Shown one piece after another: positions 1 to 42,601 of a DNA stretch of 42,601 bases. The notes beneath the pieces were generated by a model. That model did no database searches. It worked only from the letters and a program-made list of their open reading frames with translations, and was not told where the DNA came from. Origin of the DNA: an uncultured virus (IMG/VR IMGVR_UViG_3300032255_000005); IMG/VR virus record IMGVR_UViG_3300032255_000005, positions 1-42,601 of that record. One strand, written 5' to 3'. Positions within the stretch are counted from its first letter, which is position 1. Every line of letters begins with the position of its first letter. The translations under genes were made by a program, and so were the position numbers.

Positions 1-80
1 ACTATATCGCTACACTTAAAAAAAAGCAAAAAAAAGCAGCTAACACATACGCGTTAACTGCTTGATTTGACTTACTTATT

Positions 81-125
81 TGGTGCGCCTGGCACGATTC
101 GAACGTGCGACCGCTCGGTTCGTAG
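81..125 (-). repeat. att core copy 1 (3' 45 nt of tRNA-Arg), left boundary of the small element
   Basis: TGGTGCGCCTGGCACGATTCGAACGTGCGACCGCTCGGTTCGTAG is identical to 5375-5419 and has one mismatch to 42446-42490. Confidence 0.95.
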
Positions 126-378
126 TGGCTAAAAGGTATAATTTAATCATTTAAAATCAACAACTTAAATGGCTCCGCCCTCACCCTATATTTCGCTAAA
201 ACTCGCTATCGCTCGTAGAGAGTTTATTCAACACTACAAAAATTAAGTTTTGACCTGCTTATATAGTCGTGAGATATTAAGCCCCCTCAATAAATGCGTT
301 ATATTTTTTTACTAATATATTTTCCAATTAAACGCTACCAATTATGAGTAAATCAGCAGTTACATGGAGTAAACTGAA

Positions 379-1764
379 ATGCTAGATAATAATAAAGTAG
401 AGACTTCTGAAATAAATACCAGCAGGCCTGAATCTTCTGAATCTTCTGAATCTTCTGAATCTTCTGAATCTTCTGAATCTTCTGAATCTTCTGAATCTTC
501 TAAAGATTCTAAATCTTCTAAACTAATAAGTGATGTTATTGATAATTTTTTACATCGAGTACTAGATATCGAAGATTGTGCAAATGATTTTCTTCCCGTA
601 GCAATAAATAAATATAATGAAAACGCTAAAAGACTAGATGCAGAAGTATTAATGCATAAAGGGCTTCTTAATGCCGAAGTAGATACTGATAAAAAACCTC
701 ATAACCTTAAAAATCTTCGTAAATCTCTCAAAGAAATTGATCGTCATAATAGCTCCTTACCCGTAGATACACTTGAAAAAAGCCTATTCATCTATTTGTT
801 TGCAGCATTTGATAAATATATCGGTGATTTAATATCCGTTATTTACCAATTAAAGCCCGACCTATACAAAAACATACACAAAGAAATTTTATTATCTGAA
901 GTCTTGCAATACGAATCTATGGATGAGCTTCGAAAAGAAACTCTTAACAAAGAAATTGAGACTATTAAAAGGAAAGGGTATGTAGAGCAGTTTAAGGACT
1001 TAGAAGATAAGTTCTCCATTAAGCTTTCAAAGTTTGACCTCTGGCCACACTTTATTGAAAGTGCGCAACGTAGAAATTTGTTTACTCATTGTGATGGCAT
1101 TGTAAGCAAACAATACCTTGATATATGTAAAAACGTTGGTGTCAAATTTAAAAAAGAACCATTAATAGATGATCAATTAAAAATAGGAAAAGTATATCTT
1201 TTTAGAACTTGTTTCATAATATCTAAAGTCGCTGTAATGTTAGGTCATACATTATGGAGAAAAACACAACCAACAGATCTAGACAATGCAGACACACATT
1301 TAACCAATGTGATTTTTGATTTTTTAGATATGGAAAATTGGGGTAAAGCAATATCTCTAAGCGAGTTTGCACTTGAACTCCCTAAAATATCAACAGAACA
1401 AACACATTGCATATTTATTATTAACTATGCCATTGCATTAAAATCTATAGAAAACAACAAGAAGGCACAAAAAGAACTTGGTAAAAAAGATTGGTCGGCA
1501 ACAACTTATGATTTCAAACTAGCACATGCAGTCTTGACTGATGATTTTTCGAGAGCGAAAGATCTGATGATAAGGATAGGAACTGATGGAGAATTAATTT
1601 CTGAACTTGCATATCATGACTGGCCTCTTTTTAAAGACTTTCGTAATAGCAAAGAATTTCTTGATGCTTACGAAAAGGTATATGGATATAAGTATTCATC
1701 AAAATTAACATCCCTTGCTGTAGAAAAGAAATCCAATATTGATGAAAACAGCTCCACAGAATAA
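379..1764 (+). CDS. Hypothetical protein with HEPN-like domain and helical (TPR-like) C-terminus; putative defence protein
   Basis: 461 aa; helix LFIYLFAAFDKYIGDLI followed later by RNLFTH (R-X4-H); AT-rich cargo position. Confidence 0.55.
   Translation: MLDNNKVETSEINTSRPESSESSESSESSESSESSESSESSKDSKSSKLISDVIDNFLHRVLDIEDCANDFLPVAINKYNENAKRLDAEVLMHKGLLNAEVDTDKKPHNLKNLRKSLKEIDRHNSSLPVDTLEKSLFIYLFAAFDKYIGDLISVIYQLKPDLYKNIHKEILLSEVLQYESMDELRKETLNKEIETIKRKGYVEQFKDLEDKFSIKLSKFDLWPHFIESAQRRNLFTHCDGIVSKQYLDICKNVGVKFKKEPLIDDQLKIGKVYLFRTCFIISKVAVMLGHTLWRKTQPTDLDNADTHLTNVIFDFLDMENWGKAISLSEFALELPKISTEQTHCIFIINYAIALKSIENNKKAQKELGKKDWSATTYDFKLAHAVLTDDFSRAKDLMIRIGTDGELISELAYHDWPLFKDFRNSKEFLDAYEKVYGYKYSSKLTSLAVEKKSNIDENSSTE
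430..501 (+). repeat. In-frame 9-bp tandem repeat (GAATCTTCT)x8 encoding (ESS)8
   Basis: Seen directly in the DNA and the protein. Confidence 0.97.
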
Positions 1765-1815
1765 TACCTGTAATTGATAATATAATAAGTCCATACATTA
1801 CCGGCTTAGAAACTA

Positions 1816-2664
1816 ATGTCTTTTGATAAAAAAACAATAGTTAAAACACTTCTTACTATAGTCCCGGAGCTTGATACAACTCTCGTCTATTTAGAAAAAA
1901 ATGAAGGATGGATTAATTTAGACGAACGATTTATTTCACTTCTTCTGCAATGGGACTTAAGTTGGCAAGAATATTACGAAGATGAACAACGTCTTCGTGC
2001 ATTAAGTTCTCTGATGCTTTTTGACGTAGAAAAACTTAAGAATATAAAAGAAAGTGACGACTATGAATCTGCATTACTTGAAATAGTAGCTTTAAATAAT
2101 GAAGTAGATAATTTAAATTTTGATGACATAGGTACTCCTGAGCAACTAGCAGAATCATTTAAAGAATCATCTAATGAAGAAAAAAATAAGACATTAAAAC
2201 AATCCGTTATTTTTTGTTTAGGAATGATAACTTCCAGTTTTAATTATTTAGCATTAATGTTACATGGTCATACTATGTGCTCCTTAGTTTCCATGGCTAA
2301 GGATGGTGATGATAATGCCTTTTGTAAAGCCGTGCATATAGATAGAACAGTACTTAACCTTCCTTATTTTAAACAGCGCATGCTTAAAGCACAGTTTGGA
2401 AATGATCAAAACTTCCTTAATATATTAGCTTATCAATTAAAGAACCCGCTCCGTAAGGGAAAGATTAAATATAAAATATTGTGGTTAACATTTCTCATTC
2501 TTGATGATGAAGGGTTGTTGGACAGCTTAAGTCATGAAGAAATTTTTGATATTTGTGAGAAAACTGGTGTCTATGGAAAAGAGCATGGTATAGAAGACGT
2601 TGGCCATATATCAAAACGATTACGTGATTTTAGAAAGTATCAGGGGAAGTCAAAAATATTTTGA
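1816..2664 (+). CDS. Hypothetical protein (element cargo)
   Basis: 282-aa ORF, co-oriented with neighbours, no motif recognised. Confidence 0.7.
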   Translation: MSFDKKTIVKTLLTIVPELDTTLVYLEKNEGWINLDERFISLLLQWDLSWQEYYEDEQRLRALSSLMLFDVEKLKNIKESDDYESALLEIVALNNEVDNLNFDDIGTPEQLAESFKESSNEEKNKTLKQSVIFCLGMITSSFNYLALMLHGHTMCSLVSMAKDGDDNAFCKAVHIDRTVLNLPYFKQRMLKAQFGNDQNFLNILAYQLKNPLRKGKIKYKILWLTFLILDDEGLLDSLSHEEIFDICEKTGVYGKEHGIEDVGHISKRLRDFRKYQGKSKIF

Positions 2665-2706
2665 CGTCCTGTATTCACCTCTTAAACATGCATAGTTTAC
2701 ATATCC

Positions 2707-4077
2707 ATGAGGACAGATTGGCTGTCCTTCTTAACATGGATGAACACTATGAAATTACCACAAGAGAATCAATCTCGTACTTCACTTAACAATACTACTA
2801 AGCAAAATGAAGCCCCTTCTGGGTCTGGGGCGCAGCCACAGTTTCAGACGGGGCATTCCTCAGGTGCGCCACCTAGTAACACAGCACCCTATAATTGCAT
2901 TGATCCTAATTTGACTAAGATTCTTCGATGTTCAATCGACAGTTTGTATTTGTCATATTCTGGGAACCTTTACGAAAAATGGAATAAAAAGTTCCAGTTA
3001 TTAAAGATAATGGCGCAGTCTGAGGATGAGATGGAAAAATCCCAAGCGCAAGTCGCCCTTGGTCGACATCTTTTTGAGCTTATGGGTAAAGGTGACGGAC
3101 GATTCCCGTATGTTCTGCAAGACGGTGCGCTAAGGATTTCCCTTTCAAAGCCTGAAGCCCTGTCGATGCCTCTTTCTTATGCACAACTATCGAGTGAATC
3201 ACTCACTTTCTCGGACGTAGAGCCGCTTGAGGCTGATTTAAGGTTTGTTATTAATACTATTGGCAATGTCACAGACGAGCCTAAGATCAGTCGTGTCGAT
3301 CTCTGTATTGATTTTATAACGAATGAACCTCTCGAAGGTATTAATGATAATGCATGGGTGTCACGCGCTCATCTGATTAATCGCTATTCAAATAAACGCA
3401 CTTTTTCGGGTTGGGTGATTGGTTCAGGTGGCGCCATGAGTGCGCGACTTTATGATAAAACTTTAGAGATTAGAAAAAGTAAAAAAGATTATCTAAGAGA
3501 TATTTGGAAATCTGAAGGTTGGGATGAAAAACAAACTGTTTGGCGTTTAGAGTTTCAGTTTCGCCGTGAAGTCTTAAAACAACTCAATATCGTATCAATA
3601 CCTGACCTACTCGCGAACTTAAACAACTTATGGAACTACGCAACTCACGATTGGTTACGTTTAACCATTCCTAATTCAAAAGATGAAACGCAAACACGTT
3701 GGCCTAATCACCCTCTGTGGGATGTTTTATCGGATGCTCCTTGGGAGTATGACGAGCTAATAAAACTTAAACGCACTCATCTTACGCGCCCTCCTTCACG
3801 AGAATCATTATTTGTGAATGGTCTTGGCGGCATTACTTCTTTTATGGCCTTAGAAGGCATCACAGATCTTGGTGAAGGCTTTGGTGAATTTTTAAATCAA
3901 GCTCATATTTATCATGATCAGCAAGAACGTTTTAAAGGCTATCGGTTCGGGACGTACATCGAAACTAAAGTCCGTCAAAAAGGCCGCAAGTTTAATACCT
4001 TAAATAATATTGGACGAGATGATGCAGAAATAAAACAACACGCCAGAGATTATCGAAAAGAGAAAGATGGTGAATAA
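2707..4077 (+). CDS. Rolling-circle replication initiation factor (Rep_trans family); start may be 2749
   Basis: Motifs SIDSLYL, SRVDLCIDF, RLYDKTLEI, VWRLEFQFRR. Confidence 0.85.
   Translation: MRTDWLSFLTWMNTMKLPQENQSRTSLNNTTKQNEAPSGSGAQPQFQTGHSSGAPPSNTAPYNCIDPNLTKILRCSIDSLYLSYSGNLYEKWNKKFQLLKIMAQSEDEMEKSQAQVALGRHLFELMGKGDGRFPYVLQDGALRISLSKPEALSMPLSYAQLSSESLTFSDVEPLEADLRFVINTIGNVTDEPKISRVDLCIDFITNEPLEGINDNAWVSRAHLINRYSNKRTFSGWVIGSGGAMSARLYDKTLEIRKSKKDYLRDIWKSEGWDEKQTVWRLEFQFRREVLKQLNIVSIPDLLANLNNLWNYATHDWLRLTIPNSKDETQTRWPNHPLWDVLSDAPWEYDELIKLKRTHLTRPPSRESLFVNGLGGITSFMALEGITDLGEGFGEFLNQAHIYHDQQERFKGYRFGTYIETKVRQKGRKFNTLNNIGRDDAEIKQHARDYRKEKDGE
2811..2888 (+). promoter_or_regulatory. Putative double-strand origin / nick region within the 5' end of rep
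   Basis: GC-rich hairpins GCCCC-N10-GGGGC and GGTGC-(GCCACCTAGTAACACA)-GCACC; Rep_trans origins often lie inside the 5' part of rep. Confidence 0.45.
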
Positions 4078-4393
4078 AAAGCAACAGCCTGCCCTTTCCT
4101 TACCGAGTGCGCGTTGTCTAACAAAGCATCAAGCGGCGCAATATTTAGGTATTGGAGTGACTTTACTGACCGAAATCGGAGTACCCAATATCCGCTTAGG
4201 TCGTCGTATTGTCTACGATGTGCTTGACCTAGATCGTTGGCTCGATCAGTATAAGCATCGAGGGCGGGCCGAGGAGGATGTATGGCCCGAGAAAAAGGAC
4301 TCTATCGTCGAAAAGATTCACCCTACTGGTGGATTGATATCGTCTTATCAGACGGACGACGAGTATGCAAAAGTACTCGACTTAAAGTCTTAG
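4067..4393 (+). CDS. HTH DNA-binding protein / excisionase
   Basis: LTKHQAAQYLGIG...IRLGRRIVYDVLDLDRWL; overlaps the 5' end of the integrase. Confidence 0.8.
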   Translation: MVNKKQQPALSLPSARCLTKHQAAQYLGIGVTLLTEIGVPNIRLGRRIVYDVLDLDRWLDQYKHRGRAEEDVWPEKKDSIVEKIHPTGGLISSYQTDDEYAKVLDLKS

Positions 4394-5331
4394 CAGATGC
4401 TACAGAGTATCTGATCAACCTCAAGCAAAAGGCATATGACGATGCCCGTACGGGAATAAAACGTAATAAGACATGGCGAGAAGCAGTGGTACGGTATTCA
4501 CAAGAAAACCGTGATAAAAAATCACTAAGGGCTGATCTTGATAATTTACGCAAACTTGATCCGTATTTGGGCGATAAAATGTTAGAGCAGATCTGTATGG
4601 ATTTGCTTTGGCCGTTTATCCATCACCGCCGAGAAGTGGACGCGGTTCAACCTGCTACCATTAATCGTGCATTGGAAGTGGTTCGTCGTATCTTGCATTT
4701 AGCGCGTGATGAGTGGAATTGGTTATCACGGTTTCCCCGCATAAAAATGCTACGGGAACCTAAACGCCGCGTTCGCTTTATTACACGTGAAGAGGCCGAT
4801 AGATTGCTTGAGGCACTACCTGCGCATTTGCATGCAGTTGTGCAATTTGCGTTAAGCACCGGTTGTAGAATGTCGGAAATTTTACAACTGGATTGGCAAC
4901 GTGTTGATTTTGATCGTCGTGTTGCATGGCTCGATCCGGGCACAACGAAAAATGGGGAAGGACGCGGTATTCCACTAAACAAGGAAGCCACCCTCGCCCT
5001 TCGAAGTGTACAAGGACAGCATGCAAAATGGTGTTTTACCTTCAAAGGTAAGCCCATGAAGGCAATTGGATCATCATGGAAACGTGTACTCGAAAAGGTC
5101 GGGATTGAAAACTTTCGTTTTCATGACTGTCGTCATACATGGGCAAGTTGGCATGTAATGAACGGCACGAACCTGCAAGAGTTAATGGAACTCGGTGGCT
5201 GGAAGTCGTATGAGATGGTTCTAAGATACGCCCATCTTGCCCCTGAACACCTTGCACAAGCCGCTTCAAGAATTGAGCGAAAATGGGACGCTATTAGCGT
5301 TGGGAATGACTCTACGATTTCCCTACGCTAA
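4282..5331 (+). CDS. int: Tyrosine recombinase (integrase) of the small element
   Basis: TGCRMSEI, TTKNG, RFHDCRHTWASW, LGGW, RYAHL; adjacent to att. Confidence 0.95.
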   Translation: MAREKGLYRRKDSPYWWIDIVLSDGRRVCKSTRLKVLADATEYLINLKQKAYDDARTGIKRNKTWREAVVRYSQENRDKKSLRADLDNLRKLDPYLGDKMLEQICMDLLWPFIHHRREVDAVQPATINRALEVVRRILHLARDEWNWLSRFPRIKMLREPKRRVRFITREEADRLLEALPAHLHAVVQFALSTGCRMSEILQLDWQRVDFDRRVAWLDPGTTKNGEGRGIPLNKEATLALRSVQGQHAKWCFTFKGKPMKAIGSSWKRVLEKVGIENFRFHDCRHTWASWHVMNGTNLQELMELGGWKSYEMVLRYAHLAPEHLAQAASRIERKWDAISVGNDSTISLR

Positions 5332-5374
5332 GCAAAAAAAAAGACCTACGCAAAACGTAAGTCTTTGATTTGTA

Positions 5375-5419
5375 TGGTGCGCCTGGCACGATTCGAACGT
5401 GCGACCGCTCGGTTCGTAG
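5375..5419 (-). repeat. att core copy 2, junction between the small element and the prophage
   Basis: 45-bp direct repeat of the tRNA-Arg 3' half. Confidence 0.95.
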
Positions 5420-5474
5420 TAGTGTTCTTTGACTCCTTTTTTCCTCTTTAAATCAAACAGTTAACAGTACATTA

Positions 5475-5550
5475 CTCCCCCATAGAGCATAGAATCATGA
5501 CTTTTTAAGTCTTTGTTTTATATGGGCTTTAATTTTCTTGTGGGGGGAAT
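5475..5550. promoter_or_regulatory. Putative integrase arm-binding sites at the left prophage end
   Basis: CTCCCCCATAG (5475) and GTGGGGGGAAT (5540) resemble the CTATGGGGGGAT repeats at 42361 and 42380. Confidence 0.6.
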
Positions 5551-5646
5551 TACAGGGTTGTTATGGCGTCCCCAAGGGTAAGCATCGATAACCCTGCTAT
5601 TACATACATCCGCAACCTGTTAATAAATAAGGCTGCTTAAGCCTGG

Positions 5647-6000
5647 TCAGCTATTGGTAAACTCTACCAGCTTTTTTTCTAAAAGTTCGGTTAAATTGTT
5701 CTTACAAAAAACTTCGGCATATTGGGAGAACGTCTCAACATTAGTTGCATCTGAAACGCCCGTGAAGAACAGTACCTTTATATCCTTGTTTTGCTCGGTT
5801 AGCTGTCTCATAAGCTCGACCCCGTTCATATTAGGCATAAGTAGGTCGATAATGGCATGGGTGTATTTTTCTGGTTCATCATCGAAAACGTCTTTCACCA
5901 ACAAAGGTTCATTAAAAACAATGCACTTTTTATTGTGTTTGCGGAGTATCGCTTCAACAATTGTGGTTATCACGTCTGAGTCGTCAACAACTAATATCAT
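5647..6000 (-). CDS. Single-domain response regulator receiver (CheY-like)
   Basis: ILVVDDS, IIDLLMPNMNGVEL (phospho-acceptor Asp), FFTG, conserved Lys. Confidence 0.9.
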   Translation of the reverse strand: MILVVDDSDVITTIVEAILRKHNKKCIVFNEPLLVKDVFDDEPEKYTHAIIDLLMPNMNGVELMRQLTEQNKDIKVLFFTGVSDATNVETFSQYAEVFCKNNLTELLEKKLVEFTNS

Positions 6001-6152
6001 GCATATTTTATCGGGCCTTATCTGGAAAGCTTTAATCTAATTTGTCAAATTTAATTAACCTAAAATAAGTACGTAATAATCTATAAGTTATTGATTTTAT
6101 AAAAGTTACAAATTATTTTGATTTTACTTTAATTGCTAATTCGAGTTTAATT

Positions 6153-6902
6153 TTGCTCCACTTTTATTTTTTTATTTGGAAAACTTCCGTCTATTTGTGG
6201 TGGGTAGGATTTATTGTGGAAACTAAAAATGACACTTTGCAAGAAAGGATCACTGTTCTTATTGGTAACGACAAAGAACGTAGGCTTGAGGCCGCCAGAG
6301 TTTGTGACGTAGATATTTCGACCGTGGCTAAATGGATAAGCGGTAAATTGGTGCCGAGTATGGACCAGGTAAAAATGCTGGCCGAATATTTTAGTGTTAA
6401 TTATATCCATTTGCAGCACGGCTCTTCTGCTGTTCGTAACGCTTACGAATATTACAAAAATAATTATATTGATGGCTACCAAGCTGCAAACAAAGAGATT
6501 TGTGACGCTTATGGACATGCTTTGATTCGACTAAATACCGAGCTACTAAATAGGCGAGTTAGCAGCGATGTTTATAATGTAATTATGGAAAACTCTGAAG
6601 ACGAGCTTTATGTTTTAGATAAAGAGTTTAATCTTGTCCATGCAAGCAAGAAAGCGCGAGCCAGATTAGGTTATTCATATACTGAAATTAAAAAACTTCA
6701 TGTTTTAGATATTAAAGACAAGATGACAGAGGAAGATTTTAATTCTATTCGCAATGGGTTGATCGAGGAACGCGACCCAATACGGTTTTTAACAGATCAT
6801 AAAAAGCGGGATGGCCGCACCTATCAGCTAGAAATAACGATCCAAATGATTAAAATATGCGGTGAGCCGCATTATGTGTCGATTGGAAAAGATCCAGATT
6901 AA
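6153..6902 (+). CDS. XRE-type HTH plus C-terminal PAS-domain protein; likely start near 6217
   Basis: EAARVCDVDISTVAKWISGKLVPS (HTH); IMENSEDELYVLD...ARLGYSYTEI...HKKRDGRTYQLEI (PAS/PAC). Confidence 0.8.
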   Translation: MLHFYFFIWKTSVYLWWVGFIVETKNDTLQERITVLIGNDKERRLEAARVCDVDISTVAKWISGKLVPSMDQVKMLAEYFSVNYIHLQHGSSAVRNAYEYYKNNYIDGYQAANKEICDAYGHALIRLNTELLNRRVSSDVYNVIMENSEDELYVLDKEFNLVHASKKARARLGYSYTEIKKLHVLDIKDKMTEEDFNSIRNGLIEERDPIRFLTDHKKRDGRTYQLEITIQMIKICGEPHYVSIGKDPD

Positions 6903-6913
6903 ATTGTGCGTAG

Positions 6914-6946
6914 CCGGCCATGCCAAGGCGTCATTGGCATGGCCGG
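6914..6946. terminator. Perfect 13-bp GC-rich inverted repeat, possible terminator between convergent units
   Basis: CCGGCCATGCCAA-N7-TTGGCATGGCCGG just after the PAS gene stop; no clear U-tract. Confidence 0.5.
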
Positions 6947-7304
6947 GGCAGCGTTGGCACTATTTAATGATTTTCTGCTAAAGCTTGTTGTTTTTGTTTT
7001 TTTGTTCATTAGTATAACTCTCCCCCGCAATTATTGGGGCTGCGGGCCGGCTGAAGTTTAGCTGGTAATTCACACAAGGAGATAGTGATGGAAGAATATT
7101 TAGAGGTTTTAGCAAAAAAATACAAAACAAATAAACCAACGAAAGAAAACAAGCTACACATAATGGCGACAATACTATTAGCTATGTGGCTTTTTAGTGT
7201 GTCGGCAGAACAAAATAGAAGAACGGTGCCGATAAAAAACATGGAGTACAAAATGATGAGTCACAGCATCGAGCATAAACACCAGGTTAACTAGCTGGTA
7301 TCAT

Positions 7305-7610
7305 CTATTGTTTGCAGCTAATTGATTTTAGTTGTTTGCGTAACCGCGAAGCATCGGCCTTTAGTGTTTTTTCTCGGTCGGCCAACACATCGTAAGAGTC
7401 ACCACATTCACCTTTTTCTTTTTGTAGTTGTGTTTGGCCTGCTTCGCATAGCGCCTGGTCTTGTTCTACCGATAAAACAAAACCCAGCTTTTTAAAGTTG
7501 GGCGCTTGAGTTTCGCTTATGTGTACGCAGGCTCTGTTTGTCGAACAGCTACTCAGTAAAGCGGCCAGCACGAGCACGAGTATTACTTGCTTCATGAGTT
7601 TTCTCCTCAA
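7305..7610 (-). CDS. Lipoprotein, putative o-spanin
   Basis: Signal peptide with lipobox LLSSC; overlaps the upstream TM gene in the lysis cluster. Confidence 0.6.
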   Translation of the reverse strand: MRRKLMKQVILVLVLAALLSSCSTNRACVHISETQAPNFKKLGFVLSVEQDQALCEAGQTQLQKEKGECGDSYDVLADREKTLKADASRLRKQLKSISCKQ

Positions 7611-7785
7611 ATTCTTCGTTACTTTTTACTGCGGCATCATTCACCGCTGCCTGTGCTTTTTCGTTAGACTCAGCCTGTTTAAGCCGTTCTGATTTCCCGC
7701 CGGCGCGATATATACCCACCGTAAGAATAAAAAGAACAATAGCAATCACAGCGCCACCAAGGGCTTTTAATTTTGTCAGCATCAT
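7549..7785 (-). CDS. Putative i-spanin
   Basis: N-terminal TM helix followed by coiled-coil; lysis cluster position. Confidence 0.55.
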   Translation of the reverse strand: MMLTKLKALGGAVIAIVLFILTVGIYRAGGKSERLKQAESNEKAQAAVNDAAVKSNEEFEEKTHEASNTRARAGRFTE

Positions 7786-7985
7786 TTTTCCCCAACCTTA
7801 CCCGTTGTGGTTTTACGCAAATAAGCAATGTAACCCGCAAACGCCATCCCAATAATTTGAATCGCATTAGCCGGCAAATCCAACTGTGAAATATAAGGCT
7901 GCATTACAGATAAAATCGCAATCAACGCAGCCGTATCAAGCGTGCGTGATTTTTTAATAAACCCTTTATACTTAGGCATTTTCAT
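7782..7985 (-). CDS. Small 2-TM protein, putative holin/antiholin
   Basis: KSRT...two hydrophobic segments...YLRKTTT; next to the candidate endolysin. Confidence 0.55.
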   Translation of the reverse strand: MKMPKYKGFIKKSRTLDTAALIAILSVMQPYISQLDLPANAIQIIGMAFAGYIAYLRKTTTGKVGEK

Positions 7986-7991
7986 TCTCCT

Positions 7992-8420
7992 TTACCGCTC
8001 TTCCCATGTTATTGTTAAGTTATGTGTTTCACCTTCTTCTTTGGGATTAACCAAAGCGTGAAACTCTTCTAAAGCTTGGCGTGACGAAGTTACCATACCG
8101 GTATAATATGTTTTACCTAACCCGATACAGCCTTTAACGTCACGCTCATAATTCGCGACATGAACCAAACAGGCATAGCGCTTAGAATGCGCTTCTTTAA
8201 AATGGGTTATATTTTTTCTGTCATTAATTAAACAAAAAACCGTGCCGTACTTATCAGAATCATGCCTTTCTAATAAATATTCTCCTGAAGGAACGCAAGA
8301 TATTTCAGGGTAGTTATTATTCCAAGGCTTTTCCACGGTATAAAAAACAACATCACCAACAGAAAGAATCCCAAACGTTCCTTCAGATGTAGACTTAAAT
8401 CTTTTTAATGTGAGTTCCAT
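7992..8420 (-). CDS. DUF5675-like protein, candidate endolysin
   Basis: LKRF...TFGIL...YTVEKPW...SCVPSGEY...LVHVAN...DVKGCIGLG. Confidence 0.7.
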   Translation of the reverse strand: MELTLKRFKSTSEGTFGILSVGDVVFYTVEKPWNNNYPEISCVPSGEYLLERHDSDKYGTVFCLINDRKNITHFKEAHSKRYACLVHVANYERDVKGCIGLGKTYYTGMVTSSRQALEEFHALVNPKEEGETHNLTITWEER

Positions 8421-8439
8421 TTTCTTTTCCTTTAAACAT

Positions 8440-8460
8440 AAAAAAACACCCGAAGGTGCT
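8440..8460 (-). terminator. Rho-independent terminator after the tail-fibre gene
   Basis: Minus strand GCACC-TTCG-GGTGT followed by a T-run. Confidence 0.65.
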
Positions 8461-8506
8461 GGTGATAAAATAGTAATGTTTTGTTATTTGTGTTTTATGT
8501 TATTGG

Positions 8507-9736
8507 CTACAAAGCATCACAAGCGAAGCGGGAACCGGCGCTTCCGTTTAATTCCCATGGAGAGTTATTTAAATGTACTGTGCGCGAGCCGGCCAGTACG
8601 CCGTGGAACCAAGTACCCCCAACAAATACCGCACCTAACGATGTCGGTGTGTACATATAAAGCTGACCTACACCTTGACCTGCCATTGGGTCGTTCCACC
8701 CCCACCCCGCCGTACCGTCTTGACGAATAATAAACTCATCCAGCCACTTCCAAATGTTACCAACACAGTCAACAATATTATTTGCGCTCACTGCATTAAC
8801 GACTGCCCCTGTCGTTGTACGGCCTGTGTTTGTTGTTGCTGACCACGCATTAACATTATCTGCATTGTTACCCTGTGGACTACCTTCTGCGGCTTGATGG
8901 CTTTCATTTAATGACATCAAGCGTTTGCCTGTTCGTTTAGCAAGCTCATTAAAATTATACTGGTTTAAGCCTTCTGTTCCCGTAAGCGGAGTACCGCCAT
9001 AAACCGATTGGCTTGTCCCTGCGGATAATTTGCCGTTAGTCACAACCGGCGCAACATTTGCTGAAGCTAAATAAATATCTACCCAGAAGTTACCTACTTT
9101 CACCATGCCGGTAGGGTCGCACGTTGGGCGATTGATAAGATCCCAACAGCTGTTAGGTACAATCGCGCCGTTAGTTACATTCGCCTCCCACGGCGTAGTA
9201 ACATCAGCCCCGTAAACCGCAGAAGCACCATCAATCGGCGTACCCGCAGAATTAACAACACGAGCACGACCAAAATGAAACCCACCAATTTTGCGGGAAT
9301 TAGCAGCGCTGTATCCGGTTGGGAACGTGCTGTTTTTTGAACAAACAATTTTAGCCGTACCACTCGCATACTGCGTTGCGTAGGTATAAATATCATCACC
9401 CACTGCCAATGCAGTAAACGAACTATCGCGGTTGGCTGCTAAAACAGGGTTAAAATCTGTTTGAGCAGACATCATATACCCTTTACCGTTGCCGCCAATA
9501 TTCACCATGCCTTCGGGTAAATTTAAAGTATCGCCCGTCCCTTTTGAAATTTCGCCATTCAACGAAAAAAAGCCTGCGGCTTGTGACGGTAGAATAGGAA
9601 AGCCCCCTGGCGTTACGCCGTCATGAGCAACTAATATATTATCCGTTGTATTATAAGTGACCTCCTTAAGAGCGCCGACCATGACTGCATGCTCTTCTGC
9701 TGTGCCGAATCTAAATTCTTCTTGTGTTGCTCCCAT
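8507..9736 (-). CDS. Mtd-like receptor-binding tail protein (Mtd N-terminal motif plus FGE-type C-type lectin C-terminus)
   Basis: FRFGTAEEH...EVTYNT...VAHDGVTPGG; FWVDIYLAS; DCVGNIWKWLDE; GGTW..GVLAGSR...GSRFACDAL. Confidence 0.85.
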   Translation of the reverse strand: MGATQEEFRFGTAEEHAVMVGALKEVTYNTTDNILVAHDGVTPGGFPILPSQAAGFFSLNGEISKGTGDTLNLPEGMVNIGGNGKGYMMSAQTDFNPVLAANRDSSFTALAVGDDIYTYATQYASGTAKIVCSKNSTFPTGYSAANSRKIGGFHFGRARVVNSAGTPIDGASAVYGADVTTPWEANVTNGAIVPNSCWDLINRPTCDPTGMVKVGNFWVDIYLASANVAPVVTNGKLSAGTSQSVYGGTPLTGTEGLNQYNFNELAKRTGKRLMSLNESHQAAEGSPQGNNADNVNAWSATTNTGRTTTGAVVNAVSANNIVDCVGNIWKWLDEFIIRQDGTAGWGWNDPMAGQGVGQLYMYTPTSLGAVFVGGTWFHGVLAGSRTVHLNNSPWELNGSAGSRFACDAL

Positions 9737-10080
9737 TACATTGCCCCTTGAACTGTGGTTATATGGTTTTGTACTTCTATTTCTGTTAGCCCTAACTTAA
9801 TCATTTGTGCATTTATGTTTTCAACAAAACTAAATTGGTGCCGTTCATCATTGTTTGCACCCTGATTTTCAAGTACCCGAAAATCAGGCTCAACGCCGTC
9901 TGGTGTTTCTGATGAAGTTAGAATACGATCAAACACATAATGCTTTGTGTTTAGTAAATTGTTTAAAAACAAAAGTCCTTTTGTCATTTTTTCGGGTGTC
10001 GCAGAGGGCGTACCGATGTATACCATTAGCTGCTCAACGTCCTTTTTTGTTGCGATATGTTTAGGGAATCCTTTCATCAT
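9736..10080 (-). CDS. Phage tail-region hypothetical protein
   Basis: 114 aa, translationally coupled to both neighbours. Confidence 0.7.
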   Translation of the reverse strand: MMKGFPKHIATKKDVEQLMVYIGTPSATPEKMTKGLLFLNNLLNTKHYVFDRILTSSETPDGVEPDFRVLENQGANNDERHQFSFVENINAQMIKLGLTEIEVQNHITTVQGAM

Positions 10081-13000
10081 TATGTACCTGCCGCCTCATA
10101 TTTGAATTCGTCCGGGCTTGATAAACCAACATCAGCTCCCGTTTTGTCCTCCACCCGCACATCGAACCCATTAACATCTTCATTTGTTTTAATCGCATAC
10201 AAAGAAGTACTGCTAATAATTTGAGGATTAACAAAAGGCGGAAGATGGAATTGTTTCGCATAATTAAAACGAGAGCCGCCAATTGCAACCGTTAGGCCGC
10301 TCGCTCTTTCTTTGCGTTCAAGCAGATCGATTGTTGGGGAAAACTTTAAAAGAGCAGGTAAATAACCTTGTTCGTTAGGAAAGCATTTAACGCGAAACAT
10401 AATATGGCGCATGTCAATATCGCCAAATGTCCACGGCTCAAATAAAATTAATTCACCATTATCATTTACTGTTGTTACCGGCTCAGTGATTGAACCGCGA
10501 CTAATTATTTTTGTCACTGGCTCAGCGATTGAACCGCGACTAATAATAGAGTCCGCGCCTCTGTGATACTCGCCTTCTTTACGTGATGCTTTTTCAAGCG
10601 AAACATTTATTGCGTCGCCGCTTGCCCCGTAACTTAACGTGCCCCGAGCATTAATCGACGTTACCGGGTCGGTAATTGAGCCCGCCTTATTGATTTTAGT
10701 GACTGGCTCAGTGATTGATCCTCGAACAATTTTCTTTGTTACGTTAGAAAGTGATGCTGATATATTTGCCCGTACGCGGACGATGTCGTTAAAACCTAAG
10801 TCATACTCGGTTGTTGTATATACAGCTTCATCAGTCGCGGTGGGGATTAATGCGTTTGCTTGAAGAGCAAAACCTTTACGTTGACCTAACCACGCTGGAT
10901 GCTCTGCGTTGTTATAAATAAAGTCGTAGTTGGTTGTTACCGTTAAATCATACGCCGCGGCTTTTACTGAAAAACGCCCGCCGTTATCACGCTCTTTAAT
11001 AAAAAACGTGTACGCACCAGGGGGAATAGCCGAGCTGGTTAACTCTGTTCCTTTCGCGGCTTTAGTTAAATGTTGCGCGCTGCTGTAGTCAGCATTGCCC
11101 AGTGCTGCGTAACGAATCTCAAAACCACCCGAGTCTGCTATTTGCGTGTTATTCCATTTAAAAACAACCTGCTCACCATTTTGTGTTGCTAAAAAACCGG
11201 TAACATTTGGTGGCGGTTCTTCTTTACCAATAACGGGATGGTTTAATTCAGTAAGCCATTCGGAGGTGTTTCTTACGCTGTCGCTTGCGCGTACTCTTAC
11301 GTCATAAACCTCACCGGCATAAACCGGCCACACATACGACTCTGTTTCACCAATAACATCTGCTTGATTTATCCAAACAGTATCAGAAGACTTTTTGTAC
11401 TGAACCTCGTAACCAGCAACCCTTACATCGCCGCTTTCAACCCAGCTCAATTTTATTCTTGGTAGTATTGTTCCGTCGTCATTAGCAAATAACGTCGAGG
11501 TTCCGCTGATCATACTTAATGAAGCGGGCACTGGAATAATGTTTGCGTCAGCATCTTCTTCGGGTGCTTCTGCGCCGATAACAAACGAAACTCTTGAACC
11601 GCCTTTGTAGCCGGACAAATCAACATTAGCCGCCCCAACGCCTAAATAATAAGGGTACCAATTAGAAGCAAAGCTGGTCTGAGGGTAATTTTTTAAAAAC
11701 ACCGCCGGTGATGGGGTGCGGCTTGAACCGTTTATTGGCGTGTTGCCGTATTTGCTAATAATGTTATTTAGCTCAGGATAAGTCTGGCTTGCACCATCTA
11801 TCGCAAAATAAACCGCGCCTGGGGCGCCGCCAGCACCACCGCCTGCATGATTAGGGGTGTTTGTAACTGAACTTGATGAGCTACCATAGCTTTCGCTGTA
11901 ACTCGCGTTTCCGTGAAACGTACCCGCTTCGCCGTCTGCACCAGAAAGGTTGATGCTACCAGAAACCCCAAAGCTCGCACCACGGGACACAACAAACAAA
12001 CCGGCACCACCCGCACCACCGGCACCGCCCATCCAGTTTGACCAACCGTGATAGACCCACGCGCCGTATTTAAAACTAATATTGCCACCGCTTGAGCCAG
12101 ACGTGCCGCGCATGTCTGCAGGAATACCCTTTAACGTATTGTTATTATAATTTAGCGTTAAGTTAGGAACGGTTGTAAATTGACCGTCTACACGATTACC
12201 CGCTATCGCTTTAAGATAAGCATTGTCGGTACTGTTGTCGTGACGTTCGCCGCCCATTGATACAGTAGGGCCAATAAAACCTGCCACCCCCGCATTATAA
12301 GAGCGCGAATATAAATCTGAGGTGTATGCACCCTGAGTGGTGTACGGGCTAAATTGATTAACAGACTTTAAGTCAGCACCGCCGGCATGACCTGCACCAA
12401 CGCCGAGAATATTCCCGTTATTTGTAAAGTGACCCTTAACCCTTAGTTGAACATTATCTGTAATAGATAAATTAACGGCTGAGTCATTAACCAAATCACC
12501 ATCATAAAAATAAATAGAGGTCGAGGCATCGTTTAAATTATTGCCACCCGTTAACGCGCAGGATGCTTTAATATGGCCTACGCCGCTTATTACCTCGAAG
12601 TCAGTCGCAGCATTGTATCCACCGCCAACATACGTTGCCAGATTCTTGCCTTCGCTTGTATACCACGCATCATTAATAACACTGGCTGCAGTTGTTGATG
12701 CCAGCTCGCCCGCTTCTTTTGCAGAGCCAAACAAGCGAAATGTAACCGTTCCATCTATCCAATTAATCGCAACGTGCTGAACTTCAAACGATCTATCTAA
12801 TGATGCGCCAGTATAATAGTCCCGAATGTTTTCATGCTTAACCCGAACAACATCGCCAACCTCAACAATGTTTGTAGAGAGCAAACATGTGACCGACAAC
12901 CGGACGGGGGGATCTGAATACCGGTCACGAAAAGCGTTAAACCGTTCACCTAATGTTTCTGTGCTGTGGCGATTGCCGTACAACCCCCTAAATTTAAAGC

Positions 13001-14267
13001 GCAACGGATTTGAAAGCCCATTTCTCGCGATACTATCAGAGTCAATTAAAACATTTCGCCGCGTAAACTTTTCTTTAGTAGCTAACCAGTTCCACTCTAT
13101 TTCTATATGATTATGTATGTTCGACATATCATAAGAAATGCTCGAGTAACTAATAATATTGTCTTCATCAAACTGGTGAACAAAAGGCGCATCAGCCGAA
13201 ATTCGCACCATGGGGAGAAGCCCCAAAGCACCATCACTATAAACAGGGCTAAAACCGCCCATTAAAACCAACAGTTCTTTTTCTATAAACGTTTTACCGT
13301 CTTGTTTTTTTAGACCCTCAAACCTAACGACCACACCGTTGTTGTCGTTGGTTGTATCATAAATGTCTGAGCCGTAATTAGTATGATCAGACAACCTCAC
13401 AAACGACTCATCTATACCTAGATGCCACGTTGAAGGTAATACCTCAGTCTGACCAATTAATTTACCCGTGCGAATAGCGTAAATTAATTTTGGAATAGGC
13501 AGCTCTATATAAACATACTCTTCAACTGCCGTTCTTCTGTCGCTCGATGCCGTTAAATCAACATCATGTTTAATGGCTTTTGTGTTTAAAGCGCCGTGAG
13601 TACAACCGGTAAAGCTGCTCGCTGTTTTTCCGGTTGCTCTTATTACTTCATCTTTTATTTTAAAGTAATACACCGTTTGGTTAGGTGCATCACTGTATGA
13701 ATTGCCGTGTTTAAGAGGCTTAAAACCCGCTGTTGAAGTGACGTTAACCACATCATCACCAGGTAAAACGGTTTGAGTTAGTGTTGTTTTAGCAGTATCG
13801 AAAATATCCTTTCTTGTTTCGCGCTGAATATCGTCGCATTTGTAGTTGTAAGCGCCGTCGGTAGATAAAACATCTTGAACTATTTGTGTTTGTGCTAACG
13901 TGTAATCGTCCCACGCTAAACTTTTCTCACCAACATAAATTCTTGCTCGTTGCCCGCGCAATCCTTTACCAAGCAGTAACTTATTGTACTGTAACGTTGT
14001 TATTTGGTTGCTCTCGTCAACTGAATCAAAATCGAGCGAGCCAATTGAAGCAAGCGCTTTTTCTGGCGTAACGGATTGGCTTGTTCCTGAGATATTTTTA
14101 ACAACGCCATTAACTGAAAGTGCGCCAGGCGGTAACGCTGCATCAGCATGTGAAGTGAGGTAATATAAATCTGTGTTTTCCGAGTTAAAAGAAAGCTCAA
14201 CAACATAGCGGGGTTCTTTGCTCGCAGAAACATTAATTAACTCAAAAGCGGCGGAATCCGTTCTCAT
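10080..14267 (-). CDS. Tail tip / host-specificity protein with FN3-like domains and Gly-rich region
   Basis: 1395 aa after the tape measure; LSW...GYEVQYK...YDVRVRA and PPNVTGF FN3 signatures; GGAGGAGG collar. Confidence 0.8.
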   Translation of the reverse strand: MRTDSAAFELINVSASKEPRYVVELSFNSENTDLYYLTSHADAALPPGALSVNGVVKNISGTSQSVTPEKALASIGSLDFDSVDESNQITTLQYNKLLLGKGLRGQRARIYVGEKSLAWDDYTLAQTQIVQDVLSTDGAYNYKCDDIQRETRKDIFDTAKTTLTQTVLPGDDVVNVTSTAGFKPLKHGNSYSDAPNQTVYYFKIKDEVIRATGKTASSFTGCTHGALNTKAIKHDVDLTASSDRRTAVEEYVYIELPIPKLIYAIRTGKLIGQTEVLPSTWHLGIDESFVRLSDHTNYGSDIYDTTNDNNGVVVRFEGLKKQDGKTFIEKELLVLMGGFSPVYSDGALGLLPMVRISADAPFVHQFDEDNIISYSSISYDMSNIHNHIEIEWNWLATKEKFTRRNVLIDSDSIARNGLSNPLRFKFRGLYGNRHSTETLGERFNAFRDRYSDPPVRLSVTCLLSTNIVEVGDVVRVKHENIRDYYTGASLDRSFEVQHVAINWIDGTVTFRLFGSAKEAGELASTTAASVINDAWYTSEGKNLATYVGGGYNAATDFEVISGVGHIKASCALTGGNNLNDASTSIYFYDGDLVNDSAVNLSITDNVQLRVKGHFTNNGNILGVGAGHAGGADLKSVNQFSPYTTQGAYTSDLYSRSYNAGVAGFIGPTVSMGGERHDNSTDNAYLKAIAGNRVDGQFTTVPNLTLNYNNNTLKGIPADMRGTSGSSGGNISFKYGAWVYHGWSNWMGGAGGAGGAGLFVVSRGASFGVSGSINLSGADGEAGTFHGNASYSESYGSSSSSVTNTPNHAGGGAGGAPGAVYFAIDGASQTYPELNNIISKYGNTPINGSSRTPSPAVFLKNYPQTSFASNWYPYYLGVGAANVDLSGYKGGSRVSFVIGAEAPEEDADANIIPVPASLSMISGTSTLFANDDGTILPRIKLSWVESGDVRVAGYEVQYKKSSDTVWINQADVIGETESYVWPVYAGEVYDVRVRASDSVRNTSEWLTELNHPVIGKEEPPPNVTGFLATQNGEQVVFKWNNTQIADSGGFEIRYAALGNADYSSAQHLTKAAKGTELTSSAIPPGAYTFFIKERDNGGRFSVKAAAYDLTVTTNYDFIYNNAEHPAWLGQRKGFALQANALIPTATDEAVYTTTEYDLGFNDIVRVRANISASLSNVTKKIVRGSITEPVTKINKAGSITDPVTSINARGTLSYGASGDAINVSLEKASRKEGEYHRGADSIISRGSIAEPVTKIISRGSITEPVTTVNDNGELILFEPWTFGDIDMRHIMFRVKCFPNEQGYLPALLKFSPTIDLLERKERASGLTVAIGGSRFNYAKQFHLPPFVNPQIISSTSLYAIKTNEDVNGFDVRVEDKTGADVGLSSPDEFKYEAAGT

Positions 14268-14893
14268 TTCACGCGCACCTTAAACGAAAAGCGATATCTT
14301 CTGCTTGAGCCTTGGCGCTGAACTGTATAGTCGCCCACTAAGCGGCATGTTTTAACCTCATCCGGCGCGGCGATTGTTCCATACGGATCAAAAGCAAACG
14401 ACTCGCCCGCGCGCACCGAACTAAAAAACTCACGCCAATAAGGGTATTCTGCTTCTGTAATAATAGAAGTCGTTACATCCCAATCTTCATGCTCAGCAAA
14501 TAAAAGCGTTTCAGTCACACCGCTTAATGAAGAAGGCGCTTTTGTATCAGCCGGGTAACTTGGGTTTAAAGCCTGCGCCCCCGTTTCTAAACTGTAAGAA
14601 ACAGACAAGCCGTGCTTATAGCCAACGATATTAATAACCGAACCCGCAGCCTCATCAGTTAAAGAAGACAACAACTCAATTTTAGTGGCCGTAGAATCAA
14701 CATAAACCTCATGCCAGCCATCATCCACCGCAGAGCCTGTTAACAAAATATAATCGCTCGCCAACAACCCCAACAAATCTGTCGTAACCGAGTTAATCGA
14801 GTTATCAACACTCGCAATAGAGAGATCTGTAGCCGTAACATCAAAACCAGAAGGCACAAGATTTCTTTTAGCCGTATACGTTATTGCGCTCAT
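14264..14893 (-). CDS. Distal tail protein-like
   Basis: Position between tape measure and tail tip, with overlapping start/stop codons. Confidence 0.6.
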   Translation of the reverse strand: MSAITYTAKRNLVPSGFDVTATDLSIASVDNSINSVTTDLLGLLASDYILLTGSAVDDGWHEVYVDSTATKIELLSSLTDEAAGSVINIVGYKHGLSVSYSLETGAQALNPSYPADTKAPSSLSGVTETLLFAEHEDWDVTTSIITEAEYPYWREFFSSVRAGESFAFDPYGTIAAPDEVKTCRLVGDYTVQRQGSSRRYRFSFKVRVK

Positions 14894-16809
14894 GCAGACA
14901 ATTCCAACGCTTGACGACTGTTTGAACTGAATAAAACCTTATCGCCGCGCTCAAGCGCCTCACCAATTTGACCAAACAAATCATCAACCTGATCAGAAGT
15001 AAAAGTTTTATCCTGCCCAACCAGCTGAATAACCGTAGTAGCACCAGAACTTGTTTGCTGTTGAGTTTGCGAAGAAGCAGGAACAGCCTGCGCCGGCGCA
15101 CCACCATTAAAGTTTGAGCCAGTAGAAACACCACCGCCCGCACCACCACTAACAGAAACACCACCGCCGCCGCCGTTAAAAGATTGCGAACGAATGTTTT
15201 TAATTTGTTGTCGGGTAGCAAGTGCCGCCGTAGCAGCATAAGCCGCGCCCACCCAAGGACCACCAACTTTAGCACCCGCTGCATAACTACTTGTTATCGC
15301 CTCGTAACCTTTTATTAAAGCCGTTGCTACAGCCGCTTTTTTACCAACCTCAAACTCTTTCTTAGAGCTAGAAGACATCAACGTTGATAAATTACCAAAG
15401 ATCCCTTTAGTAACATTCAACCGTTCCTGCATCGCAGACTTGGCAATCTTGTTTCGTGAGGCCTGATGTTGAGAATCAAGCTGCTCAATTAAAGCGTTTT
15501 TCTTTTGCTCAGTAATAAGTTGATTTTGAAAAGCATCCTCAACAATGAATTGACGGTTTTCGTGAGCCTGCTGTAAACGTTGCGTTTCGCTCATTAGTGA
15601 ATCTTCAAGAACCATAAGTTTTTCAGCGGCTTGTTCTTGCTGTTGAGTTATGGGGTCAAAACCCGCAATAGTTGTATAGCTGGCCTTTTCTTTAACAGCG
15701 GTTATTTTTACAGCCGCCTCTTCTGCTGCTGCGGTTACCTCAGCAATGAACTTTTTAGCTTCAGTGCTAGGCATTGGTTTTTGAACCAGCTCAGATAAGA
15801 TTTTTGATGTTTCACTGAAATCTTTGTTTGCTTCTTTGGTGATAGTGCTTAAGAGTTCAATTGGCTTTATGTCTACGGTAGGTAATAAGTTAACAACAGA
15901 AACAATCATCTTTTGCAGTTCGTCAATGCCTTCATACATCCCCGCTGCAAAACCTTGAAACAATGCTTTTAAACCAACAATGACAACTTCTAAACCACGA
16001 ATAACATCAAGCGTATAAGCAACTGACATCATCACGTTTGACATGGCCTGCTTTACTTCTTCGCTAAAACCGTTACTTTCAATTGCGGCATCTTTAAAGC
16101 GTCCAGCTACTTCTGCAACAAAAGGAGAAAGCTCGACGGCCAGTTTATTGCCAACACCTTGAATTATTGCTAATGACTGGTCCCAGGCATCATTGGCTTC
16201 TTTAATTTTAGCCGCATCCATATCACCTAATGCGGCACCAGAAGCGATCGCTTCATTTTTTAATTCTTTTAATTTTTCAGCATTATTATCAAGCAAAGGT
16301 AGTAACATACTTGCATCAGAAGCCAACGCTTCAAGCAAAAATACTTTTTCTGATTGAGTGCCAACCTGATCCAGCCCTTCTGCAATTTTTAACAACTGCT
16401 CATCTGGCGCCAGCTTTACCATGTCAGCGGCATTCAAATTCAATCGCTCAAGAACATCTAATGCAGCACCGCCGCCAGAAACAAATGCATCACCAATCTT
16501 GTCTGAGGTATCACGAAAAACATCATTGAGTTTTTCTTGCGAAACAGAAACAGTATCAGCCGCATATCCCCACGCGGACAATTGTTCGGTGCTCATGCCG
16601 ATAGAATTAGCATAAGCCGTCATTTCTTTTGCGTTGCGCGCAGAAGAAATGGCAAGACCGGTCGCTGCTGTTGCGGTCACAGCAGATACACTTGCGATTG
16701 TTTTCGCCGCATCTACACTTAACGTTTTTAAACGTGAAGTAACGCTAGAAAACGCTTTTTTAGTGCGATCTGTTGCATTAATATCAAACTCAGCAGCAGG
16801 CTTGGTCAT
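14890..16809 (-). CDS. Tail tape measure protein
   Basis: INATDRTKKAFSSV N-terminus; Ala-rich helical 639 aa; follows tail chaperones. Confidence 0.85.
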   Translation of the reverse strand: MTKPAAEFDINATDRTKKAFSSVTSRLKTLSVDAAKTIASVSAVTATAATGLAISSARNAKEMTAYANSIGMSTEQLSAWGYAADTVSVSQEKLNDVFRDTSDKIGDAFVSGGGAALDVLERLNLNAADMVKLAPDEQLLKIAEGLDQVGTQSEKVFLLEALASDASMLLPLLDNNAEKLKELKNEAIASGAALGDMDAAKIKEANDAWDQSLAIIQGVGNKLAVELSPFVAEVAGRFKDAAIESNGFSEEVKQAMSNVMMSVAYTLDVIRGLEVVIVGLKALFQGFAAGMYEGIDELQKMIVSVVNLLPTVDIKPIELLSTITKEANKDFSETSKILSELVQKPMPSTEAKKFIAEVTAAAEEAAVKITAVKEKASYTTIAGFDPITQQQEQAAEKLMVLEDSLMSETQRLQQAHENRQFIVEDAFQNQLITEQKKNALIEQLDSQHQASRNKIAKSAMQERLNVTKGIFGNLSTLMSSSSKKEFEVGKKAAVATALIKGYEAITSSYAAGAKVGGPWVGAAYAATAALATRQQIKNIRSQSFNGGGGGVSVSGGAGGGVSTGSNFNGGAPAQAVPASSQTQQQTSSGATTVIQLVGQDKTFTSDQVDDLFGQIGEALERGDKVLFSSNSRQALELSA

Positions 16810-16823
16810 TTATTTTTCCCAAT

Positions 16824-16849
16824 AAAAAAGCCGCTTAAAAGCGGCTTTT
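16824..16849. terminator. Bidirectional-looking terminator
   Basis: AAAAAAGCCGCTT-AA-AAGCGGCTTTT. Confidence 0.7.
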
Positions 16850-16942
16850 GATTAAAAACTTGTTTTGTCGGTGAATTTTTGCGATCCTCACCAAGCTCTC
16901 TGATTAAATAACAACTAAAATATCTAAATCACCGGAGGATTT

Positions 16943-17266
16943 ATGGCTTTATTCCCTTGCCCAGAATGCCAAAAAGAAATTTCAGACACAGCTACGTCTT
17001 GCCCTAGTTGTGGCGCGCCTATTGGTTCAGAAAGCAGTGCCGCAGGCGCGGCATTAACAACAACACAGGAAACCAGTAAAAAGCTAAAGGCTTACCTAAT
17101 AATATCCTCTGTTTTGTTTTGGCTTGGTTTGACCGGTTCTATTTTTGTTGCTCAAAGCCAATCTACTGCATACCCCATTGAAACAAAGTTTTGGTATTAC
17201 GCTTTGTTTGCAGGGATAGCTTTATATCTTTATACAAAATTTAAGATATGGTGGCATCACAAGTGA
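16943..17266 (+). CDS. Zinc-ribbon membrane protein (moron)
   Basis: CPEC..EISDTA..CPSCG plus two TM helices; GGAGG RBS; opposite strand to the late operon. Confidence 0.8.
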   Translation: MALFPCPECQKEISDTATSCPSCGAPIGSESSAAGAALTTTQETSKKLKAYLIISSVLFWLGLTGSIFVAQSQSTAYPIETKFWYYALFAGIALYLYTKFKIWWHHK

Positions 17267-17274
17267 ACTTGTTT

Positions 17275-17583
17275 TTATAATATAGAATCAATTAGTTCCA
17301 TGGCCTGCAAATAAACTGCAGGCTGATCAAGCAGTCCACCACTATAAGGCAAAACCCCATTCTTATAATGACTATGCATACGAAGATAAAACATAGACGC
17401 TTGTGTAATCATCGGCTTTAAACAAACATTGGAATCAATAACACCGGGAATGCTTGCAAACTTAATCGGAGCTACACCTCTTGATAAAGGCCAGTTTTCA
17501 TCCCCTACTGTTTCGGTACAGTGATATTCATTTACACAATGATTACAATTAAAATCTTTTTGGTTCCGATTCACCTCAACCAA
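17275..17583 (-). CDS. Tail assembly chaperone, frameshifted (gpT-like) part
   Basis: In the -1 frame of the upstream chaperone; weak TTG start; GVLPYSGGLLDQP motif. Confidence 0.7.
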   Translation of the reverse strand: MVEVNRNQKDFNCNHCVNEYHCTETVGDENWPLSRGVAPIKFASIPGVIDSNVCLKPMITQASMFYLRMHSHYKNGVLPYSGGLLDQPAVYLQAMELIDSIL

Positions 17584-17588
17584 GATAA

Positions 17589-17936
17589 TTAGTTTTTTTC
17601 TTCTTTTGAATCCAGTTGGGATTTATTTACAACTGCCATTGCGAGTTCTTGACGATCTCCCCATGATAAATTTTCTAACATTTGTGGTGTAAATTTATAA
17701 TCTTCGCCGCTATCATCAACAATGTTTTCACAGCCTTTAATCCCGTTGATTAAAGCCGTTCTCACGCCTTTAGCCGTTAAAGGTGCGCCACTTGTAAAAT
17801 CTGCCTGAAACAAAACTTCATCAAGCACCGAGCCTTTAACCGCGTACACTTTAAACTTAGCGGGATCTTCTTGGCCTTCTTGCGACTTTAATTCGTGCCA
17901 ATGGGGTTCAATTTTGTTTGTGCTAATTGTTAACAT
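17589..17936 (-). CDS. Tail assembly chaperone (gpG-like)
   Basis: Between tail tube and tape measure; ends in ...EEKN with a slippery sequence. Confidence 0.75.
   Translation of the reverse strand: MLTISTNKIEPHWHELKSQEGQEDPAKFKVYAVKGSVLDEVLFQADFTSGAPLTAKGVRTALINGIKGCENIVDDSGEDYKFTPQMLENLSWGDRQELAMAVVNKSQLDSKEEKN
17592..17598 (-). other. Programmed -1 ribosomal frameshift site A-AAA-AAC
   Basis: GAA AAA AAC TAA; a -1 slip continues CTA ATT ATC TTG GTT in frame with 17275-17583. Confidence 0.8.
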
Positions 17937-17945
17937 TTTTTTTCC

Positions 17946-18887
17946 TTATGTAAAAGTAATTGAAACTTGATCATCTCCAGCGGACTCATGAGCGCCAAAT
18001 ACTAGCTCAACCGTTTGCTGTCCATCACGTTCGCCGTAAGGTGCATCGGTGTATGAGATTGCTGGCATACTAATCTGGAACCGGTTGCCTGCTGTTCCAC
18101 CAATTACGCCAGTGGTTAATGCCATGGATTTGCTTGTTTTCCAGTCATCAACAAAGTCATTCGTTGCAAGCAACGTATCTAGCGGGTCAATGCCACCTGT
18201 TACGTTACGGTCAATGATCGTAATTTCACCAAAACCATCAGCAGCATTTACGTCCAGAGGCGTTGAAACTTCATTACCCATATCAAAACTTAGTTTTGAT
18301 ATGCTTGCCGCAAAACTATCAACCGAGAAGCCTGCGCTTTTAATAATGGGTGATTCGGTTGCATCTAACGTTGGAGCAGGTAAAGCGGTGTCACTTTGAG
18401 CGCCTTCGTGCCCGGTAAACGTAAATGAAAACATACCCGCGCCGCCACTTTCACCGTTAAAACTGACATTACCCTGACAACCAAGCATAGGGTAAAGCTT
18501 ACCGTCACGATAAATGTATAACGTGATATGTTTTAAAGCCTCGCTTAAGGGTGCATACGTTACTGATGTAGACACAACAACCGTTTCATCAAAACCGCAC
18601 GCTTGAAGTAATGGGCCACACTCAGGTGCCGTACCTGCTGCCCCTGAGCCTTTTACCTTTACGTCAAAACTGGCTGTGAATAAAGTACTGCCAAATAGTG
18701 ATTTATCTTTACCTAGCGTTGTCTTTACGTTTGACTGCTCAATCATTTTTTGATTGGCAAAACCAAAGTTTAAGTTTTCAATATAAACCGCATTAAGCGC
18801 CGCTGTTGGAGCAGCATCCGTGCCAGGTGTTGTTTCTACCTTGGCTAATACAACCGACTTTTTAACCAGCATTTTTATTGCCCTCAT
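17946..18887 (-). CDS. Major tail tube protein
   Basis: 313 aa, VLAKVETTPGTDAAPT N-terminus, beta-rich; syntenic position. Confidence 0.8.
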   Translation of the reverse strand: MRAIKMLVKKSVVLAKVETTPGTDAAPTAALNAVYIENLNFGFANQKMIEQSNVKTTLGKDKSLFGSTLFTASFDVKVKGSGAAGTAPECGPLLQACGFDETVVVSTSVTYAPLSEALKHITLYIYRDGKLYPMLGCQGNVSFNGESGGAGMFSFTFTGHEGAQSDTALPAPTLDATESPIIKSAGFSVDSFAASISKLSFDMGNEVSTPLDVNAADGFGEITIIDRNVTGGIDPLDTLLATNDFVDDWKTSKSMALTTGVIGGTAGNRFQISMPAISYTDAPYGERDGQQTVELVFGAHESAGDDQVSITFT

Positions 18888-18981
18888 CTTTTGGCTTGTT
18901 ATCAGCCTTTTTGTTTTCAGTTACAGGCGCATTATCTGAAGGAATGCGCGGTTTAATTGTTTTACGTTTTAATTCAGCCAT
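18862..18981 (-). CDS. Small basic hypothetical protein (39 aa)
   Basis: MAELKRKTIKPRIPSD... fills the gap between terminator protein and tube; below the ORF-track cutoff. Confidence 0.45.
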   Translation of the reverse strand: MAELKRKTIKPRIPSDNAPVTENKKADNKPKDEGNKNAG

Positions 18982-18983
18982 GA

Positions 18984-19427
18984 TTAATTACCCGGATCGT
19001 TATAGTTACGTGAATATTTTATTACCCATGCAGTACGCATGCTTGCTGCTGGTTTTTCACCTGCGCCTGTTATTTCTGGCTCACCTGCAGTGCCTTCTTC
19101 AACATCAATAACAAAGGCCAACCCCAGCTTTTCTACGGATTGAAGCGCCTTTGTAACCTCTTCTCGAATGAGGTTTAATTGAGTATCAATTGCGCTGGTT
19201 ATTTTTTTTACATGAAGATCAACATAAACCGTTAACGCCGAATTCATAATGGGCCATGAATCAGGGTCCGGTTCATCGCTGCCCTGGTAAATAGAAAGCG
19301 CGTTTTCAACATTCGCAGAAAATTCATCATCACTCGCACGACCACGCACAACGTTAGTGCCGGTTGTTGTTAAACCCGTTAGAGTGGTTGTAACCGTGGC
19401 CATTATTTGTTCTGCGCGATGCGTCAT
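18984..19427 (-). CDS. Tail terminator / completion protein
   Basis: MTHRAEQIMA...; synteny with lambda gpU. Confidence 0.65.
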   Translation of the reverse strand: MTHRAEQIMATVTTTLTGLTTTGTNVVRGRASDDEFSANVENALSIYQGSDEPDPDSWPIMNSALTVYVDLHVKKITSAIDTQLNLIREEVTKALQSVEKLGLAFVIDVEEGTAGEPEITGAGEKPAASMRTAWVIKYSRNYNDPGN

Positions 19428-19624
19428 TTAGCTTGCTCACTTTGCTGGCCTGTATCTATCCTTACTCCAACACCAGCAATCAGTGCAGCTAAACGAATAA
19501 TCACGCAAGCCACGCGAACACGAAAAATAAGTACATTTACTCCAGTAACCTTTACGTTTAACGTTAGTTTTTTAGCTATATCACCCGACTTTAAATACTT
19601 AACATGCATGTCTGTTTTGCTCAT
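19424..19624 (-). CDS. Hypothetical protein
   Basis: 66 aa, 4-bp overlaps with both neighbours. Confidence 0.55.
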   Translation of the reverse strand: MSKTDMHVKYLKSGDIAKKLTLNVKVTGVNVLIFRVRVACVIIRLAALIAGVGVRIDTGQQSEQAK

Positions 19625-20199
19625 TTAATTTTACCGAGATAATATTTCATGTTGTGTGCAAACTCTTTTTTCCATGTGTCACCCGAGACTTCTTTTAATA
19701 TTTTTATAACTTCTTTTTGAATGAAGGTTTTCGGGATACTGGGGCCATACATGGCTTTTATAGAGCCGCGTTTTTTACTTGTTCTTTGAAAAACGAGAAG
19801 TTTACCGCTGCCACGACCCCGCCCGATAAACGATCCCTTGAATTGTTTTTTCTTGCCGTAAGGTTTAGCAATAACCCCTTTCTTTTTTCTAAATGCACCC
19901 ACTTGACGCTTAGAGGGAGCAACAAATTCAATCAGGTTAAACTCTTTACCCTTTGCAACAACGTTTGCAAACAATCGCTTTGGTGTTGCTTTAACGCCGA
20001 TATGTAAATTCTTTTTAAATTTCTTTTGCTGCAACCCCGTTTTCTTCGCCACTTCACGCCGCGAAATCGTCTGCACCTTACTCGCTGTGCGATTAATAGA
20101 ACGAGAAGCCGCCTTAGTAACGGCTTTTTTTTCGACCTCAGATAAGTATCGCGTCACTTCCTTATAATCAGCCTTAATATCTAATTCGAAATTGCTCAT
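19621..20199 (-). CDS. Minor tail protein Z-like
   Basis: Basic protein, KAASRSINRTA...YGPSIP motif. Confidence 0.75.
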   Translation of the reverse strand: MSNFELDIKADYKEVTRYLSEVEKKAVTKAASRSINRTASKVQTISRREVAKKTGLQQKKFKKNLHIGVKATPKRLFANVVAKGKEFNLIEFVAPSKRQVGAFRKKKGVIAKPYGKKKQFKGSFIGRGRGSGKLLVFQRTSKKRGSIKAMYGPSIPKTFIQKEVIKILKEVSGDTWKKEFAHNMKYYLGKIK

Positions 20200-20498
20200 G
20201 CTTCGTGAAGAATTAATTTAATAGTTCGTCCTTCGGTAACAGGCTGGCGAACTGTAAACGCTTTGCTTGTGATGCCTTCAATATCACTGGAAACCGTAAC
20301 ACCGTCACCTTTATTTAGCCCACCAAGGTCTGCCGCTTTTCCTGTAAACACTGGCGCGTAACCATCAAAACCTGAAATTTCAACGTATGTTTGCTCATAA
20401 AAACCCGCATAAGTTGAACCTCCAACCGTAATGCTTGACTCAAAATCATTAAAGATATCGTCTAAATCAGCATCAAGTAATGTCGCATCTATTGTCAT
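20196..20498 (-). CDS. Head-tail joining protein
   Basis: 100 aa, synteny with lambda gpFII. Confidence 0.6.
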   Translation of the reverse strand: MTIDATLLDADLDDIFNDFESSITVGGSTYAGFYEQTYVEISGFDGYAPVFTGKAADLGGLNKGDGVTVSSDIEGITSKAFTVRQPVTEGRTIKLILHEA

Positions 20499-20502
20499 AA
20501 AT

Positions 20503-20527
20503 AAAAAAGCCCCGTTAACCGGGGCTT
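20503..20527 (-). terminator. Terminator after the capsid genes
   Basis: Minus strand AAGCCCCG-GTTAA-CGGGGCTTTTTT. Confidence 0.75.
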
Positions 20528-20572
20528 ACCAAAATTTGTACCATTGTTTTTTATTAGGGCATTTTTGCCCTA

Positions 20573-20788
20573 TTAATTTTTTTCGCCTTTCTTTTTTTCC
20601 AAAGACTCAGCTTTACCAATACCAATTAAATAATTAGCATCTTTTTCTGAAGCATTAATAACTTTATCTTTTTCAACTGGTTTGCCGCCGCAAACTGTAG
20701 ACTTTAATATTTTAATTTTCACGATTATTATCCTTTTATTAGAAACTACAGCGGAAATAAGTCCCGCTGCAGTTTTAGCTGTTAACAT
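20573..20788 (-). CDS. Small head-associated protein; true start likely GTG near 20722
   Basis: VKIKILKSTVCGG...ASEKDANYLIGIGKAE immediately after the capsid gene. Confidence 0.6.
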   Translation of the reverse strand: MLTAKTAAGLISAVVSNKRIIIVKIKILKSTVCGGKPVEKDKVINASEKDANYLIGIGKAESLEKKKGEKN

Positions 20789-22710
20789 TAAGCAGTTAAT
20801 GCGTCCTGCATTGCTGCAAAAGATTCGCCATGGCGTGCAGCCATGTCTACATCTTGCAGTGCAACAACACGAACAGTGCCACTTGTTGAGCCAGTGAATG
20901 GATCAACAGTTAAGTCCAGACCACCCCACATACCAATCAAGTAGTCAGCAAAGTTACCGTAGATAATTGCGGAACAAACACCTACGCTAGTGCCCTTGGT
21001 TAAATTGGATGGCACTTGATTGGTTACCATTGATTCATAACCATTCATTTCGCCGCCTTCAGACCAAATAAACTGGGCAGTAGAAGCAACCTTTTCAGTT
21101 TGTTTCAACTTACCTCGAACCACGGCATTGGTGAGGTAACGCAACGAACCTACATCTGCATTGTCCACTGCTACAGCAGTTTCAAGGTCAACAATATGAT
21201 TCCATGCAGGCGCTAAGCCATTTGCACCACCCGCCACAACACCTATACCCGTAGTGCTTAAAATACCGGTTGGTTGATTGCTTGCACCTGAGCCGTTAAT
21301 GGCTGCACGATCAATTTCCAATGCAAGAGTGCGTGCTAAATCCATGCGTACAAAACTTTCCACGTCGATTGAAGACTGAAGCAATAGCTTACGGCTAAAG
21401 TCAGTGAAAGCACCTAAAGTTTTAGGTGATAATGTTACCTGATCAAATGTTGCTTCGCTTTCAGTTGGGGCGCCAGACTCAGCAACCCAGTAAGCAGCTG
21501 CACCACCTGTTTGACGGGGAATTGCCAAATTACCGTTCAAGTCTTTTAAGACTGTAGCCATACCAGGCTGCATCATCATTGATTTGTTGCTTAACATATC
21601 AATAAAGCTGCCAGACATAAGATCGGTTGCAACAGTGTTGCCACCAGCTGATCCCGTAGTTACATTAAGATCACGTGTCATGCCTTCGTTCATTGCGCGC
21701 TTAAGCATATCCACTGGCACCATAATGCCTTGAACGTCTTTACGCATTTTATCACCAGCTGCGCGAGAACATTCAATTTCAAATGCAGCAGCTTCTTGCG
21801 CCTTATGGTCACGAGGATTTGCCATTGCATTTAATGCACGAACAAAACTGAATTTGTCCATCTCGCGTTCTGACATACCAATATCAGGCGCTTCAGCTTC
21901 GACAGGTTTAACACCACCAAAACGTTCAAGCGCCGCTTCCCGGAATGACTCGACAGATTTACCGTTATCAACAAAGTTGCGTGCTAAATCAGTCATGCCA
22001 TACTTATCACCAATCGCATTAATTTCATTTACACGATTGCGCTCTTGCTCAACACCTTCAGAGCGAACTTGAGTTACATTTACTTTAGGCGTTTCTTTTA
22101 CCACCGGGGTTTCTTTTTCGATTGAATCAGACATTGTCCGGTTCTCCTGTTTAGTAGTTTGAATTTCAATTGAATTATCATCGTCAGCCGAACGACCAAC
22201 ACCAACAGTGGCATCAGCAGGAACAGAGACAATGCTTATTTCATACGGCTCCCAATCTGTAACACGATAGCTATCACCTTCATCGCTCTGTTCTTCAAGA
22301 ACAGCTTTATGAATACGATAACCAACTGAAACCGATTTTCGGATACCATCGACCACATCATTAAAAATTTCTGTCGCTCTCTCGCTTCTTCCAAAGCGAA
22401 CCATTGCCCGCCCCCGGCGGTCTTTGTCGATAGAAATAGACTCAATTACACCAACATGGTCACGGTGATCATGGTCAACTAGAATCGGCCCACCTTCCTG
22501 AAGGCGACCGAGCCTTACAGATGTAGATGAGTGATCAAGTATTTCATTACCGAACCAGCGTTCAACTGGTTCTTCAGAAGAAAACGCTAACTCAGCAGTG
22601 CGTGCTTCTTCATTAACATCTTCGCGAATAAAAAAAGCAGTACGCTCTAATGGCTTGCTTTTAATCTTCTGTATTTGCGTCTTTGCTTTCGTCATCATCT
22701 TCTTCCTCAT
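20788..22710 (-). CDS. Fused prohead protease / major capsid protein (HK97 fold)
   Basis: N-terminal LVDHD...VSVGYRI...WEPYEISIVSVPADATVG protease; C-terminal AYWVAE...LSPKTLGAFTDFSRKLL capsid. Confidence 0.92.
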   Translation of the reverse strand: MRKKMMTKAKTQIQKIKSKPLERTAFFIREDVNEEARTAELAFSSEEPVERWFGNEILDHSSTSVRLGRLQEGGPILVDHDHRDHVGVIESISIDKDRRGRAMVRFGRSERATEIFNDVVDGIRKSVSVGYRIHKAVLEEQSDEGDSYRVTDWEPYEISIVSVPADATVGVGRSADDDNSIEIQTTKQENRTMSDSIEKETPVVKETPKVNVTQVRSEGVEQERNRVNEINAIGDKYGMTDLARNFVDNGKSVESFREAALERFGGVKPVEAEAPDIGMSEREMDKFSFVRALNAMANPRDHKAQEAAAFEIECSRAAGDKMRKDVQGIMVPVDMLKRAMNEGMTRDLNVTTGSAGGNTVATDLMSGSFIDMLSNKSMMMQPGMATVLKDLNGNLAIPRQTGGAAAYWVAESGAPTESEATFDQVTLSPKTLGAFTDFSRKLLLQSSIDVESFVRMDLARTLALEIDRAAINGSGASNQPTGILSTTGIGVVAGGANGLAPAWNHIVDLETAVAVDNADVGSLRYLTNAVVRGKLKQTEKVASTAQFIWSEGGEMNGYESMVTNQVPSNLTKGTSVGVCSAIIYGNFADYLIGMWGGLDLTVDPFTGSTSGTVRVVALQDVDMAARHGESFAAMQDALTA

Positions 22711-24205
22711 TAAACGAAGAACCCGCCTTATCGGCGGGTTCCATTTTTAAATTTCTATTTTTAAGTTCTTTTTCCCAGTCTTCCCATTCATCGAGTATTT
22801 CAACAGGATCACCTCCCATTTCTCGAATAACTGACTGGGGACTTTTTAATTTATTATCAAAAGCAATTTGATGTGCTGCTAATTCTTTTTGTGGATCAAC
22901 CCACTGCCACCGGCGTGGTTGCCAGGTTACATTCTGATAGTTTTCCTCTCTATCTACCTTTAAAGGACGCCCCATTACTTTTAATGAGCCTGCCAACAAA
23001 GACATGCTTAACCAATCACGGTAAACAGGCTCACAAAAAGATTCAATCATCCATTCTTGTAATAGCATCCATATAGCGCGCTCTTCAAGCGCACCCTGAC
23101 GTAGACTTGAAAAGTTAACCCCCTCTAAATCATTTGCAAGTGAGTTATAAGTTACGCCGAGGCCAGAAGATATTCCGCGCAAACAGGCTTTAACAAAATC
23201 TTTATAAGCGCTATTTGGGTGCTGTGGATCTATTAAATTAAGTTTGTATCCTTCAGGGGTAACTTCAATCGTGCCACTATCAAAGTCCTGTACAAAGGAT
23301 CCGTCTTCCTGCTTTTCCATTTGGTTGGATGGATCATTAACAGGCGCCAGCTCATCAGTTCGTTCATAAACAGCAAACTTAGCCGCACTTGCGCGACTTG
23401 CTACAAGCTCAGCTTCTTCATAACCGGCAAGCATATTTAAACGCATTAAGCCTGCTGACACCGAGGGGATGCCGCGAGTCTGCCATACCCATTCCGGTAA
23501 AAACTCATGATAAATTTCATCAGCGGGGATGCGTGTATAGCGACGACCACCAAACTGGTAATCGTCTGCAGTTTGTTTTGTTGTTAGTAAATAATATGCA
23601 ACAGGTTGTCGCCACTCATTAAGTTCAACCCCCATCCGAATAACATTACCGTTTTTTAAATCGTGGTTATGTTCAACATCTAATAATTCAGGATCAAGAA
23701 ACTGCAAAGCAAAACGAAACTTGTTACCATTCCACCCTCTAATTTTACGAACCAAAACTTCGCCATCACGAGAGAGCGTTTCAATAAACAAACGCTGAAT
23801 AGCTTTCCAGCTAAATTTTCCTGTTACGTCAGCAGAGCCTTGTTTGCCCCATTCTTTCCATCCTGATTTAATTGATTCCGTTGCCAAAACATCTGCTTTA
23901 CCTTTGGCATCAATAACGCGAGGCTTTAAAATAATCCCTGTGTGTCCAACAACATTTGTTTTAACTAGACTTAAAAAGCGACGAACATAATCGTTATTTT
24001 GAGCTTCATGTCGCGCTCGCGCACGTAGTTTTTTTAACCCGTTACGAATATCAACATCAATTGGTTTAGTTGTTGTTGTCCAGCTTGCTGTTAAGTTAGA
24101 AACTTGCGCGCTTGTGAAACTACGTTTTTGATGTGCGGCTTTGCTATTGAGTGCGCGCCATGCTGAATTAACGGCTCGCTGTGCAATATTTTTCATTACT
24201 CCCAT
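22661..24205 (-). CDS. Portal protein, lambda family
   Basis: LRARARHEAQNN, QTRGIP, DLEGVNFSSLRQG, WVDPQKE. Confidence 0.92.
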   Translation of the reverse strand: MGVMKNIAQRAVNSAWRALNSKAAHQKRSFTSAQVSNLTASWTTTTKPIDVDIRNGLKKLRARARHEAQNNDYVRRFLSLVKTNVVGHTGIILKPRVIDAKGKADVLATESIKSGWKEWGKQGSADVTGKFSWKAIQRLFIETLSRDGEVLVRKIRGWNGNKFRFALQFLDPELLDVEHNHDLKNGNVIRMGVELNEWRQPVAYYLLTTKQTADDYQFGGRRYTRIPADEIYHEFLPEWVWQTRGIPSVSAGLMRLNMLAGYEEAELVASRASAAKFAVYERTDELAPVNDPSNQMEKQEDGSFVQDFDSGTIEVTPEGYKLNLIDPQHPNSAYKDFVKACLRGISSGLGVTYNSLANDLEGVNFSSLRQGALEERAIWMLLQEWMIESFCEPVYRDWLSMSLLAGSLKVMGRPLKVDREENYQNVTWQPRRWQWVDPQKELAAHQIAFDNKLKSPQSVIREMGGDPVEILDEWEDWEKELKNRNLKMEPADKAGSSFNEEEDDDESKDANTED

Positions 24206-24765
24206 TAGAAACGCACCTGACCTTTGTTAGCTGGAGCATCACCATTGTTGATGCTTTCAGCCTGTAATTCTTGCTTATATAAAATCTTGTAATGATTTTG
24301 CCATTTAATAAGCTCTTCGGACGTCATACGGGCAACAGTTGTACCATTAATGGTGTAGCTAATCTGGTCTTTGCTTGCCTTACCAAGAATAGTTGCTTCT
24401 AATGCATCAAGCACATTCTTAACATGGCTGGTGTTATCGTAGCCTGTTGATTGAGTCGCAAAGTTAGGCTTAATCTCTAAGCGTGCGCTTCCTGCTGGAT
24501 AACGCTCCGTTCCTTTGGTTACATACGACTGCCAGTGATAAATTCCTGCGGTATAACCTTTTGAATCATTCGCAGAGATAGAAATTAAATGTGAACCATC
24601 ACCATTATCTGTTGCTGTTAACGTGATTATTTTGCCCGTCATAACGAGAGCGTAAGTTAATACCCAGCCATCAGCAGGCAAATAATCTGAAAGTGATTTA
24701 GTCCACTTAACAGTATTGCCTGCAGTAAAAACGACAGGTTCTTTTGTTGGAATAGTTGCAGTCAT
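24205..24765 (-). CDS. Head-tail adaptor (gpW-like C-terminus)
   Basis: Between terL and portal; LDALEATI...SYTINGTTV. Confidence 0.6.
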   Translation of the reverse strand: MTATIPTKEPVVFTAGNTVKWTKSLSDYLPADGWVLTYALVMTGKIITLTATDNGDGSHLISISANDSKGYTAGIYHWQSYVTKGTERYPAGSARLEIKPNFATQSTGYDNTSHVKNVLDALEATILGKASKDQISYTINGTTVARMTSEELIKWQNHYKILYKQELQAESINNGDAPANKGQVRF

Positions 24766-24767
24766 AA

Positions 24768-26837
24768 TTACCAGTTGTTTACAAAGCCGCCGCGTTTACG
24801 CTTGCGAGAATTTTGTTTTTGATTTTCTTTCGCTTCTGTTTTTTCATCAGTTTGCGAAAACATATCAGCTTGTATTAATTTTTGTTCTAGGTTCTGCCAC
24901 CATGCTGGTGACTGCGCATGCAGCTTAATACTTCTTGCCGCGTGTAAACTCATAGACTTACAATCAAGAAATTCATTACGAACGCCTGATTTCTTTTGCC
25001 ACACCATTTTGCCGCGAACACTTCTATGCGGAGCTTTAATTTCTGATGTTATCTGCTCGTAAAAGTCAGCACGAATATCTTGATACCAGTGCATACGACC
25101 AGCACCACTACCAAGTAAAGTAATGCGACCATGATCCCCAATCAATAAATCTTTTGCTTTGTATGTGCCGACGATATAAACCTGCAACCCATACTTACTA
25201 GCTTTTGTTTTTGTTTTAAAATCTACTTTTCGCGGAGCGCTATATATCTCTCTATTGCCATAATCATTTGATGAACCTTTAACCGCCATAACACCATGGC
25301 GCTGCCTTGTTCTTACATAATGATAAACCGCGTCAGACGTTTGACCGTCTGATGAATCAATGGAAACGGCGCTCATATTGATTGTAAAACCCTTCACATG
25401 TTTGCGAGGGGTAAATAATAATTTATCAAGCTCATCCCAAACGGGATCTTTAATGTCAACAGTACTTGATTTTGCAGCTATCTCACCGCAATAACTTGTC
25501 CAACTTTCTTCATCTCTACCATAGGCATCTATAATAATTGCCAATCGATCATGCTGAACATCGACACCGGCAGTAAGAACAAGACCGCCTTCAGGTATTG
25601 TTAACTCCTCATAATCTTCTGCGCGGTCAGCAAGTTCATCCATTGCGGGTGCATTTGATTGATACTCGTAAGGCCGGCCAAGCTTTGAATTTTGAAAAAC
25701 AATTAAACCAGACTGATCACCTTTCTCTGCATCATGCAAGGCTTCAAGATAATCACGAACAACATCAGCTAAAGACGTACCAGGTATACAAACATAAAGC
25801 TCATTAAGCTCTTTGAATCCTATGATACCGCCAGAAACCTCAACTGTTGGAACCCAGCCAAACATTGGATCTTTATCCAATGCCGACTGCTTAACAGTAT
25901 TAATTATATTTTGTTGCCGTTGGTAATCATCCCAAACCGAACCACAATGAGGACAAGCATAAACTGATGAATCTGGCTTAGCGTGTCCATATACCGGATG
26001 CGCCTGACCTTCATCACTTGTAACCCACGTGACATTTTCGAAATCTAAAACATGTTTTTCACCGCAGTCATTACATGCAATAGGTAAAACTCGCTGATCA
26101 GATAATTCAATATGTTCTTCAACCCTAGATACTCCTTTTACAGAAGGAGTCCCGCCTAAGACCAACAGCCCATCACGAAAACGCTTTTGTCTTTCTTTAA
26201 CAAGACGAATAGCATCGCCCTGATCTTTAACGTTATCGCAAGTTTGATCGGGCTCTTCAATAACAACAATCCGAGCAGGCGTTGACTGCACATTACTAAT
26301 TGAATTTGAACCAGCTAACTTTGCAAAACCACCGGGAAAATTTTTAAACAACGATCTATTCCCAGACTTGCGGCTAGTTGATACATCAATTTTGCTTGAT
26401 AAAGCAGGTGTTGCTTTTATCGCAGGAGTAAGTTTTTCATCAGAGAACTCACGCGCTGCCCCATCCTTCGGAAACAAAATAACCATTGGGCATGGCTCAA
26501 CATCAATTTTTTTTCCCACCCAACCAATTAAACCAAACGTCCAACCAATCTGTGCCGCTTTCATTGTTACAACAATGCGAGTTTTTATATCATCTAACGC
26601 TGCAAAGATACCCCATAAGTATGGAACGTAGTCAGGATTATAAGGTCCCGGTAACGCAGCGCCTTCTGAAGGTAAGCGATACTCTTCACGCAGCCACTCA
26701 AGCGTTGCTCTTTTACGAGGCGGCTCCCACTTCTTCCCCACCCTCAATATCATCTTGCGAAATGTTTTGTGGGTAGCTTGCGATAGCTGTGAAGGCAGAG
26801 CCAAGTGATTCATCAATAAAACCCTGTTCAATCTCAA
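24768..26837 (-). CDS. Terminase large subunit (lambda GpA family)
   Basis: MKAAQIGWT Walker A; GTPSVKG; LTAGVDVQHDR; RNEFLDC. Confidence 0.93.
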   Translation of the reverse strand: MRLNRVLLMNHLALPSQLSQATHKTFRKMILRVGKKWEPPRKRATLEWLREEYRLPSEGAALPGPYNPDYVPYLWGIFAALDDIKTRIVVTMKAAQIGWTFGLIGWVGKKIDVEPCPMVILFPKDGAAREFSDEKLTPAIKATPALSSKIDVSTSRKSGNRSLFKNFPGGFAKLAGSNSISNVQSTPARIVVIEEPDQTCDNVKDQGDAIRLVKERQKRFRDGLLVLGGTPSVKGVSRVEEHIELSDQRVLPIACNDCGEKHVLDFENVTWVTSDEGQAHPVYGHAKPDSSVYACPHCGSVWDDYQRQQNIINTVKQSALDKDPMFGWVPTVEVSGGIIGFKELNELYVCIPGTSLADVVRDYLEALHDAEKGDQSGLIVFQNSKLGRPYEYQSNAPAMDELADRAEDYEELTIPEGGLVLTAGVDVQHDRLAIIIDAYGRDEESWTSYCGEIAAKSSTVDIKDPVWDELDKLLFTPRKHVKGFTINMSAVSIDSSDGQTSDAVYHYVRTRQRHGVMAVKGSSNDYGNREIYSAPRKVDFKTKTKASKYGLQVYIVGTYKAKDLLIGDHGRITLLGSGAGRMHWYQDIRADFYEQITSEIKAPHRSVRGKMVWQKKSGVRNEFLDCKSMSLHAARSIKLHAQSPAWWQNLEQKLIQADMFSQTDEKTEAKENQKQNSRKRKRGGFVNNW

Positions 26838-27207
26838 TGCTATGTTTGTTTTCTAAATTTGCAATAATTTTATCCATAGCGTTTCTAACTTCGGAACGGG
26901 CTAACACTGCCCAGTTATCTAGCATTGGTTCTATCTCTTCAACAGAAACCAGTAATTTAATTTTTTCGTAAAAATCGAGTTCTTTTAATTGCGCGTTAGC
27001 TTCTGATTCTCGAATCTTAGCTTTAGCTGCATTCTCTTGATGAGTACCACCACGACCAGCCGCTTGCTCTCGCATAAGGCGAATATAACCAATGCGAATA
27101 TCAGTTAAAGATGCGGTTCGATGGTTAAGGTTTATTTTTTTTAAAACGTCACGCAGATTACGTTCTGACATATCAAGATGTGCAGCGATTGATTCTAATG
27201 TTGCCAT
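26713..27207 (-). CDS. Terminase small subunit (Nu1-like)
   Basis: N-terminal wHTH IAAHLDMSERN, LMREQAAGRG, coiled-coil; directly upstream of terL. Confidence 0.85.
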   Translation of the reverse strand: MATLESIAAHLDMSERNLRDVLKKINLNHRTASLTDIRIGYIRLMREQAAGRGGTHQENAAKAKIRESEANAQLKELDFYEKIKLLVSVEEIEPMLDNWAVLARSEVRNAMDKIIANLENKHSIEIEQGFIDESLGSAFTAIASYPQNISQDDIEGGEEVGAAS

Positions 27208-27301
27208 AATGAATGTCTGTAAAAGCTCTTGTTTTATTTGCTACCAATTAGATAGGGCAATGAACCGGAACCCCCCATAGGGTTAAATATCTGCAAAAAT
27301 T

Positions 27302-27345
27302 CCGCGATGCTTAGCCCCGTATAGACCAAATGGCTAGGGAGTACC
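27302..27345 (-). other. Putative cos site (cosQ/cosN-like)
   Basis: Minus strand GGTACTCCC...TACGGGGCTAAGCATCGCGG resembles lambda GGGTCCT...TACGGGGCGGCGACCTCGCGG; just upstream of terS. Confidence 0.6.
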
Positions 27346-27347
27346 TT

Positions 27348-27617
27348 TTAACATGAAGGATGGTCTTCATTGTCGTCACGCTGGTACTTTAGTTTCTCTA
27401 GCTCTAATTCGTGTGCTTTCTTTCGCCAGTACCAGTTGATGTAGATATTGGACGCTAGTGTTATGAAACCTAACAGCATCCCAAATATTGCTGCAGCTTC
27501 TTGTGCTGTAAAAACACCAAAGAATGTAATGCTGCCACTCGCTGTGTATGCCGCCTTGGTTGCTACTGCCCCAGCAACTTGAAGTTTGTCTGACATCCTT
27601 TGCTTTCCCCTGGGCAA
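27348..27617 (-). CDS. Holin (HP1/lambda S-like); start likely MSDK
   Basis: AAYTASG...TM...YINWYWRKK; first gene after the late promoter. Confidence 0.7.
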   Translation of the reverse strand: MPRGKQRMSDKLQVAGAVATKAAYTASGSITFFGVFTAQEAAAIFGMLLGFITLASNIYINWYWRKKAHELELEKLKYQRDDNEDHPSC

Positions 27618-27618
27618 T

Positions 27619-27645
27619 AAAAAAGCCCCGCTGAGTGAGCGGGGC
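27619..27645 (-). terminator. tR'-like terminator after the late promoter
   Basis: GCCCCGCT-CACTC-AGCGGGGC-TTTTTT on the minus strand. Confidence 0.8.
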
Positions 27646-27681
27646 TTTGTGTTTGTGTGTCAGTTGTGTGACGTTAAAGGA

Positions 27682-27710
27682 TTTATACGCCTTCGAGCCT
27701 AGGCAGTCAA
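27682..27710 (-). promoter_or_regulatory. Late promoter, pR'-like
   Basis: TTGACT-N17-TATAAA right after the Q-like gene and before a terminator. Confidence 0.75.
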
Positions 27711-27714
27711 GTGT

Positions 27715-28131
27715 TTATTTTAATATTCTTGCAAAAACAAACATTTCACCGCTGGATACTTTGTTTTGATATAAACTTCTCGAAATATTCATGCTCTTTG
27801 CTGCCTCCTTTTCAATTTGATTATCCTCGTACTTATACTTGAGCGCCATAAATAACATGGGGTGAGTGCTACTCAATAGTTTCATAGCAACATCAACCTC
27901 CTTTACTAAGTTAGATGGCGCGCTAATCATTGGGGCTCGCTTCTGTTTACTAATTCCCTCAGACAGCACACATGACTGAGAAGGATAGCCTTTGCACTTC
28001 CCCCCCATAACAGGCGCATTCATATACTCTCCCCATAAAGTTAACGCTCTCTTTGTTGAATTGATATTCATCCTACTCTCTCTCCATGGCATGCCTAAAG
28101 TTTCTAAGTGTTTCAATGTGTTCGGCATCAT
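27715..28131 (-). other. Antitermination protein Q-like
   Basis: L..WG..., C-terminal HTH (AAKSMNISRSLY); precedes a pR'/tR' arrangement. Confidence 0.65.
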
Positions 28132-28300
28132 CAGGATCCTTTGAACCTTCTTTTTCTTTAAGGGAATTTATATACTCTCGCTTAGAGTTGTCACTCATAT
28201 TTCTGTACGCCGAACTAAGTGCGCCTAATAGAAAATATAGATGACTGTTATCGTGGTCTAGCTCAGCCTCGTTAACTTGAACCTTTTTATCGTTTGACAT
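28073..28300 (-). CDS. Hypothetical protein, paralog of 33409-33633
   Basis: Shares ELDHDNSHLYFLLGALS and a similar C-terminus. Confidence 0.75.
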   Translation of the reverse strand: MSNDKKVQVNEAELDHDNSHLYFLLGALSSAYRNMSDNSKREYINSLKEKEGSKDPDDAEHIETLRNFRHAMERE

Positions 28301-28360
28301 TTTATTTAACCCTTCTGTTTAATTTGTTTTAGTAGTTAATCTCAAATAATGTATTCATAG

Positions 28361-29707
28361 TCACACCTCGCTGTTATCCCCATAATTATCAAACCGACAA
28401 TACTTCCCCGTAAAAAGTAATCTTGATGTGCCTAACTCGCCGTTCCTTTGTTTGGCCACAATTATTTCAGCCGTACCCGCGTCAGCACTATCTTTGTTAT
28501 AAACTTCGTCTCGATATATAAATACAATCAGATCAGCATCCTGCTCAATTGCTCCAGACTGTCTAAGGTCTGACATCATCGGTCTTTTGTTTGGCCTCTT
28601 TTCCAGATCTCTGTTTAATTGTGATAAAGCAATAACGGGTATCTTTAATTCCTTAGCCAAGCTCTTTAAACCTTTTGAAATTAACTCGATAGAATGCGTT
28701 TGGTTTTCCCCGTCCCCAATCATTAACTGCAAATAATCAATAACAATTAAACCCACACCATATTTTTTAACTGCTCTACGAGCCCTTGAACGAACCTGCC
28801 CAACTGTTAAAGCAGGAGAATCATCAATTAAAAAATTTACATTATTCAACTTACCAACAGCCGTTGTTAGCTTAGGCCAATCATTATCATCAAGATTACC
28901 TTTCCGCAATTTAGTTAAATCTATCTTTCCTATAGCCGCCGTTTCCCTGAGAACAATTTCGTCTGACGGCATTTCCATTGAAAAAAGTAAACTTGCTGTC
29001 CCGCTCATCGCAACATGCCTTGCAATGTTTGTTGTAAAAGTCGTCTTCCCCATAGAGGGGCGCCCCGCAACAATAATAAAATTGCTATCGCATAACCCCA
29101 GAGTAATATCATCAAAACTTCCAAATCCTGTTGATAACCCAACCGTTTCTCCTCCGTTTTGAAAACGCTCATCAAGTGCATCAATAACACCGGGTAAAAT
29201 CTCAGATATATTTAAAACATTCTTCCCACCCTCATCATCCAAACTTAAAACACCGGCTTGCGCCTCATCAATAATAATTTCTGCCTTTTCATTTGAATGT
29301 GCCTGCCTGACAAGATTTGAGCCTAACCTTGAAAGTCGTCTTAAAGCAGATTTATCTTTTACTATCTTCGCATAAGCCTGAACATTTGCTGTTGTTGGAG
29401 TGTCTTTAGCTAACCTACCCAAATAAGCCATACCTCCAACCATATTAACCTCATCCCCCATGTACTCACTTAGCGTGACAACATCAAAAGGAATTTTATT
29501 GTTAGACATTTCTATCATCGTTTCATAAATTAACTGATTCCATGTTTGTGAGAAATCAGAAGATTTTATTTCAACCTCATCAAATAATCTGTCATCAATC
29601 AACAAAGATCCTAAAACACTTTGCTCAGCTTCTAGGCTATAAATATTTGGCGACTCAGAATCACCTTGATGAAAAGAATAGTAATCAGGCATGTTAGTGG
29701 AGTGCAT
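28361..29707 (-). CDS. dnaB: Replicative DNA helicase
   Basis: EAEQSVLGSLL, GRPSMGKTT, IDYLQL, LSQLNR, LRQSGAIEQDAD, KQRNG. Confidence 0.96.
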   Translation of the reverse strand: MHSTNMPDYYSFHQGDSESPNIYSLEAEQSVLGSLLIDDRLFDEVEIKSSDFSQTWNQLIYETMIEMSNNKIPFDVVTLSEYMGDEVNMVGGMAYLGRLAKDTPTTANVQAYAKIVKDKSALRRLSRLGSNLVRQAHSNEKAEIIIDEAQAGVLSLDDEGGKNVLNISEILPGVIDALDERFQNGGETVGLSTGFGSFDDITLGLCDSNFIIVAGRPSMGKTTFTTNIARHVAMSGTASLLFSMEMPSDEIVLRETAAIGKIDLTKLRKGNLDDNDWPKLTTAVGKLNNVNFLIDDSPALTVGQVRSRARRAVKKYGVGLIVIDYLQLMIGDGENQTHSIELISKGLKSLAKELKIPVIALSQLNRDLEKRPNKRPMMSDLRQSGAIEQDADLIVFIYRDEVYNKDSADAGTAEIIVAKQRNGELGTSRLLFTGKYCRFDNYGDNSEV

Positions 29708-30311
29708 TTTTTACCCTGTCCACATAATCGTCTGCAGGTTCTCTATCGAACGGATTAATATCTAACTCCAAACCAATCTTTCTACAAACACTATATTCAT
29801 CATCGTCAGGAGAAATACTTTTTACCTGTTGTTTGAATTTTTTTATTAAAGATTCCCCCTTTCTTTTTTCTTTCTTTTCTTTTGTATGGGCTGTTTTGGC
29901 TACAGTGAGTGTGGCTGTTTTGGCTACACTTCTGTGGCTGTTTTGGCTACAGTCTTTTTCTATAACTGGGGCTGTTTTGGCTACAGTCAACCACATCTTG
30001 TAACGCTTATTTATACCTATTGATTTGATGTGTTTCCCATGACTCAATCGACCCTTGCCTTTTTTTACAAAAACGTTTTTATCAATCAGATCATTAATTG
30101 TTTTCGATAAATGAGAACGGTCAATACCCGTCATAGAAGCTATCTGAACCGCAGAAACAGCATCATGCTTCTTACCGTTATAGCCGTATGTTTTTCGTAT
30201 CACAGAGAGCACGACATTAAGCTCACGCTTAGAAAAAGGGTGTTTGAGTATTGCTTCAAACAATTCGTTAGCAATGCGCGTATAGCCTTTCTCAAGCATT
30301 GGAACGCTCAA
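29694..30311 (-). CDS. Phage replication initiator (lambda O-like)
   Basis: GYTRIANELFEA...IRKTYGYN; contains iterons; coupled to dnaB. Confidence 0.88.
   Translation of the reverse strand: MSVPMLEKGYTRIANELFEAILKHPFSKRELNVVLSVIRKTYGYNGKKHDAVSAVQIASMTGIDRSHLSKTINDLIDKNVFVKKGKGRLSHGKHIKSIGINKRYKMWLTVAKTAPVIEKDCSQNSHRSVAKTATLTVAKTAHTKEKKEKRKGESLIKKFKQQVKSISPDDDEYSVCRKIGLELDINPFDREPADDYVDRVKNALH
29889..29985. repeat. Replication origin iterons: GGCTGTTTTGGCTACA x4
   Basis: Copies at 29889, 29913, 29936 and 29970 inside the O-like gene, next to an A/T tract; one copy is in a different reading frame, so selection acts on DNA. Confidence 0.88.
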
Positions 30312-30628
30312 TTAATACCACCTTCTGGCTTAAATAAAACTTTATCGCCACGCTCAATTTCTTTTTTTAGTGTGTTGAGAACCACATTCGTATTTATTAT
30401 TGGCTGCCCACGTAAGCAGATTGTTGTTGCGCCATTGTTATTTGTATTTTTATCTTTTACAGATTTTATTTTTTTGGAAAAATGATGTGTAGTGTGGCCT
30501 TCGTATTTATTTATTCGCATTAATAGATAACCCTGTCCTTCGATTGCTTTAATAAGCTGATCATCTAAATCGTTGCCGCTTAAAACCGCTATGTAATCTT
30601 GTTTATCCATTTGTTTGACCTCGCTCAC
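30308..30628 (-). CDS. Hypothetical phage protein
   Basis: 106-aa ORF coupled to the O-like gene. Confidence 0.6.
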   Translation of the reverse strand: MSEVKQMDKQDYIAVLSGNDLDDQLIKAIEGQGYLLMRINKYEGHTTHHFSKKIKSVKDKNTNNNGATTICLRGQPIINTNVVLNTLKKEIERGDKVLFKPEGGIN

Positions 30629-30812
30629 CGGTACTTAGCTGTGGTTTTCATTGTGCCTGCTCTTTGAAGTTTGCCGGGCAGTATGGGCAGTTCAGGCAGC
30701 CTGTCACGCAGGTATCAATGCGTTTTAAACATTCAGTAAAATTATTTATTTTCTTTTTCATTAACCGCCTATTTTTATTGAAACCATACCTTGCACGCCC
30801 ACATATTCTGTT

Positions 30813-31141
30813 GTTAGTGCCTGTATCTATTTTTTGAAAATGCGTTATCTATATCTTTCGCTATCTTATTAATAACTGGTGCAGCTACTTTCGCTAAATC
30901 CTTTTTTGCTATGTCGATCTCTACTGCACACCTAGATAAAGTTCCTTTTGTTTGCTTTAGCAGTTCCGCATCTGTTACAACGCTTTCCGGTAGCTCTAAA
31001 TAGGAACGCAAAGCACTAACAAGTCGCTCGTTTTTACCGCCTAATACATCGTTTACTTCTTGCTCTTTGGTTTCTTCGTCCATTATTTTGTTCCTTAGTT
31101 AATCAAGCTCGATCGGCTGCAACACATCTAAGGGGTTATCT
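30813..31141 (+). mobile_element. Orphan integron-cassette-like unit with degenerate attC (31014-31141)
   Basis: GTTAGTGC (30813) is the exact reverse complement of GCACTAAC (31013); a 5-nt spacer, imperfect arms and GTTATCT at 31135 follow. Confidence 0.55.
30814..31083 (-). CDS. Hypothetical protein (orphan cassette ORF)
   Basis: AAGGAA RBS and ATG lie inside the attC loop; stop codon lies in the GTTAG core. Confidence 0.7.
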   Translation of the reverse strand: MDEETKEQEVNDVLGGKNERLVSALRSYLELPESVVTDAELLKQTKGTLSRCAVEIDIAKKDLAKVAAPVINKIAKDIDNAFSKNRYRH

Positions 31142-31321
31142 TTTTATATCGTTGTCACTTATCTTTTTATCAATTGATTGCATTAACTGATTAATTTTAG
31201 CGTCAGTAAAAGGCTCGTTTTCAACCTGCAAAGTCACAGTTATATTTTTAACGCTTATTAATTTCCCTAATGAAAAACCGGCAACAAAACCCAACAGCGG
31301 AACTAAATAAATCCATATCAT
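31136..31321 (-). CDS. Small protein with N-terminal TM helix
   Basis: 61 aa, co-oriented in the early operon. Confidence 0.55.
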   Translation of the reverse strand: MIWIYLVPLLGFVAGFSLGKLISVKNITVTLQVENEPFTDAKINQLMQSIDKKISDNDIKR

Positions 31322-31324
31322 TTC

Positions 31325-31507
31325 TTACCCCTCATTCAAAACAAACCCATTTCGTTCACGTTTGCAGCCTGGTAAATGTTTGCCAACAGAGCACCGGAAC
31401 CGATCAACCATGTACTGATATTTTTTACAGGCAATACAACCCTTGGCTCTCATATCATCGTTCACAACCTTATCTAGCGTTGGATCTTTATATGTCTGAA
31501 AAGCCAT
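31325..31507 (-). CDS. Small Cys-containing hypothetical protein
   Basis: CIAC...C...C; co-oriented in the early operon. Confidence 0.6.
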   Translation of the reverse strand: MAFQTYKDPTLDKVVNDDMRAKGCIACKKYQYMVDRFRCSVGKHLPGCKRERNGFVLNEG

Positions 31508-31933
31508 GCTTTAAGGTTTAAACCCGTTTCTTATTTTAAATAAAATAAATAAAACAATTACAAACTGAAACCGAGTCCTATCAAATGCCAACATATAATC
31601 AGGCGTAACCTGAAACCACTGATAAATATAATTTGCGGACATAAAAGAAATGCAACTAACAACCAACCCTTTCATTGAGTTAACCCACCGAGCAATGTTC
31701 ATACTCATCTTCATTAGCGTCACAAACAAAAGGTTGGTTAAACTGGTGTAATATTGAAGCATCTTCGCTAAACATTGACTCAACGGCCATAGCTTGGCTG
31801 TAATCAGACGCCGAGCTGCTACCGATAATCAGCACATTATCAACAAACTAATTTAATGCTTTAACAAAACAAAACCCCATAAAACATACTGATAGAACAA
31901 GAACTAAACCTACTAACACTGCGATATGCCACG

Positions 31934-32164
31934 TCATGACTTACCCTCCGTTACCATTTTTTTATTTAGTTGCTTTAAAATTTCAGTTAATACCTCATCA
32001 ACATCATTACCCGTAATATGAGCCGGCACCAAAACAGAAGCGCTCATACCCATTGCATCAGGCTTATAATAAACACCCGCAACAACATGCCCCTGAGCAT
32101 CAACATCAATCGTTGTGTGATAACCCAGCTTCTGTATAGATTCTAATTTTTTCTCGATGCCCAA
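31934..32164 (-). CDS. Hypothetical phage protein
   Basis: 76-aa ORF in a tightly packed operon. Confidence 0.55.
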   Translation of the reverse strand: MGIEKKLESIQKLGYHTTIDVDAQGHVVAGVYYKPDAMGMSASVLVPAHITGNDVDEVLTEILKQLNKKMVTEGKS

Positions 32165-32394
32165 ATTCTTTTAATCCTTTCCTTTAAATCCTCAATAAAT
32201 GCATCGGCCTGTTTTTTATATATCTGCTTTGGCCCTAAACGCTGCTCATGCATTCGCCTTAAAAAATCATTACGCAATGCAGGCGTATCAAATCGACTTA
32301 AAATTTCACCTGCCAAACAATCTAAAAAATAATCCCGCTGGTCGTGTAATATCTTATGAATTACATCAGTCTCATATACCGGCATTAGAGACAT
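32143..32394 (-). CDS. Hypothetical phage protein
   Basis: 83-aa ORF in a tightly packed operon. Confidence 0.55.
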   Translation of the reverse strand: MSLMPVYETDVIHKILHDQRDYFLDCLAGEILSRFDTPALRNDFLRRMHEQRLGPKQIYKKQADAFIEDLKERIKRIWASRKN

Positions 32395-32782
32395 ACTCTA
32401 ATGCCGATTTAATTCTGCTCAAGACAATCGCCTGCTCAGGCCGAACGTTGACCATAAGCTGATCTATTACAATCATTTTTGCCGGCAAGTCTGTATTTAT
32501 TTTTTTAATTGCCCTGTTTAACGAAGCCGAAACCTTTTTCGCTTTTGCTTTAGCATTAACACGCTTCACCTTTTCTTTTTCGTTTAGATACTTCGCATGA
32601 TGAAAGCGACCAAGCCACACATAAATATTTGCGTTTCTTTTTAAATTACTTAACAAGCTTTCAAAGGCAATCTTTAAACCTGTATAGCCACACTCATCAT
32701 AAAGCGAATCAAAATCCAAGCCCTCTGGGTTTTCTTCGAGAACCATCAACACCATTGCTCTTGTGCTTAATTGGTTAGCCAC
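32372..32782 (-). CDS. Hypothetical protein (possible N-terminal wHTH)
   Basis: 136 aa abutting the CII-like gene. Confidence 0.6.
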   Translation of the reverse strand: MANQLSTRAMVLMVLEENPEGLDFDSLYDECGYTGLKIAFESLLSNLKRNANIYVWLGRFHHAKYLNEKEKVKRVNAKAKAKKVSASLNRAIKKINTDLPAKMIVIDQLMVNVRPEQAIVLSRIKSALEYVSNAGI

Positions 32783-33313
32783 TTAGTCAGCCTTTTTAAA
32801 ATGAGCCACGTTGTCCTCTGGTTCAGCCATATCTTCAAGAACGCATGCCATCTCAAGTGCCTCTTTATAATCCTTAACAACTTCTTTTCTTATTTCTGCG
32901 ACTTCTGCTTGCGTAATCTTTCCATCGGATAAAGCTTCTTTTATACGTTGACCTGTTTTAGCAACTTCTGATTGCCAATCCGCCCACTCACTCAATAGGT
33001 CCATATCACTTGAAAATCTATCTAACGTGGGTAATGCAGTCATCGCAAACCCACAATCCCGATTCATTGTTTCAAGCATTCTGAAATCGTTAGTTGCCAA
33101 CATCACCGTTCGCATTTCTTTAATATTAAAATTTGCCAAAAAATCAGTCCGGCTTGCTTTATTTTGAACAGTGGACGGACGCATACCTGTAATGTTCGCC
33201 ACGCCAATCGCCCCCTTTTTACCCGTGTTAGAATCAACAAAATCATGAACCGTTTCATACGCCGCCTGATCTAAAGAATCAATATCATGAGCATCCATAG
33301 TGACTTCCCCCAA
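32783..33313 (-). CDS. Phage regulatory CII-family protein (186/CP76-like)
   Basis: VANITGMRPSTVQNK HTH; EALSDGKITQAE; downstream of cro. Confidence 0.7.
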   Translation of the reverse strand: MGEVTMDAHDIDSLDQAAYETVHDFVDSNTGKKGAIGVANITGMRPSTVQNKASRTDFLANFNIKEMRTVMLATNDFRMLETMNRDCGFAMTALPTLDRFSSDMDLLSEWADWQSEVAKTGQRIKEALSDGKITQAEVAEIRKEVVKDYKEALEMACVLEDMAEPEDNVAHFKKAD

Positions 33314-33408
33314 ATTTCGCCTAGCAAAAATACCAAGCCGTTGTAAGATGTAAAAAAAGCAAAAACAAAGCTACACTTTGAATTGCGAACTTAAAAAAAG
33401 AGATAAAT

Positions 33409-33633
33409 ATGACAACCAAAACAGCCAAAGACCGAATTGATGAACTCGACCACGACAACAGCCATTTATATTTTTTACTCGGCGCACTAAGCGATGCATA
33501 CAGCCAAATGAATGAAATCGCCAAACGCGAGTTTATGAACGTGTTAGAAAAGAAATTGGAAAATGCCAAAACAACCGAGCCCGAATGCGCCGAAACACTA
33601 GAAACGTTTATGGACGCAATGGACAGAGAATAA
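33409..33633 (+). CDS. Hypothetical protein, paralog of 28073-28300
   Basis: Shared 17-aa identical motif; antisense to the cro-cII operon. Confidence 0.75.
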   Translation: MTTKTAKDRIDELDHDNSHLYFLLGALSDAYSQMNEIAKREFMNVLEKKLENAKTTEPECAETLETFMDAMDRE

Positions 33634-33634
33634 A

Positions 33635-33856
33635 TCATGCTGCGCCCTGTTCAGACTGCAAGTAAATATCCGGGCGTATTTCGTGAAGCTGGACTTCATT
33701 ATTAGTCGATTGGCTGATTTTTTGAGCCAACAAAGCCCCAGCCTTGCGATGACCGTATGCAACTTGAGACAAATAGGCATAATTAGTACCCGCCTCTTCC
33801 GCCACCCTTTTAGCTGTGGCCGTGCCGTATGTTTCAATGTATTTTTTTAGATTCAT
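33635..33856 (-). CDS. cro: Cro-like repressor (YdaS-like)
   Basis: MNLKKYIE...VAEEAGTNYAYLSQVAYGHR...EIRPDIY; divergent from the repressor; start re-assigned from the ORF track. Confidence 0.85.
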   Translation of the reverse strand: MNLKKYIETYGTATAKRVAEEAGTNYAYLSQVAYGHRKAGALLAQKISQSTNNEVQLHEIRPDIYLQSEQGAA

Positions 33857-33866
33857 GAACCAATAA

Positions 33867-33929
33867 TAGCAAAATGCTAAACTAATGCAATAGCTTTTTG
33901 CTAATAGTGTAAATAATAGCAATTTGCTA
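33867..33929. promoter_or_regulatory. OR-like operator triplet TAGC-N5-GCTA
   Basis: TAGCAAAATGCTA (33867), TAGCTTTTTGCTA (33891), TAGCAATTTGCTA (33917) between cro and cI. Confidence 0.85.
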
Positions 33930-33931
33930 CG

Positions 33932-34423
33932 ATGGAGCCTATGGAAACGAAAGATATTCGACGAATAAACCTGGTTGAGCTGCTTAAAAATTATGACAGC
34001 AAGCAAGCCTTTGCCGACTCTGTTGATATGGCACCGGCTCACGTTAGCCAGATAATCAGCGAATACAGGTCAATGGGCAGCATTATCGCCAGAAGAATCG
34101 AGGAAAAAGCAGGCTTACCCGCCGGCTATATGGACGTTAATCACAGCCAATTAACATTCGGCGTAAACGAAGAACGGCCGCTAGCATACACTCCAGACCC
34201 AGAAAGCCTATCCGAAGAAAAAGCTTTTGAGTTCGTGGACGAATTTCAGCATCAGCTTGATATTAAGCTGACCCCAAAGGATAAAATGGAGCTTTTTAGG
34301 CGAATGAAAGAGCGCTATTTAAGGCAGCTAGAAGAAGGACAAGGCGTCCCCAACACAGAGAACAAAATGAAAGCCGAAGTTATCGACTTTTTAGACATAT
34401 CAAAACAGATGAAAAACCGATAA
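33932..34423 (+). CDS. CI-like repressor (HTH, no S24 peptidase domain)
   Basis: IRRINL...KQAFADSVDMAPAHVSQI...IARRIEEKAGLPAGYMD. Confidence 0.82.
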   Translation: MEPMETKDIRRINLVELLKNYDSKQAFADSVDMAPAHVSQIISEYRSMGSIIARRIEEKAGLPAGYMDVNHSQLTFGVNEERPLAYTPDPESLSEEKAFEFVDEFQHQLDIKLTPKDKMELFRRMKERYLRQLEEGQGVPNTENKMKAEVIDFLDISKQMKNR

Positions 34424-34427
34424 ACAA

Positions 34428-35315
34428 CTATAAAGAGTTTACCCAGACCTCTTCACTGATTATTGAAACGCCCCTTCCGCTTTCTTTTAGTTCTTGTGCC
34501 TTTTCAATTTTTCGACCAAAAGAAGTATTTGCCCAGTCCCGACTGGATAAAGCGCCAACAACCAAATAATCCAGCTTAACTACAACCGTTTTGCAAGTAT
34601 TACCGCCCCGCTCTGTCGTTAGGTTCTCGCACGTTTTACGCGAGCCCTTAATAAACTTACCGGTAAAGCAAAACACCTTTCCATCAAACTCAACGCAATC
34701 CGGCTCATCCATCCCTAAGCGAACAGACATCCCAGAAACCTCACCGTGTTCGGTCACATGCCCACCAATCAAGTCAACAAGCACCCCATGCAAATGATTT
34801 CGTTCTTCGTCAGTAATAATGCCGTCTTTTAGAATATTATGAACGTTTGAAACAACTACACTAAGAGGCCATCTATCTTTCCATTCACCACATCGACGAA
34901 GCCAGCGAGAAAGGTTTTTAATTTCTTTATCATTCAGCACGTGATCAGCCGTCATACCTCGCGCAATACCAGTTAACCGAGTAATCGCATCATCAGCAGA
35001 ATATAAGCCATCATCAGACTCATTTTCTAACACTATATTAAGCAACCCCAACAGATCTTCCAGCTCATCAACAGAAACCCTGCCATCCGCCAAAATATCC
35101 GTAGTTAAATCCAACAAATCAAAAAAATCCGGATCACTCTTTAACCATAGCTCATTACTTCGTAGCCAGGCATCCAATAAAGCCGCCTCAATCTCATTCA
35201 AAGCCTTGTCCGCAGTAACGCCCTGACAAAACCCCATTAACTCAGCAAGCGCCTTTTCTTTATTGTTATGAAAATGTATCCCAAAGCCCGGTTGGCCATC
35301 TGCATCCTTATTCAT
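34428..35315 (-). CDS. BRCT-domain protein
   Basis: C-terminal FCFTGKF..GSRK.CE...GG...LDYLVVG...W...FGRKIEKA...IISEEVW; duplicated helical N-terminal repeats. Confidence 0.82.
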   Translation of the reverse strand: MNKDADGQPGFGIHFHNNKEKALAELMGFCQGVTADKALNEIEAALLDAWLRSNELWLKSDPDFFDLLDLTTDILADGRVSVDELEDLLGLLNIVLENESDDGLYSADDAITRLTGIARGMTADHVLNDKEIKNLSRWLRRCGEWKDRWPLSVVVSNVHNILKDGIITDEERNHLHGVLVDLIGGHVTEHGEVSGMSVRLGMDEPDCVEFDGKVFCFTGKFIKGSRKTCENLTTERGGNTCKTVVVKLDYLVVGALSSRDWANTSFGRKIEKAQELKESGRGVSIISEEVWVNSL

Positions 35316-35371
35316 ACACCCTCCTTATATATGGAATTTAAAAGTATACATAAAGAAAAAAAATAAAAACT

Positions 35372-35425
35372 TAGCAAAATGCTATTGACGGCTTTAGCAA
35401 ACTGCACTACATTAGCATTATGCTA
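35372..35425 (+). promoter_or_regulatory. PL-like promoter with OL-like operator triplet
   Basis: TTGACG (35385)-N17-TACATT (35408) overlapped by TAGCAAAATGCTA (35372), TAGCAAACTGCAC (35395), TAGCATTATGCTA (35413). Confidence 0.85.
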
Positions 35426-35674
35426 TTGCAGAATGTAAACAACAAAGGGAAAAACATTATGAGCAACATGATCACTTTACACCCTAGCGTAACCATAAAT
35501 CAGGCGCTCCAAATGCTACGCGACTACCCCGCAATAACCCGTATTGACGGCAACGACCGCCAGCGATTCCTAGTCACTCGCAGCGAACAAGGCAACATGG
35601 GGTTTGTGAAAGTCCCAAAACGCAAAGACCAGTTAAGCGGCCTACCCTGCAACCCAGTAGAAAGCAAAAACTAA
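35420..35674 (+). CDS. Hypothetical early protein; start likely 35459
   Basis: First ORF after PL; AAGGG RBS. Confidence 0.6.
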   Translation: MLLQNVNNKGKNIMSNMITLHPSVTINQALQMLRDYPAITRIDGNDRQRFLVTRSEQGNMGFVKVPKRKDQLSGLPCNPVESKN

Positions 35675-35985
35675 TGGCTGCGCACTTGAATACTTTAACC
35701 ATGCAAGAAGCCGCCAAGATCGTCGGCATCGGCTCAAAAAAATTATTTAAGTTACTCAGAGAGAAAAAAGTCCTAAATCAAAACAACCTGCCCTATCAAC
35801 GATACATCGATAACGGTTACTTAAAAGTAGATTCAGGCAGCTGGAACCACCCCGAAGTAGGCGAAAAGCTATACGCAAAAACCATCGTCACCGTAAAAGG
35901 GGTTGAGTGGATAGAAAATTTAATAAAACAACAACACCAGGTAATTAAAAATGAGCAGCCAACAGAACATAGAACAGCGATATAA
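35674..35985 (+). CDS. Phage antirepressor KilAC-domain protein
   Basis: AAKIVGIGSKKLFKLLRE...NLPYQRYIDNGY...TIVTVKGVEWI. Confidence 0.88.
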   Translation: MAAHLNTLTMQEAAKIVGIGSKKLFKLLREKKVLNQNNLPYQRYIDNGYLKVDSGSWNHPEVGEKLYAKTIVTVKGVEWIENLIKQQHQVIKNEQPTEHRTAI

Positions 35986-36127
35986 AGAAGCAATGTACCA
36001 CCTAAGTTGCCTAACCGTTTTTGTTGAACAAGGCTCGCCTGACGATTTTCCGTGCACACTAAAACAAACAAAAAAGTTTTTAGAAAAAGAAAACACACTC
36101 AAACAAGAAGCAAGCAATGCTAAATAA
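35951..36127 (+). CDS. Small hypothetical protein (58 aa)
   Basis: MSSQQNIEQRYKEAMYHLSCL...; fills the operon gap, below the ORF-track cutoff. Confidence 0.5.
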   Translation: MSSQQNIEQRYKEAMYHLSCLTVFVEQGSPDDFPCTLKQTKKFLEKENTLKQEASNAK

Positions 36128-36374
36128 CTTACTGATTATCGCAATAAGTAACGAAGCTCAATTATGGGGTATGGCAAGCAGCCACGCCCACCTGCAAAGC
36201 ATGTGGGAAAAAAGAATTAAAAAAGAAACACATCAGCTTACAGACAAGCAAGCTAAAGCCGTTGCAATTGCACAAGCTGGCGCATTTGCGCTAGCGATGC
36301 AGTTGGTTACTGTAAACATGATGCGTGATATGACTTTGATGTTGAAAATATATTCAGACATTAAAGGCAATTAA
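36117..36374 (+). CDS. Hypothetical protein; stop codon lies in the outermost attC core
   Basis: 85-aa ORF ending in AATTAAC. Confidence 0.55.
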   Translation: MLNNLLIIAISNEAQLWGMASSHAHLQSMWEKRIKKETHQLTDKQAKAVAIAQAGAFALAMQLVTVNMMRDMTLMLKIYSDIKGN

Positions 36375-36435
36375 CGCCCATGTTCACGGGAAAACGAGCG
36401 TTAGCGAGTGCATCCCGTGGAATTAATTGTTAGGG
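36369..36435 (-). repeat. attC: attC site (cassette 6)
   Basis: Minus: CCCTAAC-AATTA-ATTCCACG...CGTGAAC-ATGGGC-GTTAATT, extra C in L''. Confidence 0.9.
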
Positions 36436-36467
36436 TTTTGTGGTGTAAATAAATTAACGAGGGCTAT

Positions 36468-36764
36468 ATGAAGATGATGTCTTATGAGAAATACGCGGTC
36501 TTTACAGAATACCTCAATTACATGAAGGAGAACCCGTCTGTCACCCCAGCCAGACGCGAAATTAACGGGGCGATGTATATATGGGTTGAGGATGTATCCG
36601 GGCGTTCTCGCGGATTTTGGCTATCTGAGCCGAAAACAATAGAACCAACAAAAACCGAAATCAACGATGAAGAGGTGAGAGAGCTTCTGTTAGGTTCAAT
36701 GTCGCGGCTCCCTACTTTCGATGAGTTCGCGAAGCAGGTCAAAGATGATACTGACGACCCCTAA
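36468..36764 (+). CDS. Cassette 6 ORF, hypothetical
   Basis: GAGG RBS; stop codon inside CCCTAAC. Confidence 0.8.
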   Translation: MKMMSYEKYAVFTEYLNYMKENPSVTPARREINGAMYIWVEDVSGRSRGFWLSEPKTIEPTKTEINDEEVRELLLGSMSRLPTFDEFAKQVKDDTDDP

Positions 36765-36843
36765 CGGCGCTGTTAATTTGCGCCACAGATTGACCAGAGA
36801 AAAGAGCGGCGCTTACGGCGTCAAATTGAATGAATTGTTATGT
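36759..36843 (-). repeat. attC: attC site (cassette 5)
   Basis: Minus: ACATAAC-AATTC-ATTCAATT-TGACGCC...GGCGCA-AATTAAC-AGCGCC-GTTAGGG. Confidence 0.92.
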
Positions 36844-36863
36844 TTTTAACTGAGGAATGAAAA

Positions 36864-37049
36864 GTGGAAATTAGATTGAATGACGATGAAATTCGAGAAG
36901 CACTCACAGAAGCCTTAAATAGAAAGGTTGATTATGCCGTAACGGCTAAAGCTGAAGAATGCTGGTTTGAAGTTAAGGCTGGTGTAATTAATGGTGAAGA
37001 TGTCGATGATATTCACGATGTCCAGTTTTGCTTTAAGACAGACACATAA
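36864..37049 (+). CDS. Cassette 5 ORF, hypothetical acidic protein
   Basis: GAGG RBS; stop codon inside ACATAAC. Confidence 0.8.
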   Translation: MEIRLNDDEIREALTEALNRKVDYAVTAKAEECWFEVKAGVINGEDVDDIHDVQFCFKTDT

Positions 37050-37104
37050 CGATTAAGTTAAAAAGCGCCGCTTTTTGGCGTCCTTTTTGAACGCCTTGTT
37101 ATAA
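37044..37104 (-). repeat. attC: attC site (cassette 4)
   Basis: Minus: TTATAAC-AAGGC-GTTCAAAA...TTTTAAC-TTAATC-GTTATGT. Confidence 0.92.
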
Positions 37105-37124
37105 GGCGTTACCACGGAGGCAAG

Positions 37125-37331
37125 ATGAATATTGATGTAACAATAGAGCGAATTGACAACGGCTACATAGTTACCGGAAACGACTCAACAAAAAACAAAA
37201 ACTATTTTGTAAGCCTAGAAAAATTTGCTGAGTCACAAATTATTGAAGATTTACGAGAGCTAGACGCCGCGATACGCGAACACGAAAAACCAAATGAGCC
37301 GTTTACTTTCAAGATAACGAGTGACTTATAA
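37125..37331 (+). CDS. Cassette 4 ORF, hypothetical
   Basis: GGAGG RBS; IERIDNGYIV motif; stop codon inside TTATAAC. Confidence 0.82.
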   Translation: MNIDVTIERIDNGYIVTGNDSTKNKNYFVSLEKFAESQIIEDLRELDAAIREHEKPNEPFTFKITSDL

Positions 37332-37390
37332 CCGTTAAGTTAAAGGGTTGCGCCGCTTTTGCGCAATCCATTTTAAACGCCTTGTTATGC
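37326..37390 (-). repeat. attC: attC site (cassette 3)
   Basis: Minus: GCATAAC-AAGGC-GTTTAAAA-TGGATTGCGC...GCGCAACC-CTTTAAC-TTAACG-GTTATAA. Confidence 0.92.
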
Positions 37391-37408
37391 AAGGCATGGA
37401 GATAAAGA

Positions 37409-37723
37409 ATGACAGGCGACGAAATTAAAAAAGAAACCATGTGTATGGGCAACCTCAGCGACATTGAAGTGGCCAGCAAAGTTAGAATGTTAATGCGCAC
37501 AGATTTAGATCATGAGCCTGTTTGTCTGGCTGGCCGCGACCGGATTATGTATTTAAGTCAGCAACTAGAAAAGTGGCAACGCCTAGCTAAAGAACGCGGC
37601 GAGTTTATTATTAATGGAGAAGATTTAGGATACATAACAACGCCAAATTCTGAGAATGATAAGGCATACCATATTTTCCTTCGTTGCCAGTTGCTTGATG
37701 AACGTGCAGCACAAGAGGCATAA
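37409..37723 (+). CDS. Cassette 3 ORF, hypothetical
   Basis: GGAG RBS; stop codon inside GCATAAC. Confidence 0.82.
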   Translation: MTGDEIKKETMCMGNLSDIEVASKVRMLMRTDLDHEPVCLAGRDRIMYLSQQLEKWQRLAKERGEFIINGEDLGYITTPNSENDKAYHIFLRCQLLDERAAQEA

Positions 37724-37805
37724 CGACCAAGTAAGCGGATTTTAAAAGCAAGTGAAACGCCGCTTTTAAAAGTCCGAGCGTAGCGGCTTAACTGCCTTGT
37801 TATAT
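37718..37805 (-). repeat. attC: attC site (cassette 2)
   Basis: Minus: ATATAAC-AAGGC-AGTTAAGC...GGACTTTTAAAAGC...GCTTTTAAAATCC-GCTTACT-TGGTC-GTTATGC. Confidence 0.88.
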
Positions 37806-37828
37806 TTTTTATTAATTATAGGTGACTT

Positions 37829-38011
37829 ATGAGTAGTGATGAGCCAGAAACACCGCAATATGTAATTAACGAATGGTTGAAGCAGTGTACTTGCTGCCCT
37901 GAATGCGGACAGATGCGCCCATGTAACGGCGTGATGGCTGGGGGTATGTGTGACAGCGCATGTGATTGTGATGATGACGACCCTGATTACATGTTCAACG
38001 AGATACTTTGA
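37829..38011 (+). CDS. Cassette 2 ORF, small Cys-rich protein
   Basis: CTCCPEC...C...C...CDC; AGGTG RBS. Confidence 0.8.
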   Translation: MSSDEPETPQYVINEWLKQCTCCPECGQMRPCNGVMAGGMCDSACDCDDDDPDYMFNEIL

Positions 38012-38012
38012 A

Positions 38013-38085
38013 ATATAACGGCGCTGCTCAGTTGTTGCGACTGAGCGTAGCGAAAGAGCAATCAACCTGGAGAGAATTGTTATGT
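38013..38085 (-). repeat. attC: attC site (cassette 1)
   Basis: Minus: ACATAAC-AATTC-TCTCCAGG-TTGATTGC...GCAACAA-CTGAGC-AGCGCC-GTTATAT. Confidence 0.88.
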
Positions 38086-38342
38086 GTAATTGCAGAACGA
38101 TGAGAAGAACTTGGGAGGAAACACAAAACGGAAGGTTTGCACCAAGCAACCATGCTCCCGCTTGCGAGGATTATGAAACTAAAAGATACATTTGCCTGTT
38201 CGATGATGACGGCAGAAGTTTTATTGATACCGTTGAAAACCAATATTCTTTTATGTCGCACGATGATGGTAATTGGCGGCAATCGGATATTTATATAACA
38301 GAAGATCAATTTAATAAGCTGCAAGAGTACGTAGGCTTGTAA
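38082..38342 (+). CDS. Cassette 1 ORF, hypothetical
   Basis: ATG overlaps the attC core (gttATGt); GGAG RBS lies inside the attC arm. Confidence 0.8.
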   Translation: MCNCRTMRRTWEETQNGRFAPSNHAPACEDYETKRYICLFDDDGRSFIDTVENQYSFMSHDDGNWRQSDIYITEDQFNKLQEYVGL

Positions 38343-38343
38343 C

Positions 38344-38394
38344 ACATAACAGGTATTAGAAAGCCGCTTGGCTTCCTATCACAGCAGGATAAAA
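38344..38394 (-). other. attI: Putative attI site (core GTTATGT at 38344-38350)
   Basis: Lone GTT core with no attC palindrome, complementary to the R'' of the nearest attC, directly 5' of intI on the opposite strand. Confidence 0.75.
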
Positions 38395-39360
38395 ATGATG
38401 AATGGTAAACAACTCATTGAAAAGATACATGAAGCTTGTCGTATTCGGCATTTATCCCGCCGTACAGAGGAAGCCTATATTTATTGGATTCAAGATTATG
38501 CGCGTTTCTGTATTCAAAATCCATGGCCGGAAACTGAAGATAAAATTAATGCATTCCTTTCTCGCTTAGCGACAAAAAGAAACGTTGCTGCAGCAACTCA
38601 AAATGTTGCGCTCAACGCTGTTGTATTTTTATATCGCGATGTAAAAAAAGAACCTTTGGGTGACTTCTCTCAGTTCAAGCGAGCTAAAAAACCACATCGT
38701 TTACCTGTCGTGCTTTCAAAAAATGAAACGTCAATCTTACTATCGCACACCAAAGGTACTCATTGGTTAATTGCGAGCATATTATATGGATCTGGCTTAA
38801 GGCTAATGGAAGTTTTACGCTTAAGAATTAAAGATATTGATTTTGAAAGACAAACAATTACTGTCCGCGCAGGCAAAGGTGATAAAGATCGTGCAGTAAT
38901 GTTGCCGTCATCATTAACTGAACCTTTGCAACAACAAATAGAGCTGGCAAAAAGAAACCATAACAATGACTTAGCCAGTGGCTATGGTTCGGTTTATCTG
39001 CCTGACGCACTTGCAAAAAAATATAAAAATGCACCTTATGAGTTTAAATGGCAGTTTTTATTTCAAGCAAGTCGCGTAGGTCCAGTTCCAGAAACAGGAG
39101 AAGTTCGCCGACACCACATACACCACACAGCGGTTCAAAAAGCCATACGGCATGCAGTCGTAACATCTGGCATAGATAAAAAAATATCATGTCACACATT
39201 ACGACACAGCTTCGCAACTCACTTATTAGAGAGCGGCACAGATATACGGACAATACAACAACTGCTCGGACACAAAGATTTAAGTACAACGATGATTTAT
39301 ACCCACGTGGCAATTACCGGCGCATGCGGCGTTATTAGCCCTTTAGAGGCTTTAGCATGA
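38368..39360 (+). CDS. intI: Integron integrase; likely start 38395
   Basis: TEEAYIYWI, VAAATQNVALNAVVFLY, LPVVLS, YGSGLRLME, GKGDKDR, the IntI-specific insertion VYLPDALAKKY...WQFLF...RRHH, HTLRHSFATHLL, LLGH, TMIYTHV. Confidence 0.96.
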   Translation: MASYHSRIKMMNGKQLIEKIHEACRIRHLSRRTEEAYIYWIQDYARFCIQNPWPETEDKINAFLSRLATKRNVAAATQNVALNAVVFLYRDVKKEPLGDFSQFKRAKKPHRLPVVLSKNETSILLSHTKGTHWLIASILYGSGLRLMEVLRLRIKDIDFERQTITVRAGKGDKDRAVMLPSSLTEPLQQQIELAKRNHNNDLASGYGSVYLPDALAKKYKNAPYEFKWQFLFQASRVGPVPETGEVRRHHIHHTAVQKAIRHAVVTSGIDKKISCHTLRHSFATHLLESGTDIRTIQQLLGHKDLSTTMIYTHVAITGACGVISPLEALA

Positions 39361-39395
39361 GAAAAAGCTTCATAAGAGTAGGCGCACCGATATAA

Positions 39396-39551
39396 ATGAT
39401 GAAAAAAATAAATATTGCTTTTGTCGTTTTTGTCTTGTGGACATTATTCCCAGTAATCGCTTTATGGCTAATGCTAACGCACCCAGGCAAGTGCGCTTTA
39501 ATCTGGAAAAAAGAACTTGAAAATTCATGGTGGTCTAAAGATGAAAAGTAA
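39396..39551 (+). CDS. Small membrane protein (51 aa)
   Basis: MMKKINIAFVVFVLWTLFPVIALWLML...; overlaps the methylase start; below the ORF-track cutoff. Confidence 0.45.
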   Translation: MMKKINIAFVVFVLWTLFPVIALWLMLTHPGKCALIWKKELENSWWSKDEK

Positions 39552-41034
39552 AGATGTAAAACCATTCAGCTGGAAAAGATCACCACAATTACGGTTATCA
39601 CTCGAAGACGAAATCAATATAGACAATTTCGCCGGTGGTGGTGGCGCAAGCATGGGGTTTGAAATAGCAACAGGGCATTCGATTGATGTCGCAATCAATC
39701 ACGACCCAGAAGCCATTGCAATGCACGAAGCAAACCATCCAACAACAAAACATTATATGTCAGACGTTTTTGAGGTTGACCCTATCGAAGTATGCAAAGG
39801 CAAACCCGTTGGCCTTGCCTGGTTTAGCCCAGACTGCAAACACTTTTCCAAAGCAAAAGGCGGTAAACCGGTAGATAAAAAAGTAAGAGGCTTGGCCAGA
39901 GTCGCAATAAAATGGGCAGAACTTGTAAAGCCCAGAATCATTTTTTTAGAAAACGTCGAAGAGTTTCAAGACTGGGGTCCACTGCTTGAAAATAATAAAC
40001 CCTGCCCCATTCGCAAAGGATTATCGTTTCGACGCTTTGTACGCGACTTTGAAAAACTAGGCTACCAGGTTGAATGGCGCGAACTACGCGCATGCGATTA
40101 TGGCGCCCCAACAATACGCAAAAGATTATTCTTAATTGCTCGATGTGACGGACAACCCATCACATGGCCAGAAGCCACACACGGAAAAGAAAAAGGCCTA
40201 AAGCCCTACAACACCGCAGCGGACTGCATTGATTGGACTACTCCAATTCACTCAATATTTTTAACTAAAGAAGACGTTAAAAATAAAAAACTTAAAATAA
40301 AAAGACCGCTTGCAGAAAAAACATTAACAAGAATAGCAAAAGGTATGCAGCGTTACGTGATCAACTCAGATAAACCTTTTATCGTTCCATCATTCATTAC
40401 CGAACACGCAAACGGCTCAAACCAACGCAACATGCCTACAGATGAACCGCTCAGAACAATTTGCGCGCAAGTAAAAGGGGGCCACTTTGCCTTAGTATCC
40501 GCTTTTCTCGCAAAACATTACAGCGGCGTAGTCGGTCATGGTGTAAAACAGCCAATAGGAACCATTACATCAATAGATCATCATTCACTGGTAAGCAGTC
40601 ACTTGCTACAACTAAGAAATAACCAGTTCGGGCAAGACGTAAACAAACCCATTCCAACATTAACCGCCGGCGGTACCCATATTGGTGAAATACGCGCATT
40701 CTTAGTTAAGTATTACGGAACAGATCAAGACCCACGACTTAGTGAGCCAATGCACACAGTCACATCCAGAGATCGTTTCGGCTTAGTAACAGTCGAAGGC
40801 CAAGATTATCAAATTGCCGATATTGGGATGAGGATGTTAGCGCCACGCGAACTTTATCGCGCTCAAGGCTTTCCAGACGAATACATTATTAACCCAACAT
40901 ACAACGGCAAACCCTTAACAAAAGTCGCTCAAGTACGAATGTGCGGCAACAGCGTTAGCCCAGTTGTCGCCGCAGCCCTTATTAAAGCGAACCTAGTCAA
41001 CGCCAATAATGTTATTAGACGAGCGGAGTGTTGA
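39517..41034 (+). CDS. DNA (cytosine-5)-methyltransferase, orphan; start likely 39541
   Basis: FAGGGG, SPDCKHFS, LENVEEF, YGAPTIRKRLF, RAQGFP, CGNSV. Confidence 0.95.
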   Translation: MKIHGGLKMKSKDVKPFSWKRSPQLRLSLEDEINIDNFAGGGGASMGFEIATGHSIDVAINHDPEAIAMHEANHPTTKHYMSDVFEVDPIEVCKGKPVGLAWFSPDCKHFSKAKGGKPVDKKVRGLARVAIKWAELVKPRIIFLENVEEFQDWGPLLENNKPCPIRKGLSFRRFVRDFEKLGYQVEWRELRACDYGAPTIRKRLFLIARCDGQPITWPEATHGKEKGLKPYNTAADCIDWTTPIHSIFLTKEDVKNKKLKIKRPLAEKTLTRIAKGMQRYVINSDKPFIVPSFITEHANGSNQRNMPTDEPLRTICAQVKGGHFALVSAFLAKHYSGVVGHGVKQPIGTITSIDHHSLVSSHLLQLRNNQFGQDVNKPIPTLTAGGTHIGEIRAFLVKYYGTDQDPRLSEPMHTVTSRDRFGLVTVEGQDYQIADIGMRMLAPRELYRAQGFPDEYIINPTYNGKPLTKVAQVRMCGNSVSPVVAAALIKANLVNANNVIRRAEC

Positions 41035-41266
41035 AATAGCGCCAATGCAAAAACTCAACCTAACATTAGCCGAAATAAAGGATATTACCGGTAAAACTCA
41101 TCGCCAAAAACAAGCGTTAGTGTTGGCCGCAATGAGCATTCCCTTTAAAATACGCCCAGATGGGACTATCCTTGTTAGCAGAGAAGCATACAACACATCG
41201 ATGGGCTGTAATCACGACCAACCAGAAAAAGTGATTGAGCCAGACTTTGGGATGATGGCAAACTAA
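41009..41266 (+). CDS. Excisionase-like protein (DUF4224-type)
   Basis: LTLAEIKDITG...QALVL..MSIPFKIRPDG; directly before the integrase. Confidence 0.8.
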   Translation: MLLDERSVEIAPMQKLNLTLAEIKDITGKTHRQKQALVLAAMSIPFKIRPDGTILVSREAYNTSMGCNHDQPEKVIEPDFGMMAN

Positions 41267-42342
41267 TGGCACCTAAAAACCGCAACAAAGAAAACAAGCC
41301 GTTACCAGAACGCTGGAGATACCGCTACGGTGCTTATTATTATCGTGTTCCACCAGGATTAGAATCTGAATGGGACAATAAAAAAGAATTTAAGCTTGGT
41401 CGAACTATATCCGAAGCCTACAAAGAATGGTCAAAACGCATTCAGCAAAACGCCGAAGATGTGCATACAATGCAGCAAGCCTTCGATCGCTATTGTTTAG
41501 AAGTTATCCCAAACAAAGCGCACAACACCCAACAATCAAATTTAATTAGCATAAAAAAATTACGTCCCGTTTTTGCAAACATAGAACCCGATAAAATATT
41601 ACCCAAGTACGCTTATAAATATTACGATATAGCCGCGAAAACACGCGGTAAAACCGCCGCAAAGCACGACATACAAGTGCTGCGCCACACACTAACCATG
41701 TGCGTTAAATGGGGCGTGATAGACGTCAATCCACTTATGGGGCAGATCCGACTAGAAGGCTCAGCCTCACGCAAACGATTAGTCGAAGACTGGGAAATAC
41801 ATGAATGCTTAAACTTAAAACCGAAAATAACATCTAAAGCGGTTAACTTAATAAAACTCTACATTGAACTAAAACTAATGACAGGTTTTAGCAGAATAGA
41901 TTTATTAAAATTAAAGTTAAGTGACTTAAAAGAAGACGGCATTCATAGCCAGCGACAAAAAACAAAAAATACTACGGGCAAGCGGTTAATCATTACCTGG
42001 ACAAATGAACTCAAAGAATTAACCGATGAAATTTTAAAGCTGCCTCCACGCCGCGTAGGAAACACTTATCTATTCGTTACCCGGCAAGGCAAGCCCTACT
42101 TCAATGAAAAAACAATGAAGTGCAATGCATTTGATTCAATCTGGCAGCGCTACATGGACAGAGTGATCGAACTAACCAAAGTAACAGAACGTTTCCACGA
42201 ACACGATCTCAGAGCCAAAGTTGCAAGCGACAGCGCAACACTAAGCGAAGCCAGCGAACGTTTAGGTCACGCCTCAACCGAAACGACCCAGCGATTCTAC
42301 CGAAGAAAACCAACCGAAATAACACCACTAAAAAGAAAATAG
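41266..42342 (+). CDS. int: Prophage tyrosine integrase
   Basis: TGFSRIDL, QKT, FHEHDLRAK, LGH, RFYRRK; adjacent to att/tRNA. Confidence 0.93.
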   Translation: MAPKNRNKENKPLPERWRYRYGAYYYRVPPGLESEWDNKKEFKLGRTISEAYKEWSKRIQQNAEDVHTMQQAFDRYCLEVIPNKAHNTQQSNLISIKKLRPVFANIEPDKILPKYAYKYYDIAAKTRGKTAAKHDIQVLRHTLTMCVKWGVIDVNPLMGQIRLEGSASRKRLVEDWEIHECLNLKPKITSKAVNLIKLYIELKLMTGFSRIDLLKLKLSDLKEDGIHSQRQKTKNTTGKRLIITWTNELKELTDEILKLPPRRVGNTYLFVTRQGKPYFNEKTMKCNAFDSIWQRYMDRVIELTKVTERFHEHDLRAKVASDSATLSEASERLGHASTETTQRFYRRKPTEITPLKRK

Positions 42343-42360
42343 TTAGAATATTTTAGAAAT

Positions 42361-42391
42361 CTATGGGGGGATACCCCTTCTATGGGGGGAT
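42361..42391. promoter_or_regulatory. Putative integrase arm-binding direct repeats
   Basis: CTATGGGGGGAT at 42361 and 42380. Confidence 0.65.
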
Positions 42392-42395
42392 GCAT

Positions 42396-42429
42396 AAAAA
42401 AAGCAGTTATGAGAGACTCATAACTGCTT
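42396..42429 (-). terminator. Terminator downstream of tRNA-Arg (prophage-supplied)
   Basis: Minus strand AAGCAGTTATGAG-TCT-CTCATAACTGCTTTTTTT. Confidence 0.8.
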
Positions 42430-42445
42430 GATTTAATTGCTTATT

Positions 42446-42522
42446 TGGTGCGCCTGGCACGATTCGAACGTGCGGCCGCTCGGTTCGTAGCCGAGTACTC
42501 TATCCAGCTGAGCTACAGGCGC
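42446..42522 (-). tRNA. tRNA-Arg (anticodon ACG)
   Basis: GCGCCTG acceptor, TAGCTCAGCTGGATAGAG D-arm, CTCGG-CTACGAA-CCGAG anticodon arm, GTTCGAATC, CCA end; 77 nt. Confidence 0.97.
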
Positions 42523-42537
42523 TCTTCAAGGTTGCGC

Positions 42538-42566
42538 ACTATACATGGATACCAAATAAATTCCAA
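42538..42566 (-). promoter_or_regulatory. tRNA promoter
   Basis: TTGGAA-N17-TATAGT followed by a GC-rich discriminator GCGC. Confidence 0.6.
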
Positions 42567-42601
42567 TGCTTTTGTACGCCATTTTTCTTTAATTTAAATG
42601 G

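Follow-up and report, generated by a model that had tools for sequence, protein, structure and literature searches.

Integrons are understood as bacterial devices, in which cassettes lacking a promoter are transcribed from Pc, located next to attI, and the integrase is under SOS control. In bacterial cassettes, to our knowledge, the gene is invariably carried by the attC top strand. The DNA analysed here is a stretch of 42,601 nt from an uncultured virus (IMG/VR IMGVR_UViG_3300032255_000005), referred to below as the window. It holds an integron within a prophage, and a sequence-only reading had claimed that all cassette genes are inverted and, with intI, are wired to a repressor-controlled phage promoter, PL. 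The question is how such an array is oriented and from where it is expressed. We consider it probable, from the arrangement of the sequence, that a temperate lambda-like phage carries a complete, apparently active integron within its early-left operon, where it would be read from PL.

Prophage frame and repressor region

A lambda-like prophage of 37 kb occupies positions ~5399-42445 of the window, with a tRNA-Arg gene as its integration target. Besides the copy at the right end, the 24-nt att repeat is present at 5375-5398 (the left prophage end) and at 81-104; host DNA may be included within the borders of IMG/VR proviruses. The features of this frame are as follows.

33635..33856, minus: cro-like regulator, 73 aa (phrog_35 transcriptional repressor, E 4.7e-12)
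33867..33929, no strand: OR-like region with three exact TAGC-N5-GCTA operators, at 33867, 33891 and 33917
33932..34423, plus: cI-like repressor, 163 aa (phrog_5736, E 1.5e-14; N-terminal HTH regulator match)
34428..35315, minus: 295-aa gene between cI and PL (phrog_3989, E 8.7e-81)
35372..35425, plus: PL-like promoter from the promoter scan, TTGACG (35385-35390), N17, TACATT (35408-35413)
35459-35674, 35674-35985, 35951-36127 and 36117-36374, plus: four early backbone ORFs between PL and the array
39517..41034, plus: cytosine-5 DNA methyltransferase, the Dcm methylase (phrog_116, E 7.6e-102)
41009..41266, plus: excisionase, xis (phrog_1266, E 5.1e-10)
41266..42342, plus: phage integrase, int (phrog_1, E 3.7e-29)
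42446..42522, minus: tRNA-Arg (ACG) with attR, right prophage end

The cro-like regulator scored 24.9 bits against PF15943, which is under the cut-off, and profile searches of the cI-like repressor matched no Pfam family and detected no S24 peptidase domain, hence no sign of a link to SOS. The 295-aa gene weakly resembles the C-terminal part of NAD-ligase. The backbone ORF at 35674-35985 is KilAC/Ant-like (PF03374, 68.5 bits), and the methyltransferase reached 92 bits against TIGR00675, slightly under the cut-off of 100.65 bits.

The PL-like promoter had been described as covered by three operators of the kind found between cI and cro. Two of them are exact (35372-35384 and 35413-35425), but the middle one (35395-35407) matches on one half only. 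The 13-nt operators at 35372 and 33867 are identical. Exact TAGC-N5-GCTA occurs seven times in the whole window; two copies lie at PL and three between cro and cI, so that five of the seven fall in these two regions, and the promoter is overlapped by operators common to the cI/cro region. Its score is 9 of 12, from a scan that was not enriched over shuffles (12 sites versus 18.7).

IntI, attI and attC sites

Two covariance models were used for the attC sites, one built from the six window attCs as read on the plus strand (the window-derived model) and the other from 90 sites (the general model). The integron consists of the following features, in which the plus strand is the bottom strand of each attC.

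36369..36435, plus: attC-a (R' AATTAAC, R'' GTTAGGG; window-derived model 59.4 bits on plus, general model 32.1 bits)
36468..36764, plus: c1, 98 aa (SD-like motif; homologues)
36759..36844, plus: attC-b (R' CCCTAAC, R'' GTTATGT; window-derived model 68 bits on plus versus 12 on minus)
36864..37049, plus: c2, 61 aa, GTG start (ORF call)
37044..37104, plus: attC-c (match to the window-derived model; general model 61.7 bits)
37125..37331, plus: c3, 68 aa (ORF call)
37326..37390, plus: attC-d (matches to both models)
37409..37723, plus: c4, 104 aa (27 homologues)
37718..37805, plus: attC-e (matches to both models)
37829..38011, plus: c5, 60 aa, rich in Cys and Asp (ORF call)
38013..38085, plus: attC-f (matches to both models)
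38082..38342, plus: c6, 86 aa (ORF call; SD motif in attC-f, ATG in R'')
38344..38394, minus: attI, core GTTATGT (ACATAAC/AGGTATT on plus), an R box with conserved flank before intI
38395..39360, plus: intI, integron integrase, 321 aa (TIGR02249, 423.2 bits versus a cut-off of 265)

IntI is intact and covers the TIGR02249 model end to end (positions 2-315 of 315). An alignment of 12 relatives shows no variation at its residues R136, K161, H267, R270, H293 and Y302, which we take to be the tyrosine-recombinase catalytic set R-K-H-R-H-Y. The distance between the attI core (ACATAAC, 38344-38350) and the intI ATG, given earlier as about 45 bp, was measured as 44 nt. The core CATAAC/AG is common to four phages, namely the window, L008, L246 and L251, and in a 44,442-nt contig of metagenome run X4 the similarity starts only at 38346, in attI. 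The conserved core and this homology break mark the attI core as the candidate entry point of cassettes. Further metagenome contigs have attCs in common with the window and then diverge. One contig of run X3, with a depth of 3.3 and a shorter side of just 30 nt, is without a segment of exactly 295 nt that runs from the R' box of attC-e to that of attC-f and corresponds to the cassette made up of attC-e and c5.

The general model scored the six window attCs at 32-62 bits. In their R/L helices 81.6% of cells are paired, versus 35-46% with the partners slid, and compensatory changes are found in five of eight L-box pairs. Folding of the attC strands, proposed earlier as a check, came out better than shuffles when unconstrained, but the margin is slight (z -0.9 to -2.3). 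The 3' arm of attC-b has an unpaired G and T. A terminator-like hairpin followed by a T run lies in attC-c (37057-37081) and is the sole one on the plus strand of the array.

Polarity of the attCs and orientation of the cassette ORFs

On the plus strand, all six attCs have one additional base that is left unpaired (G, G, G, A, A, G) in the 3' arm, 5 nt before GTT, and in five of them the 5' arm reads AAC and then G. The extra base, the 5-nt spacer and the AAC-G arm are bottom-strand marks in the portion of PMC2727003 drawn on here. The window-derived model gave 59-72 bits on plus versus 10-14 bits on minus for these sites. Its matches in other integrons share the sense strand of intI: 62 of 63 do so across 81 viral loci, 53 of 53 across 80 metagenome loci and 40 of 40 across 15 named genome loci, or 155 of 156 in total; in the viral and metagenome loci, with the window sites removed, 113 of 115 are upstream of intI. 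The class 1 control (L215, Citrobacter) has intI1 and its attC matches on plus, and the genes for a GNAT acetyltransferase (aac), Arr, DHFR (dfrA), AadA and a qacE-like protein on minus. Since 155 of 156 matches follow the intI-sense strand, class 1 included, the attC polarity of the window is canonical and plus is the bottom strand, as the sequence-only reading had placed it from the extra base and the spacer. All six attCs have the intI strand as their bottom strand and precede intI.

The six cassette ORFs, of 98, 61, 68, 104, 60 and 86 aa, are all on plus and are indeed inverted: each lies on the attC bottom strand, co-directional with intI, the Dcm methylase, xis and int. On the minus strand, the longest ORF in each of cassettes c1-c6 has 74, 33, 36, 36, 31 and 21 aa, respectively. 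We found 10 homologues of c1 at E<=0.001, two of them of similar size with 44-46% identity, and a copy of c4, 67% identical, is on the plus strand of L003. Stop codons had been placed in or beside R', and this is where they are found: the TAA stops of c1-c4 lie inside the R' box, the TGA of c5 is immediately 5' of it, and the TAA of c6 is 1 base before the attI core. The TAA of the backbone ORF 36117-36374 is inside the terminal R' box, that of attC-a. A ribosome-binding site after R'' was seen, as an SD-like motif, in five of the six cassettes, but not in c6, whose motif is within attC-f. The spacers from attC to ORF start are 17-32 nt, and the start codon of c6 is within R''.

Expression of the array

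Because each cassette gene is on the bottom strand, the early genes, cassettes, intI, methylase, xis and int form one co-directional block. It is ~7 kb long and lies wholly behind the operator-flanked and operator-overlapped promoter (TTGACG-N17-TACATT at 35385-35413), in agreement with the earlier description; attI is at the array end distal to PL, which fits the claim that new cassettes land farthest from the promoter. A Pc-like minus-strand promoter was sought between 38087 and 39019 and gave no match, the nearest minus-strand match (9 of 12) being at 39048-39020. The LexA box motif is CTGT-N8-ACAG. No LexA box had been seen near intI, and no exact copy is present in the whole window; copies with one mismatch are at chance level (8 found versus 12 expected in the window), and one of them, at 38337-38352, overlaps the attI core.

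We infer that PL takes the place of Pc and Pint, with the array silent in the lysogen and switched on at induction. The PL-like promoter would transcribe the whole block on infection or derepression; production of IntI and of the cassette proteins would be blocked in the lysogen and would coincide with that of Xis and Int. Such an integron would have neither Pc nor a LexA-controlled Pint, and new cassettes would enter at attI, beside intI and most distant from PL. The relatives show it to be a recurring phage-type integron, with a cassette pool oriented for read-through from phage promoters. The genes xis and int follow the array in the same orientation; if they are expressed as in lambda, transcripts from PL would have to cross it, barring an unseen internal promoter. 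Their distal position and the conservation of the layout in other phages add weight to PL control.

An alternative that we judge unlikely is that the architecture is real and its expression is not tied to PL. The cassettes themselves, or the last cassette/attI region, would have their own promoters, and expression of the cassette genes or of intI would then occur in the lysogen, in a moron-like way or from an undetected Pint. The array could be transcribed independently from a weak plus-strand promoter match at 36325-36354, the hairpin and T run of attC-c could stop transcripts, and the one-mismatch LexA-like motif overlaps attI. Chromosomal integrons are known to include cassettes that bring a promoter with them (in the parts of PMC9892861 and PMC8876359 consulted). 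However, the attC-to-ORF spacers of 17-32 nt and the c6 start inside R'', the finding of no plus-strand promoter match between 36355 and 38394, and the location of xis and int downstream on the same strand argue against this alternative.

Recurrence in other phages and the cassette pool

The same layout, with the conserved attI core, is present in L008, L246 and L251, and the integrases sharing it are 54-60% identical. In L008 the order is a repressor-like gene on plus, the early operon, a unit bounded by attCs that encodes a Dam methylase, at least three attCs, the core GCATAAC/AG, intI and then the phage integrase. L251 and L246 have plus-strand ORFs whose stop codons fall within the first 8 nt of each attC. 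A survey of ORF/attC orientation, as had been suggested, was done by the stop-codon signature of each cassette, with attCs called by the general model in the viral and bacterial sets and plus denoting the bottom strand. In IMG/VR contigs the 148 cassettes gave 48 plus, 25 minus, 31 both and 44 none, and the 99 cassettes of canonical arrays in bacterial genomes gave 4, 55, 4 and 36; the bottom-to-top counts are thus 48:25 against 4:55, with half of all cassettes lacking a single strand call and the counts not being independent (L031 and L033 are near-duplicates). For matches of the window-derived model in metagenome and genome loci, the numbers were 0 plus, 32 minus, 2 both and 22 none. In nine viral loci, six of ten plus-strand cassette ORFs are above Pfam cut-offs (RtcB with 299.8 bits, N6_N4 methylase twice, HNH_3, and PAPS_reduct twice), which is proof of the coding strand in viral loci. 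The DNA methylases, RtcB and HNH nuclease in the pool look like candidates for accessory or counter-defence functions.

It may tentatively be suggested that phages, temperate and other, possess an integron class of their own, with reversed cassettes and a pool mostly separate from that of bacteria, from which accessory and counter-defence genes of the early phase could be stored and shuffled. Bottom-strand genes may let phage promoters read via the array into intI. The store would contain DNA methylases, RtcB, nucleases and small acidic proteins, and would mirror the bacterial integrons in which defence systems against phages are kept. On this view, since transcription from PL has the bottom strand as its non-template strand, attC folding and the exchange of cassettes might also be favoured by induction.

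It is very improbable that the element is an inert passenger from a bacterial chromosome, whose ORFs agree with the operon strand by coincidence or rearrangement. The borders of IMG/VR records are imprecise, and published phage integrons have been read as captured pieces of host integrons (in the sections of PMC9892861 considered), but the present one lies between PL and xis-int, within the att repeats, with its intI intact, and its layout and attI core recur with integrases as divergent as those above. Of 59 single calls in bacterial arrays, 55 are top-strand, and the opposite orientation would thus be expected of a captured array; an inversion is unable to flip an ORF relative to its own attC. 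Hardly credible is a misreading of attC polarity, by which plus would be the top strand of ordinary cassettes with intI at the far end of the array: the R boxes are palindromic, and by them alone the order ORF, xTAAC ... GTTATGT, RBS resembles a normal cassette, but the strand of the model matches elsewhere (class 1 control included), the scores of the window sites on the two strands, the lone R box with conserved flank 44 nt before intI in four phages, and the homology break at 38346 all contradict it.

Comparison with known systems

Canonical integrons (class 1 and the sedentary chromosomal integrons of Vibrio, Pseudomonas and others) share with the window a TIGR02249-family IntI, an attI directly upstream of intI, attCs whose bottom strand coincides with the sense strand of intI, the extra L'' base with the 5-nt R''-L'' spacer, and cassettes of one ORF and one attC. 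Unlike them, the window has all its cassette ORFs on the bottom strand, co-directional with intI, and no detected Pc-like promoter or LexA box; transcription would have to enter at the array end far from attI, and the element is embedded in a phage operon, from PL to xis-int. In the inverted integron-integrase group (Treponema type), intI itself is flipped, according to the part of PMC4889954 consulted. There, too, intI and cassette genes point one way, but intI precedes the array and lies on the strand opposite to the attC bottom strand, whereas the window is canonical in attC polarity and array position and has the ORFs reversed within the cassettes. We found the Treponema-type layout in L055, L168, L170, L177, L190 and L236.

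Qi et al. 2023 (PMC9892861), in the sections considered, describe integrons and CALINs in phage genomes as pieces derived from class 1 integrons or from those of host chromosomes. As in the window, integron parts are in temperate phages and methyltransferase genes are among the cassettes; reversed ORFs, a phage-promoter context and a conserved phage attI are unmentioned in its sections 3, 3.1 and 3.3. The lambda PL operon resembles the window in that the repressor gene reads in the same direction as PL, operators are triple at OR and OL (the middle OL of the window being a half match), and xis and int are distal, beside the att site, which in the window is in a tRNA gene. The window has an integron and a Dcm methylase where lambda has non-essential b-region-side genes.

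Implications

The preferred reading, an integron read from PL, implies that the recombination machinery has been kept and that the expression logic appears to be reversed and placed under the phage repressor. Many viral contigs have this design too, and their cargo includes methylases and RtcB. If this is confirmed, phages have an integron-based exchange of early genes, and it is the transcription of the host element, not the mechanism of recombination, that sets cassette orientation. Surveys assuming top-strand ORFs would then mis-annotate phage cassettes, and how cassettes arise, and with which polarity, would become a testable question.

The prophage and its setting

The window is an IMG/VR virus record from a microbial-mat metagenome, with an uncultured host. 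In it a 24-nt stretch of tRNA-Arg recurs exactly, in three copies altogether, where no such repeat would be expected by chance. From the copies at 5375-5398 and 81-104, we conclude that two elements sit in tandem within one tRNA-Arg gene, which serves as their attachment site: a 5.3-kb island, which may be a satellite or defence island, and a 37-kb prophage. The relevant features are as follows.

Features of the window around the integron (coordinates; strand or direction; description)
81-104, 5375-5398 and 42446-42469; exact copies of the 24-nt tRNA-Arg piece
379-1764, 1816-2664 and 2707-4077; ORFs of the 5.3-kb island
4282-5331; the island's own integrase
about 5399-42445; 37-kb prophage, lambda-like, reversed
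33635-33856; cro-like gene, from which structural and replication genes run leftward
33932-34423; rightward; cI-like regulator
34428-35315; minus; 295-aa gene between cI and PL, matching phrog_3989, with a C-terminal end resembling that of an NAD-dependent ligase
35385-35413; plus; PL-like promoter, TTGACG-N17-TACATT, matching at only 9 of 12 positions
42446-42522; tRNA-Arg gene

Every gene of the rightward block at 35459-42342 reads in the same direction, with excisionase, phage integrase and the attachment site at its distal end, and the integron lies inside this block. The operator region may double as a divergent promoter for the 295-aa gene. A blastn search of positions 35300-39400 against 50,697 GenBank phage records, a set that may lack near relatives, gave no match.

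The integrase and the attC sites

The ORF at 38395-39360 (intI) aligns with the integron-integrase model TIGR02249 along its full length and scores 423.2 bits, where the cut-off is 265; six catalytic-type residues are invariant in 12 relatives. The closest relatives, P0002-P0005, have 77-89% identity. Scans with two relatives, P0003 and P0008, returned only relatives of at most 61% identity, and identity over the full length was at most 53% among the matches listed from genome contigs.

Between small ORFs there are six imperfect palindromes (attC-a to attC-f), with xxxTAAC at one end and GTTAxxx at the other. When a structure with 7 pairs in the R boxes and 8 in the L boxes is imposed, pairing occurs in 81.6% of cells, compared with 35-46% when the partners are slid, and five L-box pairs show compensatory changes. 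Unconstrained DNA folding gave unimpressive z values of -0.9 to -2.3 and did not recover the fold of sites a, b and f, which exposes the weakness of energy-only arguments for attC sites. A GAGCG-N(0-2)-AGCG motif was found in three of the six sites, within the variable loop region (36396-36406, 37776-37785, 38043-38052), and in two attC-like sites of the viral locus L008 (5554-5564, 7589-7598); the window holds 5 matches, against 0.64 expected.

In PMC2727003, extrahelical bases are by definition carried by the R''-L'' arm, and on the bottom strand a conserved G comes after the AAC of R'. On the plus strand of the window, G follows AAC in five of the six sites, and the 3' arm of each site has an unpaired base (G, G, G, A, A, G) 5 nt upstream of GTT; the plus strand therefore reads as the bottom strand. 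For an independent strand test, we used a covariance model built from the six sites read on plus (R1) and calibrated it on loci with intI relatives, all set with intI on plus. Its matches fell on the intI strand in 62 of 63 cases among 81 viral loci, 53 of 53 among 80 metagenome loci and 40 of 40 among 15 named genome loci, and 113 of 115 matches in the viral and metagenome loci were upstream of intI. The class 1 integron of Citrobacter among the named loci (L215) agrees: its attC matches are on plus, and its minus strand carries all five of the GNAT acetyltransferase, Arr, DHFR, AadA and qacE-like genes. For the sites of the window itself, R1 gives 59-72 bits on plus and 10-14 bits on minus. 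As a result, both the polarity of these attCs, claimed to be canonical relative to intI, and the position of the array are ordinary.

Cassette ORFs are reversed relative to their attC sites

In all six cassettes (c1-c6) the spacer is filled by a plus-strand ORF of 60-104 aa, compared with 21-74 aa for the longest minus-strand ORFs, and each plus ORF has a Shine-Dalgarno-like motif. Four stop at a TAA within the next R' box, as does the backbone ORF 36117-36374; c5 stops directly before its R' box and c6 one base before the attI core. The sequence-only reading, with all cassette ORFs inverted and their stop codons in or beside R', was therefore accurate. Since inversion of an array cannot turn an ORF relative to its own attC, the reversal is a property of each cassette. 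None of the six ORFs matched Pfam or PHROGs; c4 has 27 homologues, one of them 67% identical and on the plus strand of viral locus L003, and c1 has two of similar size.

Orientation was then surveyed, as had been proposed, in other phage intI loci with a broader attC model built from 90 hits (R2), for which 205 of 208 matches in the window and 81 viral loci were on the intI strand, the other three all being in L055. A cassette was called plus if a plus ORF covered at least 60% of it and ended in the next R' box, and minus if a minus ORF covered at least 60% and ended beside R''.

Cassette strand calls by stop-codon position
Loci (model)	Plus only	Minus only	Both	None	Cassettes
Viral loci (R2)	48	25	31	44	148
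Canonical arrays, 80 bacterial genome loci (R2)	4	55	4	36	99
Metagenome and genome loci (R1)	0	32	2	22	56

The window's cassettes were called plus in five of five cases, and 15 of the 25 viral minus calls came from two loci, L019 and L060, in neither of which tblastn found a phage gene. Comparison of 48:25 with 4:55 by Fisher test gave p = 6e-13; since the set includes near-duplicates (L031 and L033), cassettes are not independent and no single strand call was obtained for half of those surveyed, the direction of the contrast, not the p-value, is the result. The stop-codon signature and Pfam checks were used in place of two dropped rules: the longest-ORF rule gave ambiguous results where loci are GC-rich and left 72 of 144 cassettes without a call, and the GC3-based rule left 83 of 144 without one and did not work for L019, a clearly canonical locus. 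In the direct Pfam check of the coding strand, six of ten plus-strand cassette ORFs from nine viral loci passed curated cut-offs, namely RtcB (299.8 bits), two N6/N4 DNA methylases, HNH_3 and two PAPS-reductase-like proteins; one of the rest had a radical-SAM match below cut-off and three had no match.

The layout recurs in other viral contigs

The layout of the window is that of a family, not a single case. In L008 (45% G+C) the whole plan is repeated: after a plus-strand repressor-like gene comes a rightward operon, then an attC-flanked unit with a Dam methylase, three more attCs whose plus-strand ORFs stop in R' boxes, an attI core, intI and a phage integrase. L251 with four attCs and L246 with two also have the stop-in-R' pattern. 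The window has a lone R box, ACATAAC (38344-38350), with the intI ATG 44 nt further on, in accordance with the gap of about 45 bp claimed before. L008, L246 and L251 have the core and flank in common with it (CATAAC|AG, then a TAT-rich stretch), 40-72 nt before intI, and their integrases are only 54-60% identical to the window's IntI clade.

According to tblastn, a phage integrase co-directional with intI lies a short way downstream of it in L009, L010, L049, L017, L006, L026, L041 and L059, and terL lies directly downstream in L246 (region 10001-12854), L018, L027/L029, L043 and L016. Phage integrons thus recur in a second position besides that beside xis-int, with intI directly before the large terminase gene (terL) and in the same orientation. 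Three loci with an intI relative and co-directional upstream genes (L003, L030, L047) gave no attC match even with filters off and may be cassette-less forms; L003 still has the c4 homologue.

Variation in microbial-mat metagenomes

We compared contigs of four microbial-mat DNA runs, of which X1 may be the source sample, with positions 35000-39800, and excluded from evidence the parts of the window that lack coverage in runs X3 and X4. Read-depth peaks at attC-b, -d and -e came from other contigs that carry these sites followed by unlike sequence, which in at least two cases opens, immediately after R'', with a plus-strand Shine-Dalgarno motif and an ATG. In one X3 contig, 37719 is joined to 38015, so that 295 nt, exactly one cassette (attC-e plus c5), are gone, with 6 shared letters at the joint; at a depth of 3.3 and with a shorter side of 30 nt, this is weak evidence. 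A 44,442-nt X4 contig resembles the window only from 38346, in the attI core, into intI, with 18 differences in 157 nt, and differs upstream. These observations are compatible with cassette exchange at the predicted crossover points.

Comparison with known integrons

Two defining features of the canonical integron, the cassette promoter Pc and top-strand ORFs, were looked for and neither was found in the window, where a promoter scan gave no minus-strand match at the expected place of Pc. The Treponema-type inverted-integrase arrangement, as presented in PMC4889954, is not the window's layout either; in our control set that layout consists of minus-strand arrays downstream of intI. Such downstream arrays, opposite to the intI strand, were seen in L055, L168, L170, L177, L190 and L236, and with one weak hit in L187; for the loci of this group, the labels of the source MAGs include Acidobacteriota, Eisenbacteria and Actinomycetes. 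Qi et al. 2023 (PMC9892861) report three complete integrons and one In0 element in 10,705 phage genomes, read phage integrons as captured host pieces and mention methylases in phage CALINs; sections 3, 3.1 and 3.3 of that paper describe neither reversed cassettes nor a phage-promoter context. We found no earlier description of reversed-ORF phage integrons in a literature search that covered few subscription journals.

Promoter signals and proposed transcription

The sequence-only reading placed on PL three operators matching those between cI and cro. Two of them stand: an exact TAGC-N5-GCTA copy abuts the -35 and another overlaps the -10, while the middle copy, in the spacer, matches by half. 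The cro-cI interval has three exact copies, and the copy at 35372 is identical to that at 33867. At one mismatch the motif is not enriched in the whole window (13 found, 14.9 expected); the informative count is that of exact copies, of which five of seven cluster in the PL and cro-cI regions. The window has no exact LexA box, in line with the earlier claim. A one-mismatch copy of CTGT-N8-ACAG, TTGTAACACATAACAG, lies at 38337-38352; such copies are at chance frequency, but its position, overlapping the attI core, is notable.

We propose that the rightward block is one PL-type transcription unit. Gene gaps are short (-35 to 105 nt), the larger ones being the attCs themselves, no plus-strand promoter match lies between 36355 and 38394, and xis and int, on the same strand, stand at the end of the block. 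Against this reading we count the attC-c hairpin with a T run after it (37057-37081), the presence of a weak promoter match at 36325-36354 and the match of PL at only 9 of 12 positions. We also count against it that no S24 peptidase domain was detected in the cI-like repressor, and that a search of RNA runs for the sequence listed none; among its own genes the operon has one for an Ant-like KilAC protein.

The analysis establishes the parts, polarity and order of the window's integron. The observation behind the sequence-only reading is confirmed, and the structural half of its interpretation is supported and generalised. PL-type expression of the block is plausible as judged from sequence. 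Compared with the canonical integron, the machinery is the same and the expression logic is different. Under the PL-type unit, the block would be off in the lysogen and on after infection or derepression, and xis and int, by analogy with lambda, would be expressed by read-through from PL. As foreseen, new cassettes would enter at attI, beside intI and farthest from PL, which follows from geometry alone.

Follow-up and report, generated by a model that had tools for sequence, protein, structure and literature searches.

Location of the integron within a temperate prophage

The window, by which we mean the whole stretch of DNA analyzed here (42,601 nt; IMG/VR record IMGVR_UViG_3300032255_000005 from an uncultured virus), corresponds to a single 42.6 kb contig, and the host chromosome lies outside it. 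It contains a prophage of ~37 kb, inserted at tRNA-Arg and equipped with its own integrase as well as with the terminase, portal, major capsid and tape-measure genes of a temperate phage. This prophage encloses an integron locus comprising an intI gene, an adjacent attI site and six attC-bounded cassettes. The phage context is defined by the following features:

5375..5403, no strand assigned: attL-like copy of the 3' part of tRNA-Arg, the left end of the prophage; 29-nt exact direct repeat of 42446-42474
39517..41034, + strand: C5 cytosine DNA methyltransferase (PF00145, 108 bits), belonging to the phage backbone, not a cassette
41009-41266, + strand: phage excisionase (phrog_1266 match)
41266-42342, + strand: phage integrase, 358 aa (ORF, place beside tRNA-Arg, and sequence)
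42446..42522, - strand: tRNA-Arg(ACG), the integration site, identified with ARAGORN; attR = 42446-42474, delimited from the repeats

The integron is internal to the prophage, 3 kb from attR and 31 kb from attL, and is flanked by phage early genes on one side and by dcm-xis-int on the other. Between 35459 and 42342 every ORF is on the + strand, forming a rightward early operon that runs through int. The phage integrase ORF has no NCBIfam match, and was assigned on the basis of the ORF, its position and its sequence. In the window, the covariance model R1 (described below) detected no attC adjoining the methyltransferase gene. Two elements of the original prediction are thus borne out: a complete integron is present in a temperate phage genome, and its recombinase is separate from the prophage's own integrase, which is found together with the excisionase beside the tRNA-Arg.

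The integrase and attI

38344..38397, + strand: attI; core ACATAAC, then AGGTATTAG, a small hairpin and a Shine-Dalgarno motif
38398..39360, + strand: intI, integron integrase of 320 aa counted from the ATG at 38398 (TIGR02249; hallmark residues)

The recombinase ORF extends from 38368 to 39360, with the ATG at 38398 as the likelier start. It reaches 423.1 bits with the NCBIfam model TIGR02249 ('integron integrase'; cut-off 265), the match covering model positions 2-315 of 315 without a break. With XerC and XerD the scores are 148.9 and 142 bits, each under the cut-off of the model. In the alignment of the window IntI with IntI1 and a Shewanella IntI, the catalytic residues R136, K161, H267, R270, H293 and Y302 are invariant, and so is the IntI insertion (LPDALAKKY..W..F..RRHH) by which the recombinase had originally been recognized; within it, P203, A205, L206, K209, Y210, W219, F223, R239, H240 and H241 are invariant with IntI1. 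Judged from its sequence, the recombinase is a true integron integrase with the IntI-specific additional domain.

Upstream of intI lies a lone core, ACATAAC at 38344-38350, separated by 47 nt from the intI ATG and followed by no GTT partner box. The homology between the window and a second phage contig, L159, starts at the ATAAC of this core. The motif AAC-AGAKATT is common to six members of the clade (the window, L159, L206, L208, L214 and L217), in the last five of which the spacer between the core and the ATG measures 37-53 nt. Both the unpartnered state of the core and the conservation with L159 from the core onward agree with its earlier identification as attI. A CALIN, i.e. an attC cluster lacking an integrase, is ruled out, as the intI ATG lies only 47 nt past the last core.

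attC sites and cassettes

The attC sites (all on the + strand, which corresponds to their bottom strand) and the cassette ORFs are listed below in the order in which they approach attI; "extras" are extrahelical bases, and for each cassette the ORF length on the + strand is given against that on the - strand.

36369..36435, + strand: attC S0, the most distal from intI; one extra G on the 3' arm; R1 13.0 bits, E 0.73, rank 5 in the window
36468..36764, + strand: cassette ORF 1, 98 aa, orphan; unit 36375-36764; 98 vs 74 aa
36759..36843, + strand: attC S1; G and T as extras on the 3' arm, separated by 6 bp; R1 16.5 bits, E 0.14
36864..37049, + strand: cassette ORF 2, 61 aa; unit 36765-37049; 61 vs 33 aa
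37044..37104, + strand: attC S2; three extras on the 3' arm; R1 32.6 bits, E 7.8e-5, the top match in the window
37125..37331, + strand: cassette ORF 3, 68 aa; unit 37050-37331; 68 vs 36 aa
37326..37390, + strand: attC S3; two extras on the 3' arm; R1 23.2 bits, E 0.0062
37409..37723, + strand: cassette ORF 4, 104 aa; unit 37332-37723; 104 vs 36 aa
37718..37805, + strand: attC S4; R1 27.8 bits, E 7.3e-4
37829..38011, + strand: cassette ORF 5, 60 aa, Cys-rich; unit 37724-38018; 60 vs 31 aa
38013..38085, + strand: attC S5, the nearest to attI; three extras on the 3' arm and one on the 5' arm; R1 weak, 9.8 bits, E 3.3, rank 11
38082..38342, + strand: cassette ORF 6, 86 aa; unit 38019-38349; 86 vs 21 aa

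The six cassettes are bounded by pairs of complementary 7-mers (36429/36759, 36837/37044, 37098/37326, 37384/37718, 37799/38013 and 38079/38344), all of them exact. In each cassette, the opening bases are the complement of the inverse core in the cassette's own attC. When consecutive pairs of this kind were linked by a detector, the window yielded a chain of six, against a maximum of three (reached 3 times) in 40 shuffled loci. The covariance model R1, trained on 30 attC bottom strands from five other integrons with the window and L159 left out, was searched against both strands of the 42.6 kb with filters off and E up to 10. Sites S2, S4, S3, S1 and S0 are the top five of its 18 matches, all aligned end to end on the + strand, and E is below 0.01 for three of the six attC sites. 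S1 is, moreover, 90% identical to one attC of L159.

According to the alignment of the arms, the + strand of S0 to S5 has 1, 2, 3, 2, 7 and 3 extras on the 3' arm and 0, 0, 0, 0, 0 and 1 on the 5' arm. Four of the six sites have G as their first extra base. Nivina et al. 2016 (PMC5027507) describe such a layout of extrahelical bases for the attC bottom strand. The polarity was calibrated on the canonical array of the Shewanella phage M16-3, whose top strand has 12 extras on the 5' arm and one on the 3' arm; summed over the 18 arrays that terminate in intI, the strand encoding the integrase has 5 extras on the 5' arms and 196 on the 3' arms. As far as these sequence features go, the position of attI and the polarity of attC relative to intI are canonical: in each attC, the bottom strand, which is the recombinogenic one, coincides with the strand on which IntI is encoded. 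When the six sites were folded as single strands without constraints, the textbook hairpin did not appear, and the folds were not clearly better than those of shuffles (z from -0.9 to -2.2). The 7-mer pairs are present exactly as first listed, and the prediction of six attC sites is upheld by the independent model for five of them and by the extrahelical asymmetry for all six.

The cassettes are 282-392 nt long. Within each, an attC comes first, and a small ORF follows it on the same bottom strand, aimed toward intI. A purine-rich motif resembling a Shine-Dalgarno sequence stands ahead of each + strand ORF, e.g. GAGGAA ahead of the GTG start of ORF 2. A scan of the six cassette proteins against Pfam and PHROG gave no matches, and hence no sign of a resistance gene or a transposase, in keeping with the earlier statement that the array is free of IS and resistance genes. 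ORF 1 found only itself among 5.8 billion proteins. ORF 4 has 27 homologues in the protein database, and in the viral contig L003 a homologue (67% identical over 55 aa) adjoins the attI of an IntI gene. In run X1, the unitig that corresponds to cassette 3 (37090-37332) has a depth of 129 compared to 56-59 in the flanks, a weak hint of extra copies.

Orientation and expression of the cassettes

In the canonical design, cassette ORFs are located on the attC top strand and are read outward from the Pc promoter in or near intI/attI, while intI itself is typically placed under SOS control by a LexA box that overlaps its promoter. The integron in the window departs from this design: all six cassette ORFs occupy the attC bottom strand and run in the same direction as intI and the phage early operon. 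Moreover, the spacer between the attI core and the intI ATG, only 47 nt long, is too short to accommodate either an outward Pc or an intI promoter under LexA control. An exact LexA box (CTGT-N8-ACAG) is absent from the window, where matches with one mismatch number 8 against 12 expected by chance; L174, a canonical relative, has the LexA box CTGTATAAAAAAACAG before intI. In canonical controls the cassette ORFs occupy the opposite strand (0+/12- in L174, 2+/9- in M16-3 and 0+/6- in L218), and in M16-3 every cassette CDS is annotated on the - strand. By the crude longest-ORF rule applied to ORF strand in other loci, 17 were mixed and 8 divergent out of the 52 IMG/VR loci that had 2 kb or more of upstream sequence. 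The reversal of cassette ORFs relative to bacterial integrons is the unusual and apparently new feature. The original prediction correctly recognized the array as part of a complete integron and overlooked this reversal.

35385..35413, + strand: promoter-like site at the head of the early operon, TTGACG-17-TACATT, 9/12 (consensus match only); candidate driver of the array and intI

Promoter-like matches in the region number 12, fewer than in shuffles (mean 18.7). The array, attI and intI are co-directional with the early genes that end in xis-int, and we infer that transcription starts from a phage promoter upstream, near 35.4 kb, and proceeds through the cassettes into intI. Synthesis of IntI would presumably coincide with activity of the early operon, and insertion of new cassettes would take place at attI, the end farthest from the promoter, by a cut at AA|C of the + strand. 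A point against this reading is that attC S2 resembles an intrinsic terminator on the + strand.

Related phages and natural variation

L159 was assembled independently from another sample and encodes an IntI 84% identical to that of the window. Only two stretches of the window match it in blastn: 36761-36841 (one attC, 90%) and 38346-39350 (attI and intI, 79%), the latter beginning inside the attI core. The L159 array comprises about 8 different cassettes, all with + strand ORFs and none common with the window, and its flanks are unrelated to those of the window, yet the same attI-intI resides in the same kind of operon.

In the tree, the window IntI groups with those of four other phage contigs (L159, L208, L217 and L211) in a clade with SH-aLRT of 99, all members of which have reversed arrays. 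In L208, L217 and L211, genes for RecE/RecT, phage integrase, terminase, portal and protease are found within a few kb of intI. On the + strand of sister arrays, cassette ORFs with Pfam domains encode RtcB (300 bits), two N6_N4 DNA methylases and a DUF1643 protein, and in seven reversed-array loci all 10 R1 matches are on the intI strand. In a larger tree the reversed arrays do not form one clade, 10 changes being needed; there, the 16-row clade of the window includes 8 rows (two MAG rows among them) behind a branch of length 3.86, which we take to be mis-extracted frames.

In run X3, the full form of the array coexists with a form that lacks exactly one cassette. The latter is represented by a single contig (depth 3.27, 30 nt on the shorter side, marked 'between: not known'), in which a joint 37719->38015 with an overlap of 6 ambiguous letters (ATAACG) skips 295 nt, i.e. 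attC S4 with ORF 5 (unit 37724-38018). This joint is what recombination between two attC sites, cut at AA|C of the + strand, should leave after excision; sites of reverse polarity should give 37800->38080. Contigs of runs X1 and X2 carry the array of the window without variants, X1 unitigs tile 34500-41500 with overlaps of ~30 nt and no differences, and 97% of the sampled words are present in X2. The original suggestion that the phage captures and shuffles cassettes is supported, at the level of sequence comparison, by the wholly different array behind the same attI-intI in L159, by the ORF 4 relative beside the attI of L003, a third phage contig, and by the one-cassette deletion in X3.

A probable phage-native integron lineage and its alternatives

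We consider it probable that this functional-looking integron is indigenous to a temperate phage lineage, with canonical recombination sites, reversed cassettes and transcription that would be driven by the phage. Such an integron may recombine at present, and its cargo presumably serves accessory or counter-defence roles of the phage. It is unlikely that we are dealing with a real integron turned into a dead relic, in which the array is fixed and the differences from L159 date from an older period of activity. The uniform arrays in X1 and X2 and the poor R1 scores of three of the six attC sites would fit such a relic, but IntI is full-length with every catalytic residue intact, the six 7-mer pairs show no decay, X3 contains the one-cassette deletion alongside the full form, and two phages with 84% identical IntIs have no cassette in common.

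Integrons in temperate phages have already been published by Qi et al. 2023 (PMC9892861), and the complete ones were mostly captured passively from bacteria; the bare category is therefore not new, while the cassette geometry found here appears to be. The same origin can be considered for the window, in which case all or part of a common chromosomal integron of bacteria would have been acquired passively through imprecise excision or recombination and would have no role in the phage, and the attC loop motif GAGCGWAGCGA is indeed common to the window and the canonical metagenomic array L174. We regard this scenario as improbable: the locus is internal, enclosed by phage genes on both sides, L159 combines the same attI-intI and kind of operon with unrelated flanks, the nearest scorable IntIs come without exception from phage contigs whose arrays are reversed, the orientation of the cassette ORFs is contrary to that in L174, L023 and L028, which are arrays of the bacterial type, and the LexA box of L174 is missing.

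It is very improbable that the cassettes are expressed canonically, either from a leftward Pc-like promoter in or beside intI that yields - strand products, or from + strand ORFs with promoters of their own. A promoter-like site does occur on the - strand inside intI (39048->39020, 9/12 matches) and cassette 1 has a - strand ORF of 74 aa; however, promoter-like matches are overall rarer than chance would give, and the ORFs on the - strand reach only 21-74 aa, one of them (37766-38149) running across a cassette boundary. The + strand ORFs, on the other hand, fill the cassettes, carry Shine-Dalgarno motifs and include one with 27 homologues, Pfam domains lie on the + strand in sister cassettes, and cassettes of 282-392 nt are too small for separate promoters. 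Finally, an assembly chimera between a phage contig and an integron from another genome is barely conceivable: Logan unitigs do break at attC and several attC or cassette pieces are deeper than the flanks, but X1 and X2 cover the region as described, L159 has the same architecture, and att repeats lie on both sides of the whole element.

Returning to the phage-native integron, it is tempting to generalize, with roughly even chances of being right, that temperate phages keep an integron lineage of their own, whose mirror-image cassettes are read from an early promoter and constitute a private, expression-isolated gene pool. If so, synthesis of IntI would be coupled to the phage programme rather than to LexA, bacterial cassettes would be silent in phage arrays and phage cassettes silent in bacterial ones, and the pool of small accessory or counter-defence genes (exemplified by RtcB and the DNA methylases of sister arrays) would be reshuffled during infection.

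Comparison with known integrons

Among prophages, a close parallel is the Shewanella element vB_SspM_M16-3 (MZ568829), a complete integron in a prophage record, with the attC bottom strand likewise on the intI-coding strand. However, its IntI is 45% identical to that of the window and, according to Qi et al. 2023 (PMC9892861), shares 95% identity with the IntI on the S. oneidensis chromosome. Furthermore, its cassette CDS diverge from intI in the canonical manner, a LexA site is annotated before intI, and the integron is at the edge of a cryptic prophage thought to be dead. The Vibrio anguillarum phages Va_90-11-286_p16 and PF430-3_p42 are inducible temperate phages with an IntI gene (46% identical to ours), and one of the two also has cassettes. 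What they carry is part of the super-integron of the host, with Vibrio-type attC, taken along at excision (Qi et al. 2023, PMC9892861), whereas the integron of the window is internal and has phage-borne relatives.

Co-directional intI and cassette genes are also found in the inverted integron-integrase group of Treponema and others, as described by Cury et al. 2016 (PMC4889954) and Wu et al. 2013 (PMC3607928). Set against those descriptions, the window keeps the canonical orientation of intI, which runs counter to the attC top strand. Its array lies ahead of intI, and the elements that have changed direction are the ORFs, reversed with respect to attC. With the attC bottom strand on the intI-coding strand, the window falls outside that group as it is presented there.

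The class 1 mobile integron (IntI1, attI1, Pc and the LexA-regulated PintI) differs from the window, whose IntI is 45% identical to IntI1, in that the integron of the window has no room for Pc and PintI in its 47-nt spacer, no LexA box, no resistance genes, and cassette ORFs on the bottom strand. Nonetheless, the two share the recombinase family and its catalytic residues, the attC R and L boxes, G/T extrahelical bases on the bottom strand, and the core GTTRRRY/RYYYAAC.

An integron with mirrored cargo in a temperate phage

The analysis described here shows that in the integron at 36369-39360 the recombination geometry of IntI, attI and attC is canonical, while the cargo is mirrored and set in a co-directional phage operon. 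We call an array reversed if its cassette ORFs are on the attC bottom strand and point towards intI, and canonical if they are on the top strand and point away from it. The window, a single metagenomic contig of 42,601 nt in IMG/VR, exhibits PHROG matches to a terminase large subunit, a portal, a fusion of head protease and major capsid protein, a tape measure, tail proteins, a DnaB-type helicase and a repressor. Because the 3' part of its tRNA-Arg(ACG) gene is copied exactly at two further positions, this gene houses two elements in tandem:

75-109 and 5375-5403: exact copies of the 3' part of the tRNA-Arg gene
75-5403: left island of 5.3 kb, bounded by these repeats, at the same tRNA-Arg site as the prophage
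4282-5331: tyrosine recombinase of the left island (PF00589, 111 bits)
5404-42445: prophage of about 37 kb, with excisionase and integrase at its right end
41009-41266, + strand: excisionase
41266-42342, + strand: phage integrase
42446-42522: tRNA-Arg(ACG)

From 35459 to 42342 all genes are on the + strand. The left island also encodes three proteins (461, 282 and 456 aa; GC low, 32-34%), none of which has a Pfam match; the element may represent a satellite or a defence island.

The recombinase

The ORF at 38368-39360 matches the TIGR02249 "integron integrase" model with 423.1 bits (cut-off 265) in a single stretch covering model positions 2-315 of 315, compared to 149 and 142 bits, far under the cut-offs and in two stretches each, for the XerC and XerD models. 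In an alignment with IntI1 (from a P1 record), the IntI of the Shewanella prophage vB_SspM_M16-3 (MZ568829, with an annotated canonical integron; M16-3 below) and three other sequences, the catalytic R, K, HxxR, H and Y are invariant, and so are the residues of the IntI-specific insertion LPDAL..KY...W...F....RHH. The profile score and the invariant insertion agree with the original prediction that the recombinase is IntI rather than XerC/D, and it is indeed separate from the prophage integrase encoded at the right end. Because the sister phage contig L159 has ATA where the window has its first ATG, the intI start is, by this comparison, probably ATG 38398.

attC sites and attI

The six exactly complementary 7-mer pairs proposed as cassette boundaries are all present. 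A dynamic-programming search for chains of "GTTnnnn ... exact complement nnnnAAC" links, separated by attC-sized gaps, returned precisely these six pairs in the window. Applied to the controls, it gave a chain of 13 in M16-3, whose integron is annotated, and one of 12 in L174, a canonical array from a metagenome; none of 40 shuffled loci gave a chain longer than 3, and this length was attained three times. We built a covariance model of attC because an Rfam scan of 35500-39800 yielded no attC family; its seven sub-threshold chance matches were set aside as having no bearing on attC. The model (R1) was trained on 30 attC sites, on the intI-coding strand, from five other integrons (L174, M16-3, L218, L233 and L209). 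Its 12 base pairs are backed by covariation (77.5% of cells paired vs 67.1% in shuffles), and slide 0 gives the best fit of the structure. Searching both strands of the entire window with filters off, R1 placed on top S2 (32.6 bits, E 7.8e-5), S4 (27.8 bits), S3 (23.2), S1 (16.5) and S0 (13.0), where S0 is the intI-distal site; all five matches are full-length, at the core-predicted coordinates and on the + strand. The attC model has S0-S4 as its five best matches; the sixth proposed site, S5 (next to attI), is weak (9.8 bits, rank 11).

Single-strand DNA folds of the sites, either unconstrained or with only the AAC/GTT pairs forced, were dropped, as local hairpins dominate and z-scores are weak; arm alignment and the covariance model were used in their place. 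Arm alignment lacking a free central spacer was unsuccessful at five of the six sites, and the arm-score scanner, used as a detector on the entire window, gave 13 hits with just four true sites among them, and was kept solely for arm asymmetry at sites defined otherwise. The DNA pattern ATAACNNTTAAGTTAAA has at least 117 single AT-rich chance matches in IMG/VR and is uninformative.

The lone core beside intI is attI, as had been proposed, and S0 is the last attC: a GTT box was not found 3' of the core at 38344, and the homology between the window and L159 starts inside this core, at its ATAAC. Apart from a small hairpin and an SD motif, the 47-nt spacer between core and ATG is featureless, and a LexA box is absent from it; at the same place L174 has a spacer of about 230 nt, which includes CTGTATAAAAAAACAG.

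Two other features of the region can be mentioned. S2 looks like an intrinsic terminator (37057-37081, + strand, a GC stem followed by a T run), and might act as an attenuator for the proximal cassettes and intI if the array is read rightwards. A palindromic stretch of 78 nt (36311-36388), which extends over the end of the ORF 36117-36374 and into S0, could be a decayed seventh attC. It gave rise to one scanner hit and, symmetrically on the two strands, to sub-threshold "mir-3202" Rfam matches.

Polarity of the sites and of the genes

According to the accessible text of Nivina et al. (PMC5027507), G is the usual first extrahelical base and T the usual last one, 6 bp apart. In the anchored arm alignment of the + strand, S0-S5 have 1, 2, 3, 2, 7 and 3 extra bases in the 3' arm, and 0, 0, 0, 0, 0 and 1 in the 5' arm; S0, S1, S2 and S5 have G as their first extra base, and in S1 a T follows this G after 6 bp. 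With the identical script, the top strand of the M16-3 array has 12 extras in the 5' arm and one in the 3' arm. In the 18 arrays with an intI gene at their end, the intI-coding strand has 196 extras in 3' arms and five in 5' arms. Because the extras sit on the 3' arms of the + strand, as on the intI-coding strand elsewhere, the + strand is the attC bottom strand, matching every canonical integron. The GC/AT skew of the attC interiors is a weak indicator (+ strand mildly purine-rich, +0.10 and +0.02; S2 and S3 opposite), and polarity could not be decided from the left or right ORF of S1 in the window and L159, both neighbours being different.

In canonical integrons the cassette genes are on the top strand and read away from intI. 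Every annotated cassette CDS of M16-3 is on the strand opposite to intI, and none of the 12 cassettes of L174 has its longer ORF on the intI strand; in the window, all six cassette ORFs are on the attC bottom strand. The longest ORFs per cassette have 98, 61, 68, 104, 60 and 86 aa on the + strand and 74, 33, 36, 36, 31 and 21 aa on the - strand; those on the + strand fill the cassettes, are preceded by SD-like motifs and often terminate in the TAA of the next core. This arrangement differs from the inverted integron-integrase group, in which, as far as the accessible texts describe it (PMC4889954, PMC3607928), intI is co-oriented with attC and the array follows intI.

Reversed arrays in related phages

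L159, a contig of 44.6 kb from another sample, encodes an IntI 84% identical to that of the window (single-protein scan). As predicted, cassette content varies between these related phages: in blastn against 21 kb of L159 the window shares one attC (90%) and attI/intI (79%) and nothing else, and L159 has about eight other cassettes, with all ORFs on the + strand and most 7-mer pairs exact. Its extrahelical bases are in the 3' arm in five of seven sites, the remaining two scoring too low to be read, and phage genes (methyltransferase, SSB, DnaC-like loader and integrase) flank the locus. One trait is common to the attC sites S0, S4 and S5 of the window, T2, T3 and T7 of L159 and all sites of L174, which hints that a single attC family may span reversed and canonical integrons.

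A profile scan of IMG/VR returned at least 573 stretches, at least 516 of them encoding IntI relatives, and the best 80 were examined. Upstream sequence of at least 2 kb before intI is available for 52 of these best 80; the genes there are mostly co-directional with intI in 27, divergent in eight and mixed in 17. Among the arrays examined, chains of at least four links ending at intI have only + ORFs in six loci (L208, L277, L217, L227, L234 and L279); they are canonical in L218, L233, L212, L174 and M16-3. A tree of 28 IntI rows groups the window with L159, L208, L217 and L211 (SH-aLRT 99), and every array in this clade is reversed. In a 129-row tree the window clade comprises 16 rows (SH-aLRT 98), seven reversed and nine unscored; eight of the 16, including two MAG rows, lie behind a branch of length 3.86 and are regarded as frame-extraction errors. 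Reversed arrays are also found elsewhere on this tree, and 10 changes are required. The three further clade members of the smaller tree are phages:

L208: RecE/RecT and a phage integrase
L217: terminase right after intI, then portal and protease
L211: terminase and portal

The attI motif AAC-AGAKATT, with a spacer of 37-53 nt, is common to six members of the clade, and in seven reversed-array loci all 10 R1 hits (E <= 0.1) are on the intI strand.

The record of Virus Rctr41k (L205, KX853513) encodes at 4680-5678 an IntI-like protein (40% identity) annotated as "xerD". The genes upstream are tightly packed and co-directional, with no attI or attC visible; this protein may be an IntI relative with another use.

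Natural variation in public sequencing runs

The locus is partly present in six public runs, five labelled as microbial-mat metagenomes and one with a coded organism, and contigs from four mat runs were compared with 34500-41500. Contigs of run X1 tile this region with zero differences. In run X3, one contig joins 37719 to 38015, and the missing 295 nt are exactly attC S4 with ORF 5; ATAACG is common to both sides of the joint, and the skipped part is also covered within X3, which seems to contain both the full form and the one lacking this cassette. Excision on the + strand, from the AA|C point of S4 to that of S5, predicts this joint; the opposite polarity would predict a loss of 280 nt (37800->38080). 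It is a thin joint: one contig of depth 3.27, with a shorter side of 30 nt and possible extra letters between the sides. The joints 36841->37371 and 38490/38502->38821 and the back-joint 37779->37371 were rejected as deletions, as they derive from related arrays or an L159-like intI.

Unitigs end at attC sites. In X1 the unitig of cassette 3 is twice as deep as its flanks, which fits extra copies elsewhere and proves nothing. In X1 and X2, contigs over 37090-37332 (cassette 3) and 37542-37775 (the S4 region) have 2-4x flank depth and many loose ends begin at attC borders, which suggests that these attC types or cassettes also occur in other arrays of the same mats.

Cassette proteins

None of the six cassette proteins has a match in Pfam or PHROG; a sequence search of the PDB with ORFs 4 and 6 was empty or insignificant, and an Atlas search with ORF 6 gave nothing usable. 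ORF 1 (36468-36764) is an orphan, matching only itself among 5.8 billion proteins. Its residues 30-69 faintly resemble the first half of ubiquitin, on which we base no claim: the E-value of 2e-15 against poly-ubiquitin chains is a product of summation over repeats, and against single or di-ubiquitin it is 0.04-0.5, which is not significant. ORF 4 has 27 homologues among the 5.8 billion proteins, one of which (67% identity over 55 aa, flanked by GTTAAAC/GTTTAAC) lies in the viral contig L003, directly ahead of the attI that belongs to an IntI gene. In L003 the module "GGTTTAAC core, attI, intI" is present twice (4571-5489 and 7865-8963), the first intI being truncated; the ORF 4 homologue stands just ahead of copy one, and three larger + ORFs without an intervening attC stand ahead of copy two. 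Among the products of larger cassettes in reversed arrays are RtcB (300 bits), two N6/N4 DNA methylases and DUF1643, together with a weak match to PAPS reductase; three of the eight in this test were without a hit.

Proposed working and novelty

Integrons are bacterial gene-stockpiling devices, and to our knowledge one design has been treated as universal: the promoter faces outward, the ORFs occupy the attC top strand and IntI is under SOS control. The presence of an integron in a temperate phage is already known, because Qi et al. 2023 (PMC9892861), in their accessible text, report three complete integrons and one In0 in temperate phages, as well as 17 CALINs, among 10,705 phage genomes. As described there, the published phage integrons look like borrowed bacterial ones. 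In the open-access literature, with that accessible text as the sole source on phage integrons, no description of reversed cassettes was found; among 50,697 phage records, tblastn of the window IntI matched 12, none with more than 46% identity, and blastn of the integron locus matched none.

Our results suggest that phages have rebuilt the integron platform for themselves, with the recombination chemistry kept, the cargo polarity opposite and the LexA box gone, and with expression presumably coming from the phage operon. A phage promoter (a weak candidate is at 35385-35413) would transcribe the cassettes and then intI, so that IntI would be made along with the phage early genes instead of under LexA control. 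Cassettes would enter at attI, i.e. at the promoter-distal end, and the cargo may have phage accessory or counter-defence roles. If true, this would account for some phages swapping small early or counter-defence genes as discrete units, and would imply a second cassette pool, mis-oriented by standard pipelines. It would also be relevant to the unsolved question of how cassettes are made, since here attC stands 5' of the gene on the coding strand, and recombination assays could draw on compact attI/IntI pairs of about 1 kb.

In several phage records DNA methyltransferase genes are found near the IntI gene yet outside the arrays:

Window, 39517-41034, + strand
L205, 6792-7991 and 10114-10842
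L159, 6298-6918

Methylases are also noted in phage CALINs in the accessible text of Qi et al. 2023 (PMC9892861).
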